Shown one piece after another: positions 1 to 64,000 of a DNA stretch of 64,000 bases. Numbering within the stretch: position 1 is the stretch's first letter; every line of letters starts with the position of its first letter. The DNA comes from Sedimentisphaerales bacterium (GTDB taxonomy: Bacteria; Planctomycetota; Phycisphaerae; Sedimentisphaerales; SM23-30), in contig CAXXFK010000021.1 in assembly GCA_963663965.2 (NCBI GenBank), positions 64,001 to 128,000 of the forward strand. The letters run 5' to 3'. The notes under the pieces were generated by a model. That model was given only the letters and a program-made list of their open reading frames with translations, was not told the DNA's origin and ran no database searches. A program made the position numbers and the translations under genes.

Positions 1-29
1 AGAACATATTCAGGTATTGGAGAATTGCC

Positions 30-3000
30 ATGCCAGATAAAACATTTTACCAAATAGCCTTTTGTTTCCTGAGTTCGCTACCTTTCATCTGCCGCTCGGC
101 CCTTGCCACTAATACAGGAGCGGTCATGCCAGACTATTTACGCTGCGAATATCGAGTCAATCCCATCGGAATCGATAATACCTCACCACGCTTAAGCTGG
201 ACTCTCCAATCCTCTCAGCGTGGTCAAAATCAAACTGCTTATCGTATCCTCATCGCCTCTTCCTCTGAAAAACTCCAACTGGACCAGGGGGACTTATGGG
301 ACTCCGGCAAAGTCAACAGCGCCGAAACCACCGCAATCACTTATGCCGGTACTCCCTTAACTTCAGGCCTGGACTGTTTCTGGAAAGTTAAAGCCTGGGA
401 TAATAGTGGCAATGAGAGCCCCTGGAGCGCACCGGCTCACTGGTCTATGGGCCTATTGCAAGCCAACGACTGGGAAGCCCAATGGATAGGTTTTGATCCT
501 GCCGATGCCATTCCATCGCTCCCGCCGGCCATGAGCCGCGCCAACTGGATCTGGAGCCATACCAATGCCAATATCAGCGCCGCGCCCGGCCTGCGCTATT
601 TTCGGCGCTCGTTTCAACTACCGGCTGGCCAGCAGATCTCACAAGCCCATTGCTATATCACGGCTGACAATGCCTATGAACTTTATCTCAACGGCCACTA
701 CCTTAAAAGCGGCAGCGATCACACAGTCATTTCTTCTGTTACCCTCTCAGAATTCCTGCAATCTAGAACCAACACGTTGGCAGTTCAGGTGGAGAATCAG
801 GGCGATTCATCCAATCCGGCTGGATTACTGGCGGCAATAGTCATCGAATTTACTAATAACGAAACTCTGGAAATAGTCAGTGACAACCAGTGGCGTACCA
901 ATTCGCAGGAAATCACCAATTGGAAGACTATCTCCTTCGATGATTCGAACTGGGCCAATACTGTAAGCCTTGGCCTGTACGGTATGTCTCCCTGGCAGCA
1001 AACAAAAATGCCCCAGCTGCCGCCCGCACGCTATTTGCGTAATGCTTACCAGCTTGCCGACAAACCCATCAAAAAAGCCCGGATATACGCTTCTGCCCTG
1101 GGCATTTATCAGCTCTATATGAATGGCCGGCGGATTTCTCAGGACTACTTCTCACCCGGTTGGGAAGACTACACTAAGCGCATCTATTATCGCACCTACG
1201 ATGTCACCAGCGTTCTGCAAAGCGGCGATAATGCTATCGGTGCGGTTCTGGCAGATGGCTGGTTCGCCGGCTATGTTGGTTACGCCGGGCAACGAAACCA
1301 TTACGGCCAGTATCTCCGTTTGCTGTGCCAGCTGAGTATTGAATATCAGGATGGCACCACTCAAACCATTGCTTCAGGCCCCGACTGGAAGGGTTCTTTG
1401 GGCCCAATCCGTCAAGCCGACTTCCTCAAAGGTGAATCTTATGATGCCCGACGGGAATTACCCGGCTGGAACACTCCAGGCTGCGACCAGAGTCACTGGC
1501 AGCCGGTCACCACCGGGCGCCCCGAGATTCAGCCGACAGTCCAGGCCGCCGTCTCCGAACCGGTGGTTGTCTTTGAAGAAGTTCATCCCGTTGCCATTAC
1601 TCAGCCTGTTCCCGGACAGTACGTGTTTAATATGGGCCAGAATTTCGCCGGTGTCGTTCGGATTCAAGTCCAGGGCCAACCCGGCCAGACCATCCAGCTC
1701 CGGCATGCCGAACGCCTCAATCCCGATGGGACTATCTATACAGCCAACCTGCGTTCCGCGACTTCTACCGATACCTATATCTGCAAGGGTGAAGGGATCG
1801 AAACCTGGCAGCCGTATTTCACCTTCCACGGTTTCCAATATGTCGAACTGACCGGTCTTGATTATCAACCTGCCCTCGATACCATAGTCGGCCTGGCTCT
1901 CAGCAGCAATACACCCACTGTCGGGACTTTCGAATGTTCCGATCCCATGGTCAACAAACTGCAATCCAACGCCGTCTGGACCCAGCGGATGAACTTTATT
2001 GATATTCCCACCGATTGCCCCCAGCGTGATGAACGACTCGGCTGGACTGGAGACGCCCAGGTCTATATCAATACCGCCTGTTATCATAACGATGTCCAGG
2101 CCTTCTTTACCAAGTGGCTCGTCGATCTGACCGACGCACAACGGTCCGACGGCCAGTTCCCTACCGTCGCGCCCTTGAAAGTTTCTGGTAGCGACGGCGG
2201 ACCGGCCTGGGCCGATGCCGGGATTATCTGTCCCTGGACCATCTATAAAATGTACGGCGATACCCAAATTCTGGCCACTCATTACGAAGCCATGAAAAAG
2301 TTCATCACCTTCTGCCATAACCGCTGCACCGTTGATCTGTTGCCGCCCGCCTCATTCCACTGTTTTGGCGACTGGCTCAACATCAATGATAATACCCCCG
2401 CTGATGTCATCTATATGGCCTATTTTGCCCATAGCACCGATCTGATGGCCCGTATCGCTGAAGCCCTCGGCCAGACCGCCGATGCCGCCAGCTACCGCCA
2501 GTTATTCGAACAGATCAAAGCCTCGTTCAATGCCGCTTATGTGGATACCAGCGGTGTTATCAAAGGGGATACCCAGACCGCATACGTCATGGCCATCGCC
2601 TATGACCTGCTGGACAATACCAAACTTGAATTGGCCGCCGGTCATCTGGTCCGCCGTATCAAAGAATGCGACTGGCATCTCGCCACTGGTTTTGTCGGCA
2701 CCAAAGACCTGATGCTGGCCCTGGCAAAGATCGGCCGCAATGATGTCGCTTACCGTCTATTGCATAACGATACCTTCCCCTCCTGGGGATACTCCATCAA
2801 GTACGGCGCCACCTCCATCTGGGAACGCTGGAACGGCTGGACACCCGAACAGGGTTTTGCTGATCCCGGTATGAATTCATTCGCCCATTATTCTTTTGGC
2901 GCGGTCTGTCAGTGGATCTTCGAAAATATCGGCGGGATCCAGACCGATGGCCCGGCCTTCAAACACATTGTCCTGAAACCTCAGCCCGGCGGTACCCTGA

Positions 3001-5522
3001 CTTACGCCAAAACCAGTTTCCAGTCCATCCGGGGCCTCATTCAGACCGACTGGCAATTGGATGGCCCGGTATTCCAATGTCAGCTTTCTATCCCGCCCAA
3101 CACCACCGCCACCTTATATATCCCCACTGACAATGCGAGCAGTGTAACCGAATCGAACATCCCTGCCACCCAGGCTGCCGGAGTAACATTCATAGAATTT
3201 AAAAATGGTTATGCTATCTATTCCCTGATGTCCGGCGCCTATCATTTTCAGTCACGCCTCAGTTGGGCCATTTTACCATGGACCTCCGATGCCGACGCTA
3301 CTATCAGCGCCGGTAAAGTTTACACCCATAAAGTCAACCTCCATACCGATGAATCCCAAACCACGATTGTCAATGGCGTCTCCTTTGAAAATGACAATAA
3401 CCGCGCCGGATCCAACTGGTCCCTGGTCACAGCGCCCCTCACTCATACCCGTACTTACGATATCCAGATAACCGGCGATGGCGCGGCTCTGGTTCGCAAC
3501 TTTTTCTATTATGAACCTGCTCAGCTTAAACTCACTGGTCTGATTCCCGGTCGTCAATACTGTCTGACTCATTATACCAGGGGCTTTGGCGATCCCGGCG
3601 AACGCTATGTCAATATTACCAGTAGTATCGACAACTCTACCTCTCTTTTCGATCAGAATTTCTTCGGCAACGGAAACGGGGCTTTGTTCCGGTACACTTA
3701 TATCGCCCCCGCCTCCGGCCAGCTCACTCTGACTTACCAGGCGGTCAATCCGGCGGATACCTGGCACCACTACGCCTTCACCAATGAAGAAGTAATTCCC
3801 GTATATCTCGATCCAGCTCCGCTGCCCGGTGCTGAAATCGAAATCGACTCCAACTTAAGCTGGACACTCAACGGCTCCCTGTCTGATCCTCAATATCGCT
3901 TGATCCTTGCCACCAATCCCAACCTGTCCAACCCCGTAACAGACGTTTCCGGCCTGACGGATAACCGTTATACGCCATCCCTGAATGCCGGTACCGACTA
4001 TTACTGGCAGGTAACTATTCTCAAAGATGATACGATCGTCTATACCAGCCCAATCTGGCAGTTCACCACGCTAACCGCTCCCCCCGACGCCGAAAAAGTT
4101 CTCCAATGGTCCTTTAACGAAACCCGGGGCGCTGTCGCATATCAATCTGTACCTGCTTCAATAGGGGATGGAACACTGATCGGATTTAACGATCCCGACT
4201 CCCCTTCAGTTCATCAGCCCGGTCTGGCAGGGAACGCCTTACTGCTCAATGGCGCGGATGAATATGTCGATATCAGTTCCGCCCATAACGCTCTGCCCAT
4301 CGCCGAAGGCCAGTCTTTCTCGATCTCCGGTTATTTCCGCACCTATGGTAATTACGGTCCGCTGTTTTCCATGCGTAACTCCAATACCGAAACCCCCATT
4401 ATCGATATTACCCTGGGAGCGGATGGCGTTCAGAACCAGCCCGGCAAAGTCTGTCTCCTCGTTCGCGAGAATAACGGCTACATGAGCTATATCAATTCCG
4501 GCCAGAACGTCAACGATGGCCAGTGGCACAATCTCATCGTTACCCGTCACGACAATATATGGACTCTTTACCTCGACGGGAACGTTCGAGCCACCATGTC
4601 CGGAAGCGCCACCGGCGCCCTTACACCCAACTGGCTGGCTATCGGCAGTTCCATCGAATGGCTCTCAGCCAATTGGCAGCCTAATTATAACCACTATCGC
4701 TTTTTCAAAGGACTGGTGGACGAATTTACCGTCTGGCAGGGTGTCCTGCAACCTCATCAAAGGACTCAGCTTCAGGCGCTGATTACGGCGCCACAGGACA
4801 TCAACTCCGATTCGATAATCGATTCGCTGGATCTTAACACCATGGCTGATCAATGGCTCACCAACCAGATCATTCCCGCCCAATCCAGCATTCTGGAGGA
4901 TATGGAAGCCTATAACGCCACGGCCATCTCTTATAGCGATTACTGGCTCAATCCTGCCGAATCCGGCTACGGCAATACCGACCTGGCTATCGTCCACGAC
5001 TCCGCCGCAGGCCAGGCCTTACAATGGAACTTTAACTTTAATGGTAACCAATATGCCAAATGCAATTTCCGTCTGCGTGATCGCCGTACGGACCTTGCGC
5101 CATTCAATCGTTTGCAGATCCGCCTGAAAAAACCAGCCTCCAATCCCGGCGATACCTTGCTACTTGACCTTTACGACGGCCGATCCAATATCGATCCCAT
5201 CAGTTCAGGTTTGTATTACAAAGGCCGCGCCAGTTTTGATCTGTCCAATCTACCTGCCAATCAGTGGACAACCCTCCAGGCCGAAATTCCCTACGACTTT
5301 GCGAACGGCTTCCCCGAAACCTGTCACGATCTCTACCAATTTGATCTGTTCATCGGCGAAACCGATCGTACCGGTTCCGGAACCCTTCTGATCGATACCA
5401 TCACCTTGATTAATGACGCGCCCGATTGTTTCCCGGCCGTTGACAGCCTCCAACCTGACCTAAACGACGATTGTATAGTCAATTTGCTGGATTATCTTCT
5501 GTTATCCCAGGTCTGGGAATGA
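30..5522 (+). CDS. Secreted multimodular alpha-L-rhamnosidase (GH78) with LamG-like domain, CBM-like domain and dockerin-like repeats
   Basis: Signal-peptide-like N-terminus. GH78 motifs LRCEY..NP.GID, FTFHGFQYVE, PTDCPQRDERLGWTGDA, GATSIWERWN, MNSFAHY. LamG-like VNDGQWHNL...GLVDEF. C-terminal DINSDSIIDSLDL and DLNDDCIVNLLD repeats. Confidence 0.92.
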   Translation: MPDKTFYQIAFCFLSSLPFICRSALATNTGAVMPDYLRCEYRVNPIGIDNTSPRLSWTLQSSQRGQNQTAYRILIASSSEKLQLDQGDLWDSGKVNSAETTAITYAGTPLTSGLDCFWKVKAWDNSGNESPWSAPAHWSMGLLQANDWEAQWIGFDPADAIPSLPPAMSRANWIWSHTNANISAAPGLRYFRRSFQLPAGQQISQAHCYITADNAYELYLNGHYLKSGSDHTVISSVTLSEFLQSRTNTLAVQVENQGDSSNPAGLLAAIVIEFTNNETLEIVSDNQWRTNSQEITNWKTISFDDSNWANTVSLGLYGMSPWQQTKMPQLPPARYLRNAYQLADKPIKKARIYASALGIYQLYMNGRRISQDYFSPGWEDYTKRIYYRTYDVTSVLQSGDNAIGAVLADGWFAGYVGYAGQRNHYGQYLRLLCQLSIEYQDGTTQTIASGPDWKGSLGPIRQADFLKGESYDARRELPGWNTPGCDQSHWQPVTTGRPEIQPTVQAAVSEPVVVFEEVHPVAITQPVPGQYVFNMGQNFAGVVRIQVQGQPGQTIQLRHAERLNPDGTIYTANLRSATSTDTYICKGEGIETWQPYFTFHGFQYVELTGLDYQPALDTIVGLALSSNTPTVGTFECSDPMVNKLQSNAVWTQRMNFIDIPTDCPQRDERLGWTGDAQVYINTACYHNDVQAFFTKWLVDLTDAQRSDGQFPTVAPLKVSGSDGGPAWADAGIICPWTIYKMYGDTQILATHYEAMKKFITFCHNRCTVDLLPPASFHCFGDWLNINDNTPADVIYMAYFAHSTDLMARIAEALGQTADAASYRQLFEQIKASFNAAYVDTSGVIKGDTQTAYVMAIAYDLLDNTKLELAAGHLVRRIKECDWHLATGFVGTKDLMLALAKIGRNDVAYRLLHNDTFPSWGYSIKYGATSIWERWNGWTPEQGFADPGMNSFAHYSFGAVCQWIFENIGGIQTDGPAFKHIVLKPQPGGTLTYAKTSFQSIRGLIQTDWQLDGPVFQCQLSIPPNTTATLYIPTDNASSVTESNIPATQAAGVTFIEFKNGYAIYSLMSGAYHFQSRLSWAILPWTSDADATISAGKVYTHKVNLHTDESQTTIVNGVSFENDNNRAGSNWSLVTAPLTHTRTYDIQITGDGAALVRNFFYYEPAQLKLTGLIPGRQYCLTHYTRGFGDPGERYVNITSSIDNSTSLFDQNFFGNGNGALFRYTYIAPASGQLTLTYQAVNPADTWHHYAFTNEEVIPVYLDPAPLPGAEIEIDSNLSWTLNGSLSDPQYRLILATNPNLSNPVTDVSGLTDNRYTPSLNAGTDYYWQVTILKDDTIVYTSPIWQFTTLTAPPDAEKVLQWSFNETRGAVAYQSVPASIGDGTLIGFNDPDSPSVHQPGLAGNALLLNGADEYVDISSAHNALPIAEGQSFSISGYFRTYGNYGPLFSMRNSNTETPIIDITLGADGVQNQPGKVCLLVRENNGYMSYINSGQNVNDGQWHNLIVTRHDNIWTLYLDGNVRATMSGSATGALTPNWLAIGSSIEWLSANWQPNYNHYRFFKGLVDEFTVWQGVLQPHQRTQLQALITAPQDINSDSIIDSLDLNTMADQWLTNQIIPAQSSILEDMEAYNATAISYSDYWLNPAESGYGNTDLAIVHDSAAGQALQWNFNFNGNQYAKCNFRLRDRRTDLAPFNRLQIRLKKPASNPGDTLLLDLYDGRSNIDPISSGLYYKGRASFDLSNLPANQWTTLQAEIPYDFANGFPETCHDLYQFDLFIGETDRTGSGTLLIDTITLINDAPDCFPAVDSLQPDLNDDCIVNLLDYLLLSQVWE

Positions 5523-5553
5523 AATTCGGATGTTTCCATATAATCCGCCTATT

Positions 5554-5587
5554 AAAAAAGCCCGCTGAAAGAACAACGGGCTTTTTT
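5554..5587. terminator. Bidirectional intrinsic terminator
   Basis: AAAAAAGCCCG-N12-CGGGCTTTTTT between convergent genes. Confidence 0.85.
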
Positions 5588-5611
5588 ATTTTGTGATTGA
5601 TCGATAATGTC

Positions 5612-7036
5612 TTACCAGGTCTCCGTCACTATAAACTTAATCACATGCTCGGAATCAGGGATCGTCTTGATCGTAAACCGGGCGGTCGTTGCGTCGATCT
5701 TTTCATAATCGATATTATTCGAACTGATAACCCAGGTTCGATTTTCCATGAATTTTTCATCGACACAAACCGAAACTGTTTCAGTCTTACGGTTTTTGAT
5801 CGTTATTTCCCGCGTGGTCTGACGCCAGCCAGTCCGGGCTTTCTGATCCACGGATTTCTGTTCACCCACAATGTCGAACGCGTCCCCGATATAAAGTTTC
5901 ACCTTCTCCTCACGCGGGGTATGATCGATACTGTCTTCACCAACAAATTCCAACGCATCATCGGCCGGATCCTTCTTAAAAGTCCGGATTTTACCTGCCG
6001 GTAACGCGATACCCAGGCCATATGTCTCCTTATTATCGAACTCAAACATGATCTTAACCTTGTTTTCGCGGTTGCGCACCAGCCATGGATCAATCGACGT
6101 TTCATAAATATACCTTTTTTCCACCGGAATATCATGTACCGGTTCAATGAATTCGATCTGCTTGGTCTGGTTATTATTCAAGGTGCTGGCCCGGCCCAGG
6201 GTATACATATGGTAATCCATAAAGGCTTTCTCTTCGAATCCCGCCGGAGCGGCTTCCGGTTCCGCCATCATCATTAATTCGGTCCGGGCTCGACGGGTCA
6301 TGATTGGCGGACTGATCCGTCGAACGTTACCGGCAATCAATTTCACTTTTGCGTCCTGATAAGCGGCTCCACTTCGATTATCGATCGTAACCCAGCCGGT
6401 CAGATCCAGCGCTTTCTCATTGTCGGATATAATCGCGGTATAGTCCGCCTTCCAACTCATTCCCGTCGCCGTATAGGTAATCTGGCAAGGCTGAGCGCCG
6501 GCCAGCTTGCTCTGTGCCAGCCAGACCAGCGTCGGCCGCGTGATTAAATCCTCCGGCCGCTTTTCCAGCATGATGCGTTCCACACTGTCCCGGTTCACTA
6601 TTTCGATCATACCCGACACGGCGTTCTGGATTATCAAATCCGAACCGATCGCGGCATTCAGGATCCCCGATATCTGATTCGGGTTTCCCTGGCCACTGCC
6701 TTTCACCCAGATGTTTACTCTTTTATCGATATATCGCTTCAGTAAACTATCGGTATTGACCAGATCATATTCATAATTCTGTTCCAGAATACTTACCTGA
6801 TCAGGCTTGTTCAAACATTTGAAACTCACACTGGTTGGATCGATCGTCGCCGCCACATCGGTAAATCGTAAAGTATTCAGACCGCTTTTTAACTCCAGAG
6901 ACCGATTGTCACGAATGACGGCAAAATTATCGTTATAGACAGTGATGGCAACCGAATCACGTTCACCGGTCGCCCCTGCCACGCTGATCATGATCGCGAT
7001 AAGAAATCCAAATAGATACTGCTGTCCGGTTTTCAT
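5612..7036 (-). CDS. DUF4139/DUF4140-type secreted protein
   Basis: ITVYNDNFAVIRD, EQNYEYDL, SWKADY, GWVTIDNRSG, FVGEDSIDHTP. Start placed at MKTGQQ, which follows an AAGGAG RBS. Confidence 0.8.
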   Translation of the reverse strand: MKTGQQYLFGFLIAIMISVAGATGERDSVAITVYNDNFAVIRDNRSLELKSGLNTLRFTDVAATIDPTSVSFKCLNKPDQVSILEQNYEYDLVNTDSLLKRYIDKRVNIWVKGSGQGNPNQISGILNAAIGSDLIIQNAVSGMIEIVNRDSVERIMLEKRPEDLITRPTLVWLAQSKLAGAQPCQITYTATGMSWKADYTAIISDNEKALDLTGWVTIDNRSGAAYQDAKVKLIAGNVRRISPPIMTRRARTELMMMAEPEAAPAGFEEKAFMDYHMYTLGRASTLNNNQTKQIEFIEPVHDIPVEKRYIYETSIDPWLVRNRENKVKIMFEFDNKETYGLGIALPAGKIRTFKKDPADDALEFVGEDSIDHTPREEKVKLYIGDAFDIVGEQKSVDQKARTGWRQTTREITIKNRKTETVSVCVDEKFMENRTWVISSNNIDYEKIDATTARFTIKTIPDSEHVIKFIVTETW

Positions 7037-7109
7037 AACTAACTCCTTACTGAAAATACAGTTACAATACACTATATCATAGTATCGAACGATACCCTTT
7101 TCAAACTTT

Positions 7110-7143
7110 AGGGTACCTCTAAAAATTGTTTTAGAGGTGCCCT
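7110..7143. repeat. Palindromic dispersed element, copy 1 (REP/MITE-like or operator)
   Basis: AGGGTACCTCTAAAA-ATTG-TTTTAGAGGTGCCCT, with 14/15-bp inverted arms. Related copy at 41114-41146. Confidence 0.65.
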
Positions 7144-7247
7144 TTGTAATCTTTTAGATGTTTTACCCCCACAAAAGTATGCAATATAAATGTAAAAACT
7201 CCCCTTTATAGTATAGTAGCAAAACCGTTATTTTTGGAGATATTGAC

Positions 7248-8636
7248 ATGAATAAACAAATTTTCGTGATCTTATTAGCTTTGGGCACCCTGGTTTTCAG
7301 TGCAGAAAATGATAAAATTAAACCAAAAATGCTCGATATCTGGCCTGAAAATCCCGCTTACTGGTCTTATGACAACAAGCCGGTCCTGCTGATTGGCGGT
7401 AGTGACGATGACAACCTCTTCCAGCATCCCAAATTAAAAGAACAACTCGATCTGCTCAAAAATTGCGGCGGGAACTACATCCGCAATACCATGAGTGCCC
7501 GTAATGATCGCGGCTGGGAGGTCCAGGCCTTCTTAAAGCTGGACAATGGCCGCTACGATCTGGAACGCTGGAATCCGGAGTATTGGCAACGGTTCGAAAA
7601 TATGCTCAAATGGACTGCCGAACGTGACATTATTATACAGATCGAAGTCTGGGCCACCTTCGATTATTATCGCGAACCCTGGGCTGCCAATCCTTTTAAT
7701 CCCAGGAATAATATCAATTACACCCCCGAGACCTCCGGCCTGCCTGTTGAAGTCAACTCTCATCCAACCCGGACGGAAAACAACTTTTTCTGGTCTGTCC
7801 CCAAAGAACGCAACCAGAAAACCGTACTGAAATATCAAAAACAATTCGTCGACAAAATACTCTCCTATACCCTCTCTAGAGGTAACGTGCTCTATTGCAT
7901 GGATAACGAAACCTCTGTCACTCCCGAATGGGGCTACTACTGGTCCGATTATATCCGCAACCGGGCCCGGCAGGCCGGCGTCAAGGTCCATACTACCGAA
8001 ATGTGGGACAACTGGAACCTGGCAGACAAACAGCATAATCCATCCTTCGATCATCCCGAAATTTACTCATTCGTCGATATCTCTCAGAACAACCATCAAA
8101 AAGGCCAGCAACATTGGGATAACGCCCAGAAACAGCGCGCCCGTATTGCGGATCATATCCGTCCTTTGAATAACGTCAAAATCTACGGAGCCGATACCGG
8201 CCGGTTCGGTAACAGCCAGGACGGCCAGGAACGGTTCTGGCGCAATATCTTCGGCGGCCTTGCTTCCGCCCGGTTCCACCGCCCCGATTCTGGACTTGGA
8301 TTAAGTGAAATCGCCCAGGCCAATATCCATAGCCTCCGCCAACTCACCGACCGGATGGATTTCTTTCATTGCCGGCCACATAATGAACTTCTAGCGGACC
8401 GTCAGGATAACGAAGCCTATTGTATCGCGCAACCCGGCCGGGAATATGCCGTCTATTTCCCTCAGGGTGGCCAGGTTCAATTGAAACTGGACCGTTCCCA
8501 ACCGGTTTCCATTCATTGGCTGGATATTGCCAAAACAACCTGGCAAAAACCAATCCACAACCAATCAGGGAACACAATCAACCTCAAATGCCAGAACAAT
8601 CAGAGTTGGGCAGTCCTGGTCCAGATCAACGAATGA
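7248..8636 (+). CDS. Secreted putative glycoside hydrolase (TIM-barrel, clan-A-like) with C-terminal beta-sandwich (putative collagen-binding-type domain)
   Basis: Signal peptide; YDLERWNPEYWQR; NVLYCMDNE (NE acid/base-like); C-terminal AYCIAQPGREYAVYFP...W. Confidence 0.6.
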   Translation: MNKQIFVILLALGTLVFSAENDKIKPKMLDIWPENPAYWSYDNKPVLLIGGSDDDNLFQHPKLKEQLDLLKNCGGNYIRNTMSARNDRGWEVQAFLKLDNGRYDLERWNPEYWQRFENMLKWTAERDIIIQIEVWATFDYYREPWAANPFNPRNNINYTPETSGLPVEVNSHPTRTENNFFWSVPKERNQKTVLKYQKQFVDKILSYTLSRGNVLYCMDNETSVTPEWGYYWSDYIRNRARQAGVKVHTTEMWDNWNLADKQHNPSFDHPEIYSFVDISQNNHQKGQQHWDNAQKQRARIADHIRPLNNVKIYGADTGRFGNSQDGQERFWRNIFGGLASARFHRPDSGLGLSEIAQANIHSLRQLTDRMDFFHCRPHNELLADRQDNEAYCIAQPGREYAVYFPQGGQVQLKLDRSQPVSIHWLDIAKTTWQKPIHNQSGNTINLKCQNNQSWAVLVQINE

Positions 8637-8648
8637 CCGCCTGACAGG

Positions 8649-10397
8649 CTAAACCATCTGTTGTCGATGGGATGAAACTGACACGACCAGACCAATCACG
8701 CTGGCAATGGCAAATAGCGTCGCCGCGAAAATCCCCATGACCTTCGCCGAACCGGGATTGATCACCGCCAGTACCGCCATCATCACGCCACAAATACCAA
8801 TACTCCATGCCACCACCAAAGCCGGCAGTCGACTGGCCCTGACTTGCCCACGGCTCTCCAGTAGGGTTTCCTCCGCGGCCAGTTGCTCAATGCGGACATA
8901 ACCCGGATCCACTCGTGAGCCCGAAACGACCTGGATAATCCCCAATATCACCAACGGCAAGATGACGCCCGTAAATGTCTTCATCATCGACATGTGAGCC
9001 TGAATCCACTCAGCCCAACCCGCCAGCGCCGGTATTGAAGCCAGAAACCCTCCCTGGTCCAGGCCAAACCGAACGATAAATCCAACAGCAAATCCTATCC
9101 CGGCCGTTACCCATACCGCCATGCGATTCACCCGGCGACTGAATACACCCCATATTGTCGGCGCTAGTAATGAAACGCACATAATCTCGGTAATCGAAAC
9201 AACCACCTTTTCAGCTCCGCCCATTACCGGGATCAACACGGCGATAACAATCAGGAATCCACCCAGTAATATTGTAAACCATCGCCCTGCCGCAACCATC
9301 TGCGTATCGCTTGGGATAACGCGACGCATGGGACGATAGATGTCGTTGGTAAGCACCCCGGAAAATACATTCAATTGCGAACTGACCATACTCGCCGTCG
9401 CTGAGAACATCGCCGCCAGCATCAATCCAACCATCCCCGGCGGCAAGACGCTTTTACAGGACAGAATATACGCGTTCTCCGCCAGCAACCGAATCTCATC
9501 GTCAGATGCCCCCTCCGGGATGGGCGACTGGATCCGCCACAACATCGGCGGCAACAGCCACAACAATGGACTTAATAAATAAAGACCGCCAAAAAGATAC
9601 GTACTCTTACGCGCGTCACGGGCGCTGGGCACACAGATAAACCGCTGGACAAAGGCCCACTCCGCCCCGATCATAAAAAAGTGGATCGCGCACCAACCCG
9701 CCAGAAAAAACCAGGTGTATTCTCCGCCAATCGGCTTGAAAAACCCATCCGGCGCCTGATGGATAAAACGGCTCACCCCGCCTACCTTGATAAATGCCAG
9801 CGGCACCACAAATAAAACCGCCAGGTTCAACACAATAAACTGCAAGACATCGGTCATCAAAACCGCCCACAACCCGCCAAACATGGTATATAAAACAACA
9901 ACCCCGCCAAAGAGAACGATGGCAGAATTCAATCCCGCCGAAGAAAACTCCCCGTTGGTCAACAATGCCATGAAAATTGTACCCAGCGCGTAAAGCGACC
10001 CGGCAGTCGTGATGATCCGGAAAGTCATCATAAACCAGGTATAAAAATGTAACGCTCCCTTGCCATACCGTTGCTGAATAAACTCTGCCGGTGTCTTAAT
10101 GCCAAGCTGCTTCCATTTCCCGGCAATGAAATATCCTACCAATAACGCTGCAACGCCATACATCAGGTTAATGGCGACCGCTACCATACCATACTTATAC
10201 GCGATCCCTCCCCAGACCACAAAAGTATTCGCCGAAAACATGGTCATGAACGCGCTCAATCCGCTGGTCCACCAGGGCGACTGACCGCCCGCCGCAAACA
10301 TATCGGCAGCGCTCTTGTTCTTGCCGGTAAACAGCATCCCCACCGCGATTATCCCTAGTAAATAACCAATGAGCACCACATAATCGGAAGTATGCAT
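8649..10397 (-). CDS. Sodium:solute symporter (SSS family), probably for a sugar
   Basis: Many TM segments; SPWWTSGLSAFMTMFSANTFV, YTMFGGLWAVLMTDVLQF, GLMLAAMFSATAS. Confidence 0.9.
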   Translation of the reverse strand: MHTSDYVVLIGYLLGIIAVGMLFTGKNKSAADMFAAGGQSPWWTSGLSAFMTMFSANTFVVWGGIAYKYGMVAVAINLMYGVAALLVGYFIAGKWKQLGIKTPAEFIQQRYGKGALHFYTWFMMTFRIITTAGSLYALGTIFMALLTNGEFSSAGLNSAIVLFGGVVVLYTMFGGLWAVLMTDVLQFIVLNLAVLFVVPLAFIKVGGVSRFIHQAPDGFFKPIGGEYTWFFLAGWCAIHFFMIGAEWAFVQRFICVPSARDARKSTYLFGGLYLLSPLLWLLPPMLWRIQSPIPEGASDDEIRLLAENAYILSCKSVLPPGMVGLMLAAMFSATASMVSSQLNVFSGVLTNDIYRPMRRVIPSDTQMVAAGRWFTILLGGFLIVIAVLIPVMGGAEKVVVSITEIMCVSLLAPTIWGVFSRRVNRMAVWVTAGIGFAVGFIVRFGLDQGGFLASIPALAGWAEWIQAHMSMMKTFTGVILPLVILGIIQVVSGSRVDPGYVRIEQLAAEETLLESRGQVRASRLPALVVAWSIGICGVMMAVLAVINPGSAKVMGIFAATLFAIASVIGLVVSVSSHRQQMV

Positions 10398-10418
10398 GAA
10401 TTCCTTTCTAAAAAGGGA

Positions 10419-12908
10419 TCAGCGGGTAACTACTCGCAACTGGTCACCAGTTCGTTCTGGAATAATCATAACCGATTTCATCATAAAGCCATAGCCATAA
10501 CCCAAACGTATCGGACGTCGTCCGCCAATCACAATCAGGTCATTATTTTCTCCCCCTTGTGTCGAAAACGTAACGCTACCGGAATAACAGCCTGGTTCCC
10601 GATCCGCTGCCAGATTGCAAATCCGAAATTCTCCACGCCCGGATTCAACAACAAGCGGCAACACGGACACCGATCCATCAAAACCAACCGGCGCTTTCAC
10701 CCGGATTGTGACAGTCTGTCCGGGCTCAAGAGAGTCCAGCCGCCGGCCGCTTTCTGGATCAACAATTTCAACCTTCGTATCGTACTGACAGGTATACGCC
10801 AGCCCCACATTTAATGCAGCATTAAAAGCCGTCCAGCCTTCCGGATGCCGGAAATCTCCTGTTGGATCGAATGGATAATGCTCCGTGGCGCAGGTTGAAC
10901 TGATCGTACCGCGCACCAGTTCCAGCCGGGCACAGGTGTTATCAGGAAACTTCTTGGGCCAGCCTCGTTCCACCCCCCAGAAATCTTTGGGGCCTCGATG
11001 GGCGCTATGCGCCCCCAGTGGATTCCGGCCAAACAGATCATCCCAATGCCCCGCGGCAATCTCTTCCAGACGATGGGCCTTGACTGGATCATCAATCACC
11101 GAAGCAGTCGCCAGACAAAGAGCCGGAAACGCCGCGACATTACCCGGTTCATTCCAGCCGGCGCCGCCATGCGAACCGGCCGTAAACCGGGGCAAAGTCC
11201 ATTCGATATCATCATAGCGGCGGAAATCCCACATATTATCCGATCGCGCGATCATGATATCCACCCATTGTTTGATCTTATCACGCAAACCCTCCGGCGC
11301 CTGACGCGGATAATCCCGCAAAAACAGGATCAGACCCGTCATCAGCTTATGTTCACTCATACGTTGCCCTTTTGTGGTAACCGGATCATTAAAATCCACC
11401 TGATCGATCACCCACCGGGTCTGCGCGGCCGCCGCCTGAATAAACCGTTCCGCGTCCTCCCGGCCTTCGCGCCGGGCCACTCGCGCCATCAACAGATTCG
11501 GCATAATACTATGTCCGGGGCAATGGCGACCTTTATAAGTGCCAATTGTTTCAATCACTTCAAACAGACCGGCTTTTTCCCACTGTTCAAAAGCAAAATC
11601 ACGCGCCTGCCGATAAAACGCGTTACTGAAATACGGTTTAAAATAAGCATAGCCATAAAGAAAATAAGCAAACTGCTCTACTGTCTGGGCATGGATTTGT
11701 TCCGGTAACGGATCACTCGATGGATCACGCGTAGCGGGATCCATTAAATAATACCCAATCCCCCAGTGGATCAGTTTCATGATATCCGGTACCTGATCAC
11801 CCACCGGAGGATCCAGTTCAGTAAAATAACGCCGGGTTGCCTCCATCACATCTTGATCATTTGGCGCTCGAACCAGCTTGAAATCATCCGCCAGAAATTT
11901 CGCCTTATCCGTTTCATAATTAATTTCGATCGGGGCATGCTCAAAAAATGCCGGATTGGCCAGGTACATCAATATCAGCGAAGGCACTTCATAACTGTAA
12001 TACGTACCATCTCGCCATGGACTTCCACCGTACGCCGAGGGATGTGTTCCAATGACACTGCGGCAATCAACCATAAACCGCAAAGCCGGCTCCAGACTTG
12101 CCTGCTCCATCATGAACGGACGAATCACAAACGGATCGGATTGTCCTGTCTTCAAATTTCCACCAGATACAACTACACAATATTCCTGCTCTCCGTTATC
12201 CGGTTGAAAATCGCTGAAATCACCCAATCCCTTATAGACTCGTCCCTGATAAACCGCTCGATTGGTTTTAACTTCAACGACACTGAAATCAGCCTCCCCT
12301 TCCACCAGCGGCGCGGTAAAACGCTTGGGCCCATTCAAATCATAACCGCTCTGGTTGACAAACACAAAATACGTGGTATACTCCGGCTTTGGCTTGGGTC
12401 CGCTCTTCATCACCGACTCATAACTCGCCGCCGGCGCCAATACGCGTACCTCCGCTACCCGGGCAATCCCATCATCGTTAATCACGAGCCGGATCTTGTC
12501 CGATTGAATCGCAGGCTTAATGATAAACTGTAATCCCGCCTGGGTATTCGACTGCCCACTCGCATCAGCAATCCTGCGCCACTGTGTGCCATCCCAGAAC
12601 TCAAACCGGAAATTTGAGACAGGATCCACCCATTGATCGTTCTCTTTCCACCCACTCGCCAGTTGCAGACAGCCAATCTCAACTTTTCTGCCCAGATCGA
12701 GTGTTATCATATGCGGTCCATTGCTTTTCTCGCTCAGCCAGCGACTGTCGTTGGCAACCTGATTATCGATCGCCTTTTGGGGCTGATACGGCTCCTGATA
12801 AACCGAGCTGGCCGTCACTACCGCATGCAAAGCGTAATTAACCGGTTCGTCAGCCCGACTCTGTGTTACCATCACCAGCATCACAACTAAAATTAATAGC
12901 CGCCTCAT
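10419..12908 (-). CDS. Secreted protein with discoidin/CBM32-like domain, Ig-like domain and probable (alpha/alpha)6 glycosidase-like domain
   Basis: Signal peptide; N.AL...VTASS...KAID...SRWLS...ITLDLG (F5/8 type C); VFVNQSGY (GH9 N-terminal Ig-like); helical catalytic-type region with FGRNP. Confidence 0.6.
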   Translation of the reverse strand: MRRLLILVVMLVMVTQSRADEPVNYALHAVVTASSVYQEPYQPQKAIDNQVANDSRWLSEKSNGPHMITLDLGRKVEIGCLQLASGWKENDQWVDPVSNFRFEFWDGTQWRRIADASGQSNTQAGLQFIIKPAIQSDKIRLVINDDGIARVAEVRVLAPAASYESVMKSGPKPKPEYTTYFVFVNQSGYDLNGPKRFTAPLVEGEADFSVVEVKTNRAVYQGRVYKGLGDFSDFQPDNGEQEYCVVVSGGNLKTGQSDPFVIRPFMMEQASLEPALRFMVDCRSVIGTHPSAYGGSPWRDGTYYSYEVPSLILMYLANPAFFEHAPIEINYETDKAKFLADDFKLVRAPNDQDVMEATRRYFTELDPPVGDQVPDIMKLIHWGIGYYLMDPATRDPSSDPLPEQIHAQTVEQFAYFLYGYAYFKPYFSNAFYRQARDFAFEQWEKAGLFEVIETIGTYKGRHCPGHSIMPNLLMARVARREGREDAERFIQAAAAQTRWVIDQVDFNDPVTTKGQRMSEHKLMTGLILFLRDYPRQAPEGLRDKIKQWVDIMIARSDNMWDFRRYDDIEWTLPRFTAGSHGGAGWNEPGNVAAFPALCLATASVIDDPVKAHRLEEIAAGHWDDLFGRNPLGAHSAHRGPKDFWGVERGWPKKFPDNTCARLELVRGTISSTCATEHYPFDPTGDFRHPEGWTAFNAALNVGLAYTCQYDTKVEIVDPESGRRLDSLEPGQTVTIRVKAPVGFDGSVSVLPLVVESGRGEFRICNLAADREPGCYSGSVTFSTQGGENNDLIVIGGRRPIRLGYGYGFMMKSVMIIPERTGDQLRVVTR

Positions 12909-12973
12909 TAATCTATACTCCTTGAATCATAAATCACCGGGATTATTTCAGCCATATACCAGAGATATCACCA

Positions 12974-15391
12974 TTATTCATAACAGCGAACTTCAAACAA
13001 CGCGGCCGGCCAGCCGCTTTCGGGATGATCCAGCTCAATGCGTAGCAAATCGGTATGTACCGGATGATCAAAACGGATAATATTACGGGTTTGATGATTA
13101 TCCTCTCTGCGATAGAGACATTTCCCATCGCCGCCATAAATACGATAACTTCGCACACAACCCGGCATGATATTGAATGGATGTCCCATCAATACCGACT
13201 CCATCGGGTGATCCGCGTCCGTATCGAAGGTCAGTTCGATCCGTCGAATAGCCTTCGATTCCAACCAGCTCAAAGTAAGAACGGGTTGTGTATCACCCGG
13301 ATCAGCCACCCAGGCATTGGATTGTCCGACTGGCCGGTTAACACCACTTACCAGATTGTCCATATCCCAATTATTCTGCGGTTCATCCAGCCTGAGAGCC
13401 AGATTACGCCCAGCAGGATACCGTTGCGGAATCCAGAATTCCATCGTATCGACGCCGATGTCCCTTTCCGGTTTTTGCACCTGACTGGTATTGACACGGG
13501 GATTCGATTGCAGGACCAGTGACATCATCCCGGTAACTCGCGTTTCACTGGTGCGTATAGAAATCTCCGGATTGGCGCTTAAACAGATAAATACATATTG
13601 ATCGGACTGGATTTCCGTGGAAAAACAGACAGAGACCTTCTGGGAAGCTGACTTGAAAATCTGGATAGCCTCCGCGTCAGCGGCGGATACGGTGACTACT
13701 TTCTGTTGATTCTCACTACCCCTTGCGACGGCCTGATGGTTCTTTTGCTGACCGATGGCGGATACCTCCCCCTGAACGATTTCCGGCCGGATTGCGATCC
13801 GGACAGTTTCCAATATGGTATCCGGGGTAAAGCTGCCCTCCCGGCTGCAAATCCGCAACTGGCATTCCAGCTCGGTTGATCGCGACGCCTGTACGCTAAA
13901 TTCCATCGGCGGAATCTTTCCCGCCTTCACCGGGATCAACATGGCCCGCGCATCCTTCAGCGGCTGCCAGGGCCCATCCGCCGGTAATTCCTGCAACCGA
14001 AAACGACTGCTTACCGAGAGCAGTGCGCTGCGCGTCAGATCCTCAGGATCTTTCAAACGCAAATGCGGAATATACTGGCCGCGCTTGAGCAGTTCCTGTT
14101 GGAATTGCTCAATACATCCCGGCTGACTCAAATCACGCGGCATCAGACTGTCCCGCTTGCAAAGTGCCGCCGCCACTGCCACGGCCTGGGCATTATGCGC
14201 GCAGGTCATCATGACACGTGTCGAGCCACAGGCCACATGGCTGGCGCTGAGGAGCCGGCCTGCCAGAAATAAATTGTTAATATTCCGGCTGTACATACAG
14301 CGATACGGAATTGGATATACCCCCTTGGAATGCCATTGATCGCAACCGGGTTTATTGCTGTATATCCCATCTGCCGGATGTAAATCGATCGCCCAGCCAC
14401 CGTATGAAACGGCGTCAGCATGCCGCCGCTGTTCAATAATATCGCGCTGAGTCAGGATATAATCGCCCTCAAATCGCCGGCTCTCTCGTTTGCCTGGTAT
14501 CGTACCCACCCACTCCAGTGTCATGGTCTCCGCCTCGGGAAACTCACCCGAGTTTTTTATATAATCCCAGACGCCATAAACGATTTTCCACAACTCCCAC
14601 TTGATCGTTTCGCTGTCATGAACAGTATCGAGCCGGCCGCCATATTCGATCCACCAGAGTTGACAGCCATGTTCATTTTTCTTGAAATTACGGTACCGTG
14701 GAATCTGGGTGATATCTTTCAGGGCAAAACTCGGTGGAACATACTTTACTGGCACACCCACGTCTTTGGAATAAAAGAATATCGAATGCCCCATCAGCGC
14801 GCCATATTCTATCGAAGGGGCAAATCTTTCATCAAACTCTTCCGGCCCTTCCGCCCCCATCCGAAACGCCGCCCCGGCCAGAAAACCAACAACACCATCG
14901 CCGCTGGCATCGCAAAACAATGGCGCCGACACCTGGTATCGCGTTGCATTCTGCGGACAAAAAGCCGTTAATGACCGGATAGTATCCGGATTCGATTTCT
15001 CCAGATCGTAAACCACCGTATTCAACAACAGTGTGATATTCGGCTCTTCTATCACCTTTTCCAGCAACACGGTATCATAAATAACCGGATTGCCTTCCGG
15101 GTTGCGATACGTGTTTTCCACCAGAATCTCATCGATCACCCCGCCTTCGCGCGCCCAACGGTTATTATTTCCCATATGCGAGGTGGCGCCCAGCGCCCAT
15201 AACCTGACTTCACTCGAAGAATTCCCCCCCAGTACCGGCCGGTCCTGGATCAAAATCACCTTGAGTCCGGCCCGTGCCGCCGTTATTGCGCAACACACCC
15301 CGGCCAGCCCCCCGCCGGCAATCGCCAGATCGCAGGACAACTCAGTAACTCGCAACTTATTACTTTCAGACGGCTTACTTATCGATAACAC
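12974..15391 (-). CDS. FAD-dependent oxidoreductase (FAD_oxidored type)
   Basis: DLAIAGGGLAGVCCAITAAR; QDRPVLGGNSSSE; FCDASGDG; GKRESRRFEGDY; IPYRCMYS; NLFLAGR. Confidence 0.88.
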   Translation of the reverse strand: MLSISKPSESNKLRVTELSCDLAIAGGGLAGVCCAITAARAGLKVILIQDRPVLGGNSSSEVRLWALGATSHMGNNNRWAREGGVIDEILVENTYRNPEGNPVIYDTVLLEKVIEEPNITLLLNTVVYDLEKSNPDTIRSLTAFCPQNATRYQVSAPLFCDASGDGVVGFLAGAAFRMGAEGPEEFDERFAPSIEYGALMGHSIFFYSKDVGVPVKYVPPSFALKDITQIPRYRNFKKNEHGCQLWWIEYGGRLDTVHDSETIKWELWKIVYGVWDYIKNSGEFPEAETMTLEWVGTIPGKRESRRFEGDYILTQRDIIEQRRHADAVSYGGWAIDLHPADGIYSNKPGCDQWHSKGVYPIPYRCMYSRNINNLFLAGRLLSASHVACGSTRVMMTCAHNAQAVAVAAALCKRDSLMPRDLSQPGCIEQFQQELLKRGQYIPHLRLKDPEDLTRSALLSVSSRFRLQELPADGPWQPLKDARAMLIPVKAGKIPPMEFSVQASRSTELECQLRICSREGSFTPDTILETVRIAIRPEIVQGEVSAIGQQKNHQAVARGSENQQKVVTVSAADAEAIQIFKSASQKVSVCFSTEIQSDQYVFICLSANPEISIRTSETRVTGMMSLVLQSNPRVNTSQVQKPERDIGVDTMEFWIPQRYPAGRNLALRLDEPQNNWDMDNLVSGVNRPVGQSNAWVADPGDTQPVLTLSWLESKAIRRIELTFDTDADHPMESVLMGHPFNIMPGCVRSYRIYGGDGKCLYRREDNHQTRNIIRFDHPVHTDLLRIELDHPESGWPAALFEVRCYE

Positions 15392-15486
15392 AATACGTTC
15401 CTTTATACCGGCATCTCTATCACTATACGTTATTCTCTTTTCTTGTCCTGGTCATCCGCCGATTTCTATTATAATATACCGATCGC

Positions 15487-16335
15487 TTATTTAGACAAGG
15501 TATTATCCACTTTATTCATCCAGCTGGGCCATTGCCAGGATGCCGTTCGCCAATACTGCGTATCGAATTCGCGATGCCACTTCAGTGTCCATAGCTCCTT
15601 CACCGATACCCGGCGTACCGACCAGTCCAGAAACAACATATTCACCCCGCCAAAGTGCCGGTTATGACAGATACGGTTAATCTCACCACTCGCCGGCGGC
15701 CAGATAAATTCACCATTCTGATCCGAACTGGGCATATCCGTAAAATGAGGCCGTGCTAACGGAAAACCGGCGTCAGCCAGTACAGGGATATTATTACCGC
15801 CTCGCTGATTTGTCTTTTTCCAGTTCATGTGATGATCGTAACCGGAAGCGTTCACATCCCGATTATTAATAAACCAGTTGATCCCATAGCTGCCCGAAAC
15901 ACCCAGCAATTTACTCTCCGATTCGGAAAGCGGACTGTTATAAAAACTTGGATTCATCGCTGGATCCGGATCAAAATACCAGGCCGCCCAGGGTAACTTG
16001 CCGCCTTGATGCTCATTTCGGTCAGCGCGCGGACATAACAATATCTCCGGATCCTGATACAACTTACGAGTAACATAAACCCACATATTATTCGTATCGT
16101 TGATCGGGGTGCTGGCGCTGCCACCCACCCAGCCCCGCATGAACGAACCATCATAATCACTGGTATACATGTCAAACACCACTCCCCACTGGTGCAGATT
16201 GGCCATACAGATCGAATTCTTGGCTTGATCCCGCGCCTTGCCCAATGCCGGCATTAAAATGGCCACCAGTAACGCGATGATCGATATCACCACCAGTAAC
16301 TCTATCAAGGTAAATCCATAGCGCCGCTTCTTCAT
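15487..16335 (-). CDS. Prepilin-type N-terminal cleavage/methylation protein (DUF1559-like, H-X9-D[W] variant)
   Basis: GFTLIELLVVISIIALLVAILMPALGKAR..A....C..NL; C-terminal RHFGGVNMLFLDWSV. Start is uncertain (16335 or 16344). Confidence 0.88.
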   Translation of the reverse strand: MKKRRYGFTLIELLVVISIIALLVAILMPALGKARDQAKNSICMANLHQWGVVFDMYTSDYDGSFMRGWVGGSASTPINDTNNMWVYVTRKLYQDPEILLCPRADRNEHQGGKLPWAAWYFDPDPAMNPSFYNSPLSESESKLLGVSGSYGINWFINNRDVNASGYDHHMNWKKTNQRGGNNIPVLADAGFPLARPHFTDMPSSDQNGEFIWPPASGEINRICHNRHFGGVNMLFLDWSVRRVSVKELWTLKWHREFDTQYWRTASWQWPSWMNKVDNTLSK

Positions 16336-16424
16336 AATCGTCATGGCCTCCACAAGAATGAATTCGTCGATCAATTGGGTCTGGACATTAGATAATATAA
16401 CCACATTCTAACGGGTATGTCTTT

Positions 16425-16488
16425 ATTATGCCCTCAGGACAAATCCGAATCCACCCCACTTTGCGAATTTCTTTCCCCATTTTGCGAA
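16425..16488 (-). promoter_or_regulatory. Putative activator-dependent promoter with 21-bp-period direct repeat
   Basis: CCCCA(C/T)TTTGCGAA at 16454 and 16475. Minus-strand -10 CATAAT at 16425-16430 with a poor -35 next to the repeat. Confidence 0.45.
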
Positions 16489-16940
16489 CGATACCCGGAA
16501 CCCGATTTTTGCCGCTCTGCAGGCTGGCTTATTCTCAGCTATTCCAGTGATCAATTTACAAACTACGATTGAATCCATAGGTATATCTTGCCGCGAACGA
16601 TCTGTCTTGCCTCATAGTTGAAATTCTAAAACTACGATATAAAGCTCCCTTAACGACAATAAATCACCCTTTCAACCACGAATCATCAAATATTTATTCG
16701 CATAACCTTTTTAATGCAAATAGGATAGCCAAACAGTATTATCTGATAATTGTATTGGAAATTATCACTTGAGATATTAAACTGTATATTCTGGGCAATT
16801 TGTGATTAAGAGTGCCTGACAAAATGGATTGAGTTGCAAGCCCAACATGTGGCCGGCCGCAGTGGCAATCCCGGAGAGTCAGGTGGTTCGAATGGTTTCC
16901 CGACAGGCGAAGAATGGTTAACCTGTAAATTTAAGGAGTT

Positions 16941-18206
16941 GTGATGATTAAATTTCGGTGTCAACAGTGCAACAAGAAAATCGGTGTCCCGGATGATTAC
17001 GCCGGAAAATCGGTTCGATGTCCCCAGTGCCACACTGTCGTCAACGTCCCTCAACCGCAAGCAACAGAAACACCGGCTATGGAATCGCAACCCTATGGCG
17101 AAATAAGCGGTGGGCGATTAATGGACGCCCTGGGTGATCTGGAATCAGCTACTCCAACCAACGAGGCCTATCATGTGGCGGAAGAGGAAAAGTGCTGCCC
17201 GGCGTGCGGAAAACAACTATCAGCCAAAGCTCGAAAATGCAACCGTTGCGGCGAACGCCTGGAACCAACCGCAACAGTAGCTACTGCCCAAACCACGCAC
17301 CAGGTATTCCATCGCCCGACCGCCAAGTCATCCCGGTCGGATATCTGGTACGCCGGTTTCTGGCGTCGAACTCTGGCTTATGTGATTGATAATGTGGCGT
17401 TTTACATCATGCTGTATGGAATCTCCCGTGGCATAGGATTCATCCTGAAAAAAATGGTCGAATCCGGTGCCCTGAGCGCAGATTCCATCCGAGACAACGC
17501 CCAGATGCTCACCTGGATTTTTATGGCATTTCCAGTCATTATTTTCTGGCTCTATTATGCCATCTCGGAAAGCGGCACGCATCAGGCAACCATCGGCAAA
17601 CGCCTTCTTGGTCTTTATGTAACCGATACCGATGGCCGCGCGATCACCTTTGCCCGGGCCACCGGGCGTCATTTTGCCAAAATCTTCTCCTTCGCTTTCT
17701 TTGGTCTGGGTATCATTATTACCGGTTTTACCCGACAAAAACAGGGCGCCCATGACATGCTCTCCGGCTGCCTGGTGCTTTCTTATAACCCAACCGGATG
17801 CGGCAACCAGACCCAAAACGCCCCGCGCGGCTTTTTCCATTGGGTGGGCGTATCAGTATCCGCAGCGGTTGCGATTGCCTTGTTCTTTGCTATAGCCATT
17901 CCCGTTGGCCAACGAATCATAAATGGCTCGGCCAAAACCCCTGACAGGCAAACTTCACGCGTATCGGATCCTTCCGCTTCAGACCCGGATCAGACACCAG
18001 ACAGATCTGCCAATATCCCCTCAATCGCCGAACGCGCGGCCGCGGCTCGCGCAAACAGGGCAAACAGAACCTCACCCGGAATCGCGGATTCACAAGCCAA
18101 TCAACCGATACCCCCCTCTCCCGAAAATAATAATCCGACCTCGACGACTCAACCGCCAAATTCCCGGCCGGCCAATAGAATCCCCCGGACTCAGCGGCCT
18201 TTATAG
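16941..18206 (+). CDS. Zinc-ribbon plus RDD-family membrane protein (N-terminal part of an interrupted ORF)
   Basis: CQQC...CPQC and CPAC...CNRC ribbons; YAGFWRRTLAYVID, ATIGKRLLGLYV, QGAHDMLSG; AAGGAG RBS. Confidence 0.85.
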   Translation: MMIKFRCQQCNKKIGVPDDYAGKSVRCPQCHTVVNVPQPQATETPAMESQPYGEISGGRLMDALGDLESATPTNEAYHVAEEEKCCPACGKQLSAKARKCNRCGERLEPTATVATAQTTHQVFHRPTAKSSRSDIWYAGFWRRTLAYVIDNVAFYIMLYGISRGIGFILKKMVESGALSADSIRDNAQMLTWIFMAFPVIIFWLYYAISESGTHQATIGKRLLGLYVTDTDGRAITFARATGRHFAKIFSFAFFGLGIIITGFTRQKQGAHDMLSGCLVLSYNPTGCGNQTQNAPRGFFHWVGVSVSAAVAIALFFAIAIPVGQRIINGSAKTPDRQTSRVSDPSASDPDQTPDRSANIPSIAERAAAARANRANRTSPGIADSQANQPIPPSPENNNPTSTTQPPNSRPANRIPRTQRPL

Positions 18207-18302
18207 CCTTTTGAAATTCCATACAGTCTGTCCGTTCCGGCCCCCTTCAAAATACAGCAGGATAGAACCAATGAAAAAATATATACGATTAACGGCGAAC
18301 GA

Positions 18303-18674
18303 ATGAACATGAATACGGCGGGACCCATGTTCGCAATCGAAACCATCCCGACCATGATGGGACGCTCGAATCCGGAACAAATGAAAGAAGAAGCCCTCCA
18401 GCGCTACACCTTTATGCCCGGCAGTTTCAAAGAGCAAACTCCCCGGCAGGATATTGCGGCAGTAACGATTAATGGCTTAAATGGCCTCACCAGTAGTGGC
18501 ACCTGTAACCATTTCTTTACCAACGCCAATATGGAAATTGTTCAGACCATGCTTTGGAACGATAGAGTTACTTACTTCCTCTGGGGCATCGCCCCAGCCC
18601 AAGAAATGGGATCCTATCGTCCCATCTTTAAGCAAATGATCGATTCATTCAAACTGGAGGATACCCCCCGGTAA
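18303..18674 (+). CDS. PsbP/DcrB-like domain fragment, in frame with the upstream RDD gene
   Basis: Same reading frame as 16941 and open back to the TAG at 18204-18206. Ends IFKQMIDSFKL. Confidence 0.5.
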   Translation: MNMNTAGPMFAIETIPTMMGRSNPEQMKEEALQRYTFMPGSFKEQTPRQDIAAVTINGLNGLTSSGTCNHFFTNANMEIVQTMLWNDRVTYFLWGIAPAQEMGSYRPIFKQMIDSFKLEDTPR

Positions 18675-18702
18675 ACATCCGGAATCTGGAGCGTTTGTCC
18701 TT

Positions 18703-19722
18703 TTACCACTTGAAATCAAAAACAGCATCCCGCATCGCCAGTAGATTAGCTGGCGGGATCAGGGCATGAATATCATGGCTGGAACATACAATGTACCCCC
18801 CATCGACGGCCAGCGCCTGGATATGTTCGGCAACATTCTCTTTCACCTGCTCTGGGGTGCCATGCAGCAAAACACCATCGATATCAATATTACCGGCAAT
18901 CGCAATCTGCCGGCCATGATGTTCTTTAATCCGGAAAATACTTTGCCGGCCGGCACAGGGATCGATCGGATGAATCACCCTGGCCCCCATGTCAATAAAA
19001 CGCGGCAGCAGATCTTCTACATAACCATCGATATGGAAGATGGGAATGATCTGATGATCCGTCAATAGTCTGGTTAATTCCGTCATAAACGGAAACTCAT
19101 AGAGTTCCAGCATATCCGGTGAGATCATGGAACCGGAATTCGTAATCAGACCGGAGGCGATTTTAACCGCATCTACTGGATATTCGCTGTACATCGCCAG
19201 CTCGCGCAGACAGTATTCATGCACGCGCTTCTGAAATTCCTGAATAAACTCCGGATCGGTATAGGTGGCCAGACAAAAATCCTGATAACCAATGGCCGTC
19301 GGAACGGTAAAAGCCGCAGTCTGGGCGCCGCAAACCAATCCCAGACCGGTTCCCTCAATCAATTCGAGCAATGCTTCCAACCGCCGCCGGATATCCTCCA
19401 GATCCGGAAACCAGATATCCTTCAATGAAGACTTATCTTTCATCGTGCCATCGACATAATGTCGACGCCCCTGCGGGTCTCGCATCTCCTTGCGGCCCAG
19501 CCGCCAGACATGGCTGAAATAGATCATATCATTGCCAACCAGCCTGACCAGTTCCAGGTAATCACGCGCCGGCAGATCGAACGAATGCTGACCATAATCA
19601 TAGTGCCGGCCCAGCAGCTGATTCACCACATGAATATCGAATTCCATCTCAAAAAACGGAATCTCATCGGAATGGGTATGTCGAACCGCATTTAAAAAAC
19701 GTTGTTTGTCGGGTGTACGCAT
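18703..19722 (-). CDS. Uroporphyrinogen decarboxylase / MtaA-CmuA-like family protein
   Basis: MISPDML..Y.FP, FHIDG...LLP.FIDMG..VIHPIDP, GNID...L..GTPEQV, GGYIVCSSH. Confidence 0.8.
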   Translation of the reverse strand: MRTPDKQRFLNAVRHTHSDEIPFFEMEFDIHVVNQLLGRHYDYGQHSFDLPARDYLELVRLVGNDMIYFSHVWRLGRKEMRDPQGRRHYVDGTMKDKSSLKDIWFPDLEDIRRRLEALLELIEGTGLGLVCGAQTAAFTVPTAIGYQDFCLATYTDPEFIQEFQKRVHEYCLRELAMYSEYPVDAVKIASGLITNSGSMISPDMLELYEFPFMTELTRLLTDHQIIPIFHIDGYVEDLLPRFIDMGARVIHPIDPCAGRQSIFRIKEHHGRQIAIAGNIDIDGVLLHGTPEQVKENVAEHIQALAVDGGYIVCSSHDIHALIPPANLLAMRDAVFDFKW

Positions 19723-19778
19723 ACAAACTCCAACAAAGAATCGGCTTGGAAATTGATATAATAACCGGTCCCGGCGTT

Positions 19779-20780
19779 TTAGAACTGGCTCAAAAACCGT
19801 ACATCATTTTCAAAGAAATACCGGATATCGGTAATCCCATATTTACGCATGGCCAGCCGTTCGATCCCAAAACCAAACGCCCACCCGGTATATTTCTCCG
19901 TGTCATACCCAACAGCTTTAAAGACATTGGGGTGGACCATGCCGCAACCGCCCATTTCCAGCCAGTATTCCCGGCCGTTCTTGTCGTGCATCAGCAGATC
20001 CACTTCACCAGAAGGCTCGGTAAATGGGAAAAAGGATGGACGGAAACGCCAGACCGTACCGGCGCCAAAGAAAGCCTGCACAAACTGATCGATCGTGGTT
20101 TTAAGGTCGATCATACTGATCCCTTCATCCACCACCAGGGCCTCGATCTGGTGAAACATGAACATGTGGGTGGCATCAACGCTGTCTGGCCGGAATACCC
20201 GGCCCGGCGCCACCACCCGGATCGGCGGCTGTTTGTGCTCCATGACCCGGATCTGCATCGTAGAAGTCTGGCTTCTCAACAGGGAGTTATCATCAATATA
20301 GAAATTATCGAGAGGATCACGGGCCGGATGGGATTCAGGGATGTTCAGGGCAATGAAGTTGTGATATTCATCTTCCACCTCCGGACCATATCCGATCTCA
20401 AAACCCATACGCCCGAATAGTTCCAGCAACTCGTTGATGGTCTGGGTAATCAGGTGGGGCCGGCCCAACTGCGGATCCTGGCCGGGCAGGGTCACATCGA
20501 TCATCGGACCTGAGACTGCGGATTGCTGGTTTTTCAGCTCTTCCTGACGCGTTTTGAATGCCTCGTTGACCTGGTTCTTAATCTGATTGGCCAGTTGCCC
20601 GGCCTGGGGACGGAGTTCCTTGGGTAAACCGCCCAGACCGGCCAATAGATTAGTCACCAATCCCTTACGGGAAAGATACTTGATCCGGTACTGTTCCAAC
20701 TGCTCGCCGTCTTGTACCTGCTGCAGTTCCGCCAGCGCCTGTTGGCCAACTTGATTGAATTGTTCCAAGGAATCGGACAT
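19779..20780 (-). CDS. pheS: Phenylalanine--tRNA ligase alpha subunit
   Basis: NFIALNIPESHPARD, LLRSQTSTMQ, PGRVFR, FHQIE, RFRPSFFPFTEPS, GWAFGFGIERLAM. Confidence 0.98.
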   Translation of the reverse strand: MSDSLEQFNQVGQQALAELQQVQDGEQLEQYRIKYLSRKGLVTNLLAGLGGLPKELRPQAGQLANQIKNQVNEAFKTRQEELKNQQSAVSGPMIDVTLPGQDPQLGRPHLITQTINELLELFGRMGFEIGYGPEVEDEYHNFIALNIPESHPARDPLDNFYIDDNSLLRSQTSTMQIRVMEHKQPPIRVVAPGRVFRPDSVDATHMFMFHQIEALVVDEGISMIDLKTTIDQFVQAFFGAGTVWRFRPSFFPFTEPSGEVDLLMHDKNGREYWLEMGGCGMVHPNVFKAVGYDTEKYTGWAFGFGIERLAMRKYGITDIRYFFENDVRFLSQF

Positions 20781-20861
20781 AATCGTTAAATCTGCTTCTT
20801 CGAATAATTCATCCCGGTTCTTCAGGATGCCGGTATCGGATATTATTCAAACTCTATCGGT

Positions 20862-20899
20862 AAAAAAAAAGGAACACGACCGGATGGCCGGCGGTTCCC
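20862..20899 (-). terminator. Intrinsic terminator after rplT
   Basis: Minus strand reads GGGAACCGCCGGCCATCCGGTCGTGTTCC followed by T9. Confidence 0.7.
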
Positions 20900-20943
20900 T
20901 TTGATTCCGTTTTTTATCAGGAAAATTTAAGCCGGGCCTGCTA

Positions 20944-21303
20944 TCAGGAGGCCGCGTTTTGCCGGGCGATATCGACTATGGCATCAAAACCGGCGGCATC
21001 ATGAATCGCCATTTCCGAAAGCATCTTCCGGTTCACAATCACCTGGGCCTGCTTGAGGCCAAAAATGAACTGGCTGTAACGAATCTTCCGCTGGGTGCAG
21101 GCAGCGCTGATACGGGTTATCCACAACTGACGGAAATCACGTTTCTTGCGGCGACGGTCGCGCGTTGCGTAAACACCGGCGCGTACCACGGCCTCTTTGG
21201 CCAGACGAAGGTTTTTGCTGCGGGGACCACGATACCCCTTGGCGGCTTTAAAGAGCCTTTTCTTGGCTTGACGCCGGGCGGCGCCTTTCACTACTCTTGG
21301 CAT
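20944..21303 (-). CDS. rplT: 50S ribosomal protein L20
   Basis: MPRV...AKGYRG...RDRRRKKRDFRQLWITRISAA...NRKMLSEMA. Confidence 0.98.
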   Translation of the reverse strand: MPRVVKGAARRQAKKRLFKAAKGYRGPRSKNLRLAKEAVVRAGVYATRDRRRKKRDFRQLWITRISAACTQRKIRYSQFIFGLKQAQVIVNRKMLSEMAIHDAAGFDAIVDIARQNAAS

Positions 21304-21396
21304 GTCAGCTTTCCTTTCATTGAATAAGCGTCTGTGACGCGAGATAACCTGCTACGGCAGCTAACAACCGGGAAGCAGGATGAGTACAGTCGAGCA

Positions 21397-21591
21397 TCAG
21401 GCATTCAGTGCGATGAGCATTTTTTTCTCTATGGCGGCCGAGACACCCAGTGTCTTACGCAGACCACGGACTCGATTGCCACTCTTCGAACTCATCAGAT
21501 GGCCCGCAAATGCTCGTTTACGAAGCACTTTACCTTTGGCGGATACTCGGAACCGCTTGGAAGCGCCTTTGTGGGTCTTCATTTTGGGCAT
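21397..21591 (-). CDS. rpmI: 50S ribosomal protein L35
   Basis: MPKMKTHKGASKRFRVSAKGKV; lies immediately upstream of rplT. Confidence 0.98.
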   Translation of the reverse strand: MPKMKTHKGASKRFRVSAKGKVLRKRAFAGHLMSSKSGNRVRGLRKTLGVSAAIEKKMLIALNA

Positions 21592-21713
21592 TGCTATAAC
21601 TTTCTATAATTAAAGTATTTAACTTTTGTTTGTAAGTCTTCTGACAGCCTGCCCCCACCCGGGACCGGTCTAAGACGGACATAAGCACGGTACGGCGTGT
21701 CAGAGAATCGAGA

Positions 21714-21742
21714 ATGATATCAACTCATTGCCTTTATGTAAA
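21714..21742 (-). promoter_or_regulatory. Sigma70-type promoter of rpmI-rplT
   Basis: TTTACA-N17-TATCAT with an extended -10 (TGa). Confidence 0.65.
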
Positions 21743-21795
21743 TATAAAAATCAGGTTTTTTTTGACAAAAACAGCACTAATGGGCAGCCCAAATA

Positions 21796-22788
21796 TCACA
21801 ATTGATCAAGAATGGAATCGATCAACTTCAGATCACTTTCACTCAATGCGATACTGCCGGCCGCTGCGTTCTGGTTAGCCTGGTCCGCATGGCGGATACC
21901 GCAAAGAACATGAGAAACACCCGGTTGGCTGAAGGTCCACGCGATCACCACCTGGGCGACCGTCGCATTGTGAGCCAGCGCCACTGGTTTGAATTGCTCC
22001 AGCATGGCATTTATTTTAACAACAAACTCAGGCTCGAACCGCTGCTTAAACCGATTGGTACGCAAATCACCCTGACCATAGTGTCGTTCCGGCGTGATTT
22101 TTCCTGTCAGTAATCCCATTGATAGGGGAGAATAGGCCAGAAAGGCTATATTTTTATCCATGCAGTAATCCAGTTGCCCTTCACAACGGGCGCCCCGATC
22201 CAGCATACTGAATTTTTCCTGGTCACTATCAATTGGACCATAAGCTTCCATCTGATCCACGGATGCGTTAGAAACTCCGATCGCGCGGATTTTTCCCTGA
22301 TCCTTCATACGTAGCAACTCCGCCATAGTCTCTTCAATCGGAGTTGTTGACTCCTGCCAGTGGGTCTGATAGAGATCGATGTAGTCGGTTTGCAGCCGGA
22401 TCAGGCTGTTTTCCAACTCTTTGCGAATGGAGTTGGGACTCAGGCAGCGATACACCTCCTTCTCTGTGGGCGCATCCTGAATGCTGTACTGATCGGTGTG
22501 AAAATGAAAATCGCCTTCCTTTTTATCCCAGACCAGGCCGCACTTGGTCGCAAGCACAACCTTGTCCCGCCGGCCGCGAATCGCCTCCCCGACGATCTCT
22601 TCAGACAACCCAAAACCATAAACCGGGGCGGTATCGATCAGATTTATGCCGTTGTCAAGGGCGGCATGGATGCCATCAACGGCTTCCTGAAAATTGGTGC
22701 CGCCCCACATCCAGCCGCCGATGGCCCAGGTACCCATTCCAATAACAGACGCTTGGATATTGGATTTGCCTAATGGTCTGTACTGCAT
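21796..22788 (-). CDS. Aldo/keto reductase
   Basis: IGMGTWAIGG, IDTAPVYG, SLIRLQTDYIDLYQTHW, GKIRAIGVSN, AYSPL..GLLTGK. Confidence 0.95.
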   Translation of the reverse strand: MQYRPLGKSNIQASVIGMGTWAIGGWMWGGTNFQEAVDGIHAALDNGINLIDTAPVYGFGLSEEIVGEAIRGRRDKVVLATKCGLVWDKKEGDFHFHTDQYSIQDAPTEKEVYRCLSPNSIRKELENSLIRLQTDYIDLYQTHWQESTTPIEETMAELLRMKDQGKIRAIGVSNASVDQMEAYGPIDSDQEKFSMLDRGARCEGQLDYCMDKNIAFLAYSPLSMGLLTGKITPERHYGQGDLRTNRFKQRFEPEFVVKINAMLEQFKPVALAHNATVAQVVIAWTFSQPGVSHVLCGIRHADQANQNAAAGSIALSESDLKLIDSILDQL

Positions 22789-22859
22789 GATTTGCTCCTT
22801 ATTTTAGCAAGTTGGCAAGTGATTATCATGTCCCGTCGCCTTGCCGCCAATCTATGGGT

Positions 22860-24182
22860 TTACCTATTTTTATGCCCGAACACCGCCGCCGTCAATGACA
22901 ATATCGCCGAAATCCCCATACCGCTCAGCGTCAGAACATCAGAACCGGCCAGTTTGCCCCAGACTCCCAGCACTCCCCCCAGAAATATGGCCATAATGAC
23001 CAGCCGAACATTTAACCGCCTTTTCTTGTGCAACAGAATTGCCAGCACTACCGGTGGGATCGCTCCACAGTTAAATAGCGAATAAGCCAGCAGTAATGAA
23101 TCGATGATATTGCCTTTCAGACAAGCCAGCAAAAACGCGATCAATCCTGTTATGACGGTGACAATCCGGATTCGATGGGTCTGATTCCAACCCAGCAGGT
23201 CATGCCCCAGGGTCGACGCGGCAGTAATCAGACAGGTATCCGCTGAAGAAAAAATCGCCGAAAGCAGCCCTAGCTCAACAATCAGGCGGATCAACGGTGA
23301 CAGGTGTTCTTGAAGAATAGTGGTCAGAGCATCCTGACCCGGCTGCAGCTTTAAATGATAATGAGACCACAAACCGATCCAGGCAATGGCGATACTGACC
23401 ACAAATAGCATCCCGCCCGAAAACAAAACCCCCATCCGGGCCGTTGCCTGGTTTTTGGCCGCCAGTATTCTGCTGATAATATCCGGCCCCGCCAGAAAAC
23501 CCGTTCCGGTAACCAGCAGGAAATAGGTTATTCGAGATGAACCAAATGAATCGTTGATCAATTCAAATGACAGGAATGCGTGATCAGACTCCCATCGAAA
23601 CCAGAGCATTCCCGCAACCAGGAATATCGCCAGCAAAATAAATACCAGTTGAATCTTATCGGTATGAATCACCGATATCTGCCCACCCATCACACAGTAG
23701 GCTGTGATAATAATTGAGACTGCTGACAGCGCAACTGATTGATCGATTCCAAGTGATGTGCTGACAATTTTTGCCGCTCCCAGAAATTGCGCGGCAATAA
23801 TTCCCAGCCAGGCAACCGCAATCACCAGCGACAGGGTACGTCGGACAATTGGGCCAACCAGTCTCCCCATAAGATCTGCCAGGGTAACAACTGGATATTG
23901 CTTCACGACTCCGGCCAGTAACAGGCCGCATAAAACCAGACCGATGGCGCCACTGCCCAGCCACCAGAACGCCGGAAATCCGATCTTATAGCCCAGATTA
24001 ATTACCCCCATCGTGGAGGATGCCCCGATGACAGTTGCCATCAGGGACGCAAAGATGGCAAAGGCGGATCGGTTCGCTCCCGCCACCACAAAATGATCAA
24101 ACTGACCGCTCCGACGCCCGGTCCACCAACCAAGTAAAAGGGTTAATAGCGCGTAAACTGTTAATATAAACCAAGTTATCAA
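22860..24182 (-). CDS. Sodium:solute symporter family permease
   Basis: About 13 TM segments; SLMATVIGASSTMG, YCVMGG..SVIHTD.IQ, SAIFSSADT. TTG start. Confidence 0.85.
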   Translation of the reverse strand: MITWFILTVYALLTLLLGWWTGRRSGQFDHFVVAGANRSAFAIFASLMATVIGASSTMGVINLGYKIGFPAFWWLGSGAIGLVLCGLLLAGVVKQYPVVTLADLMGRLVGPIVRRTLSLVIAVAWLGIIAAQFLGAAKIVSTSLGIDQSVALSAVSIIITAYCVMGGQISVIHTDKIQLVFILLAIFLVAGMLWFRWESDHAFLSFELINDSFGSSRITYFLLVTGTGFLAGPDIISRILAAKNQATARMGVLFSGGMLFVVSIAIAWIGLWSHYHLKLQPGQDALTTILQEHLSPLIRLIVELGLLSAIFSSADTCLITAASTLGHDLLGWNQTHRIRIVTVITGLIAFLLACLKGNIIDSLLLAYSLFNCGAIPPVVLAILLHKKRRLNVRLVIMAIFLGGVLGVWGKLAGSDVLTLSGMGISAILSLTAAVFGHKNR

Positions 24183-24447
24183 ATTTTATGGATTTCCTTT
24201 CTGTTTTGCCTCATTATTATATCGACTCAAAAGCCAATTGCCAGATCGTGACCCGGTTCATCTGTAATTAATACCCGTTTGCTGGCCCCGTAAAACAATC
24301 AACCGCTTTTGCTGCCAAAAAAACCGCTTTCGTGACATAGCTATTTGAAACAAACCCGAAACCGGAACCGAATATCGTTCCACAAACACCTGAATCGTAG
24401 ATTAAAATTGCATGATCGTATAATCCCCCAAGCCGGAAAGGACCCTC

Positions 24448-26733
24448 ATGATGAAATCAATTCTGTATCGTCGTCTGACCACCTTAATCCTCATGACCGC
24501 CTCAATACTGGCGATCGACAGCCTGTTGATTGCTCAAAGCGAATGGAAACCCGCCGACAATCCACTCATGACCCAATGGGCGGCAGATGTCGATCCCGGC
24601 GCTCCGCTCCCGGAATATCCCAGACCACAGTTTGTCCGTAAAAACTGGCAGAATCTTAATGGCTTATGGGATTACGCGGTCACAGATGAAAACGCCGCCA
24701 AACCAGTAACCTGGACTGGCAAAATCCTGGTACCCTATGCCTTCGAGTCCGCGCTCAGTGGCGTTGCCGGCCGTCTGGAACAGAACCAGGATCTCTGGTA
24801 TCAGCGTTCATTCAAAATCCCTGCCAGTTGGAATCAGCAACGAGTAATCCTGCATTTCGGCGCAGTGGATTATAAGACAACCGTTTACGTTAACAATCAA
24901 CCGGTCGGCTCGCATGAAGGCGGCTACGATCCCTTCAGCTTCGATATTACCGATCAACTCAAAACATCAGGCGCCCAGACCCTGACCGTGCAGGTTAACG
25001 ACAAAACCAACTATGACGGCAAACCGCGCGGCAAACAAACGCTCTGGCCCCAGGGTATCATGTACACCCCGACTTCAGGGATCTGGCAGACCGTCTGGCT
25101 CGAACCGGTCGCCAATGTCAGTGTCGAAGATTTCAAACTGATCCCGGATATCGACAACGATTCTCTGAAAGTAAACATCGAGGCGCGCGGCAACGCTTCC
25201 GGCGCTAAAGTCAGCCTGAAAGCAAGAAACGGTCGGCAAACAGTCGGAACCGCTGAAGGCAAAATGGGCAAGGATATCACGCTCAATATCAAAAATCCAG
25301 TACTCTGGACGCCTGACAATCCCCATCTGTATGATCTCGATATTGAAATTTCCCAGGCAGGCAAGGTAACCGATAAGGTGCAAAGTTATTTCGCCATGCG
25401 TAAAATCGAACTGGGCACTGACAACGGCCGGCCGGCCCTGCTGCTCAATGGCAAAAATGTTTTCCAGTTCGGTCCTCTGGACCAGGGTTTCTGGCCCGAT
25501 GGCATCTACACTGCCCCAACGGATGAAGCGCTTAAAAACGACATTGAAATGATGAAAAAGTTCGGCTTTAATATGGTCCGTAAACATATCAAAGTTGAGC
25601 CGGCCCGCTGGTACTATTACACCGACAAACTCGGTCTGATGGTCTGGCAGGATATGCCGTCCGCCAACTCCTACCGCCGGCAGGATCACCCGCAACCTCC
25701 CGTAGATGAAGCCGCGTATGAACGTGAATTGCGCGCCATGGTCGATAACCTCTATAATCATCCCTCGATCATTATGTGGGTCATTTTTAACGAGAGCCAG
25801 GGCCAGCATAAAACCGAACACCTGGTCTCGGTCGTACGGTCACTGGATCCCTCACGCTTGATCAACGAAGCCTCCGGCGGCGGCCATCGCGGGACCGGTG
25901 ATGTCCGCGATATGCATTCCTATCCGCCTCCGAACTGCCCAAAACCATTCGAGAATCAGGCGTTGGTTTGCGGCGAATACGGTGGTATCGGCCTGCGTGT
26001 CCCCGGCCACATGTGGCAGCAGCAGGGCAACTGGGGCTACACTGAAATCAATACTGGGACCGATCTTGAAAACCTGTATGCCAGCTTCGCCAATATGGTC
26101 AAAAAATTCAAGGATGAACGCGGCATGTGCGCGGCGGTCTATACCCAGATTACCGATGTGGAAATCGAGACCAATGGCCTGCTGACCTATGACCGCAAAC
26201 TCAAGACCGACTCCCCTGAATGGATCGCCGGGGCCAACCGCTTTGAATGGGAAGGCCCTACTTATACTCCGATAGTAGATACATCGGAAAAGGAATCCAA
26301 AACCTGGCAATACACCACCATCCGCCCCCAGGACAACTGGTTTACCAGAGACTTTGATGACTCATCCTGGACTGCCGGCGAGGGTGGATTCGGCACCCGT
26401 GAAACGCCTAATATCGGTCGCCTCGGTACTACCTGGTCCACCAGTGATATCTGGCTGCGACGAACGTTCACGCTACCGAATCTCAGCAAAAAAGAACTGG
26501 CGCAATTGAAGATCCGCGACTATCACGATGAAGACGTCGAAATTTATATCAACGGCGTACTGGCTTATCAGGCCGAACGCTGGGTAACCGGCTATGAGGT
26601 CAAGGATCTCACCGATGAAGCCCGTGCGGCGTTGATCCCCGGCGGCCAGAATGTCTTTGCGGTTCACTGCCGACAGACCGGCGGCGGCCAGTACGTGGAT
26701 GTCGGACTGGGCATTGATAACCCCAACCGCTAA
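24448..26733 (+). CDS. Secreted glycoside hydrolase family 2
   Basis: EYPRPQF, LHFGAVDY, GPLDQGFWPDGIYTAP, GFNMVRKHIKVEP, WVIFNES, GEYGG. Confidence 0.92.
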   Translation: MMKSILYRRLTTLILMTASILAIDSLLIAQSEWKPADNPLMTQWAADVDPGAPLPEYPRPQFVRKNWQNLNGLWDYAVTDENAAKPVTWTGKILVPYAFESALSGVAGRLEQNQDLWYQRSFKIPASWNQQRVILHFGAVDYKTTVYVNNQPVGSHEGGYDPFSFDITDQLKTSGAQTLTVQVNDKTNYDGKPRGKQTLWPQGIMYTPTSGIWQTVWLEPVANVSVEDFKLIPDIDNDSLKVNIEARGNASGAKVSLKARNGRQTVGTAEGKMGKDITLNIKNPVLWTPDNPHLYDLDIEISQAGKVTDKVQSYFAMRKIELGTDNGRPALLLNGKNVFQFGPLDQGFWPDGIYTAPTDEALKNDIEMMKKFGFNMVRKHIKVEPARWYYYTDKLGLMVWQDMPSANSYRRQDHPQPPVDEAAYERELRAMVDNLYNHPSIIMWVIFNESQGQHKTEHLVSVVRSLDPSRLINEASGGGHRGTGDVRDMHSYPPPNCPKPFENQALVCGEYGGIGLRVPGHMWQQQGNWGYTEINTGTDLENLYASFANMVKKFKDERGMCAAVYTQITDVEIETNGLLTYDRKLKTDSPEWIAGANRFEWEGPTYTPIVDTSEKESKTWQYTTIRPQDNWFTRDFDDSSWTAGEGGFGTRETPNIGRLGTTWSTSDIWLRRTFTLPNLSKKELAQLKIRDYHDEDVEIYINGVLAYQAERWVTGYEVKDLTDEARAALIPGGQNVFAVHCRQTGGGQYVDVGLGIDNPNR

Positions 26734-26776
26734 GAAACAAGCTGACCGATTTCAAGATAAAAATCTTTGAGAATGT

Positions 26777-26809
26777 AAAACAGGAGCGAATATTTTCAGC
26801 TCCTGTTTT
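26777..26809. terminator. Hairpin / intrinsic terminator between the GH2 and GH127 genes
   Basis: AAAACAGGAGC-N11-GCTCCTGTTTT. Confidence 0.7.
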
Positions 26810-26875
26810 ATTAATATATTCGCCCTGAAATAGTATGCGATTGACATCAATATCAATCAACCAGAAAGGCTCTTT

Positions 26876-29353
26876 ATGTCTCGAAATTTTATATCCACAA
26901 TCTTACTATCAATCGTTACCATCCCGGCTATTGCCGCCAATAACAGTTATCCGCTCACTCCGATTACCTTTGAAAAAGTTCAATTACAAGATGCCTTCTG
27001 GTTGCCGCGCCTGCAGACCCAGGCCGAAGTCACAGTCCCTTTCTCTCTGGAAAAAACCGAACCAGCCATCGAAAACCTGCGCCGCTGCGGCAATTTCCTC
27101 AAGGGACGCGGCGGCGAATTGCCATTTACCCATCGCTTTATTTCCTCAGACCTCTATAAAGTCATGGAAGGCGCCGCCTACATTCTGCAAACCCGGCGCG
27201 ACCCCGAACTGGAACAGCAGCTCGATGAGATCATCGACATTATTGGCGAAGCCCAGCAGGAAGATGGCTATCTGTATGTGTCTCATATCTGCAAAATCCC
27301 CAATCCGGGGGAAATGGGCAAAACCCCTTACTCCTTTGTCGTACACAGCCACGAACTGTATAACATGGGCCATATGTACGAAGGCGCGATCGCCTATTAC
27401 CGGGCGACCGGAAAAGAAAAGTGGCTCAAAATCGCGGAAAAGAATGCCCAGCATATCAACCGTGTTTTTTTTGAAGGCGATCCCAACTACAACAACGGCA
27501 AACCGGTCATGCAGGCGCCCGGTCATCAGGAACTCGAACTGGCCTTGTGCAAGCTGTATGTCGTTACCGGCAAATCTCTCTACCTGGAGATGGCCAGAAA
27601 ATTCCTTGATATTCGCGGCGTCACCTACCGGCCTTCCGGCAGTGGCACCATGTCGCCGGAATATGCCCAGCAGCACAAACCCGTCCGTGAACAGGAACGG
27701 GCCGTTGGGCACGCCGTTCGAGCCGTTTATCTCTATACCGGAATGGCCGACGTCGCCGTTTTATCCGGCGACCTGTCCTACACCAATGCCCTGCAGAAAA
27801 TCTGGCATAACATTGTCGATACCAAAATGCATATTACCGGCGGACTGGGGGCGGTTCATGGGATCGAAGGATTCGGTCCGGAATACGAACTGCCCAACCT
27901 GAAAACCTACGACGAAACCTGTGCCGCAGTCGCCAATGTCTTTTTCAATTACCGCATGTTCCTGCTTTATCAGGATGCCGGTTATTTCGACGTCGCCGAG
28001 GTCTCCCTGTTCAACAACTCCCTGGCCGGGGTAAACCTGGCCGGCAATAAATTCTTCTACGTCAATCCGCTGGAAACGGATGGCAAGCGTAAATTCAATC
28101 ATGGCCGCAGCGGCCGTTCTCCCTGGTTCGATTGCGCCTGCTGCCCTTCCAATATTGCCCGGCTCATGCCCCAGGTTTCCGGATATATGTACGCCCATAC
28201 CGACAACGATATCTATCTGACCCTCTATGCCGCCAGTACTACCGATATTCCACTGGCCGATGGAACCGTGAAGATCCGACAGCAAACCGAATATCCATTT
28301 GATGGCAAAATCGCTTTAACCCTGACCCCACAAAAAACTCAGACCTTCAAACTCCATCTACGCATTCCAACCTGGGCCGGGGCTGACCGGTTTGTCCCGG
28401 GCGATCTTTACCACTATATCGATGGTCAGAAACCCAAATGGACCCTCTCTGTCAACGGACAAACCGTCACCACCACGGTAACCAAAGGATTCGCGGTCAT
28501 CGAACGGGCCTGGAAAGCCGGGGATCGGGTCCAACTCGATCTGCCGATGCCGGTCCGCTATAATGGCTGCACCGAACAGGTTGAGGCCAATCGCAACCGC
28601 CTGGCGGTCACCCGCGGCCCACTGGTTTATTGTGCCGAAGAAATCGATAATGGCCCGTCTCCCGTTCAGGAATTTTACCTTGATAAAATTTCCCGGCAGA
28701 CAACCGTACACACGATTTCCGAGGGCATCCTTCAAGGAATCCCACAGGTGACCATCGCCGCCAGCCAGATCAATCAGCCCGTCACCCAAACCCTGAAACT
28801 GGTTCCCTATTATGCCTGGAACAACCGGGGCGATGATCAAAGCATGATTGTCTGGCTGCCTCGCAATGCCCAACTGGCCCAGGAAAGCCTTGCCACCAAT
28901 CTCACCGCCATCAATCAATATGGCAGACTCACCGCCTCTCATACCTGGGATAACGATACGGTCAAAGCCCTGATCGATGGCCAGATACCCCGCTCCTCGG
29001 TAGATAATGATATCCCGCGCTGGACCAGTTGGCCCCAAAGAAGCACGCCCCAGCAGATCACGTTTGAATTTAACCAACCGCTTGAAGTCTCCTCTGTTAT
29101 GGTTTACTGGTATGATGATGAGCCGGTTGGCGGTGGTGTGCGGGTTCCGGCCGAATGGTCGATTCAACGCAAAATTAATGGGAGCTGGCAACCTTACGAT
29201 AAGTACATTACCGATTTCTATGGAACAAGTAAAGACACCTTCAATATGGTCCGCCCCCAGAAAGTAATCACCTGTGAAGGATTGAAGATTATCATAAAAC
29301 CACAATCCAATATGGCGGTCGGTATTCTTGAATTACAAATTGAAACCCAGTAA
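26876..29353 (+). CDS. Secreted GH127-family beta-L-arabinofuranosidase-like protein with C-terminal CBM32-like domain
   Basis: HELYNMGH, GHQELELAL, GHAVRA.YLY, ETCA, FFYVNPLE, WFDCACCPSN (Zn/Cys nucleophile motif). Confidence 0.92.
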   Translation: MSRNFISTILLSIVTIPAIAANNSYPLTPITFEKVQLQDAFWLPRLQTQAEVTVPFSLEKTEPAIENLRRCGNFLKGRGGELPFTHRFISSDLYKVMEGAAYILQTRRDPELEQQLDEIIDIIGEAQQEDGYLYVSHICKIPNPGEMGKTPYSFVVHSHELYNMGHMYEGAIAYYRATGKEKWLKIAEKNAQHINRVFFEGDPNYNNGKPVMQAPGHQELELALCKLYVVTGKSLYLEMARKFLDIRGVTYRPSGSGTMSPEYAQQHKPVREQERAVGHAVRAVYLYTGMADVAVLSGDLSYTNALQKIWHNIVDTKMHITGGLGAVHGIEGFGPEYELPNLKTYDETCAAVANVFFNYRMFLLYQDAGYFDVAEVSLFNNSLAGVNLAGNKFFYVNPLETDGKRKFNHGRSGRSPWFDCACCPSNIARLMPQVSGYMYAHTDNDIYLTLYAASTTDIPLADGTVKIRQQTEYPFDGKIALTLTPQKTQTFKLHLRIPTWAGADRFVPGDLYHYIDGQKPKWTLSVNGQTVTTTVTKGFAVIERAWKAGDRVQLDLPMPVRYNGCTEQVEANRNRLAVTRGPLVYCAEEIDNGPSPVQEFYLDKISRQTTVHTISEGILQGIPQVTIAASQINQPVTQTLKLVPYYAWNNRGDDQSMIVWLPRNAQLAQESLATNLTAINQYGRLTASHTWDNDTVKALIDGQIPRSSVDNDIPRWTSWPQRSTPQQITFEFNQPLEVSSVMVYWYDDEPVGGGVRVPAEWSIQRKINGSWQPYDKYITDFYGTSKDTFNMVRPQKVITCEGLKIIIKPQSNMAVGILELQIETQ

Positions 29354-29436
29354 AAAACCAGACATAATAAGTGTATGAAAGCAATTCATACCAATAGTAT
29401 GACATACAATCCCTGGTTCTCAGGAAAGAACATGCC

Positions 29437-30840
29437 GTGTCATATTCCTTGAAAATCATCGACTCTCTACGCCTGTTTTGTCTAATACCGGGTATTGGTC
29501 TATTATTGAACACCACAGTTTTATCAGACACTCCCAGTCTACCCGAAACCAGGTTGCTGGATGGATCATCTCAAGCGGCTTTACCCCCTTCCCATGCTGT
29601 TCCAGACACCAATAACAGTCGTAGCAAGGATCCCAATACCCCCTTTGGGGCCTCAACGGGACATCCCACCAATCAGCAATACCAAACCGGGTTATCGCAA
29701 CATACTTCAAGAGAATTTCAGCAAGCCGTCCAATGGCTGGATACCAAATCCGCCCAGATGATCCGGCAATCTCTGCGAACCACAAAATCCGGCATCCATG
29801 CCTTCCCGCCTCAGGTCGGTTCCGGGTACGAAGCATTCTGGTTGCGGGATTATCAATACATGCTGGAAGGTAAAATTGATGCGTTTTCCGATAAAGAACT
29901 AAAAGACGCCTGCCTGTTTTTTGTGCGAGGTCAGCGACATGACGGCGCCATGGTAGACTGCATCAAATTCGATGGAACACCGATTTATATGCCCGGCTAC
30001 GGGTCCATGGGCGCCAATCCGGTTGCGGATGGCTCCCAGTTCTGCGTCGGTGTCGCGTGGCATACCTTCCGCCAGACTCATGATCGGGAATTACTGAATC
30101 AGTTGATTGATCCTTTGATACGCGCGATGGATGCGATCCCAATCAATCCCCAGACAAACCTGGTCTATATCGATCCCCAGGTACCCTGGGACAGGTGCCC
30201 CTATGGTTTTACTGATTCGATCCGTAAAAAAGGAGATATCCTGTTTTGCTCTCTGCTCTATGTCCAGGCCGGCAGGCAGCTATCCGACCTGCTATCCGTA
30301 TTAGATCGACACAAGGACGCCCGATTATGGCTCGACCGGTCCCATCAAAGCGCATCCGCCATCCGTGAAACCTTCTGGTATCCTGATATTGGCCTTTTCC
30401 GGGCCGCAACCATCGAATGCACGCAACCCGATATCTGGGGATCGGCCTTTGCCGTCTATCTTGGGGTCGCCGATCATGATCAATCAATGACGATTGCCCA
30501 ATATTTTAAAAATAACTATAACGGTATCATGAAAAGAGGTCAACTCAGACACACACCCGCTCAGACCTGGTGGGACAAAGGCTGTCGCCCTGAAACCTAT
30601 CAAAATGGCGCTTACTGGGCCACTCCGGTTGGCTGGTTCGTTTACACCCTTGACCTGGTTTCACCGGAACTGGCGGATAAAACCATTATCGACATGGTCA
30701 ATGACTTTAAAATAAACGGGGTATGGGAATGTATCAACGATCATGGCTATCATAATGTTGAAAATTACATCGACTCGGCAACCCTGCCCTTGGCCGGTAT
30801 TCGCGCGATGATATTGCGCCGAATTGAAAATGCTGATTGA
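29437..30840 (+). CDS. Putative secreted six-hairpin glycosidase-like protein
   Basis: YEAFWLRD, YGFTDS, YQNGAYWATP.GW and WEC resemble (alpha/alpha)6 GH families; low-complexity N-terminus. Start uncertain. Confidence 0.6.
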   Translation: MSYSLKIIDSLRLFCLIPGIGLLLNTTVLSDTPSLPETRLLDGSSQAALPPSHAVPDTNNSRSKDPNTPFGASTGHPTNQQYQTGLSQHTSREFQQAVQWLDTKSAQMIRQSLRTTKSGIHAFPPQVGSGYEAFWLRDYQYMLEGKIDAFSDKELKDACLFFVRGQRHDGAMVDCIKFDGTPIYMPGYGSMGANPVADGSQFCVGVAWHTFRQTHDRELLNQLIDPLIRAMDAIPINPQTNLVYIDPQVPWDRCPYGFTDSIRKKGDILFCSLLYVQAGRQLSDLLSVLDRHKDARLWLDRSHQSASAIRETFWYPDIGLFRAATIECTQPDIWGSAFAVYLGVADHDQSMTIAQYFKNNYNGIMKRGQLRHTPAQTWWDKGCRPETYQNGAYWATPVGWFVYTLDLVSPELADKTIIDMVNDFKINGVWECINDHGYHNVENYIDSATLPLAGIRAMILRRIENAD

Positions 30841-30848
30841 ACCGGCCT

Positions 30849-31286
30849 TTATTGCTGATGGGCTTTCGCCGCCTCCAGAAACTGCTTGAGATAGCCACGC
30901 TGAATGAATAAATCCAACGCGTCTCCGGTCAGTTTCGGATTACACCCCCAGACACATGCACGCAAATCGTGCAAATTGGCATCCATTTGGATCGACAGCG
31001 TATGGTCAATCAATAACACATGTTCCAGACGTTTATGCAGCCACGCGCTGACGGCGTTTACTTCAGGTCCCCCAACCGAAACCATCGGAACATGATGCAG
31101 TAACTCACAGTTTAAGTACCATAAGTCGCTTATTACTACCGACTTATCGCCAAAACTCTCGGGCTGATATCGTTCGATTTCTTTTTGCAGTCGATAAGCC
31201 TGTGGGCGATCATAACGCTCAGCTTGTAAATTCGATCCAGTAACGATAATGATACTGGTATTTTGTAAATCTGTATCCGGTAACAT
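30849..31286 (-). CDS. Hypothetical protein
   Basis: Compact alpha/beta-like ORF with AE..DRP.AY and SVGGPEVN motifs; divergent from 31524 across an AT-rich spacer. Confidence 0.6.
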   Translation of the reverse strand: MLPDTDLQNTSIIIVTGSNLQAERYDRPQAYRLQKEIERYQPESFGDKSVVISDLWYLNCELLHHVPMVSVGGPEVNAVSAWLHKRLEHVLLIDHTLSIQMDANLHDLRACVWGCNPKLTGDALDLFIQRGYLKQFLEAAKAHQQ

Positions 31287-31523
31287 ATCTTCTCTATTCT
31301 GAATGAACTGTTATAAAAGGTGAATCGGCTCTGAATGTGACTCTAATTAATTCTATTCATGGTTTAACTCGTTTTCCTGACATTTATTATTTTTTTATAT
31401 AAAATTTTTACCCCATAACCCAAATATATTAAAATAGTTATGAAAAGAACCTGGTTTTCATGATTTAATGCCCCAACCTGATTTTCTCTGGATATTTACC
31501 TGATTTAGAAGATAATAACCCCC

Positions 31524-32681
31524 ATGATTACTATAGTTACTGGAACCGTTGGATTGGATAAGGCGGCCTACCTCAACAAAGTCGAGGGAATCTGCCGTCA
31601 AAATGGTAAAAACGTCAAAGTCTGCCATATCGGCCAGCTGATGTATAACGAAGCGCCGGATATTGCTCCGGGTCGGATCCTCGACCTGCCGATCGGCCGG
31701 CTGCGGGATCTGCGCAGCAGCGTCTTCAAAGACGTCATTAACCTGGCCAAAAAGGAAGAAAACCTGATCGTGAATACTCACGCCACCTTCCGCTGGAAAC
31801 ACGGGCTTTTCCCCGCGTTCGATTTTGATATCCTGGCTGAACTCAATGCCGATCTGTATATCAACCTCATCGATAACGTCGATGCGGTCCATTCCCGGCT
31901 GGTTCGCGACCATCAAATCGACCATTCCCTGAAAGACCTGCTGGTATGGCGTGAAGAAGAAAGCCTGGGCACCGAAATGATGATGCTGGCCTGCCGAGAA
32001 ATGCGTCATCTTCGTTCAACGGATTCGGACGAAGGCCTCTTTGGTTCGATGACGGCCCATCAACTGTACCCTAAATACTACGCGCTGGCACTGGGACACA
32101 ACAACAGCACCACCGAAATGTTCTATCGGATGATGTTCTGTCCCAACAGCCCGAAAGCCTATCTCAGCTTCCCCATGACCCATGTCGTCAATATGCCGGA
32201 TATCCTGGCCGAGATCGATGCCTTCCGCAAACTTCTCACTGAACGGATGATCGTTTTCGATCCTGCCGACCTTGACGAACACCGCCTGAGCGTCGAGGCC
32301 ATGACCGCCTCCATGCAGGGCCGCAAAGTCATCGAACTGGAGGTCCTGGGCGAAACCATGTCCTTCGATGTCAGCGAATTGATGCAGGTCTCAGGCGATA
32401 TCCACAGCCAGATCTACGCCCGGGATTTCATGCTCATTGATCAGGCCGATATGATCGTCAGCTACATCCCGCGCCTGGCCGATGGCCGGCCCGGTCTGTC
32501 CAGCGGGGTCGAACGTGAACTTCAGCATGCCCACGAAGCCACACGTGAGGTCTACGTCATCTGGCGTCCCGAATCAACCCCCTCACCGTTCATCACCGAA
32601 ACGGCTACCCGGGTATTCAGTTCGGTCGATGAGGCCATTGAATACTTTATAAAAAAGAAATATATTAAATCGTCGAATTAA
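31524..32681 (+). CDS. Fusion of an archaeal-type adenylate kinase-like P-loop domain and a nucleoside 2-deoxyribosyltransferase-like domain
   Basis: IVTGTVGLDK, IVNTHATF, WREEE; C-terminal YLSFPMT..FDP..RDFMLIDQADMIV..SSGVERELQHA. Confidence 0.65.
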   Translation: MITIVTGTVGLDKAAYLNKVEGICRQNGKNVKVCHIGQLMYNEAPDIAPGRILDLPIGRLRDLRSSVFKDVINLAKKEENLIVNTHATFRWKHGLFPAFDFDILAELNADLYINLIDNVDAVHSRLVRDHQIDHSLKDLLVWREEESLGTEMMMLACREMRHLRSTDSDEGLFGSMTAHQLYPKYYALALGHNNSTTEMFYRMMFCPNSPKAYLSFPMTHVVNMPDILAEIDAFRKLLTERMIVFDPADLDEHRLSVEAMTASMQGRKVIELEVLGETMSFDVSELMQVSGDIHSQIYARDFMLIDQADMIVSYIPRLADGRPGLSSGVERELQHAHEATREVYVIWRPESTPSPFITETATRVFSSVDEAIEYFIKKKYIKSSN

Positions 32682-32700
32682 ACACCGGAAGGATTCCCTC

Positions 32701-33276
32701 ATGAAAGCGATCGCGTTTAACGGAAGTGCCCGCAGCAACGGCAATACCGCCATACTGATTAATCACGTCTTTCAGGAACTGAATCAGGAAGGGATCGAAA
32801 CCGAACTCGTTGAACTGGCCGGCCATCATCTGCGTGGCTGCCTGGCCTGTGGCGCCTGCTTTAAAAACAAAGACCGTAAATGCATTATTGCTAATGATGA
32901 GTTGAACGGCTATGTCGAAAAAATGGCGGCCGCCGATGCCATCATTCTGGGTTCCCCGGTCTATTTTGCCGATCTGACCAGCGAATTGAAAGCGCTCATT
33001 GACCGGGCAGGCATGGTGGGACGCGCCAATGATGAATTATATAAACGTAAAGTTGGTGCCGCGGTTGTCGCCGCCCGCCGGGGTGGTCCGGTTCACGCGT
33101 TTCATTCGATCAACAGCTTCTTCCTCATCAGCCAGATGATCATCCCCGGTTCCATCTACTGGAATATGGGGTTTGGCCGCGAAAAGGGCGAGGTCGAAAA
33201 AGATGAAGAAGGATTGTTAACCATGAAAATGCTGGGGCAGAATATCGCCTGGTTACTTCAAAAAATCAACGGTTGA
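32701..33276 (+). CDS. Iron-sulfur flavoprotein (NADPH-dependent FMN reductase / flavodoxin-like)
   Basis: GSARSNGNT, CLACGAC-x6-C, ADAIILGSPVYF, KALIDR. Confidence 0.9.
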   Translation: MKAIAFNGSARSNGNTAILINHVFQELNQEGIETELVELAGHHLRGCLACGACFKNKDRKCIIANDELNGYVEKMAAADAIILGSPVYFADLTSELKALIDRAGMVGRANDELYKRKVGAAVVAARRGGPVHAFHSINSFFLISQMIIPGSIYWNMGFGREKGEVEKDEEGLLTMKMLGQNIAWLLQKING

Positions 33277-34043
33277 CCATGCTCAGCCCTCAGGACCAAC
33301 AAACCACCCGGCAGATCGCAAAACTCTTAACTAATTGCCATCGGGTCCTTTTTATCACCGGCGCCGGTATCTCCGTAGATTCCGGACTGCCCACCTATCG
33401 TGGCATCGGTGGACTTTATGGTGATATGGCTACCGGCGAAGGGTACGCGATCGAAGAAATTCTCTCCGGGGATATGTTTAAAATCAGGCCCGAACTGACC
33501 TGGAAATATATCGCCCAACTGGAAGCCACCTGCCGCGGAGCCCGCTACAATCCAGCTCACAAAATTATTGCGGAAGCCCGACACCTCTTCAAAACCGCCC
33601 TCGTCCTCACCCAGAATATCGACGGCTTTCACCACGATGCCGGTTCTGCCGATATTATTGACATCCACGGCAACCTGCGTGATCTGATTTGCACCCAATG
33701 CGATTGGACAGAACACGTTACAGACTATCGCCATCTTTCCATCCCGCCATATTGCCCCGATTGCGCCGCGATAATCAGGCCGGACGTGGTCCTCTTTGGT
33801 GAATTACTGCCCGAAACCAAATACCATCGCCTGATCAGTGAAGTTGAAACGGGCTTCGATGCCGTCTTTTCAATCGGCACATCAAGCCTCTTCCCCTATA
33901 TCTCCTATCCCGTCTGGCACGCCAGACAAGCCGGTGCGATAACGATTGAAATCAATCCGGATATGACTGAGGTCTCCAGAATCGTCGATTATAAAATCAA
34001 TGCCGGCGCCAGCGATGCGTTAACCGCAATATTTGCGCATTAA
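33273..34043 (+). CDS. cobB: NAD-dependent protein deacylase (Sir2/CobB family)
   Basis: TGAGISVDSGLPTYRG, TQNIDGFH, HGNL, CxxC...CxxC, RPDVVLFGE, GTS, EINP. Confidence 0.9.
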   Translation: MTMLSPQDQQTTRQIAKLLTNCHRVLFITGAGISVDSGLPTYRGIGGLYGDMATGEGYAIEEILSGDMFKIRPELTWKYIAQLEATCRGARYNPAHKIIAEARHLFKTALVLTQNIDGFHHDAGSADIIDIHGNLRDLICTQCDWTEHVTDYRHLSIPPYCPDCAAIIRPDVVLFGELLPETKYHRLISEVETGFDAVFSIGTSSLFPYISYPVWHARQAGAITIEINPDMTEVSRIVDYKINAGASDALTAIFAH

Positions 34044-34072
34044 AAAAGCCGATCCGTAAATTGAATCGGCTT
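34042..34072 (-). terminator. Intrinsic terminator between convergent genes
   Basis: AAGCCGAT-N11-ATCGGCTT, followed by T6 on the minus strand. Confidence 0.6.
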
Positions 34073-34093
34073 GATTTATGGTTCGATTCTCCA

Positions 34094-34900
34094 TTACGCA
34101 CTCTTTTTGCGGCGTATGGTTAGCATTCCTACCCCTGCCAGCGCCAGAAATGCCGCACCGGGGACGGGTACGATTGCCGGGGTGGCCTGCGGCGGACCGG
34201 CCAGGATGACCGTTTCATTAATATAGGTACCGCTTAAGCTGCCCGGCCATACCTTTAAATTCAATCCAACAATCAGATTCCTGTTATTGATCGCTGTCAG
34301 AATATCGCTGGTTCCCTCGGCAGTAAACGAAAAGGAAATGGATTCATCCTTTTCAACCCGGGCATCATCATCCGCGTTATTGAAATCGACAGGATTTCCT
34401 GCCGCGGAAAGTGACAGGTCCAATCCCGTTAAAAGACTGTTGGATGACAAAGGACCATAACTGTTCCCTTTGGCGCTATCGAACAGATACACCGAGGAAA
34501 CCGCTGAGTTGGACAGGTCATTCAACGCTTTCTTAAGAAAATAATCCACCCCACTGTCGCCGCCATTATCTGCGTCATAAACAGTGGGATTACTCAGAAT
34601 AAATTCTTCACCGGTTGTGGCAAAAAATATGGAATCGATCATTGCCTGCTTTTTGCCGTTACCCGTGGTCATATCAATATTGTTCTGAATAGTAAAATAA
34701 ACAATACCTTCATTATCCACTTCACCATAAACCAGCGTCAGTCCATCGCCAAAATCACCCAGTTGGGAACTCTTGCCCAAAATCGGCTGAAAATAAGTCT
34801 GGCCTGCAAATGAAAGCGTACCTAACAACAACACAAAATAAACAATTTTGAGTTTTTCCACTTTACTGTTCCTACTAAAAAGAGTCATTATCTCAAACAA
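34094..34900 (-). CDS. PEP-CTERM/VPLPA-CTERM-type exosortase substrate surface protein
   Basis: Signal peptide; C-terminal VPVPGAA + TM helix + RRKK. Confidence 0.8.
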   Translation of the reverse strand: MFEIMTLFSRNSKVEKLKIVYFVLLLGTLSFAGQTYFQPILGKSSQLGDFGDGLTLVYGEVDNEGIVYFTIQNNIDMTTGNGKKQAMIDSIFFATTGEEFILSNPTVYDADNGGDSGVDYFLKKALNDLSNSAVSSVYLFDSAKGNSYGPLSSNSLLTGLDLSLSAAGNPVDFNNADDDARVEKDESISFSFTAEGTSDILTAINNRNLIVGLNLKVWPGSLSGTYINETVILAGPPQATPAIVPVPGAAFLALAGVGMLTIRRKKSA

Positions 34901-35160
34901 CTCTTCTCCTCTTAAGATTCTCTTCTTTTAAATAGTATGCCAGACTGTTTATTTTTTTCCAGAAAAAAAGCGCTACTTTTTATCGGACATTGCTTAAATC
35001 GCGCGATATATATCGCATGATCCTATATTTCAACCACTTACAAACGCCATCCCTTGCCCGTTTTTTTACTGGTTACCCAGAATTCCCTGGATATTTTCCG
35101 AACTTATGCCCATCTTGCCTACACAGATCTCCTCTCTCAACCGGAGTTTCAATTTAGTTC

Positions 35161-35189
35161 TTGCCTGAAAATCATAATCTGGTTATAGT
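35161..35189 (+). promoter_or_regulatory. Sigma70-type promoter of rpsO
   Basis: TTGCCT-N17-TATAGT. Confidence 0.6.
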
Positions 35190-35324
35190 GGTGAACTTGG
35201 AGTCTGTATATGGACACCCTTTTTACTGAATAAACACGGTGTTTATTCGATCTTTATTATCAGGGATATACTTCTATGCTGAATGTCTCCGTAGTTCGGA
35301 TCATTCGGGGAAGGAACGTAATTT

Positions 35325-35591
35325 ATGTCAAACAAAGAAGTTAAAACTAAAACGATTCAGGATTATGCCACCCACCAAGGGGATACTGGCTCACCGGAAG
35401 TCCAGGTAGCGATTCTGACTCAGAGAATCAATCACCTGACCGGTCACTTGAAAAGCCATAAAAAAGACCATGCCTCACGACGTGGTTTGCTCATGATGGT
35501 CGGTAAAAGAAATCGTCTGCTCAAATATTTGCAGCAAATCAACTATGAACGCTATACCTCGCTGATTAAGCGTCTGGGATTGCGTAAGTAA
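35325..35591 (+). CDS. rpsO: 30S ribosomal protein S15
   Basis: [43 protein letters not shown]. Confidence 0.99.
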
Positions 35592-35646
35592 AAGAGATAT
35601 CACAGTGCTTTCTGTTAATATCGCTTCTAATGCTTCAAAAATCTTA

Positions 35647-35689
35647 AAAAGGGTTCGCCGAACTGTTACGGAGAACCCTTTTGTTTTTT
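35647..35689 (+). terminator. Intrinsic terminator after rpsO
   Basis: AAAAGGGTTCGCCG-loop-CGGAGAACCCTTTTGTTTTTT. Confidence 0.75.
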
Positions 35690-35837
35690 CGGTGTAGTTT
35701 TTATCTTGATTATCTCAAATCATAAATATTGATAAGTAATTTGTTATCATGAAGTTAAATTTAATTGTGTCTGATGGAAGTAGTAGTATTTTTGTCGGTA
35801 AGTAGTATAGGAATAATTTTTTGACAGGTAGTTGGCT

Positions 35838-37967
35838 ATGACAATGATTTACAAAGTAGAAAAAGAAATTGCGGGTCGTACATTAAGATTAGAAACTGGT
35901 AAACTGGCCAAACAATCCCATGGCTCGGTTTTGGTGAGTTATGGAGAAACAATCGTTCTGGCAACCGTGGTCTATGCCGATCCACGGGAGGACTGCGACT
36001 TCTTCCCCTTGACCGTGGATTACCGTGAGCGAACCGCCGCTGCCGGTAAATTCCCCGGTGGATTTATCAAGCGGGAAGGACGCCCCAGTACCAAAGAAAT
36101 TCTCACCATGCGGATGATCGATCGGCCGCTTCGCCCATTATTCCCTAAAGGGTTCTTTAATGAGGTGCAGATTCAGACCATGGTGCTCTCCGCCGATCTG
36201 CAGAATGAACCCGATATCCTGGCCATGATCGGCGCCTCCGCATGTCTGGCCATCTCCGAAATTCCTTTCGACGGCCCCCTTGGCGCAGTCCGTATTGGCC
36301 GGATTAACGACAATTTCGTGATTAATCCAACTTATCGCGAACTGGAAGAATCATCATTGGAACTGGTTCTGGGCGGCACCCGGGATCTGCCCAATATGAT
36401 CGAAATTAAAGCCACCGAGCTTCCCGAAGAGGTCATCGCCGATGCCATAGAATTCGGCCATAAAACCATTGTGGAGATCTGTGACTTGATCAGCGAACTG
36501 GCCCAGGCCTGTGGCAAAGAAAAAATCGCCTTTGAAGTTCCCGATACCGCTCCAGTAGTGAAAATGTTACACGAAAAAATCGGCCAGGATTTCATTGCCG
36601 CCCGCGCTATTGAAGGCAAAAAAGAACGCGACAATACCATCGATGCTTTGTTCGATAAATTCAAAGAGGAAATCTTCCCCGAAAACTCCGACCAGCCCCC
36701 GCTATTCGAACCCTCCCTGGTCAGCCTGGCGATCGAAGACTTTAAAACCGAAATCATTCGTACCGATCTCATGCAAAACCGGCGCGCCGCCAATCGTGGC
36801 ATGGATGAAATTCGTACCCTGAGTTGCGAAGTCGGCTTGCTGCCCCGCACCCATGGCTCAGCCCTGTTCACCCGCGGCGAAACCCAGTCCATGGTCTCGA
36901 TCACTCTCGGAACCACGTCTGATGAACAGATCATTGATGGGCTCCAGGAAGAATACGGCCAGCGCTTTATGCTCCATTACAGCTTCCCGCCCTTCTGCGT
37001 CGGCGAAGTCCGCCGCATTACCGGGCCGGGCCGCCGTGAAATCGGACATGGCGCCCTTGCCGAAAAATCGCTCGAACCGATTATCCCCAGCAAAGAAAAA
37101 TTCCCCTATACCATTCGCATCAACAGCGATGTCCTCGAATCCAACGGATCCAGTTCCATGGCCACCGTCTGCGGCGGAACCCTCGCCCTCATGGATGCCG
37201 GCGTGCCAATCAAACGGCCCGTCGCGGGTATCTCCATCGGTATGGTCAGTGAAGGAGACAAATACCTGCTTCTCACCGATATCCTGGGCGAAGAAGACCA
37301 CTTCGGCGACATGGACTTCAAAGTCGCCGGCTCCCAGAAAGGCATCACCGGTATCCAACTCGACCTGAAAGCCCGTGGCCTTAAATTCGAAATCATCCGG
37401 GAAGTCCTCCAGCGCGCCCGTGACGCCCGCATCGCCATCCTGAAACATATGCTCCAGGCGATCGATAAACCGCGTCCGGAAACCTCCGAATACGCCCCGC
37501 GTATCACCACCATCACCATCCCGGTCGATATGATCGGCGCGGTCATTGGCCCCGGCGGTCGCGAAATCAAACGCATTCAGGAAAGCACCGGCACCAAGAT
37601 CGATATCGAAGACGATGGCACTGTCCACATTTCCTGTGTGGGTGGCGATGGCCACATGCGCGCCCGCTCCATTGTCGAATTAATGACCATGCCCCTGCAG
37701 GTTGGCAAGGTTTACGAAGGCCGCGTGGTCTCTATCAAAGAGTTCGGCGCCTTTATCGAACTGGCGCCCGGCCGCGAAGGACTCTGCCACGTCAGTGAAC
37801 TGTCCGGCAGCTTCGTGAAAAACGTCAGCGACTTCTGCAAAGTCAATGACATGCTCACTGTCAAAGTCATCGCCGTCGATCCCCAGGGCCGCATCAAACT
37901 GTCCCACAAAGCCGTTGAAAAGAAAAGCGGCAAGAAACCGGAACAGGAAAATAACGAAGAATCCTGA
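35838..37967 (+). CDS. pnp: Polyribonucleotide nucleotidyltransferase (PNPase)
   Basis: FFPLTVDYRE, RTHGSALFTRGETQ, RREIGHGALA, ESNGSSSMA, GDMDFKVAG; KH and S1 domains; follows rpsO. Confidence 0.99.
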   Translation: MTMIYKVEKEIAGRTLRLETGKLAKQSHGSVLVSYGETIVLATVVYADPREDCDFFPLTVDYRERTAAAGKFPGGFIKREGRPSTKEILTMRMIDRPLRPLFPKGFFNEVQIQTMVLSADLQNEPDILAMIGASACLAISEIPFDGPLGAVRIGRINDNFVINPTYRELEESSLELVLGGTRDLPNMIEIKATELPEEVIADAIEFGHKTIVEICDLISELAQACGKEKIAFEVPDTAPVVKMLHEKIGQDFIAARAIEGKKERDNTIDALFDKFKEEIFPENSDQPPLFEPSLVSLAIEDFKTEIIRTDLMQNRRAANRGMDEIRTLSCEVGLLPRTHGSALFTRGETQSMVSITLGTTSDEQIIDGLQEEYGQRFMLHYSFPPFCVGEVRRITGPGRREIGHGALAEKSLEPIIPSKEKFPYTIRINSDVLESNGSSSMATVCGGTLALMDAGVPIKRPVAGISIGMVSEGDKYLLLTDILGEEDHFGDMDFKVAGSQKGITGIQLDLKARGLKFEIIREVLQRARDARIAILKHMLQAIDKPRPETSEYAPRITTITIPVDMIGAVIGPGGREIKRIQESTGTKIDIEDDGTVHISCVGGDGHMRARSIVELMTMPLQVGKVYEGRVVSIKEFGAFIELAPGREGLCHVSELSGSFVKNVSDFCKVNDMLTVKVIAVDPQGRIKLSHKAVEKKSGKKPEQENNEES

Positions 37968-37993
37968 ATCCCGATTTAATAACCAGACCAACA

Positions 37994-38025
37994 GCTGGCC
38001 GTTGACTTCAACGGCCGGTTTTTTT
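37994..38025 (+). terminator. Intrinsic terminator after pnp
   Basis: GCTGGCCGTTGA-CT-TCAACGGCCGG followed by T7. Confidence 0.8.
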
Positions 38026-38647
38026 ATTTCAATTTCTTTTTACCCGCCAGCGCCAAAATCAATTCAACCTCGCCAATCGGCCGGGACATTCTTCGCGCGA
38101 TCTCCAAAGCATTATTGCCCTGATCAGCCATCCGAATCACCTCCCTGGCCTCCGGAGACAAGCGCTCATAGTCGATTTCTATCACTGGCGCGACCACTTC
38201 ATCCTCCTCCTCGTCAACCTCAGATATCTCCACGACCTGACTCGCTGCCAGGTTCCCGGTCACCAGACTATCCTCATTCGACCCGTCCTGTTTCTCCAGC
38301 CGTTCCAGTATTTCCTCAGCCCGCTCCATCAAAATCTCCAACCGCGCGATTCGGGTATCGATCTGAGAGTTAATCTGGCGCGACAGGTCTGCCAGCGTCG
38401 CCATATATTCACCCGCCTGATCGATCACCTGGTGATTCGACGCCTTTTGCCGGGCAACTTTCTCTTCCACCGACAAATAATTATGCATTCGAGACCGTTC
38501 CACCCGCCGCCAGGTTGTCCGCAGCATGAAAAAAGCCACCAGTATAATAATCCCCAGCCAGAAATAATGCTGCGGTACAATATCCAGCAACCGCTTGGCG
38601 GGCTGATCCTCGGCCAGAATACTGCTTATGATTACTGAATTCATCAT
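38024..38647 (-). CDS. Membrane-anchored coiled-coil protein with C-terminal HTH-like motif (DUF2802/DUF6115-like)
   Basis: One TM helix, a coiled coil and EIARRMSRPIGEVELILAL. The ATG at 38647 overlaps the larC TGA (ATGA). Confidence 0.6.
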   Translation of the reverse strand: MMNSVIISSILAEDQPAKRLLDIVPQHYFWLGIIILVAFFMLRTTWRRVERSRMHNYLSVEEKVARQKASNHQVIDQAGEYMATLADLSRQINSQIDTRIARLEILMERAEEILERLEKQDGSNEDSLVTGNLAASQVVEISEVDEEEDEVVAPVIEIDYERLSPEAREVIRMADQGNNALEIARRMSRPIGEVELILALAGKKKLK

Positions 38648-39846
38648 TTGACTGTTGTGTCCATCCGTTCCCAAGCCAGCAGCGCCGCGTGAATCACGGT
38701 CTTCAATGGCACGCCAGACCGGCTTGCCGCGTTCTGACAATCGCCATACTCCGGCGCGACATTCCGCCGTACACCCTCCGCGCTCCGGGCAATTTTCATC
38801 CCAATCGGCCCATACACGGTTTCAACCGTCGCAAACTCGCGCTCCAGGATATGGCGCCGGCATGCCATCCGCCGTATCCCCAGCGTCGGCGTCTGCTCAA
38901 ATAACAGCATCTCAATTTGAAGCGCCTGTTCTGGCCGGCAAATCACCGTCAATTCCACCCCGGGCCGGTTCTTCTTCATGCCGATAGCCGTATAATACAC
39001 ATCCAGCGCCCCCGCTGCAAGCAGCAGTTCGCTGACATAGCCAACCACCTGACCGCTCACATCGTCAAGACTGGTCACCAACACCACCACATCCTCCAGC
39101 TTAACCCCATCCCCCTGACCATCTTCACCAACGGTAAGCCGAACCACATTGGGTATGTTTTCAAATACTTTCTGACCCGCGCCATAACCCGTCGCGACCG
39201 CCGTCATCGCCGGGGTCGGCCCGAATTGTTTCGCCAGTGTCTTCAAAATCGCCGCGCCCGTCGGCGTCAGCAACTCGCCCCCGGCCTCACCCGCCACCAC
39301 CGGGATCCCTTTAATCAATTCAGCCGTAGCCGGCGCCGGCACCGGCAGCACCCCATGTTCACACCGCACGGTCCCGCTGCCCACGGCCAGAGCCGAGCTG
39401 TAGACCACATCGATCCCCAGCAACTCCAGCGCCACACATGCCCCGACAATATCCACAATCGCGTCCGCCGCGCCCACTTCATGAAAATGCACTTGATACA
39501 GTGGTATATCGTGAACCCGCGCCTCCGCCTCACCCAACCCATTAAAAATCAACAAAGCATTATCCTTCACCCACTGACTGAGCCGGCCTCTCTGAATAAT
39601 ATCAAATATCGCCGGCAAATGTCTATGGTGATGCCCACCATCATAATCGCCCTGAATCACCGGCGTAAACAGGGTCGCGGCAATCCCGTTCCGCTGCACC
39701 TTTTCTTTCTGCAAACGCACCTCAGCCAGCCCCAGCGAGTCGATCTGTTCACAGAACGCCTCCCAGTCAGCCCCGGCATCGAGGCAGGCCCCCACGATCA
39801 TGTCTCCGGCCGCGCCGGAAAAACAGTCAAAATACGCAATCTTCAA
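38644..39846 (-). CDS. larC: Nickel pincer cofactor biosynthesis protein LarC
   Basis: YFDCFSGAAGDM, HHHRH, VHFHEVGAADAIVDIVG, HG.LPVPAPAT, ELLTPTGAA, MKKNRPG, PEY.DC. Confidence 0.95.
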   Translation of the reverse strand: MKIAYFDCFSGAAGDMIVGACLDAGADWEAFCEQIDSLGLAEVRLQKEKVQRNGIAATLFTPVIQGDYDGGHHHRHLPAIFDIIQRGRLSQWVKDNALLIFNGLGEAEARVHDIPLYQVHFHEVGAADAIVDIVGACVALELLGIDVVYSSALAVGSGTVRCEHGVLPVPAPATAELIKGIPVVAGEAGGELLTPTGAAILKTLAKQFGPTPAMTAVATGYGAGQKVFENIPNVVRLTVGEDGQGDGVKLEDVVVLVTSLDDVSGQVVGYVSELLLAAGALDVYYTAIGMKKNRPGVELTVICRPEQALQIEMLLFEQTPTLGIRRMACRRHILEREFATVETVYGPIGMKIARSAEGVRRNVAPEYGDCQNAASRSGVPLKTVIHAALLAWERMDTTVK

Positions 39847-39903
39847 TACTGGCCTCTTTATGATAATGGATTTCGCCTGACAGACACCGCCAGGCCGCCA
39901 ACA

Positions 39904-40893
39904 TCAATATCCCATCGTCTCCATCTTATACCGCTTCTGGCTCCACCACGCGGGATTTCGCAGATACTCTTTCATGAACAGCGCCGACGCCACACCATCC
40001 GCCACCGCCGTCACCAGCTGCATCGCCGCGCCCGTTCGACAGTCGCCCGCCACAAACACACCCGGCACATTCGTCCGCAGATGCGCCGGATCGCACTGGA
40101 TAAATCCGCTCTCATCCAGTTCGACAAAACCTCGCAAAAATCCGGTATTGGGATTCATCCCCACAAAGATAAACACCCCGTCACAGCCCACGTCCTCACT
40201 CTGTTCACTCTTAACATTCTTGACTGTTGCCGACTCAACCTTATCCCCGCCATTGATACTGGTAACGGTACTATCCAGTTTTAACTCGATCTTGCCACTC
40301 TCAACCGCCTCCATCAATTCTTCCACCAGCACTTTCTCCGCCCGGAACTCCTGACGGCGATGCACCATAATCACTTTGCTGCAATACTTGGCCAGATGCA
40401 GCGTATCCTCAACTGCCACATTACCGCCCCCGATCGTCACCACCGTCTTATCCCGGAAGAACGGCGCGTCACAGGTCCCGCAATAACTCACCCCCGTCCC
40501 CGCCTGCCGGAACTTGTCTTCACCCGGCACACCCAACTTGCGATAATCGCTGCCCGGCGACAGAATCACCACCTTCGCCAGATACACATCATCATCCGTC
40601 ACCACTTCCAGTATCCCATCCTCGCGCCGCTTCAATCCCGTAACCTCCGTACTCATCTTGATCTCCGCCCCGAACGTCGTCGCCTGATCCACCATCAACT
40701 GCACCAGATCCGGCCCGCTCACCTGCTTGATCCCCGGATAATTCTCGATCCGATCGGTCAGATTAATCTGCCCCCCCGGCACAAACTTATCCAATACCAC
40801 CGTCTCAAATCGGTTCCGCGCCGAATACAACGCCGCACCCAATCCCGCCGGCCCGGCCCCAACAATAACGATCTCTTTTTGTATCTCAGCCAT
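39904..40893 (-). CDS. trxB: Thioredoxin-disulfide reductase
   Basis: GAGPAG, IENYPG, GVSYCGTCD, GGGNVA, HRR, TNVPGVFVAGD. Confidence 0.95.
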   Translation of the reverse strand: MAEIQKEIVIVGAGPAGLGAALYSARNRFETVVLDKFVPGGQINLTDRIENYPGIKQVSGPDLVQLMVDQATTFGAEIKMSTEVTGLKRREDGILEVVTDDDVYLAKVVILSPGSDYRKLGVPGEDKFRQAGTGVSYCGTCDAPFFRDKTVVTIGGGNVAVEDTLHLAKYCSKVIMVHRRQEFRAEKVLVEELMEAVESGKIELKLDSTVTSINGGDKVESATVKNVKSEQSEDVGCDGVFIFVGMNPNTGFLRGFVELDESGFIQCDPAHLRTNVPGVFVAGDCRTGAAMQLVTAVADGVASALFMKEYLRNPAWWSQKRYKMETMGY

Positions 40894-41113
40894 AGTCTAT
40901 CTCTGCCTTTCTGATCAATTTAGATGCATTTTTTCAATTTCGAGGTCCTATCACCTGATATCCCAGTATTTTAGAGCCATTCACACCCGAAGTCAAAACC
41001 CGAAAATCCAGTTTTACCAAAATACCCGCAACCAATCGCACCACATCTTACCCATTTTAACACCCCTTGCCTCATTTTCCCTTATGATTCTTCCCTCAAA
41101 TAGTATAAAAATT

Positions 41114-41146
41114 TGGGTACCTCCAAAACAATTTGAGAGGCACCCA
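41114..41146. repeat. Palindromic dispersed element, copy 2
   Basis: Its reverse complement TGGGTGCCTCTCAAATTGTTTTGGAGGTACCCA aligns with 7110-7143, including the AAATTGTTTT core. Confidence 0.6.
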
Positions 41147-41205
41147 TAAGATTGGCCAATAATTCCACGGCAGAGAATCTGTTGTCAGGAATATCGTCGT
41201 ACAGG

Positions 41206-44022
41206 CTATTTATCCCCATGATCGAACACCCCACCCAGATTGCGAACCAACATCCACAATCGTCCCAGATAACCGGCGTTCATTTCATTATTACCCGATC
41301 CATTTTCTCCCTGATGGGTAAGATCGGAATGGATTTGTGAATCAATATCAACGGAATAACCATCCTTCATTTCTGCCTCATAGAAAGTTGAATCCGGTAC
41401 TTCATCAAAAAGCTCTTCAAAAGATTGGCCATTGACATATTCATGGGGAATTTCCAGGGCATCGGCAAGTTGTTCTGAATTCCACTCAATGTCAGATTCA
41501 ATAAACTCTTTTTTAACCGGCGTTACTGTAATCAATTCATTATCAAATCTGACCATGGCTTGAATGGATTCTTGCATGATAAGATCAACATTATGATCAT
41601 TGGAATAATAAACCGAAGGACCTTCGTCGTTAACGGCAAAAGCGTCTTCATCGACATGATGCTTTGTTTCGGATGTGTCATCAAAATTGTCAGATGGAGT
41701 CTCATTGGGTACCTGAGGAGGCAACGGTTCCAATGGATCATTATCTGGAGTTTGATCCTGCCGGTTTGAATCCCCTTCAACAACCAGAGTAACATGATCG
41801 GTACTGGTAACCGTCCCATCGGAAACTTGTAGCTCCAGGGTAATTTCAGCATCGGAAGATATTCTGGATGGAACGACGACAGGATTGAGGGTATCCTGAT
41901 TCAGAATCGTAACTTTGGGACCGCCTGTCTGGACCCAGGTATAGGTTAACGCGTCATTATCGACATCAGACGCCTGGCCATTCAGGACGATCTTTTCGGT
42001 CGAACCGGCAACAACATCCTCGCCGGCATCGACAATCGGCGCGTCATTCCGGGCGTTAACCCGGATAGTTACAGTAGCCGTATGACTGCCGCCATGACCA
42101 TCATTGACTTGATAAACAAAACTGTCCTCACCGTGATAATTCAGATCCGGTGTATAGGTGAAAGTCCCGTCATTACCCCTGGTGACAGAACCATGCTCCG
42201 GTTGTGAATAATCAAGAATTTGTAATACATCACCGTCCACATCCGTATCATTCGATAAAAGGTTGTCAAAAGATAACGGGGTATCTTCATCGGTGGTTAA
42301 AGTGTCTTGAACTGCGTTCGGATTGTCGTTAATCGAATGGACATCCAATTGAACCGTGGCCGCGCTTTCTCCGCCCTGCCCGTCTGAGAGAATATAACTG
42401 AAAGTATCATTGCCATGGAAATCGCTGTCAGGAATATAAATAAACGAGCCGTCCGCTTGCTGGCTGACCGTGCCGTGTTGGGGCTGGGAATAAGCGATAA
42501 TCGTCAAAACATCCCCATCAGGGTCATTATCGTTACTGAGCAGATTCCGAATGACCAGCGATTGATCTTCATCCGTGGCATAGACATCATCGCCCGCCTG
42601 AGGAGCGTCATTGACAGCCTGAACATTTACAATGATCACCGCCTGACTGGTACTGCCATGGCCGTCGTCAATCGTATAATAAAAGGTATCCTGCCCATGA
42701 TAATCGACATCAGGAACATAGTTGAGGGTTTGATCACGATTCAAGCTGACCGTTCCGTGTTCCGGTTGGGTATAACTGACAATCTGCAGCAGATCCCCAT
42801 CAATATCAGTGGCATTGCTCAAAGGATCCAGCTGGATGGAGACATCCTCATTGGTTACCGACGCATAATCGCTGGCAACGGGTGCATCATTAACGGCCCG
42901 CACTTCGATTTGCACGACAGACTCCGTCATGCCACCCTGGCCGTCCGATACGACATAGACGAATTGATCAATGCCGTTAAAATCCGTATCCGGGGTATAG
43001 CTGAAAGTCCCATCGTTGAGTTGGATAACCCGACCATGTTCCGCCTGACGGTAATCGGCAATTTCCAGAATATCACCATCAACATCACTGTCATTATTGA
43101 GAACCGAAGTAATAACAACTGGAACATCTTCTTCGGTACTGATAAAGTCATTAGCGGCATCCGGCGCGTCATTGGTTGAAATCACTTCCAGTTGAACCGT
43201 GGCGCTGCTTGTTCCGCCATTGCCATCACTCACCGTATATACAAACTGATCGGCGCCATGGAAATTGGCATCCGGAATATAGGTTATGGTCCCATCGCCA
43301 TGATCAACAACTCTGCCATGTTCGGGTTGCGTCAAATTCGATAGGGTCAGGGTATCATGATCGACATCAGAAGCAGTCAGGTTCCAGGCAATAACCGTAG
43401 CCGCATCTTCATTAAGGGTTAATGCACTATCGGCAACTTGTGGCGCATCGTTGACTGAGCTCACTTGAATCGTAACCGTGGCTTCATCCAGACCGCCCAG
43501 GCCGTCACTGACCGTATAGGCAAAACTGTCATTGCCGTGATAGTTCGCATCGGGCGTATAAGTGAAAGTGCCGTCCGGATTCAACACCACCGAACCATGC
43601 TCCGGCTGGGTAAAATCTGCCACCGACAGACTGTCATGGTCCACATCGCTATCGTTATTCAGCACATTCACCGTAATGGCAGTATCTTCTGCCGTCGCCT
43701 GAGTGTCACCCGCGGCAACCGGGGCATCATTAACCGATTGAACCGTCAGTCGGACCGTACCGGTGGTCGTCGCGCCGTTGCCATCGCCCACCGTATACGT
43801 AAAGGTATCATTGCCATGATAATCGGCTTCCGGCGTATACGTAAAACTGCCATTACCATGATCCACCAGAGTCCCGTGTGACGGCTGCTCAAAATGAAGC
43901 AATGTCAATGCGTCGCCATCTACATCAGACACCTGGTCCCGCCAGTTGAACTGATAGCTGTTATCCTCATTAATAGTTGTCACTTTTTCCAGGGCAATCG
44001 GCGTATCGTTAACCGAGTTCAC
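41206..44022 (-). CDS. C-terminal part of the giant adhesin: cadherin-like repeats, PKD-like domain, acidic tail
   Basis: Same repeat consensus; VDAGED...LTYTWVQTGGP (PKD/REJ-like). Begins mid-repeat. Confidence 0.8.
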   Translation of the reverse strand: MNSVNDTPIALEKVTTINEDNSYQFNWRDQVSDVDGDALTLLHFEQPSHGTLVDHGNGSFTYTPEADYHGNDTFTYTVGDGNGATTTGTVRLTVQSVNDAPVAAGDTQATAEDTAITVNVLNNDSDVDHDSLSVADFTQPEHGSVVLNPDGTFTYTPDANYHGNDSFAYTVSDGLGGLDEATVTIQVSSVNDAPQVADSALTLNEDAATVIAWNLTASDVDHDTLTLSNLTQPEHGRVVDHGDGTITYIPDANFHGADQFVYTVSDGNGGTSSATVQLEVISTNDAPDAANDFISTEEDVPVVITSVLNNDSDVDGDILEIADYRQAEHGRVIQLNDGTFSYTPDTDFNGIDQFVYVVSDGQGGMTESVVQIEVRAVNDAPVASDYASVTNEDVSIQLDPLSNATDIDGDLLQIVSYTQPEHGTVSLNRDQTLNYVPDVDYHGQDTFYYTIDDGHGSTSQAVIIVNVQAVNDAPQAGDDVYATDEDQSLVIRNLLSNDNDPDGDVLTIIAYSQPQHGTVSQQADGSFIYIPDSDFHGNDTFSYILSDGQGGESAATVQLDVHSINDNPNAVQDTLTTDEDTPLSFDNLLSNDTDVDGDVLQILDYSQPEHGSVTRGNDGTFTYTPDLNYHGEDSFVYQVNDGHGGSHTATVTIRVNARNDAPIVDAGEDVVAGSTEKIVLNGQASDVDNDALTYTWVQTGGPKVTILNQDTLNPVVVPSRISSDAEITLELQVSDGTVTSTDHVTLVVEGDSNRQDQTPDNDPLEPLPPQVPNETPSDNFDDTSETKHHVDEDAFAVNDEGPSVYYSNDHNVDLIMQESIQAMVRFDNELITVTPVKKEFIESDIEWNSEQLADALEIPHEYVNGQSFEELFDEVPDSTFYEAEMKDGYSVDIDSQIHSDLTHQGENGSGNNEMNAGYLGRLWMLVRNLGGVFDHGDK

Positions 44023-44398
44023 TTGAATCGAAATCGTGCCCTCATCCAGACCGCCCAGGCCGTCACTGACCGTATAGGCAAAACTGTCATTACCGTGATA
44101 GTTCGCGTCGGGCGTATAGGTGAAAGCTACCGTCCGGATTTAGCACCACCGATCCATGCTCCGGCTGGGTAAAATCAACCACTGACAGACTGTCATGATC
44201 CACATCGCTGTCATTAGCCAGCACATTCAATATAACGGCGGTATCCTCAGCCGTCGCCTGAGTATCGCCCGCGGCAACCGGGGCGTCGTTAACCGATTGA
44301 ACCGTCAGTCGGACCGTACCGGTGGTCGTCGCGCCGTTGCCGTCACTGACCGTATACGTAAAGGCATCGTTGCCGTGATAATCGGCTTCCGGCGTATA
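43484..44398. repeat. Recent intragenic duplication (43484-43839 vs 44042-44398)
   Basis: Highly similar DNA. The offset changes from 558 to 559 bp across the frameshift site. Confidence 0.8.
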
Positions 44399-47300
44399 GG
44401 TAAAGCTGCCATCACCATGATAGACAACCTGACCATGGGCCGGTTGGGTATAATCCGTAAAGGTGATGTCATCACCCTCGACATCACCGTCATTGGCCAG
44501 GACATTAATCGTCGTAACGGATGTGTCTTCATCGGTAGTAAAATGATCACTGCCCAGTCGGGGCGCATCGTTAACCGGTGTAACCGTCAGCTCAAAGGTT
44601 GCGGTGGCAGTCCCCCCCCGGCCATCACTGATGGTATAAACAAACGCATCATTACCGTAATAATCATCATCCGGACGATACTCGAACGTGCCGTCGTTCT
44701 GATAAGTGATCGTTCCATGCTCCGGTTGGGTGTAATCGACCACGCTTAAATCATCACCATCGACATCCCTGTCATTGCCCAGGACATTCAGCGTCTGAAC
44801 GGTCGTATCTTCTGTCAGGGTCATTGTCTCGCCCGCGGCGACCGGCGCATCGTTGATTTCCCGGACATTGATCCGGATGGTGGCGTTCTTGACAGCGCCG
44901 GACGGATCGGCAACGGTATAAGTGATGTAGTCGTAGCCATGATAATCCGGATCGGGCGTATAACTGAATGTACCATTGCCATTATATTCAACGCGGCCAT
45001 GGGCCGGTTGAGTAAAATCGGTGATGGTAAGGGCATCGCCGTCGACATCGCTATCGTTACTCAGCACATTCCCTGTGGTATATGGAGTATCCTCCCAGGC
45101 GTTATAATAATTATTGATAGCAACCGGAGTATCGTTTATGGATGCGATATTCAGCTGAACGGTAACGGTATCACTGCCGCCCTGACCATCGATCACGGTA
45201 TAGGTAAATGCATCACTGCCATGATAATTGGCGTCAGGGGTATAAGTAAACGTGCCATCCTGATGATAAACCAGCGTACCGTGTTCCGGCTGCGTGTACC
45301 AGGGTATTGAAAGGGGGTTACCATCCACATCGGTATCGTCCGCCAGCACATTGCCAGTCGTCAGCGGGGTGTCTTCATCCAGATTATAGCTGTTGTTCTG
45401 ACCCACCGGAGCATCATTCACCGGCCGCACCGTAAGCTGAACCGTCGTTTCAACCGAAACCCCTTCTGCATCCACTACCGAATAAGCAAAACTGTCCGAA
45501 CCGTTATAATTCTCGTCGGGGGTGTAGGTAAATGTGCCATCCTGGTTATACGTAACGGTTCCATGGGCAGGCTGGGTATATTGCCCGATGACCAGTTGAT
45601 CGCCATCAATATCGGTATCATTCGCCAGCACATTGCCGGTAGTTATCGCCGTATCTTCATTGGTACTATAGTGATCCGACTCCGGGACCGGTGCATCGTT
45701 CACGGGAGTCAGCTGAATATTGACCGTCCCGATGGAACTGCCGCCCTGGCCATCGATAACCTGGTAAGTGAAACTGTCCGCGCCATTATAATCGGCGTCT
45801 GGAGTAAATTCAAAAACCCCGTCCCCTTTATACCGTACCGTTCCATGTTCCGGCTGAGTGAAATCGTAAATAAAAAGAGGGTCACTGTCGACATCCAGAT
45901 CATTCGTTCTGACATCCCCGCTTAATAAAACCGTATCTTCATTAATCACATAATTGTCGGATACCGGAACCGGAGCATCATTGACGGAAAGGATTTTGAG
46001 CGACACGGTTTCGCTATGGGTGGCGCCGCCGGGATCCGCAACCGTATAAGTAAAACTATCCGAGCCGGAATAATCGGCATCCGGCGTATAAGTAAACGTG
46101 CCATCCTGATGATAAACGACCGCGCCGTGTTCCGGCTGGCTGTAATCAATCAGCGTTAAAGCGTCGCCATCGACATCGCTGTCATTACTTAACACATTGC
46201 CCGTGGTCAATGGCACATCTTCCCGGGTGACATAAGAGTCCGCTTCGGTATCAGGTGCGTCATTGACGCCATGGACCGTGACCGTTACGGTCGCGGTATC
46301 GTGATGACCGTACCCATCATAAATCATGTAGGTAAAACTGTCCGTACCATGAAAATTATCATCAGGGATATAGGTAAACGTGCCGTCATCATTGTAACTG
46401 ACCGTTCCATGCTCCCCTTGCGAATAGTCATGGACGACCAGAGTCCGATTCCCTTCGATATCGATATCATTACTCATCACGGTGGTGGTCACCCCGATAT
46501 GATCCTCATCGATTTCCAGCGTATCGTCATTCGCGATCACACCGTCTTCAATCCCGGCAATCTGGAAATGAAGGGCGGCGGTGTCTACGCCACCCTGACC
46601 ATCACTGACCGTATAAGTGGCCTGATCGCTGCCGTAATAGTTCTCATCAGGGGTATACGTAAACGTCCCATTGTCATGATAGACCAACGTGCCGTGTTCC
46701 GGCTGGGTAAAGCCAATGATCGTCAGCACATCCCCGTCGGCATCGCTATCATTGGCTAAAACATTCCCCGTCGTAACCTGAGCATCTTCATCCAGCGAAT
46801 AATAATTGGCTGACGCATTGGGCGCGTGATTACCGGGCGCAACCTCAATGGTGATCGTGGCGGTATCGCTGCCGCCACGGCCGTCACTGACCGTATAGGT
46901 AAATTGATCGGTACCCACAAAATCTGCGTCAGGGGTGTAAATCAAAGCGCCATTCTCACCCGAAGTTACCTGACCATGGCCTGGAACCGTGTAACCCGTG
47001 ATCGTGAGCGAATCACCGTCAGAATCGCTATCGTTACCGAGCACATCGATGGTTACTGCGGTATCGTTATCCGTCACCGTATGATCATTCACGGCATTCG
47101 GATCGTGATTAACCGGCAGCACCGTTATACGTACCGTGGCGGTATCGCTGCCGCCCTGCCCGTCACTGATGGTATAGGTGAAACTATCCGTTCCGGTATA
47201 GTCACCGTCGGGAGTGTAGGTAAAAATGCCATCCCCTTGATAGCTGACCGTGCCATGCGCGCCCTGCGCGTAATCCGCCACGGCCAGCGCATCATTGTCG

Positions 47301-50300
47301 ATATCCGTATCATTGGCCAGAACACTGGTTGAAATGACGGTTTCATTTTGATTGGTCGTCAGCGTGTTGTCGCCGGCAACGGGAGCGTCATTGACGCCAT
47401 GGACCGTGAGCGTCACCGTTGCGGTCGCGGTTGCGCCATGTCCGTCCGTAATGGTATAGGTAAAGTGATCGATCCCGTTATAATCTGAATCCGGGGTATA
47501 GGTAAAGGTGCCGTCATTATTATTGATTAACTGACCGTGCGATGGCAGGGTAAAGTCGGTAATCCCCAGCAGATTCTCTTCTACGTCCGTATCGTTGGCC
47601 ATAACAAAACCGGTCGTAACCGACCCGTCTTCATTAACGTCATAACGGTCCGCTCCGGCAACCGGCGCGTCATTGACCGACAAGACCTGGTAGGTCACGG
47701 TCGCGCTGCTGCTGCCTCCGGAACCATCCGTGATCGTATAGGAAAAACTGTCCGTACCATAAAAATTGGAATCGGGTGTGTATCGGAAAGTCCCGTCGCC
47801 CAGATGAACCAGGGTGCCATGCTCAGGCTGGTCGAAATCCACCAGACTTAAAAGATCGCCATCAACATCCACATCATTGGTAAATAGTTGGGTGTCCACC
47901 GGACCCGAATCTTCATGGAGGATGACGGTATCATCAAATGCTTCCGGCGCGTCATTGACCGCCGCCACATTCACAAGAACCGTACCGGTATGTTCGGCCC
48001 CATTTCCATCGATTATGGTGTAGGTAAAGCTATCGATCCCGTTATAATCCGCTGTGGGTGAATAACGAAACACGCCATTGCCTTCATAACGAACGACACC
48101 ATGACCAGCCTCCGAATGGCCGACCAGCACCAACTGGTCTCCATCGGCGTCCACATCATTCTCCAACACGTTTCCTGTGCTGAACGGGGTGTCTTCATTC
48201 GTCGTGTATATACTGTCGCCGGCTACCGGAGCGTCATTCACGGATCGGACTGAAACCACCACCGTGGCGGTATCGGTTCCACCCTGACCGTCGCTGACCG
48301 TATAAGTAAAACTGTCCGTGCCATAAAAATTATTTTCCGGAGTATAAAGGAATGTGCCGTCGTCATTATAGCTAACAGACCCATGAGATCCCTGCCCATA
48401 AGCCACCACGGTCAGCACATCCCCATCGATATCCGAATCGTTTTCCAGGACCGAACCGGTTACAACCGGGGTATCTTCATCGGTGGTGACCTGATCATAA
48501 TGACTGCTGGGAGCGTCATTGACCGGCGTCACTTCAATGGTAACCGTCGTCGTGCTTTCACCGCCCACCCGGTCGATCACGGTATAGGTAAAACTGTCCG
48601 TGCCGCAATAATCCGGATCCGGCGTATAAGTAATAATGCCATTGCCCTGGTAGAATACGGTTCCGTGCTCCGGATTGCTGATGCCATGGATCATCATGTC
48701 ATCGCCATCCACTTCCGTGTCATTCGCCAGAACATTGCCCGTGACCAGCGCCTCATCTTCCTGGGTAACATAATGATCCGCTGACAATACGGGATTATCG
48801 TTCACCGAGGTGACGCTTAAATGGTACGTGGCGACACTGGTCCCACCCGCACTGTCCGATACGGTATAAGTAAAAGAATCGGAGCCATGATAATTGGAGT
48901 CAGGGGTATAAGTAAAGGTGCCATCCCCATGATAGACCACCTGGCCATGGGCCGGTTGGGCAAAATCGGCGATCGACAGGGAATCGTTATCGACATCCGT
49001 CGCGCGGTTCAAAACATTCGTCGTCATCAACGGAGTATCTTCCAGTGTCGTGCCATTGACAGTCTGGGCAACCGGCGCGTCATTCACCGAATTGACCGTC
49101 AGATTCACCGTTGCGGTATGAGTCCCTCCGTTCCCGTCCGAAACCGTATAGCTGAAAGCGTCATCCCCGTGGTAATCCGCGGCCGGCGTATATGTAAAGG
49201 TTCCGTCCTGGTTGTAAACCACCTCGCCATGTGCCGCCTGACCATAATCGGTTACGGTTAAGACATCCCCATCCACATCGACATCATTCGCCAGCACATT
49301 CACCGTCACCACCGTATCTTCATCGGTGGCAACCTGATCGGCTTGGGCAACCGGCGCGTCATTCACCGGGGTGACAGTCAGGTTCACCGTCGCGCTATGA
49401 ATCCCTCCGTTCCCGTCCGAGACCGTATAGGTGAAAGCGTCATCCCCATGGTAATCCGCGGCCGGTGTATACGTAAACGTGCCGTCCTGGTTGTAAACCA
49501 CCTCGCCGTGCCCGGCCTGACCATAATCGATCACCGTTAAGGTATCCCCCTCGATATCGGTATCATTGGCCAGCACATTCACCGTCACAATCGCGGTGTC
49601 TTCGTTCGTAGTGGCTTGATCGCCCTGGGCAACCGGCGCGTCATTCACCGAATTGACAGTCAGGTTCACCGTCGTGCTATGAGTCCCTCCGTTCCCGTCC
49701 GAAACCGTATAGCTGAAAGCGTCATCCCCGTGGTAATCCGCGGCCGGCGTATACGTAAAGGTTCCGTCCTGGTTGTAAACCACCTCGCCATGTGCCGCCT
49801 GACCATAATCGGTTACGGTTAAGACATCCCCATCCACATCGACATCATTCGCCAGCACATTCACCGTCACCACCGTATCTTCATCGGTGGCAACCTGATC
49901 GGCTTGGGCAACCGGCGCGTCATTCACCGGGGTGACAGTCAGGTTCACCGTCGCGCTATGAGTCCCTCCGTTCCCGTCCGAGACCGTATAGCTGAAAGCG
50001 TCATCCCCATGGTAATCCGCGGCCGGCGTATACGTGAAGGTTCCATCTTCATGACAGGCCAGATCGCCATGGTCGGGTTGGGTATAATCCGTAATCGTCA
50101 GACTATCCCCGTCGGCATCGGTATCGTTAGCCAATACATTCAGATGAACCGAAACCGTATCTTCCGTCACATTGAAATGATCATCCAGGCTGACGGGATC
50201 TGCATTATGATCGCCGGTAAGAATTGTTTCAATACCGCTGTATTCTATTCTGACAGAACGCCCTTCACCCAGAGCAACCGTGAGTACCGATCCGGTGTCA

Positions 50301-50779
50301 TCGATCTGGCCAGAGGAAAATTCCGACAGATCGATGGTATCCTGCCCGGCGCCTCCCTCGATGGTGATCGTATCGCCATCTTGCGCCCCTGTGATATAAA
50401 ATAAGTCATCCTGCTCCCCGCCATCCAGATAATCATTGCCGCCGCCACTGATCAGAATATCGTTATGGAGACCGCCGTAAAGGGCATCATCCCCGATGCC
50501 GCCGTTTAGAATATCGTCCTGATGTTCACCGTAAAGGATATCGTTGCCATCGCCGCCGTTGAGTATATCGGCCCCCATATCGCCAAACAGGATATCGTCG
50601 CCTCCCAGCGCGTCGACCAGATCATTATCATGCCCGCCATAAAACAGTTCACTTCCATCGGTGGGGCCATTAATCGCTTCCCCGGTGTCGGCATCCACCC
50701 AGGTGGCGGACAGCATGATACGAGGCTCAAGAGCGGTTACTTGAATACGTTTTTGATTATCGGATGCTTTATCTTTCAT
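44090..50779 (-). CDS. N-terminal part of the giant adhesin: LEPRIMLSA motif, RTX-like Ca-binding nonapeptides, ~94-aa cadherin-like (tandem-95/Ig-like) repeats
   Basis: GGxGxDxL repeats; recurring VNDAPVA..D...VLAND.DVDGD.L...HG.V....DGTFTYTP...Y.G.D.F.YTV.DG.GG. Confidence 0.85.
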   Translation of the reverse strand: MKDKASDNQKRIQVTALEPRIMLSATWVDADTGEAINGPTDGSELFYGGHDNDLVDALGGDDILFGDMGADILNGGDGNDILYGEHQDDILNGGIGDDALYGGLHNDILISGGGNDYLDGGEQDDLFYITGAQDGDTITIEGGAGQDTIDLSEFSSGQIDDTGSVLTVALGEGRSVRIEYSGIETILTGDHNADPVSLDDHFNVTEDTVSVHLNVLANDTDADGDSLTITDYTQPDHGDLACHEDGTFTYTPAADYHGDDAFSYTVSDGNGGTHSATVNLTVTPVNDAPVAQADQVATDEDTVVTVNVLANDVDVDGDVLTVTDYGQAAHGEVVYNQDGTFTYTPAADYHGDDAFSYTVSDGNGGTHSTTVNLTVNSVNDAPVAQGDQATTNEDTAIVTVNVLANDTDIEGDTLTVIDYGQAGHGEVVYNQDGTFTYTPAADYHGDDAFTYTVSDGNGGIHSATVNLTVTPVNDAPVAQADQVATDEDTVVTVNVLANDVDVDGDVLTVTDYGQAAHGEVVYNQDGTFTYTPAADYHGDDAFSYTVSDGNGGTHTATVNLTVNSVNDAPVAQTVNGTTLEDTPLMTTNVLNRATDVDNDSLSIADFAQPAHGQVVYHGDGTFTYTPDSNYHGSDSFTYTVSDSAGGTSVATYHLSVTSVNDNPVLSADHYVTQEDEALVTGNVLANDTEVDGDDMMIHGISNPEHGTVFYQGNGIITYTPDPDYCGTDSFTYTVIDRVGGESTTTVTIEVTPVNDAPSSHYDQVTTDEDTPVVTGSVLENDSDIDGDVLTVVAYGQGSHGSVSYNDDGTFLYTPENNFYGTDSFTYTVSDGQGGTDTATVVVSVRSVNDAPVAGDSIYTTNEDTPFSTGNVLENDVDADGDQLVLVGHSEAGHGVVRYEGNGVFRYSPTADYNGIDSFTYTIIDGNGAEHTGTVLVNVAAVNDAPEAFDDTVILHEDSGPVDTQLFTNDVDVDGDLLSLVDFDQPEHGTLVHLGDGTFRYTPDSNFYGTDSFSYTITDGSGGSSSATVTYQVLSVNDAPVAGADRYDVNEDGSVTTGFVMANDTDVEENLLGITDFTLPSHGQLINNNDGTFTYTPDSDYNGIDHFTYTITDGHGATATATVTLTVHGVNDAPVAGDNTLTTNQNETVISTSVLANDTDIDNDALAVADYAQGAHGTVSYQGDGIFTYTPDGDYTGTDSFTYTISDGQGGSDTATVRITVLPVNHDPNAVNDHTVTDNDTAVTIDVLGNDSDSDGDSLTITGYTVPGHGQVTSGENGALIYTPDADFVGTDQFTYTVSDGRGGSDTATITIEVAPGNHAPNASANYYSLDEDAQVTTGNVLANDSDADGDVLTIIGFTQPEHGTLVYHDNGTFTYTPDENYYGSDQATYTVSDGQGGVDTAALHFQIAGIEDGVIANDDTLEIDEDHIGVTTTVMSNDIDIEGNRTLVVHDYSQGEHGTVSYNDDGTFTYIPDDNFHGTDSFTYMIYDGYGHHDTATVTVTVHGVNDAPDTEADSYVTREDVPLTTGNVLSNDSDVDGDALTLIDYSQPEHGAVVYHQDGTFTYTPDADYSGSDSFTYTVADPGGATHSETVSLKILSVNDAPVPVSDNYVINEDTVLLSGDVRTNDLDVDSDPLFIYDFTQPEHGTVRYKGDGVFEFTPDADYNGADSFTYQVIDGQGGSSIGTVNIQLTPVNDAPVPESDHYSTNEDTAITTGNVLANDTDIDGDQLVIGQYTQPAHGTVTYNQDGTFTYTPDENYNGSDSFAYSVVDAEGVSVETTVQLTVRPVNDAPVGQNNSYNLDEDTPLTTGNVLADDTDVDGNPLSIPWYTQPEHGTLVYHQDGTFTYTPDANYHGSDAFTYTVIDGQGGSDTVTVQLNIASINDTPVAINNYYNAWEDTPYTTGNVLSNDSDVDGDALTITDFTQPAHGRVEYNGNGTFSYTPDPDYHGYDYITYTVADPSGAVKNATIRINVREINDAPVAAGETMTLTEDTTVQTLNVLGNDRDVDGDDLSVVDYTQPEHGTITYQNDGTFEYRPDDDYYGNDAFVYTISDGRGGTATATFELTVTPVNDAPRLGSDHFTTDEDTSVTTINVLANDGDVEGDDITFTDYTQPAHGQVVYHGDGSFTYTPEADYHGNDAFTYTVSDGNGATTTGTVRLTVQSVNDAPVAAGDTQATAEDTAVILNVLANDSDVDHDSLSVVDFTQPEHGSVVLNPDGSFHLYARRELSR
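49064..50035. repeat. Near-identical intragenic tandem duplication (49064-49474 vs 49625-50035)
   Basis: About 410 bp almost identical at a 561-bp offset, equal to two protein repeat modules. Confidence 0.85.
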
Positions 50780-51109
50780 GATCCTCAATGATTCCCTTAG
50801 TGTTATAAGTTTTCTATTAACTAGATAAGGTAAAAACCATTAAAAAGTAAAATATACCCCAACTTTTTCCAAACTTATCCTATGATTAATTTGACTTTTT
50901 GGTTTGAAAACCTTTTCATTTTGAGGTATAGTACGGTTGTATCGATTTGAACACCTCCAGACACAGCTGAATTTCCCAATACCAGGTCCCTGTTCGAGTC
51001 TAATGATACGGCTTACAATTGAAAATGCCTCTGGGCTGCCCAATACAGAATGCGTACTGTCTATGCGGCCTTCTCTCAATTCAATCACCCTCATTTCCAA
51101 ACCCGCCCA

Positions 51110-51138
51110 TTGACAAAAAGTTAGACGCGTCGTACAAT
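51110..51138 (+). promoter_or_regulatory. Near-consensus sigma70 promoter with an internal palindrome (possible auto-operator)
   Basis: TTGACA-N17-TACAAT; the spacer contains TTAGACGCGTC with a GACGCGTC dyad. Confidence 0.75.
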
Positions 51139-51172
51139 ATCCGCTTGTCAATCACCCCACCAACCCAAAACC

Positions 51173-52495
51173 ATGAACAACAACAAACTCAGTTCCAGCC
51201 TCGAAGACTACCTTGAAACCATCTACCGGCTCTGCCAGGATGATGACACCGCCAACGCCAACCAGATCGCCCAGACCCTCAATGTCAGCAAAAGCTCCGT
51301 CACCTGGGCCCTCAACCAGCTCTCCGAAAAAGGCCACATCCAGTACACACCATACGAACCCATCCGCCTCACCGATGCCGGCCGTCAGGAAGCCCGCCGC
51401 CTGCTCAACCGCCACCTGCTCATCAAAGACTTTCTCCAGCGCATCCTCGGCATCGATGAAAATCTCGCCGAAGAAAACGCCTGCAAAATGGAACATGTCA
51501 TGGACCGCGATGTCCTGGAACGCATGGGCCGCTTCTCCCAATTCATCGACGCCTGCCCCCGCGCCGGCCAGGAATGGCTCAACAGTTTCCGTTTCCAGTG
51601 CGAAGAAGGCCGCCTCCCCGAAAAATGCCCCGAATGCATCCGGCAGATCAATATCAATCAGCCACCAACTGTCTCAGATAACAATGAGACATCCACCCTG
51701 CCAGAACCACTCCCCAAACAAACCAAAGACCGCGATCACCTCCTGATCGACCGCCTCAAAGTCATCCTCGCCGATCAGGGCGAACCACTCACCGATCAGC
51801 AAATAATAATAGCAGAATCATTTATGAATGATGAGCGCCACCTCACCCTCGACGAACTCCTCCAGAAAACTCACCTGTTCGATAGCACCATCACCCCCAA
51901 CGATATCCAGACCGTTCTCGATCTGCTCTGCGAATACCGCCTCGCCCGGGAAGCCCGTTTCGGCGACCAGATTATCTACGAACATTTCCATCCCGAATCC
52001 CACCACGACCACTTTTACTGCCTCCAGTGCGGCGCTATCGAAGAGTTTTTCGATCCCCGCATCGAATCACTCCAAAACGAAAACGCCCGCAACAGCTCAT
52101 TCCGACCCCTGCAACATACCCTCAACATCATGGGCGTCTGCTCTCAGTGCCTCCAGCTCGAATCTCAGAGCCGCACCCTCGCCCAGTGCCGCCAGGGCGA
52201 ACGGGTTCGCATCGCCCGCCTGCTCGGCGACCGCGCCACCCAAGGCCAACTGGTCGCCATGGGACTCAACCGCGGCGCCCAGATCGAAATTCTCAACGAC
52301 AACTGCGTCAACGGCGGTATGATCCTGCTGGTCCACGGCACCCGCCTGATGCTCGACAAGTCCATGATCCAGCAAATACGCATCCGGGCCGCCCGCCCCG
52401 GCGATCCCATACTCTCCGGCGGCCCCTCCCTGCGCCGCCGCCATCGCCACCAGGCCGACCGCCCCGGCCATTGCGACGAAGGCTTCCACTGGTAA
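51173..52495 (+). CDS. Metal-dependent regulator: DtxR/MntR + Fur-like + FeoA fusion
   Basis: EDYLETIY..IAQTLNVSKSSVT..RH..ACKMEH (DtxR); HHDHFYCLQCG..EEF..GVCSQC (Fur); L..MGL.RG..IE (FeoA). Confidence 0.88.
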   Translation: MNNNKLSSSLEDYLETIYRLCQDDDTANANQIAQTLNVSKSSVTWALNQLSEKGHIQYTPYEPIRLTDAGRQEARRLLNRHLLIKDFLQRILGIDENLAEENACKMEHVMDRDVLERMGRFSQFIDACPRAGQEWLNSFRFQCEEGRLPEKCPECIRQININQPPTVSDNNETSTLPEPLPKQTKDRDHLLIDRLKVILADQGEPLTDQQIIIAESFMNDERHLTLDELLQKTHLFDSTITPNDIQTVLDLLCEYRLAREARFGDQIIYEHFHPESHHDHFYCLQCGAIEEFFDPRIESLQNENARNSSFRPLQHTLNIMGVCSQCLQLESQSRTLAQCRQGERVRIARLLGDRATQGQLVAMGLNRGAQIEILNDNCVNGGMILLVHGTRLMLDKSMIQQIRIRAARPGDPILSGGPSLRRRHRHQADRPGHCDEGFHW

Positions 52496-52562
52496 TCCAA
52501 CCTCAGCCCACTCTTGCCATTTCCCGCAAATATCGGTATAGTATCTTCGATAGGAGTTTCCC

Positions 52563-53876
52563 ATGACTATTTTAAATATCGTTAATACCCGTCAAACCAG
52601 CTTTAATCAGATCTGGACCGACCTTGTCCAGAAGCTCAATCTCGAAGGCGAACTGATCCATAACACCCAGCGCCGCGACCAGGTCCGCGCCATCGTCAAC
52701 GAAGTTTGTCAGCGTGGCGACCAGGCCGTCGCCGAGTTCACGGCCCGTTTCGACCAGGTCACCCTCACCCCCGATCAGTTCAAAATCCCTGCCGAAACCA
52801 TGCAACAGGCCCACAACCAGATGGACCCAACCCTTATGGCCGCCCTCCGCCAGAGCATCGACAACGTCCGCCACTACCAGGAAACCATCATGGTCCGTCA
52901 GCCTGCCGACTGGCAGCGCAACGGAGTTCGTCTCGGCGTCCGCTACCGCCCGCTCAACCGGATTGGTGTTTGCGTACCCGGCGCCTCGGCCCCGCTCGTC
53001 TCCACAGTTATCATGACCGTCGTGCCCGCCCAGGTCGCCGGTGTCCGGGATATCGCCGTTATCAGCTCACCCAGCTTCAATGGCTCCATCCACCCCGCCG
53101 TTATGGCTGTCTGCCACGAACTCGGCGTCAACGACGTCTACCGCATCAGCGGCGCCCAGGCCGTCGCCGCCCTCGCCTTCGGCACCGATACTATCAAACG
53201 CGTCGATAAAATCGTCGGGCCCAGCAACTGGTGGGGCCAGCTCGCCAAAAAAGAGGTCTTCGGCCTGGTCGATATCGACAGCTTCGCCGGCCCCAGTGAG
53301 GTCCTCATCATCGCCGACGACTCCGCCAATCCCGCCTGGATCGCCGCCGACATGCTCAGCCAGGCCGAACATGCGCCCGGCAGCGCCGTACTGCTCACCG
53401 ACAGTGATACCCTCGCTACCCAGGTCGCCGAAGAAGTCGACCAACAACTCGCCCAACTGTCCCGCGGTTCCGATACCGAACAATACATCCGCGACTATTC
53501 CCTGGCCGTCGTCACCGCCTCCCTTGATCAGGCCATCGAACTGGCCAACGCCTTCGCCGTGGAACATCTTCAGATCCAGTGCCGCAACAGCGATACCATC
53601 GCTGAACAGGTCGCCAATGCCGGAGCCACTTTCATCGGCCACCACTGCCCCGTCGCCACCGGCGACTACTTCGCCGGCCCATCCCACACCCTGCCCACCG
53701 GCGGCTCGGCCCGGTTCTTCAGCGCCCTCAACGTCAATGACTTCATCAAACAGACCAGTATCATCGCCTATAACGCCGACAACCTTAAAGCCGCCGCACC
53801 CCAGATCGTCCGCATCGCCGACGAAGAAGGCCTCACCGCCCACGCCCGCTCCATAACGATCCGTACCGAACAATAA
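52563..53876 (+). CDS. hisD: Histidinol dehydrogenase
   Basis: GAQAVAALAFGT, VDKIVGP, AGPSEV, DMLSQAEH, EHL, GDY.AGPSHTLPT, E.L.AHA.S. Confidence 0.97.
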   Translation: MTILNIVNTRQTSFNQIWTDLVQKLNLEGELIHNTQRRDQVRAIVNEVCQRGDQAVAEFTARFDQVTLTPDQFKIPAETMQQAHNQMDPTLMAALRQSIDNVRHYQETIMVRQPADWQRNGVRLGVRYRPLNRIGVCVPGASAPLVSTVIMTVVPAQVAGVRDIAVISSPSFNGSIHPAVMAVCHELGVNDVYRISGAQAVAALAFGTDTIKRVDKIVGPSNWWGQLAKKEVFGLVDIDSFAGPSEVLIIADDSANPAWIAADMLSQAEHAPGSAVLLTDSDTLATQVAEEVDQQLAQLSRGSDTEQYIRDYSLAVVTASLDQAIELANAFAVEHLQIQCRNSDTIAEQVANAGATFIGHHCPVATGDYFAGPSHTLPTGGSARFFSALNVNDFIKQTSIIAYNADNLKAAAPQIVRIADEEGLTAHARSITIRTEQ

Positions 53877-53967
53877 AACTATGTATTTCCTTCTTTAAAC
53901 TTTCTCACTGTGCTTACTACCGTAAATTACCACCATGCCAATATAAACTATCAACCAGGCCCCTGGC

Positions 53968-54068
53968 CTTCGTGTAGCGCCGCAGGCGCTCTTCGTGAAG
54001 CCGCAGGCGCTTCGTGGTTCAATCGGCTGTTTTTTTGCCTTTTTGCCTTTCGCCTTCGTGGCTTCGTG
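53968..54068. repeat. Cluster of short CTTCGTG repeats and GCCGCAGGC mini-hairpins (REP-like)
   Basis: CTTCGTG five times (53968, 53991, 54010, 54054, 54062); GCCGCAGGCGCT twice (53979, 54000). Confidence 0.7.
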
Positions 54069-54114
54069 TGAACTTTTTTTAATTAACGTTACAACCCAAT
54101 AACCCGGTACCATT

Positions 54115-55161
54115 ATGACCCAGCGATTCCGCGACAATATCGAAAACATGGCCGGCTACACCCCCGGGTTCCAGCCCGACGATCCCGCCGCCATCAAAAT
54201 CAATACCAACGAAAATCCCTACCCGCCCTCACCGCGCGTCTTCGATGCCCTGCGCAACCTGACCGCCCTGGACCTCTGCCGCTACCCCAGCAGTATGTGG
54301 AAAACCTTTCGCGCTACCGCCGCCCGGATCTATCACGTCAGCCCGGACATGATCGCCTGCGGTAACGGCGGCGATGAACTGCTCGCTTATCTGGTACGCT
54401 GCTGCTGCGATACCAACCGTCCGCTGGCCTATCCCGTGCCCACCTACACACTATATCCAACCCTGGCCGAAATCCAGAACTGCCCCACCATCGAAATCCC
54501 CTTCAATCCCGATTTCTCCATTCCAGAGGCCCTGGCCCACACCAACGCACCGCTCACCATCCTCTGCAATCCCAACGCCCCCACCGCCACCTTCGTCCCG
54601 CCGGCCGAAATCGAAAAACTGGCCCGTCAGCTCAGCGGCATCCTCCTGGTCGATGAAGCCTACGTCGATTTCGCCGAAGACAACTGCCTCGACCTGGCCC
54701 GCCGGCTCGACAACGTCGTCCTGCTCCGCAGCATGAGCAAAAGCTATTCGCTCGCCGGCCTTCGTTTCGGCTACCTGATCGGCGCCCCCGCCATCATCGA
54801 AGCCGTTGTCAAAATCAAAGACTCCTACAACGTCAACGCCGCCACCCAGGCCGCCGCCGTCGCCGCTCTCTCCGATCAGGACTACTTCTACACCACCGTC
54901 GCCCGGATCAAACAACAACGACGGCGACTCACCATCGCACTCCGCCAACTCGGCTTCACCGTCGGCGACAGCCACACCAACTTCCTGCTGGCCACCGTCC
55001 CGCCTCAGACCCAGGCCCGGACCATCCACCAGCAGTTGGCCCAATACAATATCTTTATTCGATTTTTCAACCAACCCGGCCTGCTCGACAAACTGCGCAT
55101 CTCCATCGGCTCCGCCGAACAGATGGATGCCCTCATCCAGGCCCTCACCGAAATCGTTTAG
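54115..55161 (+). CDS. hisC: Histidinol-phosphate aminotransferase
   Basis: KINTNENPYPPS, GNGGDE, NPNAPT, VDEAYVDF, RSMSKSYSLAGLRFG; his-operon context. Confidence 0.95.
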   Translation: MTQRFRDNIENMAGYTPGFQPDDPAAIKINTNENPYPPSPRVFDALRNLTALDLCRYPSSMWKTFRATAARIYHVSPDMIACGNGGDELLAYLVRCCCDTNRPLAYPVPTYTLYPTLAEIQNCPTIEIPFNPDFSIPEALAHTNAPLTILCNPNAPTATFVPPAEIEKLARQLSGILLVDEAYVDFAEDNCLDLARRLDNVVLLRSMSKSYSLAGLRFGYLIGAPAIIEAVVKIKDSYNVNAATQAAAVAALSDQDYFYTTVARIKQQRRRLTIALRQLGFTVGDSHTNFLLATVPPQTQARTIHQQLAQYNIFIRFFNQPGLLDKLRISIGSAEQMDALIQALTEIV

Positions 55162-55268
55162 ACGTACGGAGTACACGCTTCAGCGTGTTTTTAAAATAAT
55201 TATCGCGCAGCGATACCTTAAAAATTCCCGCAGGATCGAAAAACAGCGCAGCTAAAGGACCTCCATAA

Positions 55269-55856
55269 ATGACACAACGCACCAGTACCATCGAACGCAC
55301 CACCAAAGAAACCTCGATCCGCCTCACCCTCAATCTGGACGGCGGCGATTACCAGATCGAAACGGGTGTCGGTTTCTTCGACCACATGCTCACCCACATC
55401 GCCAAACACGGCCGCTTCGGCCTGACCGTCGCCGCCCAGGGTGACCTGCACGTCGATGACCATCACACCGTCGAAGACGTCGCCATCTGCCTCGGCCAGG
55501 CCTTCGATCAGGCCCTCGGCGACAAAAAAGGCATCGTTCGCTTCGGTTCCGCCACCGTCCCCATGGAAGACGCCCAGGCCCAGGTCGCCGTCGATCTGTG
55601 CGGCCGCCCCTGCTGCCTGTTCAACGTCCGCTTCACCTCCGGCAAGATCGGCCAGTTCGACGTCGAACTCGTCGAAGAGTTCATGCGCGCCTTCTCCAAC
55701 AACATCCGCATGAACCTGCACATCAACGTCCCCTACGGCGCCAACAACCACCACATCGCCGAAGCCATCTTCAAGGCCCTCGGCCGCGCCCTGGCCGACG
55801 CCGTTCGCGTCGATCCCAACCGCAACGACATCCCTAGCACCAAAGGAGTCCTCTAA
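55269..55856 (+). CDS. hisB: Imidazoleglycerol-phosphate dehydratase (monofunctional)
   Basis: R.TKET.I, TGVGFFDHML, DDHHTVED, N.HH..EA.FKA, PSTKG.L. Confidence 0.98.
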   Translation: MTQRTSTIERTTKETSIRLTLNLDGGDYQIETGVGFFDHMLTHIAKHGRFGLTVAAQGDLHVDDHHTVEDVAICLGQAFDQALGDKKGIVRFGSATVPMEDAQAQVAVDLCGRPCCLFNVRFTSGKIGQFDVELVEEFMRAFSNNIRMNLHINVPYGANNHHIAEAIFKALGRALADAVRVDPNRNDIPSTKGVL

Positions 55857-55858
55857 CC

Positions 55859-56551
55859 GTGCCGGCCGCGCCCCTGGACCACACCCTCAGCGCCCTCATC
55901 TTCGATATGGATGACACGCTCTATCCCGAAGTCGACTATATCGTCAGCGGCTACCGGCTCATCGCCCGCCAACTGGCCCGGCCCGAAGTTGACGCCGACC
56001 AGCTCTACGACGCCCTCTGGGACACCTTCCTCAACGGCCCGCGCGACCGTGTCTTCAATATCGTCCTCGACCAGCTCGGTATCGGCGCCAACCCCCAGCT
56101 CATCGCCGAACTCGTCCAGAAATACCGCTGCCATCGCCCCGAAATCCAGCTCACCGACGACACCCGCCAACTGCTGATCGACCTGCGCCGCCGCTTCCGG
56201 CTCGGCGTCATCACCGACGGCTACCTGCCCGCCCAGAAACTCAAGGCCCAGGCCCTCGAACTGCCCGCCCTCGTCGATCACATCATCTACACCGAAGAGC
56301 TCGGCCGCGACTGCTGGAAACCCAGCCCCCGCCCCTTCCAACTCATGAGCCAGACCCTCGGCTGCCCCCCGCAGCAATGCGCCTACATCGCCGACAACCC
56401 CGCCAAAGACTTCCTCGCCCCCAACCAGCTCGGCTGGCTCACCATCCGCCTCCGCAACGACACCCAGGTCCACACCACCAACCCCGCCCCCCCCGGCGGC
56501 AACCCAAAAATCACCATCGCCGATCTAAATGAATTGAGAACAATGCTGTAA
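55859..56551 (+). CDS. HAD-superfamily hydrolase
   Basis: IFDMDDTLY (motif I), ITDG (II), KPSP (III), ADNPAKD (IV). Confidence 0.9.
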   Translation: MPAAPLDHTLSALIFDMDDTLYPEVDYIVSGYRLIARQLARPEVDADQLYDALWDTFLNGPRDRVFNIVLDQLGIGANPQLIAELVQKYRCHRPEIQLTDDTRQLLIDLRRRFRLGVITDGYLPAQKLKAQALELPALVDHIIYTEELGRDCWKPSPRPFQLMSQTLGCPPQQCAYIADNPAKDFLAPNQLGWLTIRLRNDTQVHTTNPAPPGGNPKITIADLNELRTML

Positions 56552-56555
56552 TCCA

Positions 56556-57680
56556 TTAATTCAGAAAACTACAAATAACCGGATACACCTTAGGCAACTG
56601 ATTTTCAATATTTACTCTCTGCCTAAACATGTCATAGGTATTTCGAATTTTATTTACAATTCTTGGATCATGCAAATCCAGACGATTTAAAGCTTCTCTT
56701 AATTTACTTAAAACAGAATCCATTCCGTATTGTTTGGCAAACGATACGGCTTTTCTTGACAATTCCTCGCCAATTAGAGCTTGAAGCATTTTTATTTCAT
56801 GCTCTTCTATGACTTCGTCATCCAAAATCAAGGCTACTCCTAACCACATTACGGCCATTTCAAAATAGTTTTTTTCCATTTCTGAAAGTTTGCCATCACC
56901 CAACTCGTTAAGTCTTTCTAAAATCATATGATCGACTTCATTAAGCGATATACCCGCTATACCCTGATTAGTAAGTCTGGCATATATCGCTGTATTAGAA
57001 AATTGAATTAAGGCCCATAGTCGTAGCGGTAGACTCGGATGAAGTTGATAAAGTTCCCATTCTTGAGAAGCCCCTTTATCCTTACGATCGAGTTGTTCAA
57101 GAAAACCTTGAATATCGGGCACAATATGCTCAGAAGATAAACCAGAGGCCATCTTTATCTTGACATTTGCGGCAATTACCAAACTTCGGGTAGCTATCAA
57201 ACCTATACGATCTGCTGATATTTCTGAGGCTCTCGAAATAGAAAGATATCTAAGCTTCTCTAATTCGTTTTTATAGTGATTCTCGCCAGACACACCAGGA
57301 TGACCCAAGCCTAGATGTCCCAGCTCATGACCAATAACAAATTGTAGTTCCAATGGTTTCAAAAGATTGACTAATCCACTGGTCAACACAATCAACGGAC
57401 GCTCCTTGATTCCAAAAATCGGGGCAAAAGCATTGGGTGTAGAATCTGGAATAACATACGCCTCCGGTTCCTCCAATAATTGCAGCTGTTGATAAGTGGC
57501 CTTTAGTATGTCATGTAATTTTGGGGTTAACCGACCTGTGACTCGAACTCCTTTTGCCCTCATTTGTGAACCGAATTCTGCCAGCCTTGCCATTGACTCA
57601 GGCTTCTCATTACATCGGTATATATCATCGCTAAATCGAACGGATTCACAGAGCTTAATAAAACTTTCTTTTTCAGACAT
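56556..57680 (-). CDS. Soluble M48-family zinc metallopeptidase with TerB-like C-terminal segment
   Basis: PNAFA, IVLTSGL, VIGHELGH (HExxH), SRASEISADR, HPSLPLR; tail ALILDDEVIEEHE; no signal peptide or TM segment seen. Confidence 0.85.
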   Translation of the reverse strand: MSEKESFIKLCESVRFSDDIYRCNEKPESMARLAEFGSQMRAKGVRVTGRLTPKLHDILKATYQQLQLLEEPEAYVIPDSTPNAFAPIFGIKERPLIVLTSGLVNLLKPLELQFVIGHELGHLGLGHPGVSGENHYKNELEKLRYLSISRASEISADRIGLIATRSLVIAANVKIKMASGLSSEHIVPDIQGFLEQLDRKDKGASQEWELYQLHPSLPLRLWALIQFSNTAIYARLTNQGIAGISLNEVDHMILERLNELGDGKLSEMEKNYFEMAVMWLGVALILDDEVIEEHEIKMLQALIGEELSRKAVSFAKQYGMDSVLSKLREALNRLDLHDPRIVNKIRNTYDMFRQRVNIENQLPKVYPVICSFLN

Positions 57681-58875
57681 TTTGTAAATTGTTTTCCAAT
57701 TTCTTGCGAGTTCGTGTTATTGCCTGGATTCGGAGTTCTGCTTGAGTACGCATCTTTTCTTCCTTATGATTGACTCGAGCGCGCCATTTCTTATATTCAT
57801 TATTTAAAAACTGTATTTTTTCTTTTTCATCAAGGCCCGATGGCATGTCTAATAAAGCCTCGTCTGAAGACTGGTCAAACATCGAAACCGCAAAATGTTT
57901 ATCTTGAAATTCTCTTGCCAATTCATCGGGAATATCCAGTATTTCTGCCAAATGTTTCAATACATCCCGCTCTGATTCCTGCACTTCTTCATCGGCAGCT
58001 ATTATCCGCACGGCCAATTCGTAAGCGGCATGTGCATCACTTTTTCCTCCAGCTTCTTTGAGTTCACTACACGCTGATTCGATGGCAACATGGCTATCTA
58101 AGGCGTTCGCCTTATGCTCGACAAGCGTTGTCTTAAGTATATTATTGACTTCATTTTTAATTCGTTCAGGGTCTTTAAGACGGGCAAATTGCTCTGCAAA
58201 ATAATTGCGAATAACTGCTGTTTCGCGCTTATCGATATAGCCATCCGAAGCGCTGACAGCAATTGCGATTCTTGCAATTTTACTATTGATATCAATGCTA
58301 CGCTGTTCATACTCCATATAACCGTATTCTTTTTGTATATAGGTACGGGTTGCAGAACCAGCCTTTATAATTCGATCCGAATCGCCTTCAGTGACGGCTA
58401 CATAAATTTTTAGTTTTCGTTCTCCTCTTTTGGGCATAATCAATGCCTCGGGAGGAAACGCAATAACCGGCATATCTTCAAACGAAGTGATTAAGTATGG
58501 CATTTTACTTTCATAATGACCACTAAAAAAACCGTGTTCATTAGCCAGATCCGGAATTGTACATAAAACGGGTAATTTTTCATCTTCATCGGAGTCACTG
58601 ATATCTATTAAATAAAATTGGATTTGGCAAGGATAGTTTTGGGATGGCACCAAACAGGTACCACTTATAGTTACTTTATGACAAGGCAATTTCTCCCCAT
58701 CTTTAGTTTCAATACTGCTTTCGAACAGCTTGACTTTGAGATCATTATCCAATTCTTTTTTTAAATCTAATAATTTGGAATTGGCTTCCTGCTTTGTTTT
58801 CTCATCTTTGGAATCTTTAACCGCAGAATAAATACAAAATATTACGAAAAGCACTATAAAAATTACCCATCCCAT
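57673..58875 (-). CDS. Membrane-anchored TerB-domain protein with degenerate J-domain-like C-terminus (DjlA-like layout)
   Basis: N-terminal TM helix; AVSASDGYIDKRE and IIAADEEVQESE TerB motifs; tail ALLDM...EYKKWRARVNHK...QAIT without HPD. Confidence 0.75.
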   Translation of the reverse strand: MGWVIFIVLFVIFCIYSAVKDSKDEKTKQEANSKLLDLKKELDNDLKVKLFESSIETKDGEKLPCHKVTISGTCLVPSQNYPCQIQFYLIDISDSDEDEKLPVLCTIPDLANEHGFFSGHYESKMPYLITSFEDMPVIAFPPEALIMPKRGERKLKIYVAVTEGDSDRIIKAGSATRTYIQKEYGYMEYEQRSIDINSKIARIAIAVSASDGYIDKRETAVIRNYFAEQFARLKDPERIKNEVNNILKTTLVEHKANALDSHVAIESACSELKEAGGKSDAHAAYELAVRIIAADEEVQESERDVLKHLAEILDIPDELAREFQDKHFAVSMFDQSSDEALLDMPSGLDEKEKIQFLNNEYKKWRARVNHKEEKMRTQAELRIQAITRTRKKLENNLQNV

Positions 58876-60419
58876 TATTCTATCTCCAAGTCATCAAAAT
58901 CAGCTTCTACCTCTTCAACGAGTTGTTGAGCTCGTAAAGCGTCAGCAGATTCAAGCGTTTTTATCTTACCGGTTTCGACATCTTTAAATTCAAAGTTCAT
59001 TTGACCATTGACATCATAGGAATAGGTCACCTCAATTGGACATCCTGGTGGCCTGCCTTCGGGAAGTTCCAAAGATTCATCTATCAGTATATTGACAAAT
59101 TCCGGATCTGGATCTTCCCCTTGAGTAACACTACAGTCAATTGCAGTCTGATTATGGTATCGTGTGTAATAGGTTTTACTTTTCTTGGCTGGTATTGGTG
59201 TATTTTTAGATATAATAATATCGTTTCTAAGCATATCTCTGCCACCTACATCACAAACCACATATGTCCCAAGGCTGTGTGCAGTCACATCCTGTAATTT
59301 TGTACGACTGATGATGGCTGCTGCCTGTGGAGTCAATTCAGTAAGTCCTTTCTGATGCATCAAAAAACCGGCTTTGATAGCTGCTCCCAAGGCTACCGCC
59401 TCATCCGGATTTACATAGCTGATTGGCTCCTTGCCAAATTTGGCTTTCAGCATTTGTTGGACAGCCGGGATACGACTGGAACCGCCCACCAGCAGCACTT
59501 CATCAATGCCGCCCGGTTCTAAACTGGCAGCTTCCAGGGCATTTTCTACTAACATCTGTGTTCTCATAACCTCATCCGATATCAGTTTTTCAAAAGTGGC
59601 TCGCTGGACATCGACGACAATCATATTCGCACCCCAATTGGGGCGACATTGTTCCTGACTTGTTTTAGATAGCCCTTTTTTGACAGTTTCGCTTAGATCT
59701 ATTAGATTTAGCCAGTCACCATTTTTTTCATCTTCTTTAATAGAGATATTTTTTTCTTCCAGAAATTTTTGAGTCAGAAACCGAGCTAACCGAATATCCA
59801 AATCGCATCCGCCTAATTTATGATCCCCTTCTGAGGCGATTATTTTTATATTATGAGCATCCTCAACTTGGACGATAGATACATCAAACGTCCCACCCCC
59901 AAAATCATAAACCAATATAGTTCCTGGTCGCCCTCCAGTAGAAGCATAGGTCAATGCCGCAGCCGTTGGTTCATTAATTATTTCAAGTAATTCGAGACCA
60001 GCAAGTCTAGCCGCATTCATTGTTGCCACCCGCCTCGTTTCATCGAAATACGCTGGTACCGTAACAACCGCATATTTTATGTGCCCCAGCCTCGCCTCTG
60101 CATCTTTTCTTAGCTTTTTTAATATGATACTGCTTAACTCAATCGCTGAATATTGCTTGCTATTTACGGCAAACCGCCAATCTGGATCGCCCATTTGGCG
60201 CTTAATCCATTGAACAACCCGATCTGGCTGATGCCCGGCACATCGCTTCGCATGTTCACCAACGATGGTTGTAATATCATCCTGAAAAAAAATCGCGGAT
60301 CGCGTAATACGTTCACCTTCAGCATTCGGCACAATTTCCGGACGTCCGGCCGCATTAATCACGGCCAGTGCTGAATAGGTGGTCCCCAAATCAATACCAA
60401 TACATGGATACGAACTCAT
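58875..60419 (-). CDS. Hsp70-family protein (non-canonical, lacks the helical lid)
   Basis: GIDLGTTYS, IKRQMG, TVPAYF, INEPTAAA, YDFGGGTFDVS, LVGGSSRIP, NPDEAVALGAA, DVTAHSLG; only 514 aa; AGGAG RBS. Confidence 0.93.
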   Translation of the reverse strand: MSSYPCIGIDLGTTYSALAVINAAGRPEIVPNAEGERITRSAIFFQDDITTIVGEHAKRCAGHQPDRVVQWIKRQMGDPDWRFAVNSKQYSAIELSSIILKKLRKDAEARLGHIKYAVVTVPAYFDETRRVATMNAARLAGLELLEIINEPTAAALTYASTGGRPGTILVYDFGGGTFDVSIVQVEDAHNIKIIASEGDHKLGGCDLDIRLARFLTQKFLEEKNISIKEDEKNGDWLNLIDLSETVKKGLSKTSQEQCRPNWGANMIVVDVQRATFEKLISDEVMRTQMLVENALEAASLEPGGIDEVLLVGGSSRIPAVQQMLKAKFGKEPISYVNPDEAVALGAAIKAGFLMHQKGLTELTPQAAAIISRTKLQDVTAHSLGTYVVCDVGGRDMLRNDIIISKNTPIPAKKSKTYYTRYHNQTAIDCSVTQGEDPDPEFVNILIDESLELPEGRPPGCPIEVTYSYDVNGQMNFEFKDVETGKIKTLESADALRAQQLVEEVEADFDDLEIE

Positions 60420-60439
60420 ACCTGATACTCCTAAATGTA

Positions 60440-61141
60440 TTATTTTCGATAAACGGTAACCCGCGCAGGACGTAATACCTTTTCCTCGATTTCACTAACC
60501 TGTTCAATATAACCGCACTTATCAACATGCGCTATGGTATCCGGCACACGCCAGAACCGGGCAGGTTCGGCTTTAAAGGATTCCATATAGTTCATGTCAA
60601 ATACCTCGCCAGGCTGAGGTTCAATAACATCGATATCATGCTTTGCTAATATCTCTCTTACGAATTTTAATAACTCAATATTAAAATTATCTGGCTCGAC
60701 AACCGCCGCTTCCATGGCTTTTACTCTTCGAAACAGCAGGTCGTGTAATTCAAAAAAAGATTCTAAGACATCCATTTTCCCTTGCCTGATATAATCACTC
60801 TCTTGACGAACCAATTTATCTTTAGCCAAATGGACAAATCGGTTGATTTCATCCATTTTATAATCCATACCCAAAACCACCTGTTTCAATTCCATAAATA
60901 CTTCGCCAGCCGCTTTTTTATTTTTAACCGCTTCCTCCGTATTTGCATGATTTGCTTTGATATTTGTTCCCACATCTGCTTTTCCACTAGAAGAAGTGTC
61001 GTTGATTTCTTGTTCACTCGATAGTGGGGCAGATTCCATATTCCCCTCCTGTGATTCTATAGGACTTTGTTTGGTAAGCTCGCCCTCACTATTATCATTT
61101 TCACTGCTATTTTTATTTTCAAGATTTATATCACTGGCCAT
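60440..61141 (-). CDS. GrpE-like nucleotide exchange factor
   Basis: Acidic disordered N-terminus, long helix, GEVFDMNYMES, GY...VLRPARVTV. Start placed at MASDINL; the ORF is open to 61216. Confidence 0.8.
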   Translation of the reverse strand: MASDINLENKNSSENDNSEGELTKQSPIESQEGNMESAPLSSEQEINDTSSSGKADVGTNIKANHANTEEAVKNKKAAGEVFMELKQVVLGMDYKMDEINRFVHLAKDKLVRQESDYIRQGKMDVLESFFELHDLLFRRVKAMEAAVVEPDNFNIELLKFVREILAKHDIDVIEPQPGEVFDMNYMESFKAEPARFWRVPDTIAHVDKCGYIEQVSEIEEKVLRPARVTVYRK

Positions 61142-61921
61142 GTCGTCATCTCTCTGTATTTCAAACACATTTTGAAACCTCGTTATCATCGAATAACACA
61201 ATTGACTCGCAGGCATTTAAAGCTACGAGTTGATGAACTCAATAAATTGCATTTCTTATCCCTAAAATGTTAACAGCCCGTTTTTGCTGCTTTTACTAAA
61301 CACAAAACCTAGATAATCATCACACATATAATCTCCTTAACAAATAACATAGCAAGAAGATAAAATACGATGTAGAATTAATTATGTATTTCGAGGTCAA
61401 GCCAGACAATTATTTTACTATACACAATATCCAGAAAAATATAAAGAAATTTATTCCTAATAATTTCATATTTTCTCCATAATAATACTATGTTTTTTCA
61501 ATATATGGTTTTAATGACTTTAAGTCACATTCGGCAATATATAACACAATATAAAATAAAGCCTTACCGAACCAGCACACCTGTCTAACTCATAGGATTA
61601 GCATGTCCGATATATGCAACAATCTAACTTTATTTCATTGTTAATCACCAAAATTTTGTATTAACCAACTACGATATTTCTTGCTCACTACCCTGCGCCG
61701 AACGCTGGCAGCAAGCCCTGACACCCTGACATAAATCGCCAATCCGGGCCCAACCTCCCAATGCCATCATTCTTCACATCATCCTCAAACATCCCCCCAA
61801 AAAAAACAACAACCCAGGCCACACCATAAAGGCGGCCCGGGTCATTGTTTCCATAAATTGGTTTCCTCTCAATACTTCGGCATGGTAACAAATATATAAA
61901 TACCTGACGGATACATGATCA

Positions 61922-63559
61922 TCAATCCCGCAACCATCTCTCAGAAAGAATGGCATGATCGAACATATCCACAACACCATCAAGATTAAAATCGGACTTT
62001 AAGCGATAGCCGCTTGTTCCCTCCATCTGCCATTCCCGGATAAACAGATCCAGATCCCGCCCATCGACTACCGCGTCGCAGTTACCGTCCGCCACCAGCG
62101 GATTCTCCCACCACAGCATCGCGTAACCGCCCCCCACCGGCAGATACCAGTAATCGTTATTCCCGTCACTGCTGTCACCCACAAAATCGAACGCCAGGTT
62201 CGCCGCGTCCTGCATCTGGGCGGTCGTCAATCCCACTCCCGCTTCACTCACCGAAATCCCCGCCACCTGATAATCCCAGTAGCATCCGGTAATAATATTA
62301 TAACTGCCATAAGACCGCCCTACAAATCCGCCGATCTGCTTCACATCATACTGCCCGGTTACGACACAAGCCGCATAACAATCCACCAGATCCCCGCGGT
62401 CATTATAACCGATCCCGCCGCCAATCTTCTCCGCCGCGTAGCTGGCGTTCACACTGCCAGTCGCCCGGCACCTGCTGATCAGACACTGGTTCACCCCGGC
62501 AATCCCACCCAGGCGGTCCGCGCCATATTTTCCATAAATATCGATCTGCGTACTGCAATCGTAAACAAATCCTTCATTTTCATTCACTCCCACAACCCCG
62601 CCGGCGGTATAATCCCACACGGTAATCATCCCGCGGCTATAACACCGCCTGATAATCCCATTACTCAAGCCGGCAATCCCCCCCGCTTTTTCATAACATT
62701 CCACCGTCACATCGCTGTAACAATCCAGCGCCGTGCTATAGCGCGCCAGTGACCCCACAATCCCGCCGGCCCGTTCTTTGGTCCCGCCGTTGACAGTTCC
62801 CTCAAATTGACAGTTCAGGATATCGTTGTAATCGTTCGCCTCGCCAACAATACCCCCACAAAAACCATTCGACGCATTAACCGTCCCGGCCGCCACGCAA
62901 CCGGCCACTTCTCCAAATTCCATATGCCCGATCACGCCCCCGACATTCTGTTTGCCATCAATAGTCACCGCCGCCGTACACCCGACCAGGGCCCCGCCAT
63001 TACTAAATCCGGCCACCCCGCCTACACTGGGCGCATAACCCGCATCCACCACCCCGCTCACATGACAGTTGACAATCTGCCCTCCCAGGTAATTACTGCC
63101 ATACCCGCAAGCCCCGGCCACACCACCAATCCTCGCGCCGGTATAAATGGAATAGATGGACACGTCCGTCAAATTCAGATTCGCGACAACCCCGCCACTG
63201 CCTATAATCCCAAACAAACCCACATTATCCGCATTGCTCTTCATATGGATGCCAAGGTTCCGGATCGTATAACCGTTGCCGTCGAACATCCCCGTAAACA
63301 CATCCGGTGTACCCGGCGCGATCACCGCGTTGGAAAAAGTCCCATCACTGTTATCGCCCTGACCACTCAGATCCAGATCACTGACCAGCTTGAAACAGGC
63401 GTCATAATCCTGCGTCTGAGCCGCCAGCAACATCAGATCCGCTTCCGATCCAATCAGATAGGGATTGCCGACGCTGCCGCTCCCCCCGGAATACCGGGCC
63501 GGCAAACTGCTCGCCAGAATCAAAACTACCGCTACAATATTTGCTATAGTAATCCGCAT
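61922..63559 (-). CDS. Secreted GLUG-motif beta-helix protein with C-terminal dockerin-like repeats
   Basis: Signal peptide; YSGGSG...PY.I, FTG.FDGNGYTI.NL, repeated xGGxxG (GLUG); DGNCDAVVDGRDL and DFNLDGVVDMFD. Confidence 0.85.
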   Translation of the reverse strand: MRITIANIVAVVLILASSLPARYSGGSGSVGNPYLIGSEADLMLLAAQTQDYDACFKLVSDLDLSGQGDNSDGTFSNAVIAPGTPDVFTGMFDGNGYTIRNLGIHMKSNADNVGLFGIIGSGGVVANLNLTDVSIYSIYTGARIGGVAGACGYGSNYLGGQIVNCHVSGVVDAGYAPSVGGVAGFSNGGALVGCTAAVTIDGKQNVGGVIGHMEFGEVAGCVAAGTVNASNGFCGGIVGEANDYNDILNCQFEGTVNGGTKERAGGIVGSLARYSTALDCYSDVTVECYEKAGGIAGLSNGIIRRCYSRGMITVWDYTAGGVVGVNENEGFVYDCSTQIDIYGKYGADRLGGIAGVNQCLISRCRATGSVNASYAAEKIGGGIGYNDRGDLVDCYAACVVTGQYDVKQIGGFVGRSYGSYNIITGCYWDYQVAGISVSEAGVGLTTAQMQDAANLAFDFVGDSSDGNNDYWYLPVGGGYAMLWWENPLVADGNCDAVVDGRDLDLFIREWQMEGTSGYRLKSDFNLDGVVDMFDHAILSERWLRD

Positions 63560-64000
63560 TGCTTAACTCCTGATGACTATAATCCATTATTCATACTCAA
63601 TTCACGCTTGGTATTAGCTTGCAAGCTAACGAATCCAGAGGATACCGGAAAATTTCACCCGATCGCCATAACTCAAATGTCGCTGCTAAACATCTCAGAC
63701 AACAATCTTGCCATCCAGCCGGGCATAAATACTGTTAACAATATCAAATAGCCATGAATCATTTGGATTCACTGTTAAATACACCCAACCCCAATCGATC
63801 TTGCGCTTAAAATTTAACAAATAACCATTTTTTCCTCTACCCGGCCATTACAGAAAAAATCATTACCCACCCCCCACAGACCCTCTACAGAAAACCAGAC
63901 CATTAATTCTTTTAAAAACAATACGTTATAAACCATAACGGCAATATCCCACCCGGACGAATCCACAAACAATACCGACACAGAAATAAAAACACCCCAC

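Follow-up and report, generated by a model that had tools for sequence, protein, structure and literature searches.

A low-GC gene cassette combining a lidless Hsp70, a GrpE-like protein, a TerB/J-like membrane adaptor, and an M48 peptidase in a Sedimentisphaerales bacterium

Hsp70 systems follow a few well-known rules, namely that a lid traps the client, that ATP hydrolysis is set off by a J domain carrying the HPD motif, and that the housekeeping co-chaperones are shared. Specialized arrangements exist as well: HscA and HscB serve Fe–S clusters, and in the mitochondrial PAM import motor, mtHsp70 operates with the membrane-tethered J protein Pam18, the J-like Pam16, which is devoid of HPD, and the GrpE homologue Mge1. 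DjlA of E. coli is a membrane-anchored class C J-protein composed of a transmembrane (TM) segment, a TerB-like domain, and a J domain. Hsp70 units are also found in conflict systems. In the GAP1-N2 GTPase-centric systems of Actinobacteria and Firmicutes (Kaur et al. 2020, PMC7159879), Hsp70, GrpE, and DnaJ occur together around a core of GAP1-N2 GTPases and FNIII-repeat proteins, and some of the Hsp70s lack the peptide-binding domain. Two further sources report fusions of EACC1-protease modules with DnaK-like domains that have no lid (PMC12642450), as well as CnuD of CoCoNuT, McrBC-type GTPase systems, in which Hsp70-like units of nucleotide-binding domain (NBD) and substrate-binding domain (SBD) carry degenerate ATPase motifs (PMC10542128).

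The locus described here lies in a 64,000-nt stretch of DNA from a Sedimentisphaerales bacterium (the window), where four minus-strand genes, overlapping or nearly abutting, occupy positions 56556–61216 in the ORF list (Table 1). Judged by its sequence, the cassette differs from known Hsp70 systems in combining a lidless Hsp70, a GrpE-like protein, a TerB/J-like adaptor, and an M48 peptidase. No description of this four-gene set was found in the literature, in agreement with an earlier note on this DNA, which did not recognize it as a named system. That the genes form one unit, as the note had also proposed, is borne out by their layout: 20 nt, containing TAGGAG, lie between the stop codon of the GrpE-like gene and the ATG of the Hsp70 gene, the Hsp70 and adaptor genes overlap by 1 nt at 58875, and the adaptor and M48 genes overlap by 8 nt at 57673–57680. 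The grpE-like gene is likewise present; its longest ORF begins at 61216, and the start given previously, 61141, is an ATG inside this frame and an alternative start.

Table 1. Genes of the cassette and the surrounding low-GC island, in window coordinates
Feature	Position	Strand	Length and basis
GrpE-like nucleotide-exchange factor	60440..61216	-	258 aa as longest ORF; Pfam GrpE
Lidless Hsp70	58875..60419	-	514 aa; Pfam HSP70
Membrane-anchored adaptor (TM/β-sandwich/TerB/J-like hairpin)	57673..58875	-	400 aa; Pfam TerB
Soluble M48 zinc peptidase	56556..57680	-	374 aa; Pfam Peptidase_M48
Low-GC island	56552..61921	.	Four genes and an AT-rich upstream region of ~700 nt; GC profile

The cassette is atypical in composition. 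In 500-nt windows, the GC content is 0.32–0.46 across 56500–61999 versus 0.56–0.67 in the his genes, in line with the AT richness noticed earlier, and it amounts to 0.403 for the cassette and 0.396 for the whole island, compared with 0.516 for the remaining window in either case. The island is flanked by a hisD-hisC-hisB-HAD block on one side and a GLUG/dockerin gene on the other; a relative of the same family (G093) keeps hisD-hisC-hisB-HAD and has no cassette. Between 61217 and 61921, the AT-rich region contains short ORFs only and no convincing gene, a tRNA search found none at the island, and a repeat search found no meaningful repeats flanking it. The tree is consistent with horizontal transfer: in it, the Hsp70 of the window is sister to a Dehalococcoidia copy (SH-aLRT 97) and clusters with those of Chloroflexota and Nitrospirota. 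Canonical DnaK (866 bits) is encoded on contig C24, and GrpE (136.7 bits) and DnaJ on contig C15, that is, away from the cassette, as would be expected if the latter is not the housekeeping set. The low GC, the cross-phylum grouping of the Hsp70, and the canonical triad elsewhere uphold the earlier proposal of a private, non-housekeeping operon, and the copy in the window was probably acquired horizontally.

MAGs of Chloroflexota, Nitrospirota, and Planctomycetota share this gene order, which also recurs in most of 80 metagenome loci collected via the M48 protein alone; the co-occurrence and order that the note proposed to search for are conserved in unrelated genomes. The adaptor gene lies directly upstream of M48 in 60 of 66 loci whose upstream sequence is 600 bp or longer; where that sequence reaches 1900 bp, Hsp70 is present in 45/48 loci, and where it reaches 3700 bp, the GrpE-like gene is present in 22/28. 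Of the six M48 relatives without an upstream adaptor, two accompany STAND/TIR genes. The adaptor family alone comprises 1423 representative clusters (50% identity) at E ≤ 1e-3, 975 at E ≤ 1e-10, and 634 at E ≤ 1e-30. The gene set is not a chance neighbourhood and is widespread in uncultured bacteria. Its distribution within the phylum is sparse, with the cassette present in 12 of 401 sampled genomes. A three-gene form without M48 is found in all six sampled genomes of one family (f2), where it makes up a single clade and looks vertically inherited within one order. A clade of six cassettes is entirely devoid of M48, and the protease is therefore not obligatory.

The Hsp70 matches Pfam HSP70 (PF00012) with 362.4 bits over profile positions 2–497 of 599 and consists of a complete NBD, which is actin-like and shows the phosphate-1, phosphate-2, and adenosine motifs and catalytic Lys, Glu, and Asp of the superfamily, an altered linker, a β SBD, and a conserved C-terminal tail ending in DFDDLEIE; the α-helical lid is absent. 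Residues D10, G12, T13, K73, E150, D172, G174–G176, T177, D179, and G312–S314 are invariant in 33 family Hsp70s, an alignment from which the catalytic residues of the ATPase are judged intact. Like the canonical DnaK–DnaJ–GrpE triad, the cassette joins such an ATPase and a β SBD with GrpE-fold and J-like partners. In contrast to the canonical triad, its Hsp70 lacks the lid, and alignment to the genome's own DnaK shows that part of lobe IB is deleted, that 12 residues are inserted ahead of the linker, and that the linker reads KLQD in place of LLLD. The position that pairs with HPD in canonical DnaK, R167 of E. coli, is not conserved either, being Arg in only 2/33 family members. Assignment as DnaK proper was rejected because the protein falls far below the curated cut-offs of the NCBIfam equivalogs (NF001413 / TIGR02350; 379.7 bits versus 648 and 371.1 versus 822.55), with the match ending at profile position ~492 of 625, and the lid is missing in the alignment.

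In the GrpE-like protein, residues 100–255 constitute the GrpE domain, corresponding to profile positions 13–163 of 165 in Pfam GrpE (PF01025; 37.5 bits versus a cut-off of 25.8), whereas the N-terminal ~95 aa are Ser-rich and acidic, without a hydrophobic segment. The protein scores far under every NCBIfam GrpE equivalog cut-off and is therefore not the housekeeping GrpE. No TM segment was detected in the window's copy (best 18-residue hydropathy window 0.58), unlike in the metagenome loci, where 19 of 22 complete GrpE-like ORFs possess one.

The last gene of the cassette encodes a member of the M48 family (Pfam Peptidase_M48, PF01435; 66.4 bits), with the HELGH motif (H118-E119-xx-H122) that makes it the HExxH zinc protease claimed earlier, and E153 downstream as the third zinc ligand. 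Among 44 homologues, H118, H122, and E153 never vary, and conservation of E119 is 90% or higher; by this comparison, the catalytic residues are intact. The model (pLDDT 91.4, pTM 0.88) adopts the family fold, its best matches being HtpX, BepA, and ZMPSTE24, with probabilities up to 1.00 at E values of only ~1e-2. An HtpX-type membrane protease was rejected, given a best 18-residue hydropathy of 1.39 and scores far under the HtpX equivalog cut-offs; TM-like segments occur in only 3/44 family members. The C-terminal helical bundle (~246–356) is probably TerB-like. PF05099 TerB is carried by 16 of the 120 M48 homologues listed, and the hhalign match of this C-terminus to the TerB region of the adaptor is weak (E 0.01, probability 4%).

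The adaptor exceeds the Pfam TerB cut-off (26.7 bits versus 24.4), and its AlphaFold2 model (pLDDT 86.1) comprises an N-terminal TM helix, a β-sandwich (residues 47–181), a helical TerB domain (189–312), and a C-terminal J-like hairpin (350–398) formed by helices 350–365 and 373–398. Hydropathy reaches 2.66 at residue 2, and 43/49 family adaptors have a TM-like segment. The TM helix followed by TerB is the layout of DjlA, which the adaptor also resembles in having a C-terminal helix-loop-helix and Hsp70 and GrpE-type partners. Unlike DjlA, which uses the housekeeping DnaK, the adaptor is encoded in one operon with a dedicated lidless Hsp70 and a GrpE-like gene, has an M48 peptidase attached to its cassette, and contains the β-sandwich of ~135 residues as an extra domain. 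Nor is HPD conserved: it occurs in 1/49 family members, His is found at that position in 26/49, and in the window's adaptor the hairpin loop is VNHKE, reading H-K-E at the position of HPD.

Profile searches bear on the same question. Pfam DnaJ (PF00226) matched one of 12 adaptor C-termini (E 0.012), which was not that of the window, and a six-frame search of the genome with PF00226 gave matches on C15 and C17 only, with none in the adaptor gene; a PDB sequence-profile search with the adaptor found no J domain. When the C-terminus was aligned to 20 true J domains by hhalign, the probability was 69.9% (P 4.1e-5, 37 aligned columns), against P 0.61 for the reversed control and P 0.16 for the TerB region, and the helix-loop-helix aligned to J-domain helices I–II. 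Its neighbours in the ESM Atlas are DjlA/TerB and DnaJ clusters, all below 0.9 and hence a lead only. The earlier reading of the protein as TM plus TerB plus J-like is sound as to architecture; membership of the J-domain family is not established, given that Pfam DnaJ does not match the window's adaptor and HPD is not conserved.

Pairwise modelling, suggested in the earlier note, favours binding between the adaptor and the Hsp70. The complex scores 0.73, whereas the best of three controls scores 0.00; this score is the model's own confidence, computed from alignments built in this analysis; among solved complexes, 116 of 157 reached the mark applied to it, and among mismatched pairs, 2 of 215 did. 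At least 95% of contacts are common to the model runs, and the partner pLDDT is 81. The adaptor's C-terminal hairpin is predicted to bind the ATPase domain of the Hsp70 at a conserved lobe II helix, the interface on the Hsp70 side being residues 199–201 and 281–296, of which M289 (23/33), L290 (26/33), and E292 (29/33) are conserved in the family. The H-K-E loop is not confidently within this predicted interface, and the binding mode may therefore differ from that of a J domain.

Compared with the Hsp70 units of conflict systems, the cassette shares with the GAP1-N2 theme a dedicated Hsp70, GrpE, and J-type partner in a non-housekeeping operon, while TerB and M48 are outside the theme as it is described in the portion consulted (PMC7159879); no GTPase or FNIII protein is present in the immediate flanks (hisD, hisC, hisB, HAD hydrolase, GLUG/dockerin). 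With the EACC1 fusions (PMC12642450) and CnuD (PMC10542128), it has in common an NBD and β SBD without lid next to a protease or defence machine. It differs from both in its GrpE-like and TerB/J-like partners, from the former, where caspase-type protease/EACC1 pore modules are joined to the Hsp70 unit by fusion or linkage, in that its protease is a separate M48 enzyme, and from the latter in its invariant ATPase motifs.

Taken together, it is about an even call that the four proteins constitute a private membrane-tethered Hsp70 cycle that passes a client to, or gates, the M48 peptidase. In such a cycle, the adaptor would tether the Hsp70 to the membrane on its cytoplasmic side by means of the hairpin predicted to dock on the lobe II helix, its β-sandwich and TerB parts would choose the client or sense a ligand, and the GrpE-like protein would reset the Hsp70; the M48 peptidase, recruited possibly via its own TerB-like bundle, would cut the client being held. 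The PAM motor offers a similar working principle, with a tethered J or J-like element that holds Hsp70 at the membrane, a GrpE-type exchange factor in the set, and a precedent for a J-like domain without HPD. The resemblance is one of principle only, with no evidence of homology beyond shared families; unlike the PAM motor, the cassette includes a TerB domain and a protease, has no translocase gene, and encodes an Hsp70 without a lid. As for the biological role, we lean toward an accessory, horizontally mobile, membrane-proximal module for stress or proteostasis. A bolder reading, namely a new kind of protein-sensing immune or stress switch, is rather doubtful; here the tethered lidless Hsp70, relying on its partner's J-like hairpin without HPD and on TerB as a ligand sensor, would recognize proteins at the inner membrane that are foreign or damaged and then license M48, thereby being a sensor rather than a folder. 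The operon retains an intact ATPase while dispensing with the lid and with both the HPD loop and the Arg by which that loop is read, and it supplies an exchange factor, a membrane anchor, and a protease of its own. Should the four proteins cooperate, they would represent a compact, transferable chaperone–protease machine and a natural test of Hsp70 coupling without HPD; should they serve in defence or envelope stress, a principle of protein-level sensing would be added to bacterial immunity.

The main rival to a stress or proteostasis role is defence against phages or mobile elements, the model put forward in the earlier note, in which the tethered Hsp70 would sense, at the membrane, a protein that is foreign or misfolded and license M48 against a host or phage target, leading to abortive infection or direct interference. 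We regard it as a possibility, though on balance an improbable one. The patchy spread within the phylum, the cross-phylum relationships, and the low-GC island would suit a defence system, as would the lidless Hsp70-like modules already known in conflict systems (PMC7159879, PMC10542128, PMC12642450). Neighbourhoods of the cassette elsewhere are mixed, and some include genes of defence type or mobile genes, again in favour of this role: a type II methyltransferase and a type IIG restriction enzyme lie directly downstream in L089, an MkoA-like helicase-nuclease is near the cassettes L085, L103, and L109, SRA-HNH and SNase genes are beside L068, a DUF3987/Toprim primase accompanies L048 and UmuDC L080, and M48 relatives in L038 accompany a STAND AAA_16-TPR protein and a TIR-kinase protein. 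However, the flanks in the window itself are histidine-biosynthesis and GLUG/dockerin genes, and PADLOC matches (E ≤ 1e-8) were found in only 13 of 144 flanking ORFs at 9 of 30 loci, raw counts without background control, most of them being domain-level matches (kinase, OmpA, trypsin, helicase). The four proteins themselves have no significant match in PADLOC-DB 2.0.0 (2023); three match no model, and the only match of the adaptor, to PDC-M34B, is weak (E 0.0017, 16.3 bits). Viral contigs yielded no full-length relative and nine weak partial matches, the plasmid and phage collections searched gave no match, no obvious toxic effector is encoded, and the three-gene form of family f2 looks vertical, all of which argue against defence.

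Two other explanations have been weighed against the membrane-tethered stress or proteostasis module. It is very improbable that the genes just lie side by side, or derive from a degenerate copy of the housekeeping dnaK operon, and have no function in common: the families of Hsp70, GrpE, and M48 are widespread, and the scores for GrpE and TerB come near their Pfam cut-offs, but order and adjacency are kept at ~30% protein identity across dozens of loci, the catalytic residues are invariant, the frames are intact with translational overlaps, and family-specific features (no lid, KW motif, C-terminal tail) are maintained. It is also unlikely, though less so, that the set is a lineage-adapted housekeeping chaperone devoted to one membrane process, such as the assembly or extraction of an envelope or pilus-related client, with M48 as an optional trimming enzyme, in the manner of HscA/HscB or the PAM motor with its tethered J/J-like protein, Hsp70, and GrpE homologue. 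Against this explanation, the four-gene form is patchy and crosses phyla, the copy in the window is compositionally foreign, and the flanking genes vary between loci, so that no constant client gene is visible. It would nevertheless accord with the known M48 relatives, which are quality-control or processing proteases (HtpX, BepA, and Ste24 being the best fold matches), with the three-gene form in every f2 genome sampled, and with a resident three-gene paralogue without M48, carried on contig C36 of the window's genome. This paralogue sits after a PilM-like gene, has a host-like GC content (0.52 versus 0.50 in its flanks), and groups with the three-gene forms of the order (SH-aLRT 99), and the resident three-gene and probably newly acquired four-gene forms coexist in the window's genome.

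The cassette consists of four minus-strand genes encoding a GrpE-like protein, a lidless Hsp70, an adaptor and an M48 peptidase, and it is a real, conserved and apparently undescribed variant of the Hsp70 system. The earlier note had presented these genes as a single AT-rich unit, and the ORFs, junctions, Pfam domains and GC content as measured bear out that observation in every checkable detail (see the table). The GrpE-like and Hsp70 genes are separated by a gap of 20 nt containing TAGGAG, the Hsp70 and adaptor ORFs overlap by 1 nt, and the adaptor and M48 ORFs overlap by 8 nt. The GC content of the block ranges from 0.32 to 0.46, compared with 0.56–0.67 in the adjoining hisD-hisC-hisB-HAD genes, and averages 0.403 for the cassette versus 0.516 for the remainder of the window. 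Neither tRNA, integrase nor flanking repeats were found at the borders of this island, a search of the 700 nt upstream of the cassette revealed no small gene, and a promoter and terminator scan gave scores no better than those of shuffled sequence.

Features of the window cassette, of its contig-36 relative and of the modelled adaptor
Feature	Location	Coordinates	Strand	Description
GrpE-like gene	window	60440-61216	-	258 aa; Pfam GrpE 37.5 bits (cut-off 25.8)
Hsp70 gene	window	58875-60419	-	514 aa; Pfam HSP70 362.4 bits
Adaptor gene	window	57673-58875	-	400 aa; Pfam TerB 26.7 bits (cut-off 24.4)
Peptidase gene	window	56556-57680	-	374 aa; Pfam Peptidase_M48 66.4 bits
PilM-like gene	contig 36 (L024)	10341-11432	-	
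Long GrpE-like gene	contig 36 (L024)	8892-10286	-	464 aa
Lidless Hsp70	contig 36 (L024)	7287-8849	-	520 aa
Adaptor relative	contig 36 (L024)	6216-7259	-	347 aa; no TM segment detected
Beta-sandwich	adaptor model	residues 47-181		
Helical TerB domain	adaptor model	residues 189-312		
Connecting helix	adaptor model			
Helical hairpin	adaptor model	residues 350-365 and 373-398		

Contig 24 of the source genome (7.24 Mb, 42 contigs) encodes the canonical DnaK (866 bits), contig 15 encodes the canonical GrpE (136.7 bits) together with the canonical DnaJ, and a further J protein is encoded on contig 17. Given these housekeeping chaperones on other contigs, and a score of 379.7 bits for the window Hsp70 against a DnaK equivalog cut-off of 648, the canonical dnaK operon is ruled out, as the earlier note had held. 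When aligned to the genome's own DnaK, the window Hsp70 keeps all nucleotide-binding motifs and the beta substrate-binding domain, is missing part of lobe IB, carries 12 inserted residues ahead of the interdomain linker (KLQD versus LLLD in DnaK), and stops where the alpha-helical lid would start. Because the ATPase catalytic residues are invariant in 33 family members, the protein looks, by sequence, like an active ATPase rather than a degenerate one. The Arg of the 'KRIINEP' motif corresponds to R167 in E. coli DnaK, which pairs with the HPD Asp; the window Hsp70 has Glu at this position, and Arg is retained in only two of the 33 members. The Hsp70 C-terminus (window 58875-58950) has a conserved tail, approximately [ILV]-D-x-F-x-[VI]-[ED], here DFDDLEIE, which may serve for docking or as a pseudo-substrate; the six three-gene (M48-less) cassettes instead have R, K, H or Q as the last residue of the tail, a correlation that comes from one clade only. 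The N-terminus of the window GrpE-like protein is acidic and rich in Ser, and the protein has no hydrophobic segment, whereas a TM-like 18-mer occurs in 19 of 22 complete GrpE-like ORFs of metagenome cassettes (L041-L108), for which starts were called mechanically.

The adaptor was read in the earlier note as a membrane-anchored TerB/J-like protein. The membrane helix and TerB domain stand, and the J-like part is seen in sequence as a remote likeness and not as a J domain. The N-terminal helix is strongly hydrophobic over its first ~18 residues (hydropathy 2.66), a TM-like segment being present in 43 of 49 homologues, and the AlphaFold2 model built from 17 homologues (pLDDT 86.1) places a helical hairpin at the C-terminus. 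The hairpin region resembles a J domain in sequence ('LGI..ms.eei...L..EY.KWN.R..H.D...R..A..ml.lI...R'). However, Pfam DnaJ matched one of 12 adaptor C-termini (E 0.012), a PDB sequence-profile search returned designed repeat proteins only and no J domain, and a PF00226 search over the source genome did not match the adaptor gene. HPD is found in one of 49 adaptor sequences, with His at the same position in 26; the window protein has H-K-E. Yet profile-profile alignment by hhalign of the hairpin to 20 true J domains drawn from the source genome and relatives gave a probability of 69.9% (P 4.1e-5, 37 columns), compared with P 0.61 for a reversed control and 0.16 for the TerB region. Given the scarcity of domain matches and the rarity of HPD on one side and this remote profile match on the other, the region is called J-like, not a J domain. 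In the ESM Atlas, the adaptor C-terminus reaches DjlA/TerB and DnaJ clusters at 0.78-0.83, which is under the 0.9 level and gives leads only; Foldseek with the whole adaptor model returned nothing at E<=1e-3, just Ig or cohesin-like sandwiches.

A predicted complex supports binding of the hairpin to Hsp70. The model, computed with author-built alignments of Hsp70 (33 sequences) and adaptor residues 338-400 (49 sequences), scored 0.73, compared with 0.00 for the best of three controls; this mark is attained by 116 of 157 solved complexes versus 2 of 215 mismatched pairs. Runs share at least 95% of contacts, with a partner pLDDT of 81. On the Hsp70 side, the confident predicted interface falls in lobe II of the ATPase domain, at residues 199-201 and the helix spanning 281-296 (positions 217-219 and 303-318 in the genome's own DnaK); on the adaptor it takes in both hairpin helices and positions 368-369 of the loop. 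No confident contact involves the H-K-E triad. Several interface positions of Hsp70 are conserved in the family, including M289 (23/33), L290 (26/33) and E292 (29/33).

In the peptidase, H118, H122 and E153 are invariant among 44 homologues and E119 is nearly so. The model (pLDDT 91.4, pTM 0.88) resembles HtpX, BepA and ZMPSTE24 in fold, with probabilities up to 1.00 and E values of ~1e-2; no match reached E 1e-3. Unlike HtpX, which has TM segments, the window M48 has none, and TM-like segments occur in three of 44 family members. The C-terminal half is modelled as a helical bundle, and Pfam TerB is found there in 16 of 120 M48 homologues among the matches listed; hhalign between the window M48 C-terminus and the adaptor TerB region gave a weak match (E 0.01, probability 4%). 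In two metagenome loci, L038 (1-11179) and L040 (1-13032), M48 relatives without Hsp70 or adaptor lie between a very large protein and ~590-aa unknown proteins. The M48 genes of both loci adjoin STAND-type ATPases, the very large protein of L038 being of the AAA_16+TPR STAND type, and a TIR-kinase-FGE-sulfatase protein is encoded near the L038 M48 relatives.

With the adaptor profile, all four genes were recovered, identically ordered, from MAGs that carry the labels Dehalococcoidia, Nitrospiraceae and Planctomycetota; together with the metagenome loci, these MAGs bear out conservation across unrelated genomes. Within the phylum, 12 of 401 sampled genomes, source genome included, encode an adaptor relative. 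A word-indexed search returned only 6 adaptor homologues because of its insensitivity, while an exhaustive profile search found 1423 representative clusters at E<=1e-3, 975 at 1e-10 and 634 at 1e-30. A metagenome scan from the M48 protein alone yielded 325 relatives, and the best 80 of these 325 loci were examined with custom HMMs. Among these, 66 loci extend at least 600 bp upstream of M48, and in 60 of them the adaptor is the gene directly upstream; Hsp70 was found in 45 of the 48 that extend at least 1900 bp, and the GrpE-like gene in 22 of the 28 that extend at least 3700 bp. The exceptions fall into two groups, loci with a longer adaptor and no GrpE-like gene (L064, L076, L102 and L103) and a few M48 genes in other contexts. 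In the GrpE-less sub-variant, to which L085 and L109 also belong, the adaptor measures 459-537 aa and a divergently transcribed protein of ~900 aa has no Pfam match; an RNase_H_2/SF1-helicase (MkoA-like) protein of ~1000-1140 aa is encoded nearby in L085, L103 and L109. The final two genes are swapped in L092 (2045-6747), giving the order GrpE-Hsp70-M48-adaptor, and in L099 (2-1387) the GrpE-like gene is preceded by an additional adaptor-like ORF.

The source genome harbors a second, related cassette on contig 36, which lacks M48 and has a GC content of 0.52 versus 0.50 in its surroundings. This three-gene form was found in six of six sampled genomes of a sister family, five of which were inspected. 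A quick maximum-likelihood tree, built from 33 cassette Hsp70s and two housekeeping outgroups, places the contig-36 Hsp70 with the sister-family three-gene forms (SH-aLRT 99) and the window Hsp70 as sister to a Dehalococcoidia copy (SH-aLRT 97), the latter pair lying inside a clade with Nitrospiraceae and another Planctomycetota copy (SH-aLRT 96). In addition, a same-family relative keeps hisD-hisC-hisB-HAD without the cassette. Given the GC contrast, the tree and the cassette-less relative, the window copy seems to have been acquired recently by horizontal transfer, the earlier note having likewise proposed horizontal acquisition, and the contig-36 copy looks resident.

The set of GrpE-like protein, lidless Hsp70, TerB/J-like adaptor and M48 is apparently undescribed, no account of it having turned up in the full-text literature searched. 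Near themes are the Hsp70, GrpE and DnaJ of GAP1-N2 GTPase systems (PMC7159879), CnuD of CoCoNuT (PMC10542128), and EACC1-protease modules fused to lidless DnaK-like domains (PMC12642450), all of which, as described, differ from the cassette in lacking its TerB/J-like adaptor and M48.

With regard to function, the proposal of a private, acquired chaperone-protease unit is supported by low GC, the conserved gene set and the separate housekeeping triad, and the reading leans toward an accessory membrane-proximal role in stress or proteostasis. The main rival is anti-phage defence, with which the patchy distribution and apparent transfer of the cassette are consistent, as are certain neighbors: a type II methyltransferase and a type IIG enzyme at L089, MkoA-like helicase-nucleases near L085, L103 and L109, SRA-HNH with SNase at L068, a primase-type mobile-element gene at L048, and UmuDC at L080. 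However, PADLOC matches at E<=1e-8 are confined to 13 of the 144 flanking ORFs, spread over 9 of 30 loci, mostly at the domain level and as a raw count with no background control, and the four cassette proteins themselves have no significant PADLOC match. Moreover, the window cassette is flanked by metabolic genes, the three-gene clade looks vertically inherited, and no family member was found in the viral contigs, plasmids or phages searched (nine weak partial M48 matches in viral contigs; no tblastn match of the adaptor in plasmids and phages). As the evidence on defence is mixed, commitment is limited to the mechanism, in which the four proteins would constitute an Hsp70 cycle of their own, tethered to the membrane and coupled to a protease.

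Two further genes may be mentioned. In a Planctomycetota single-cell genome (L011), a dGTPase-like HD + HD_assoc protein, which could be housekeeping or defence-related, is encoded at 4011-5471 (-), on the strand opposite to that of the cassette and ~2.5 kb downstream of it. Elsewhere in the window, a 440-aa ORF at 51173-52495 (+) joins DtxR-type (Fe_dep_repress + Fe_dep_repr_C), FUR and FeoA domains, an unusual arrangement in which two families of iron regulators are fused.
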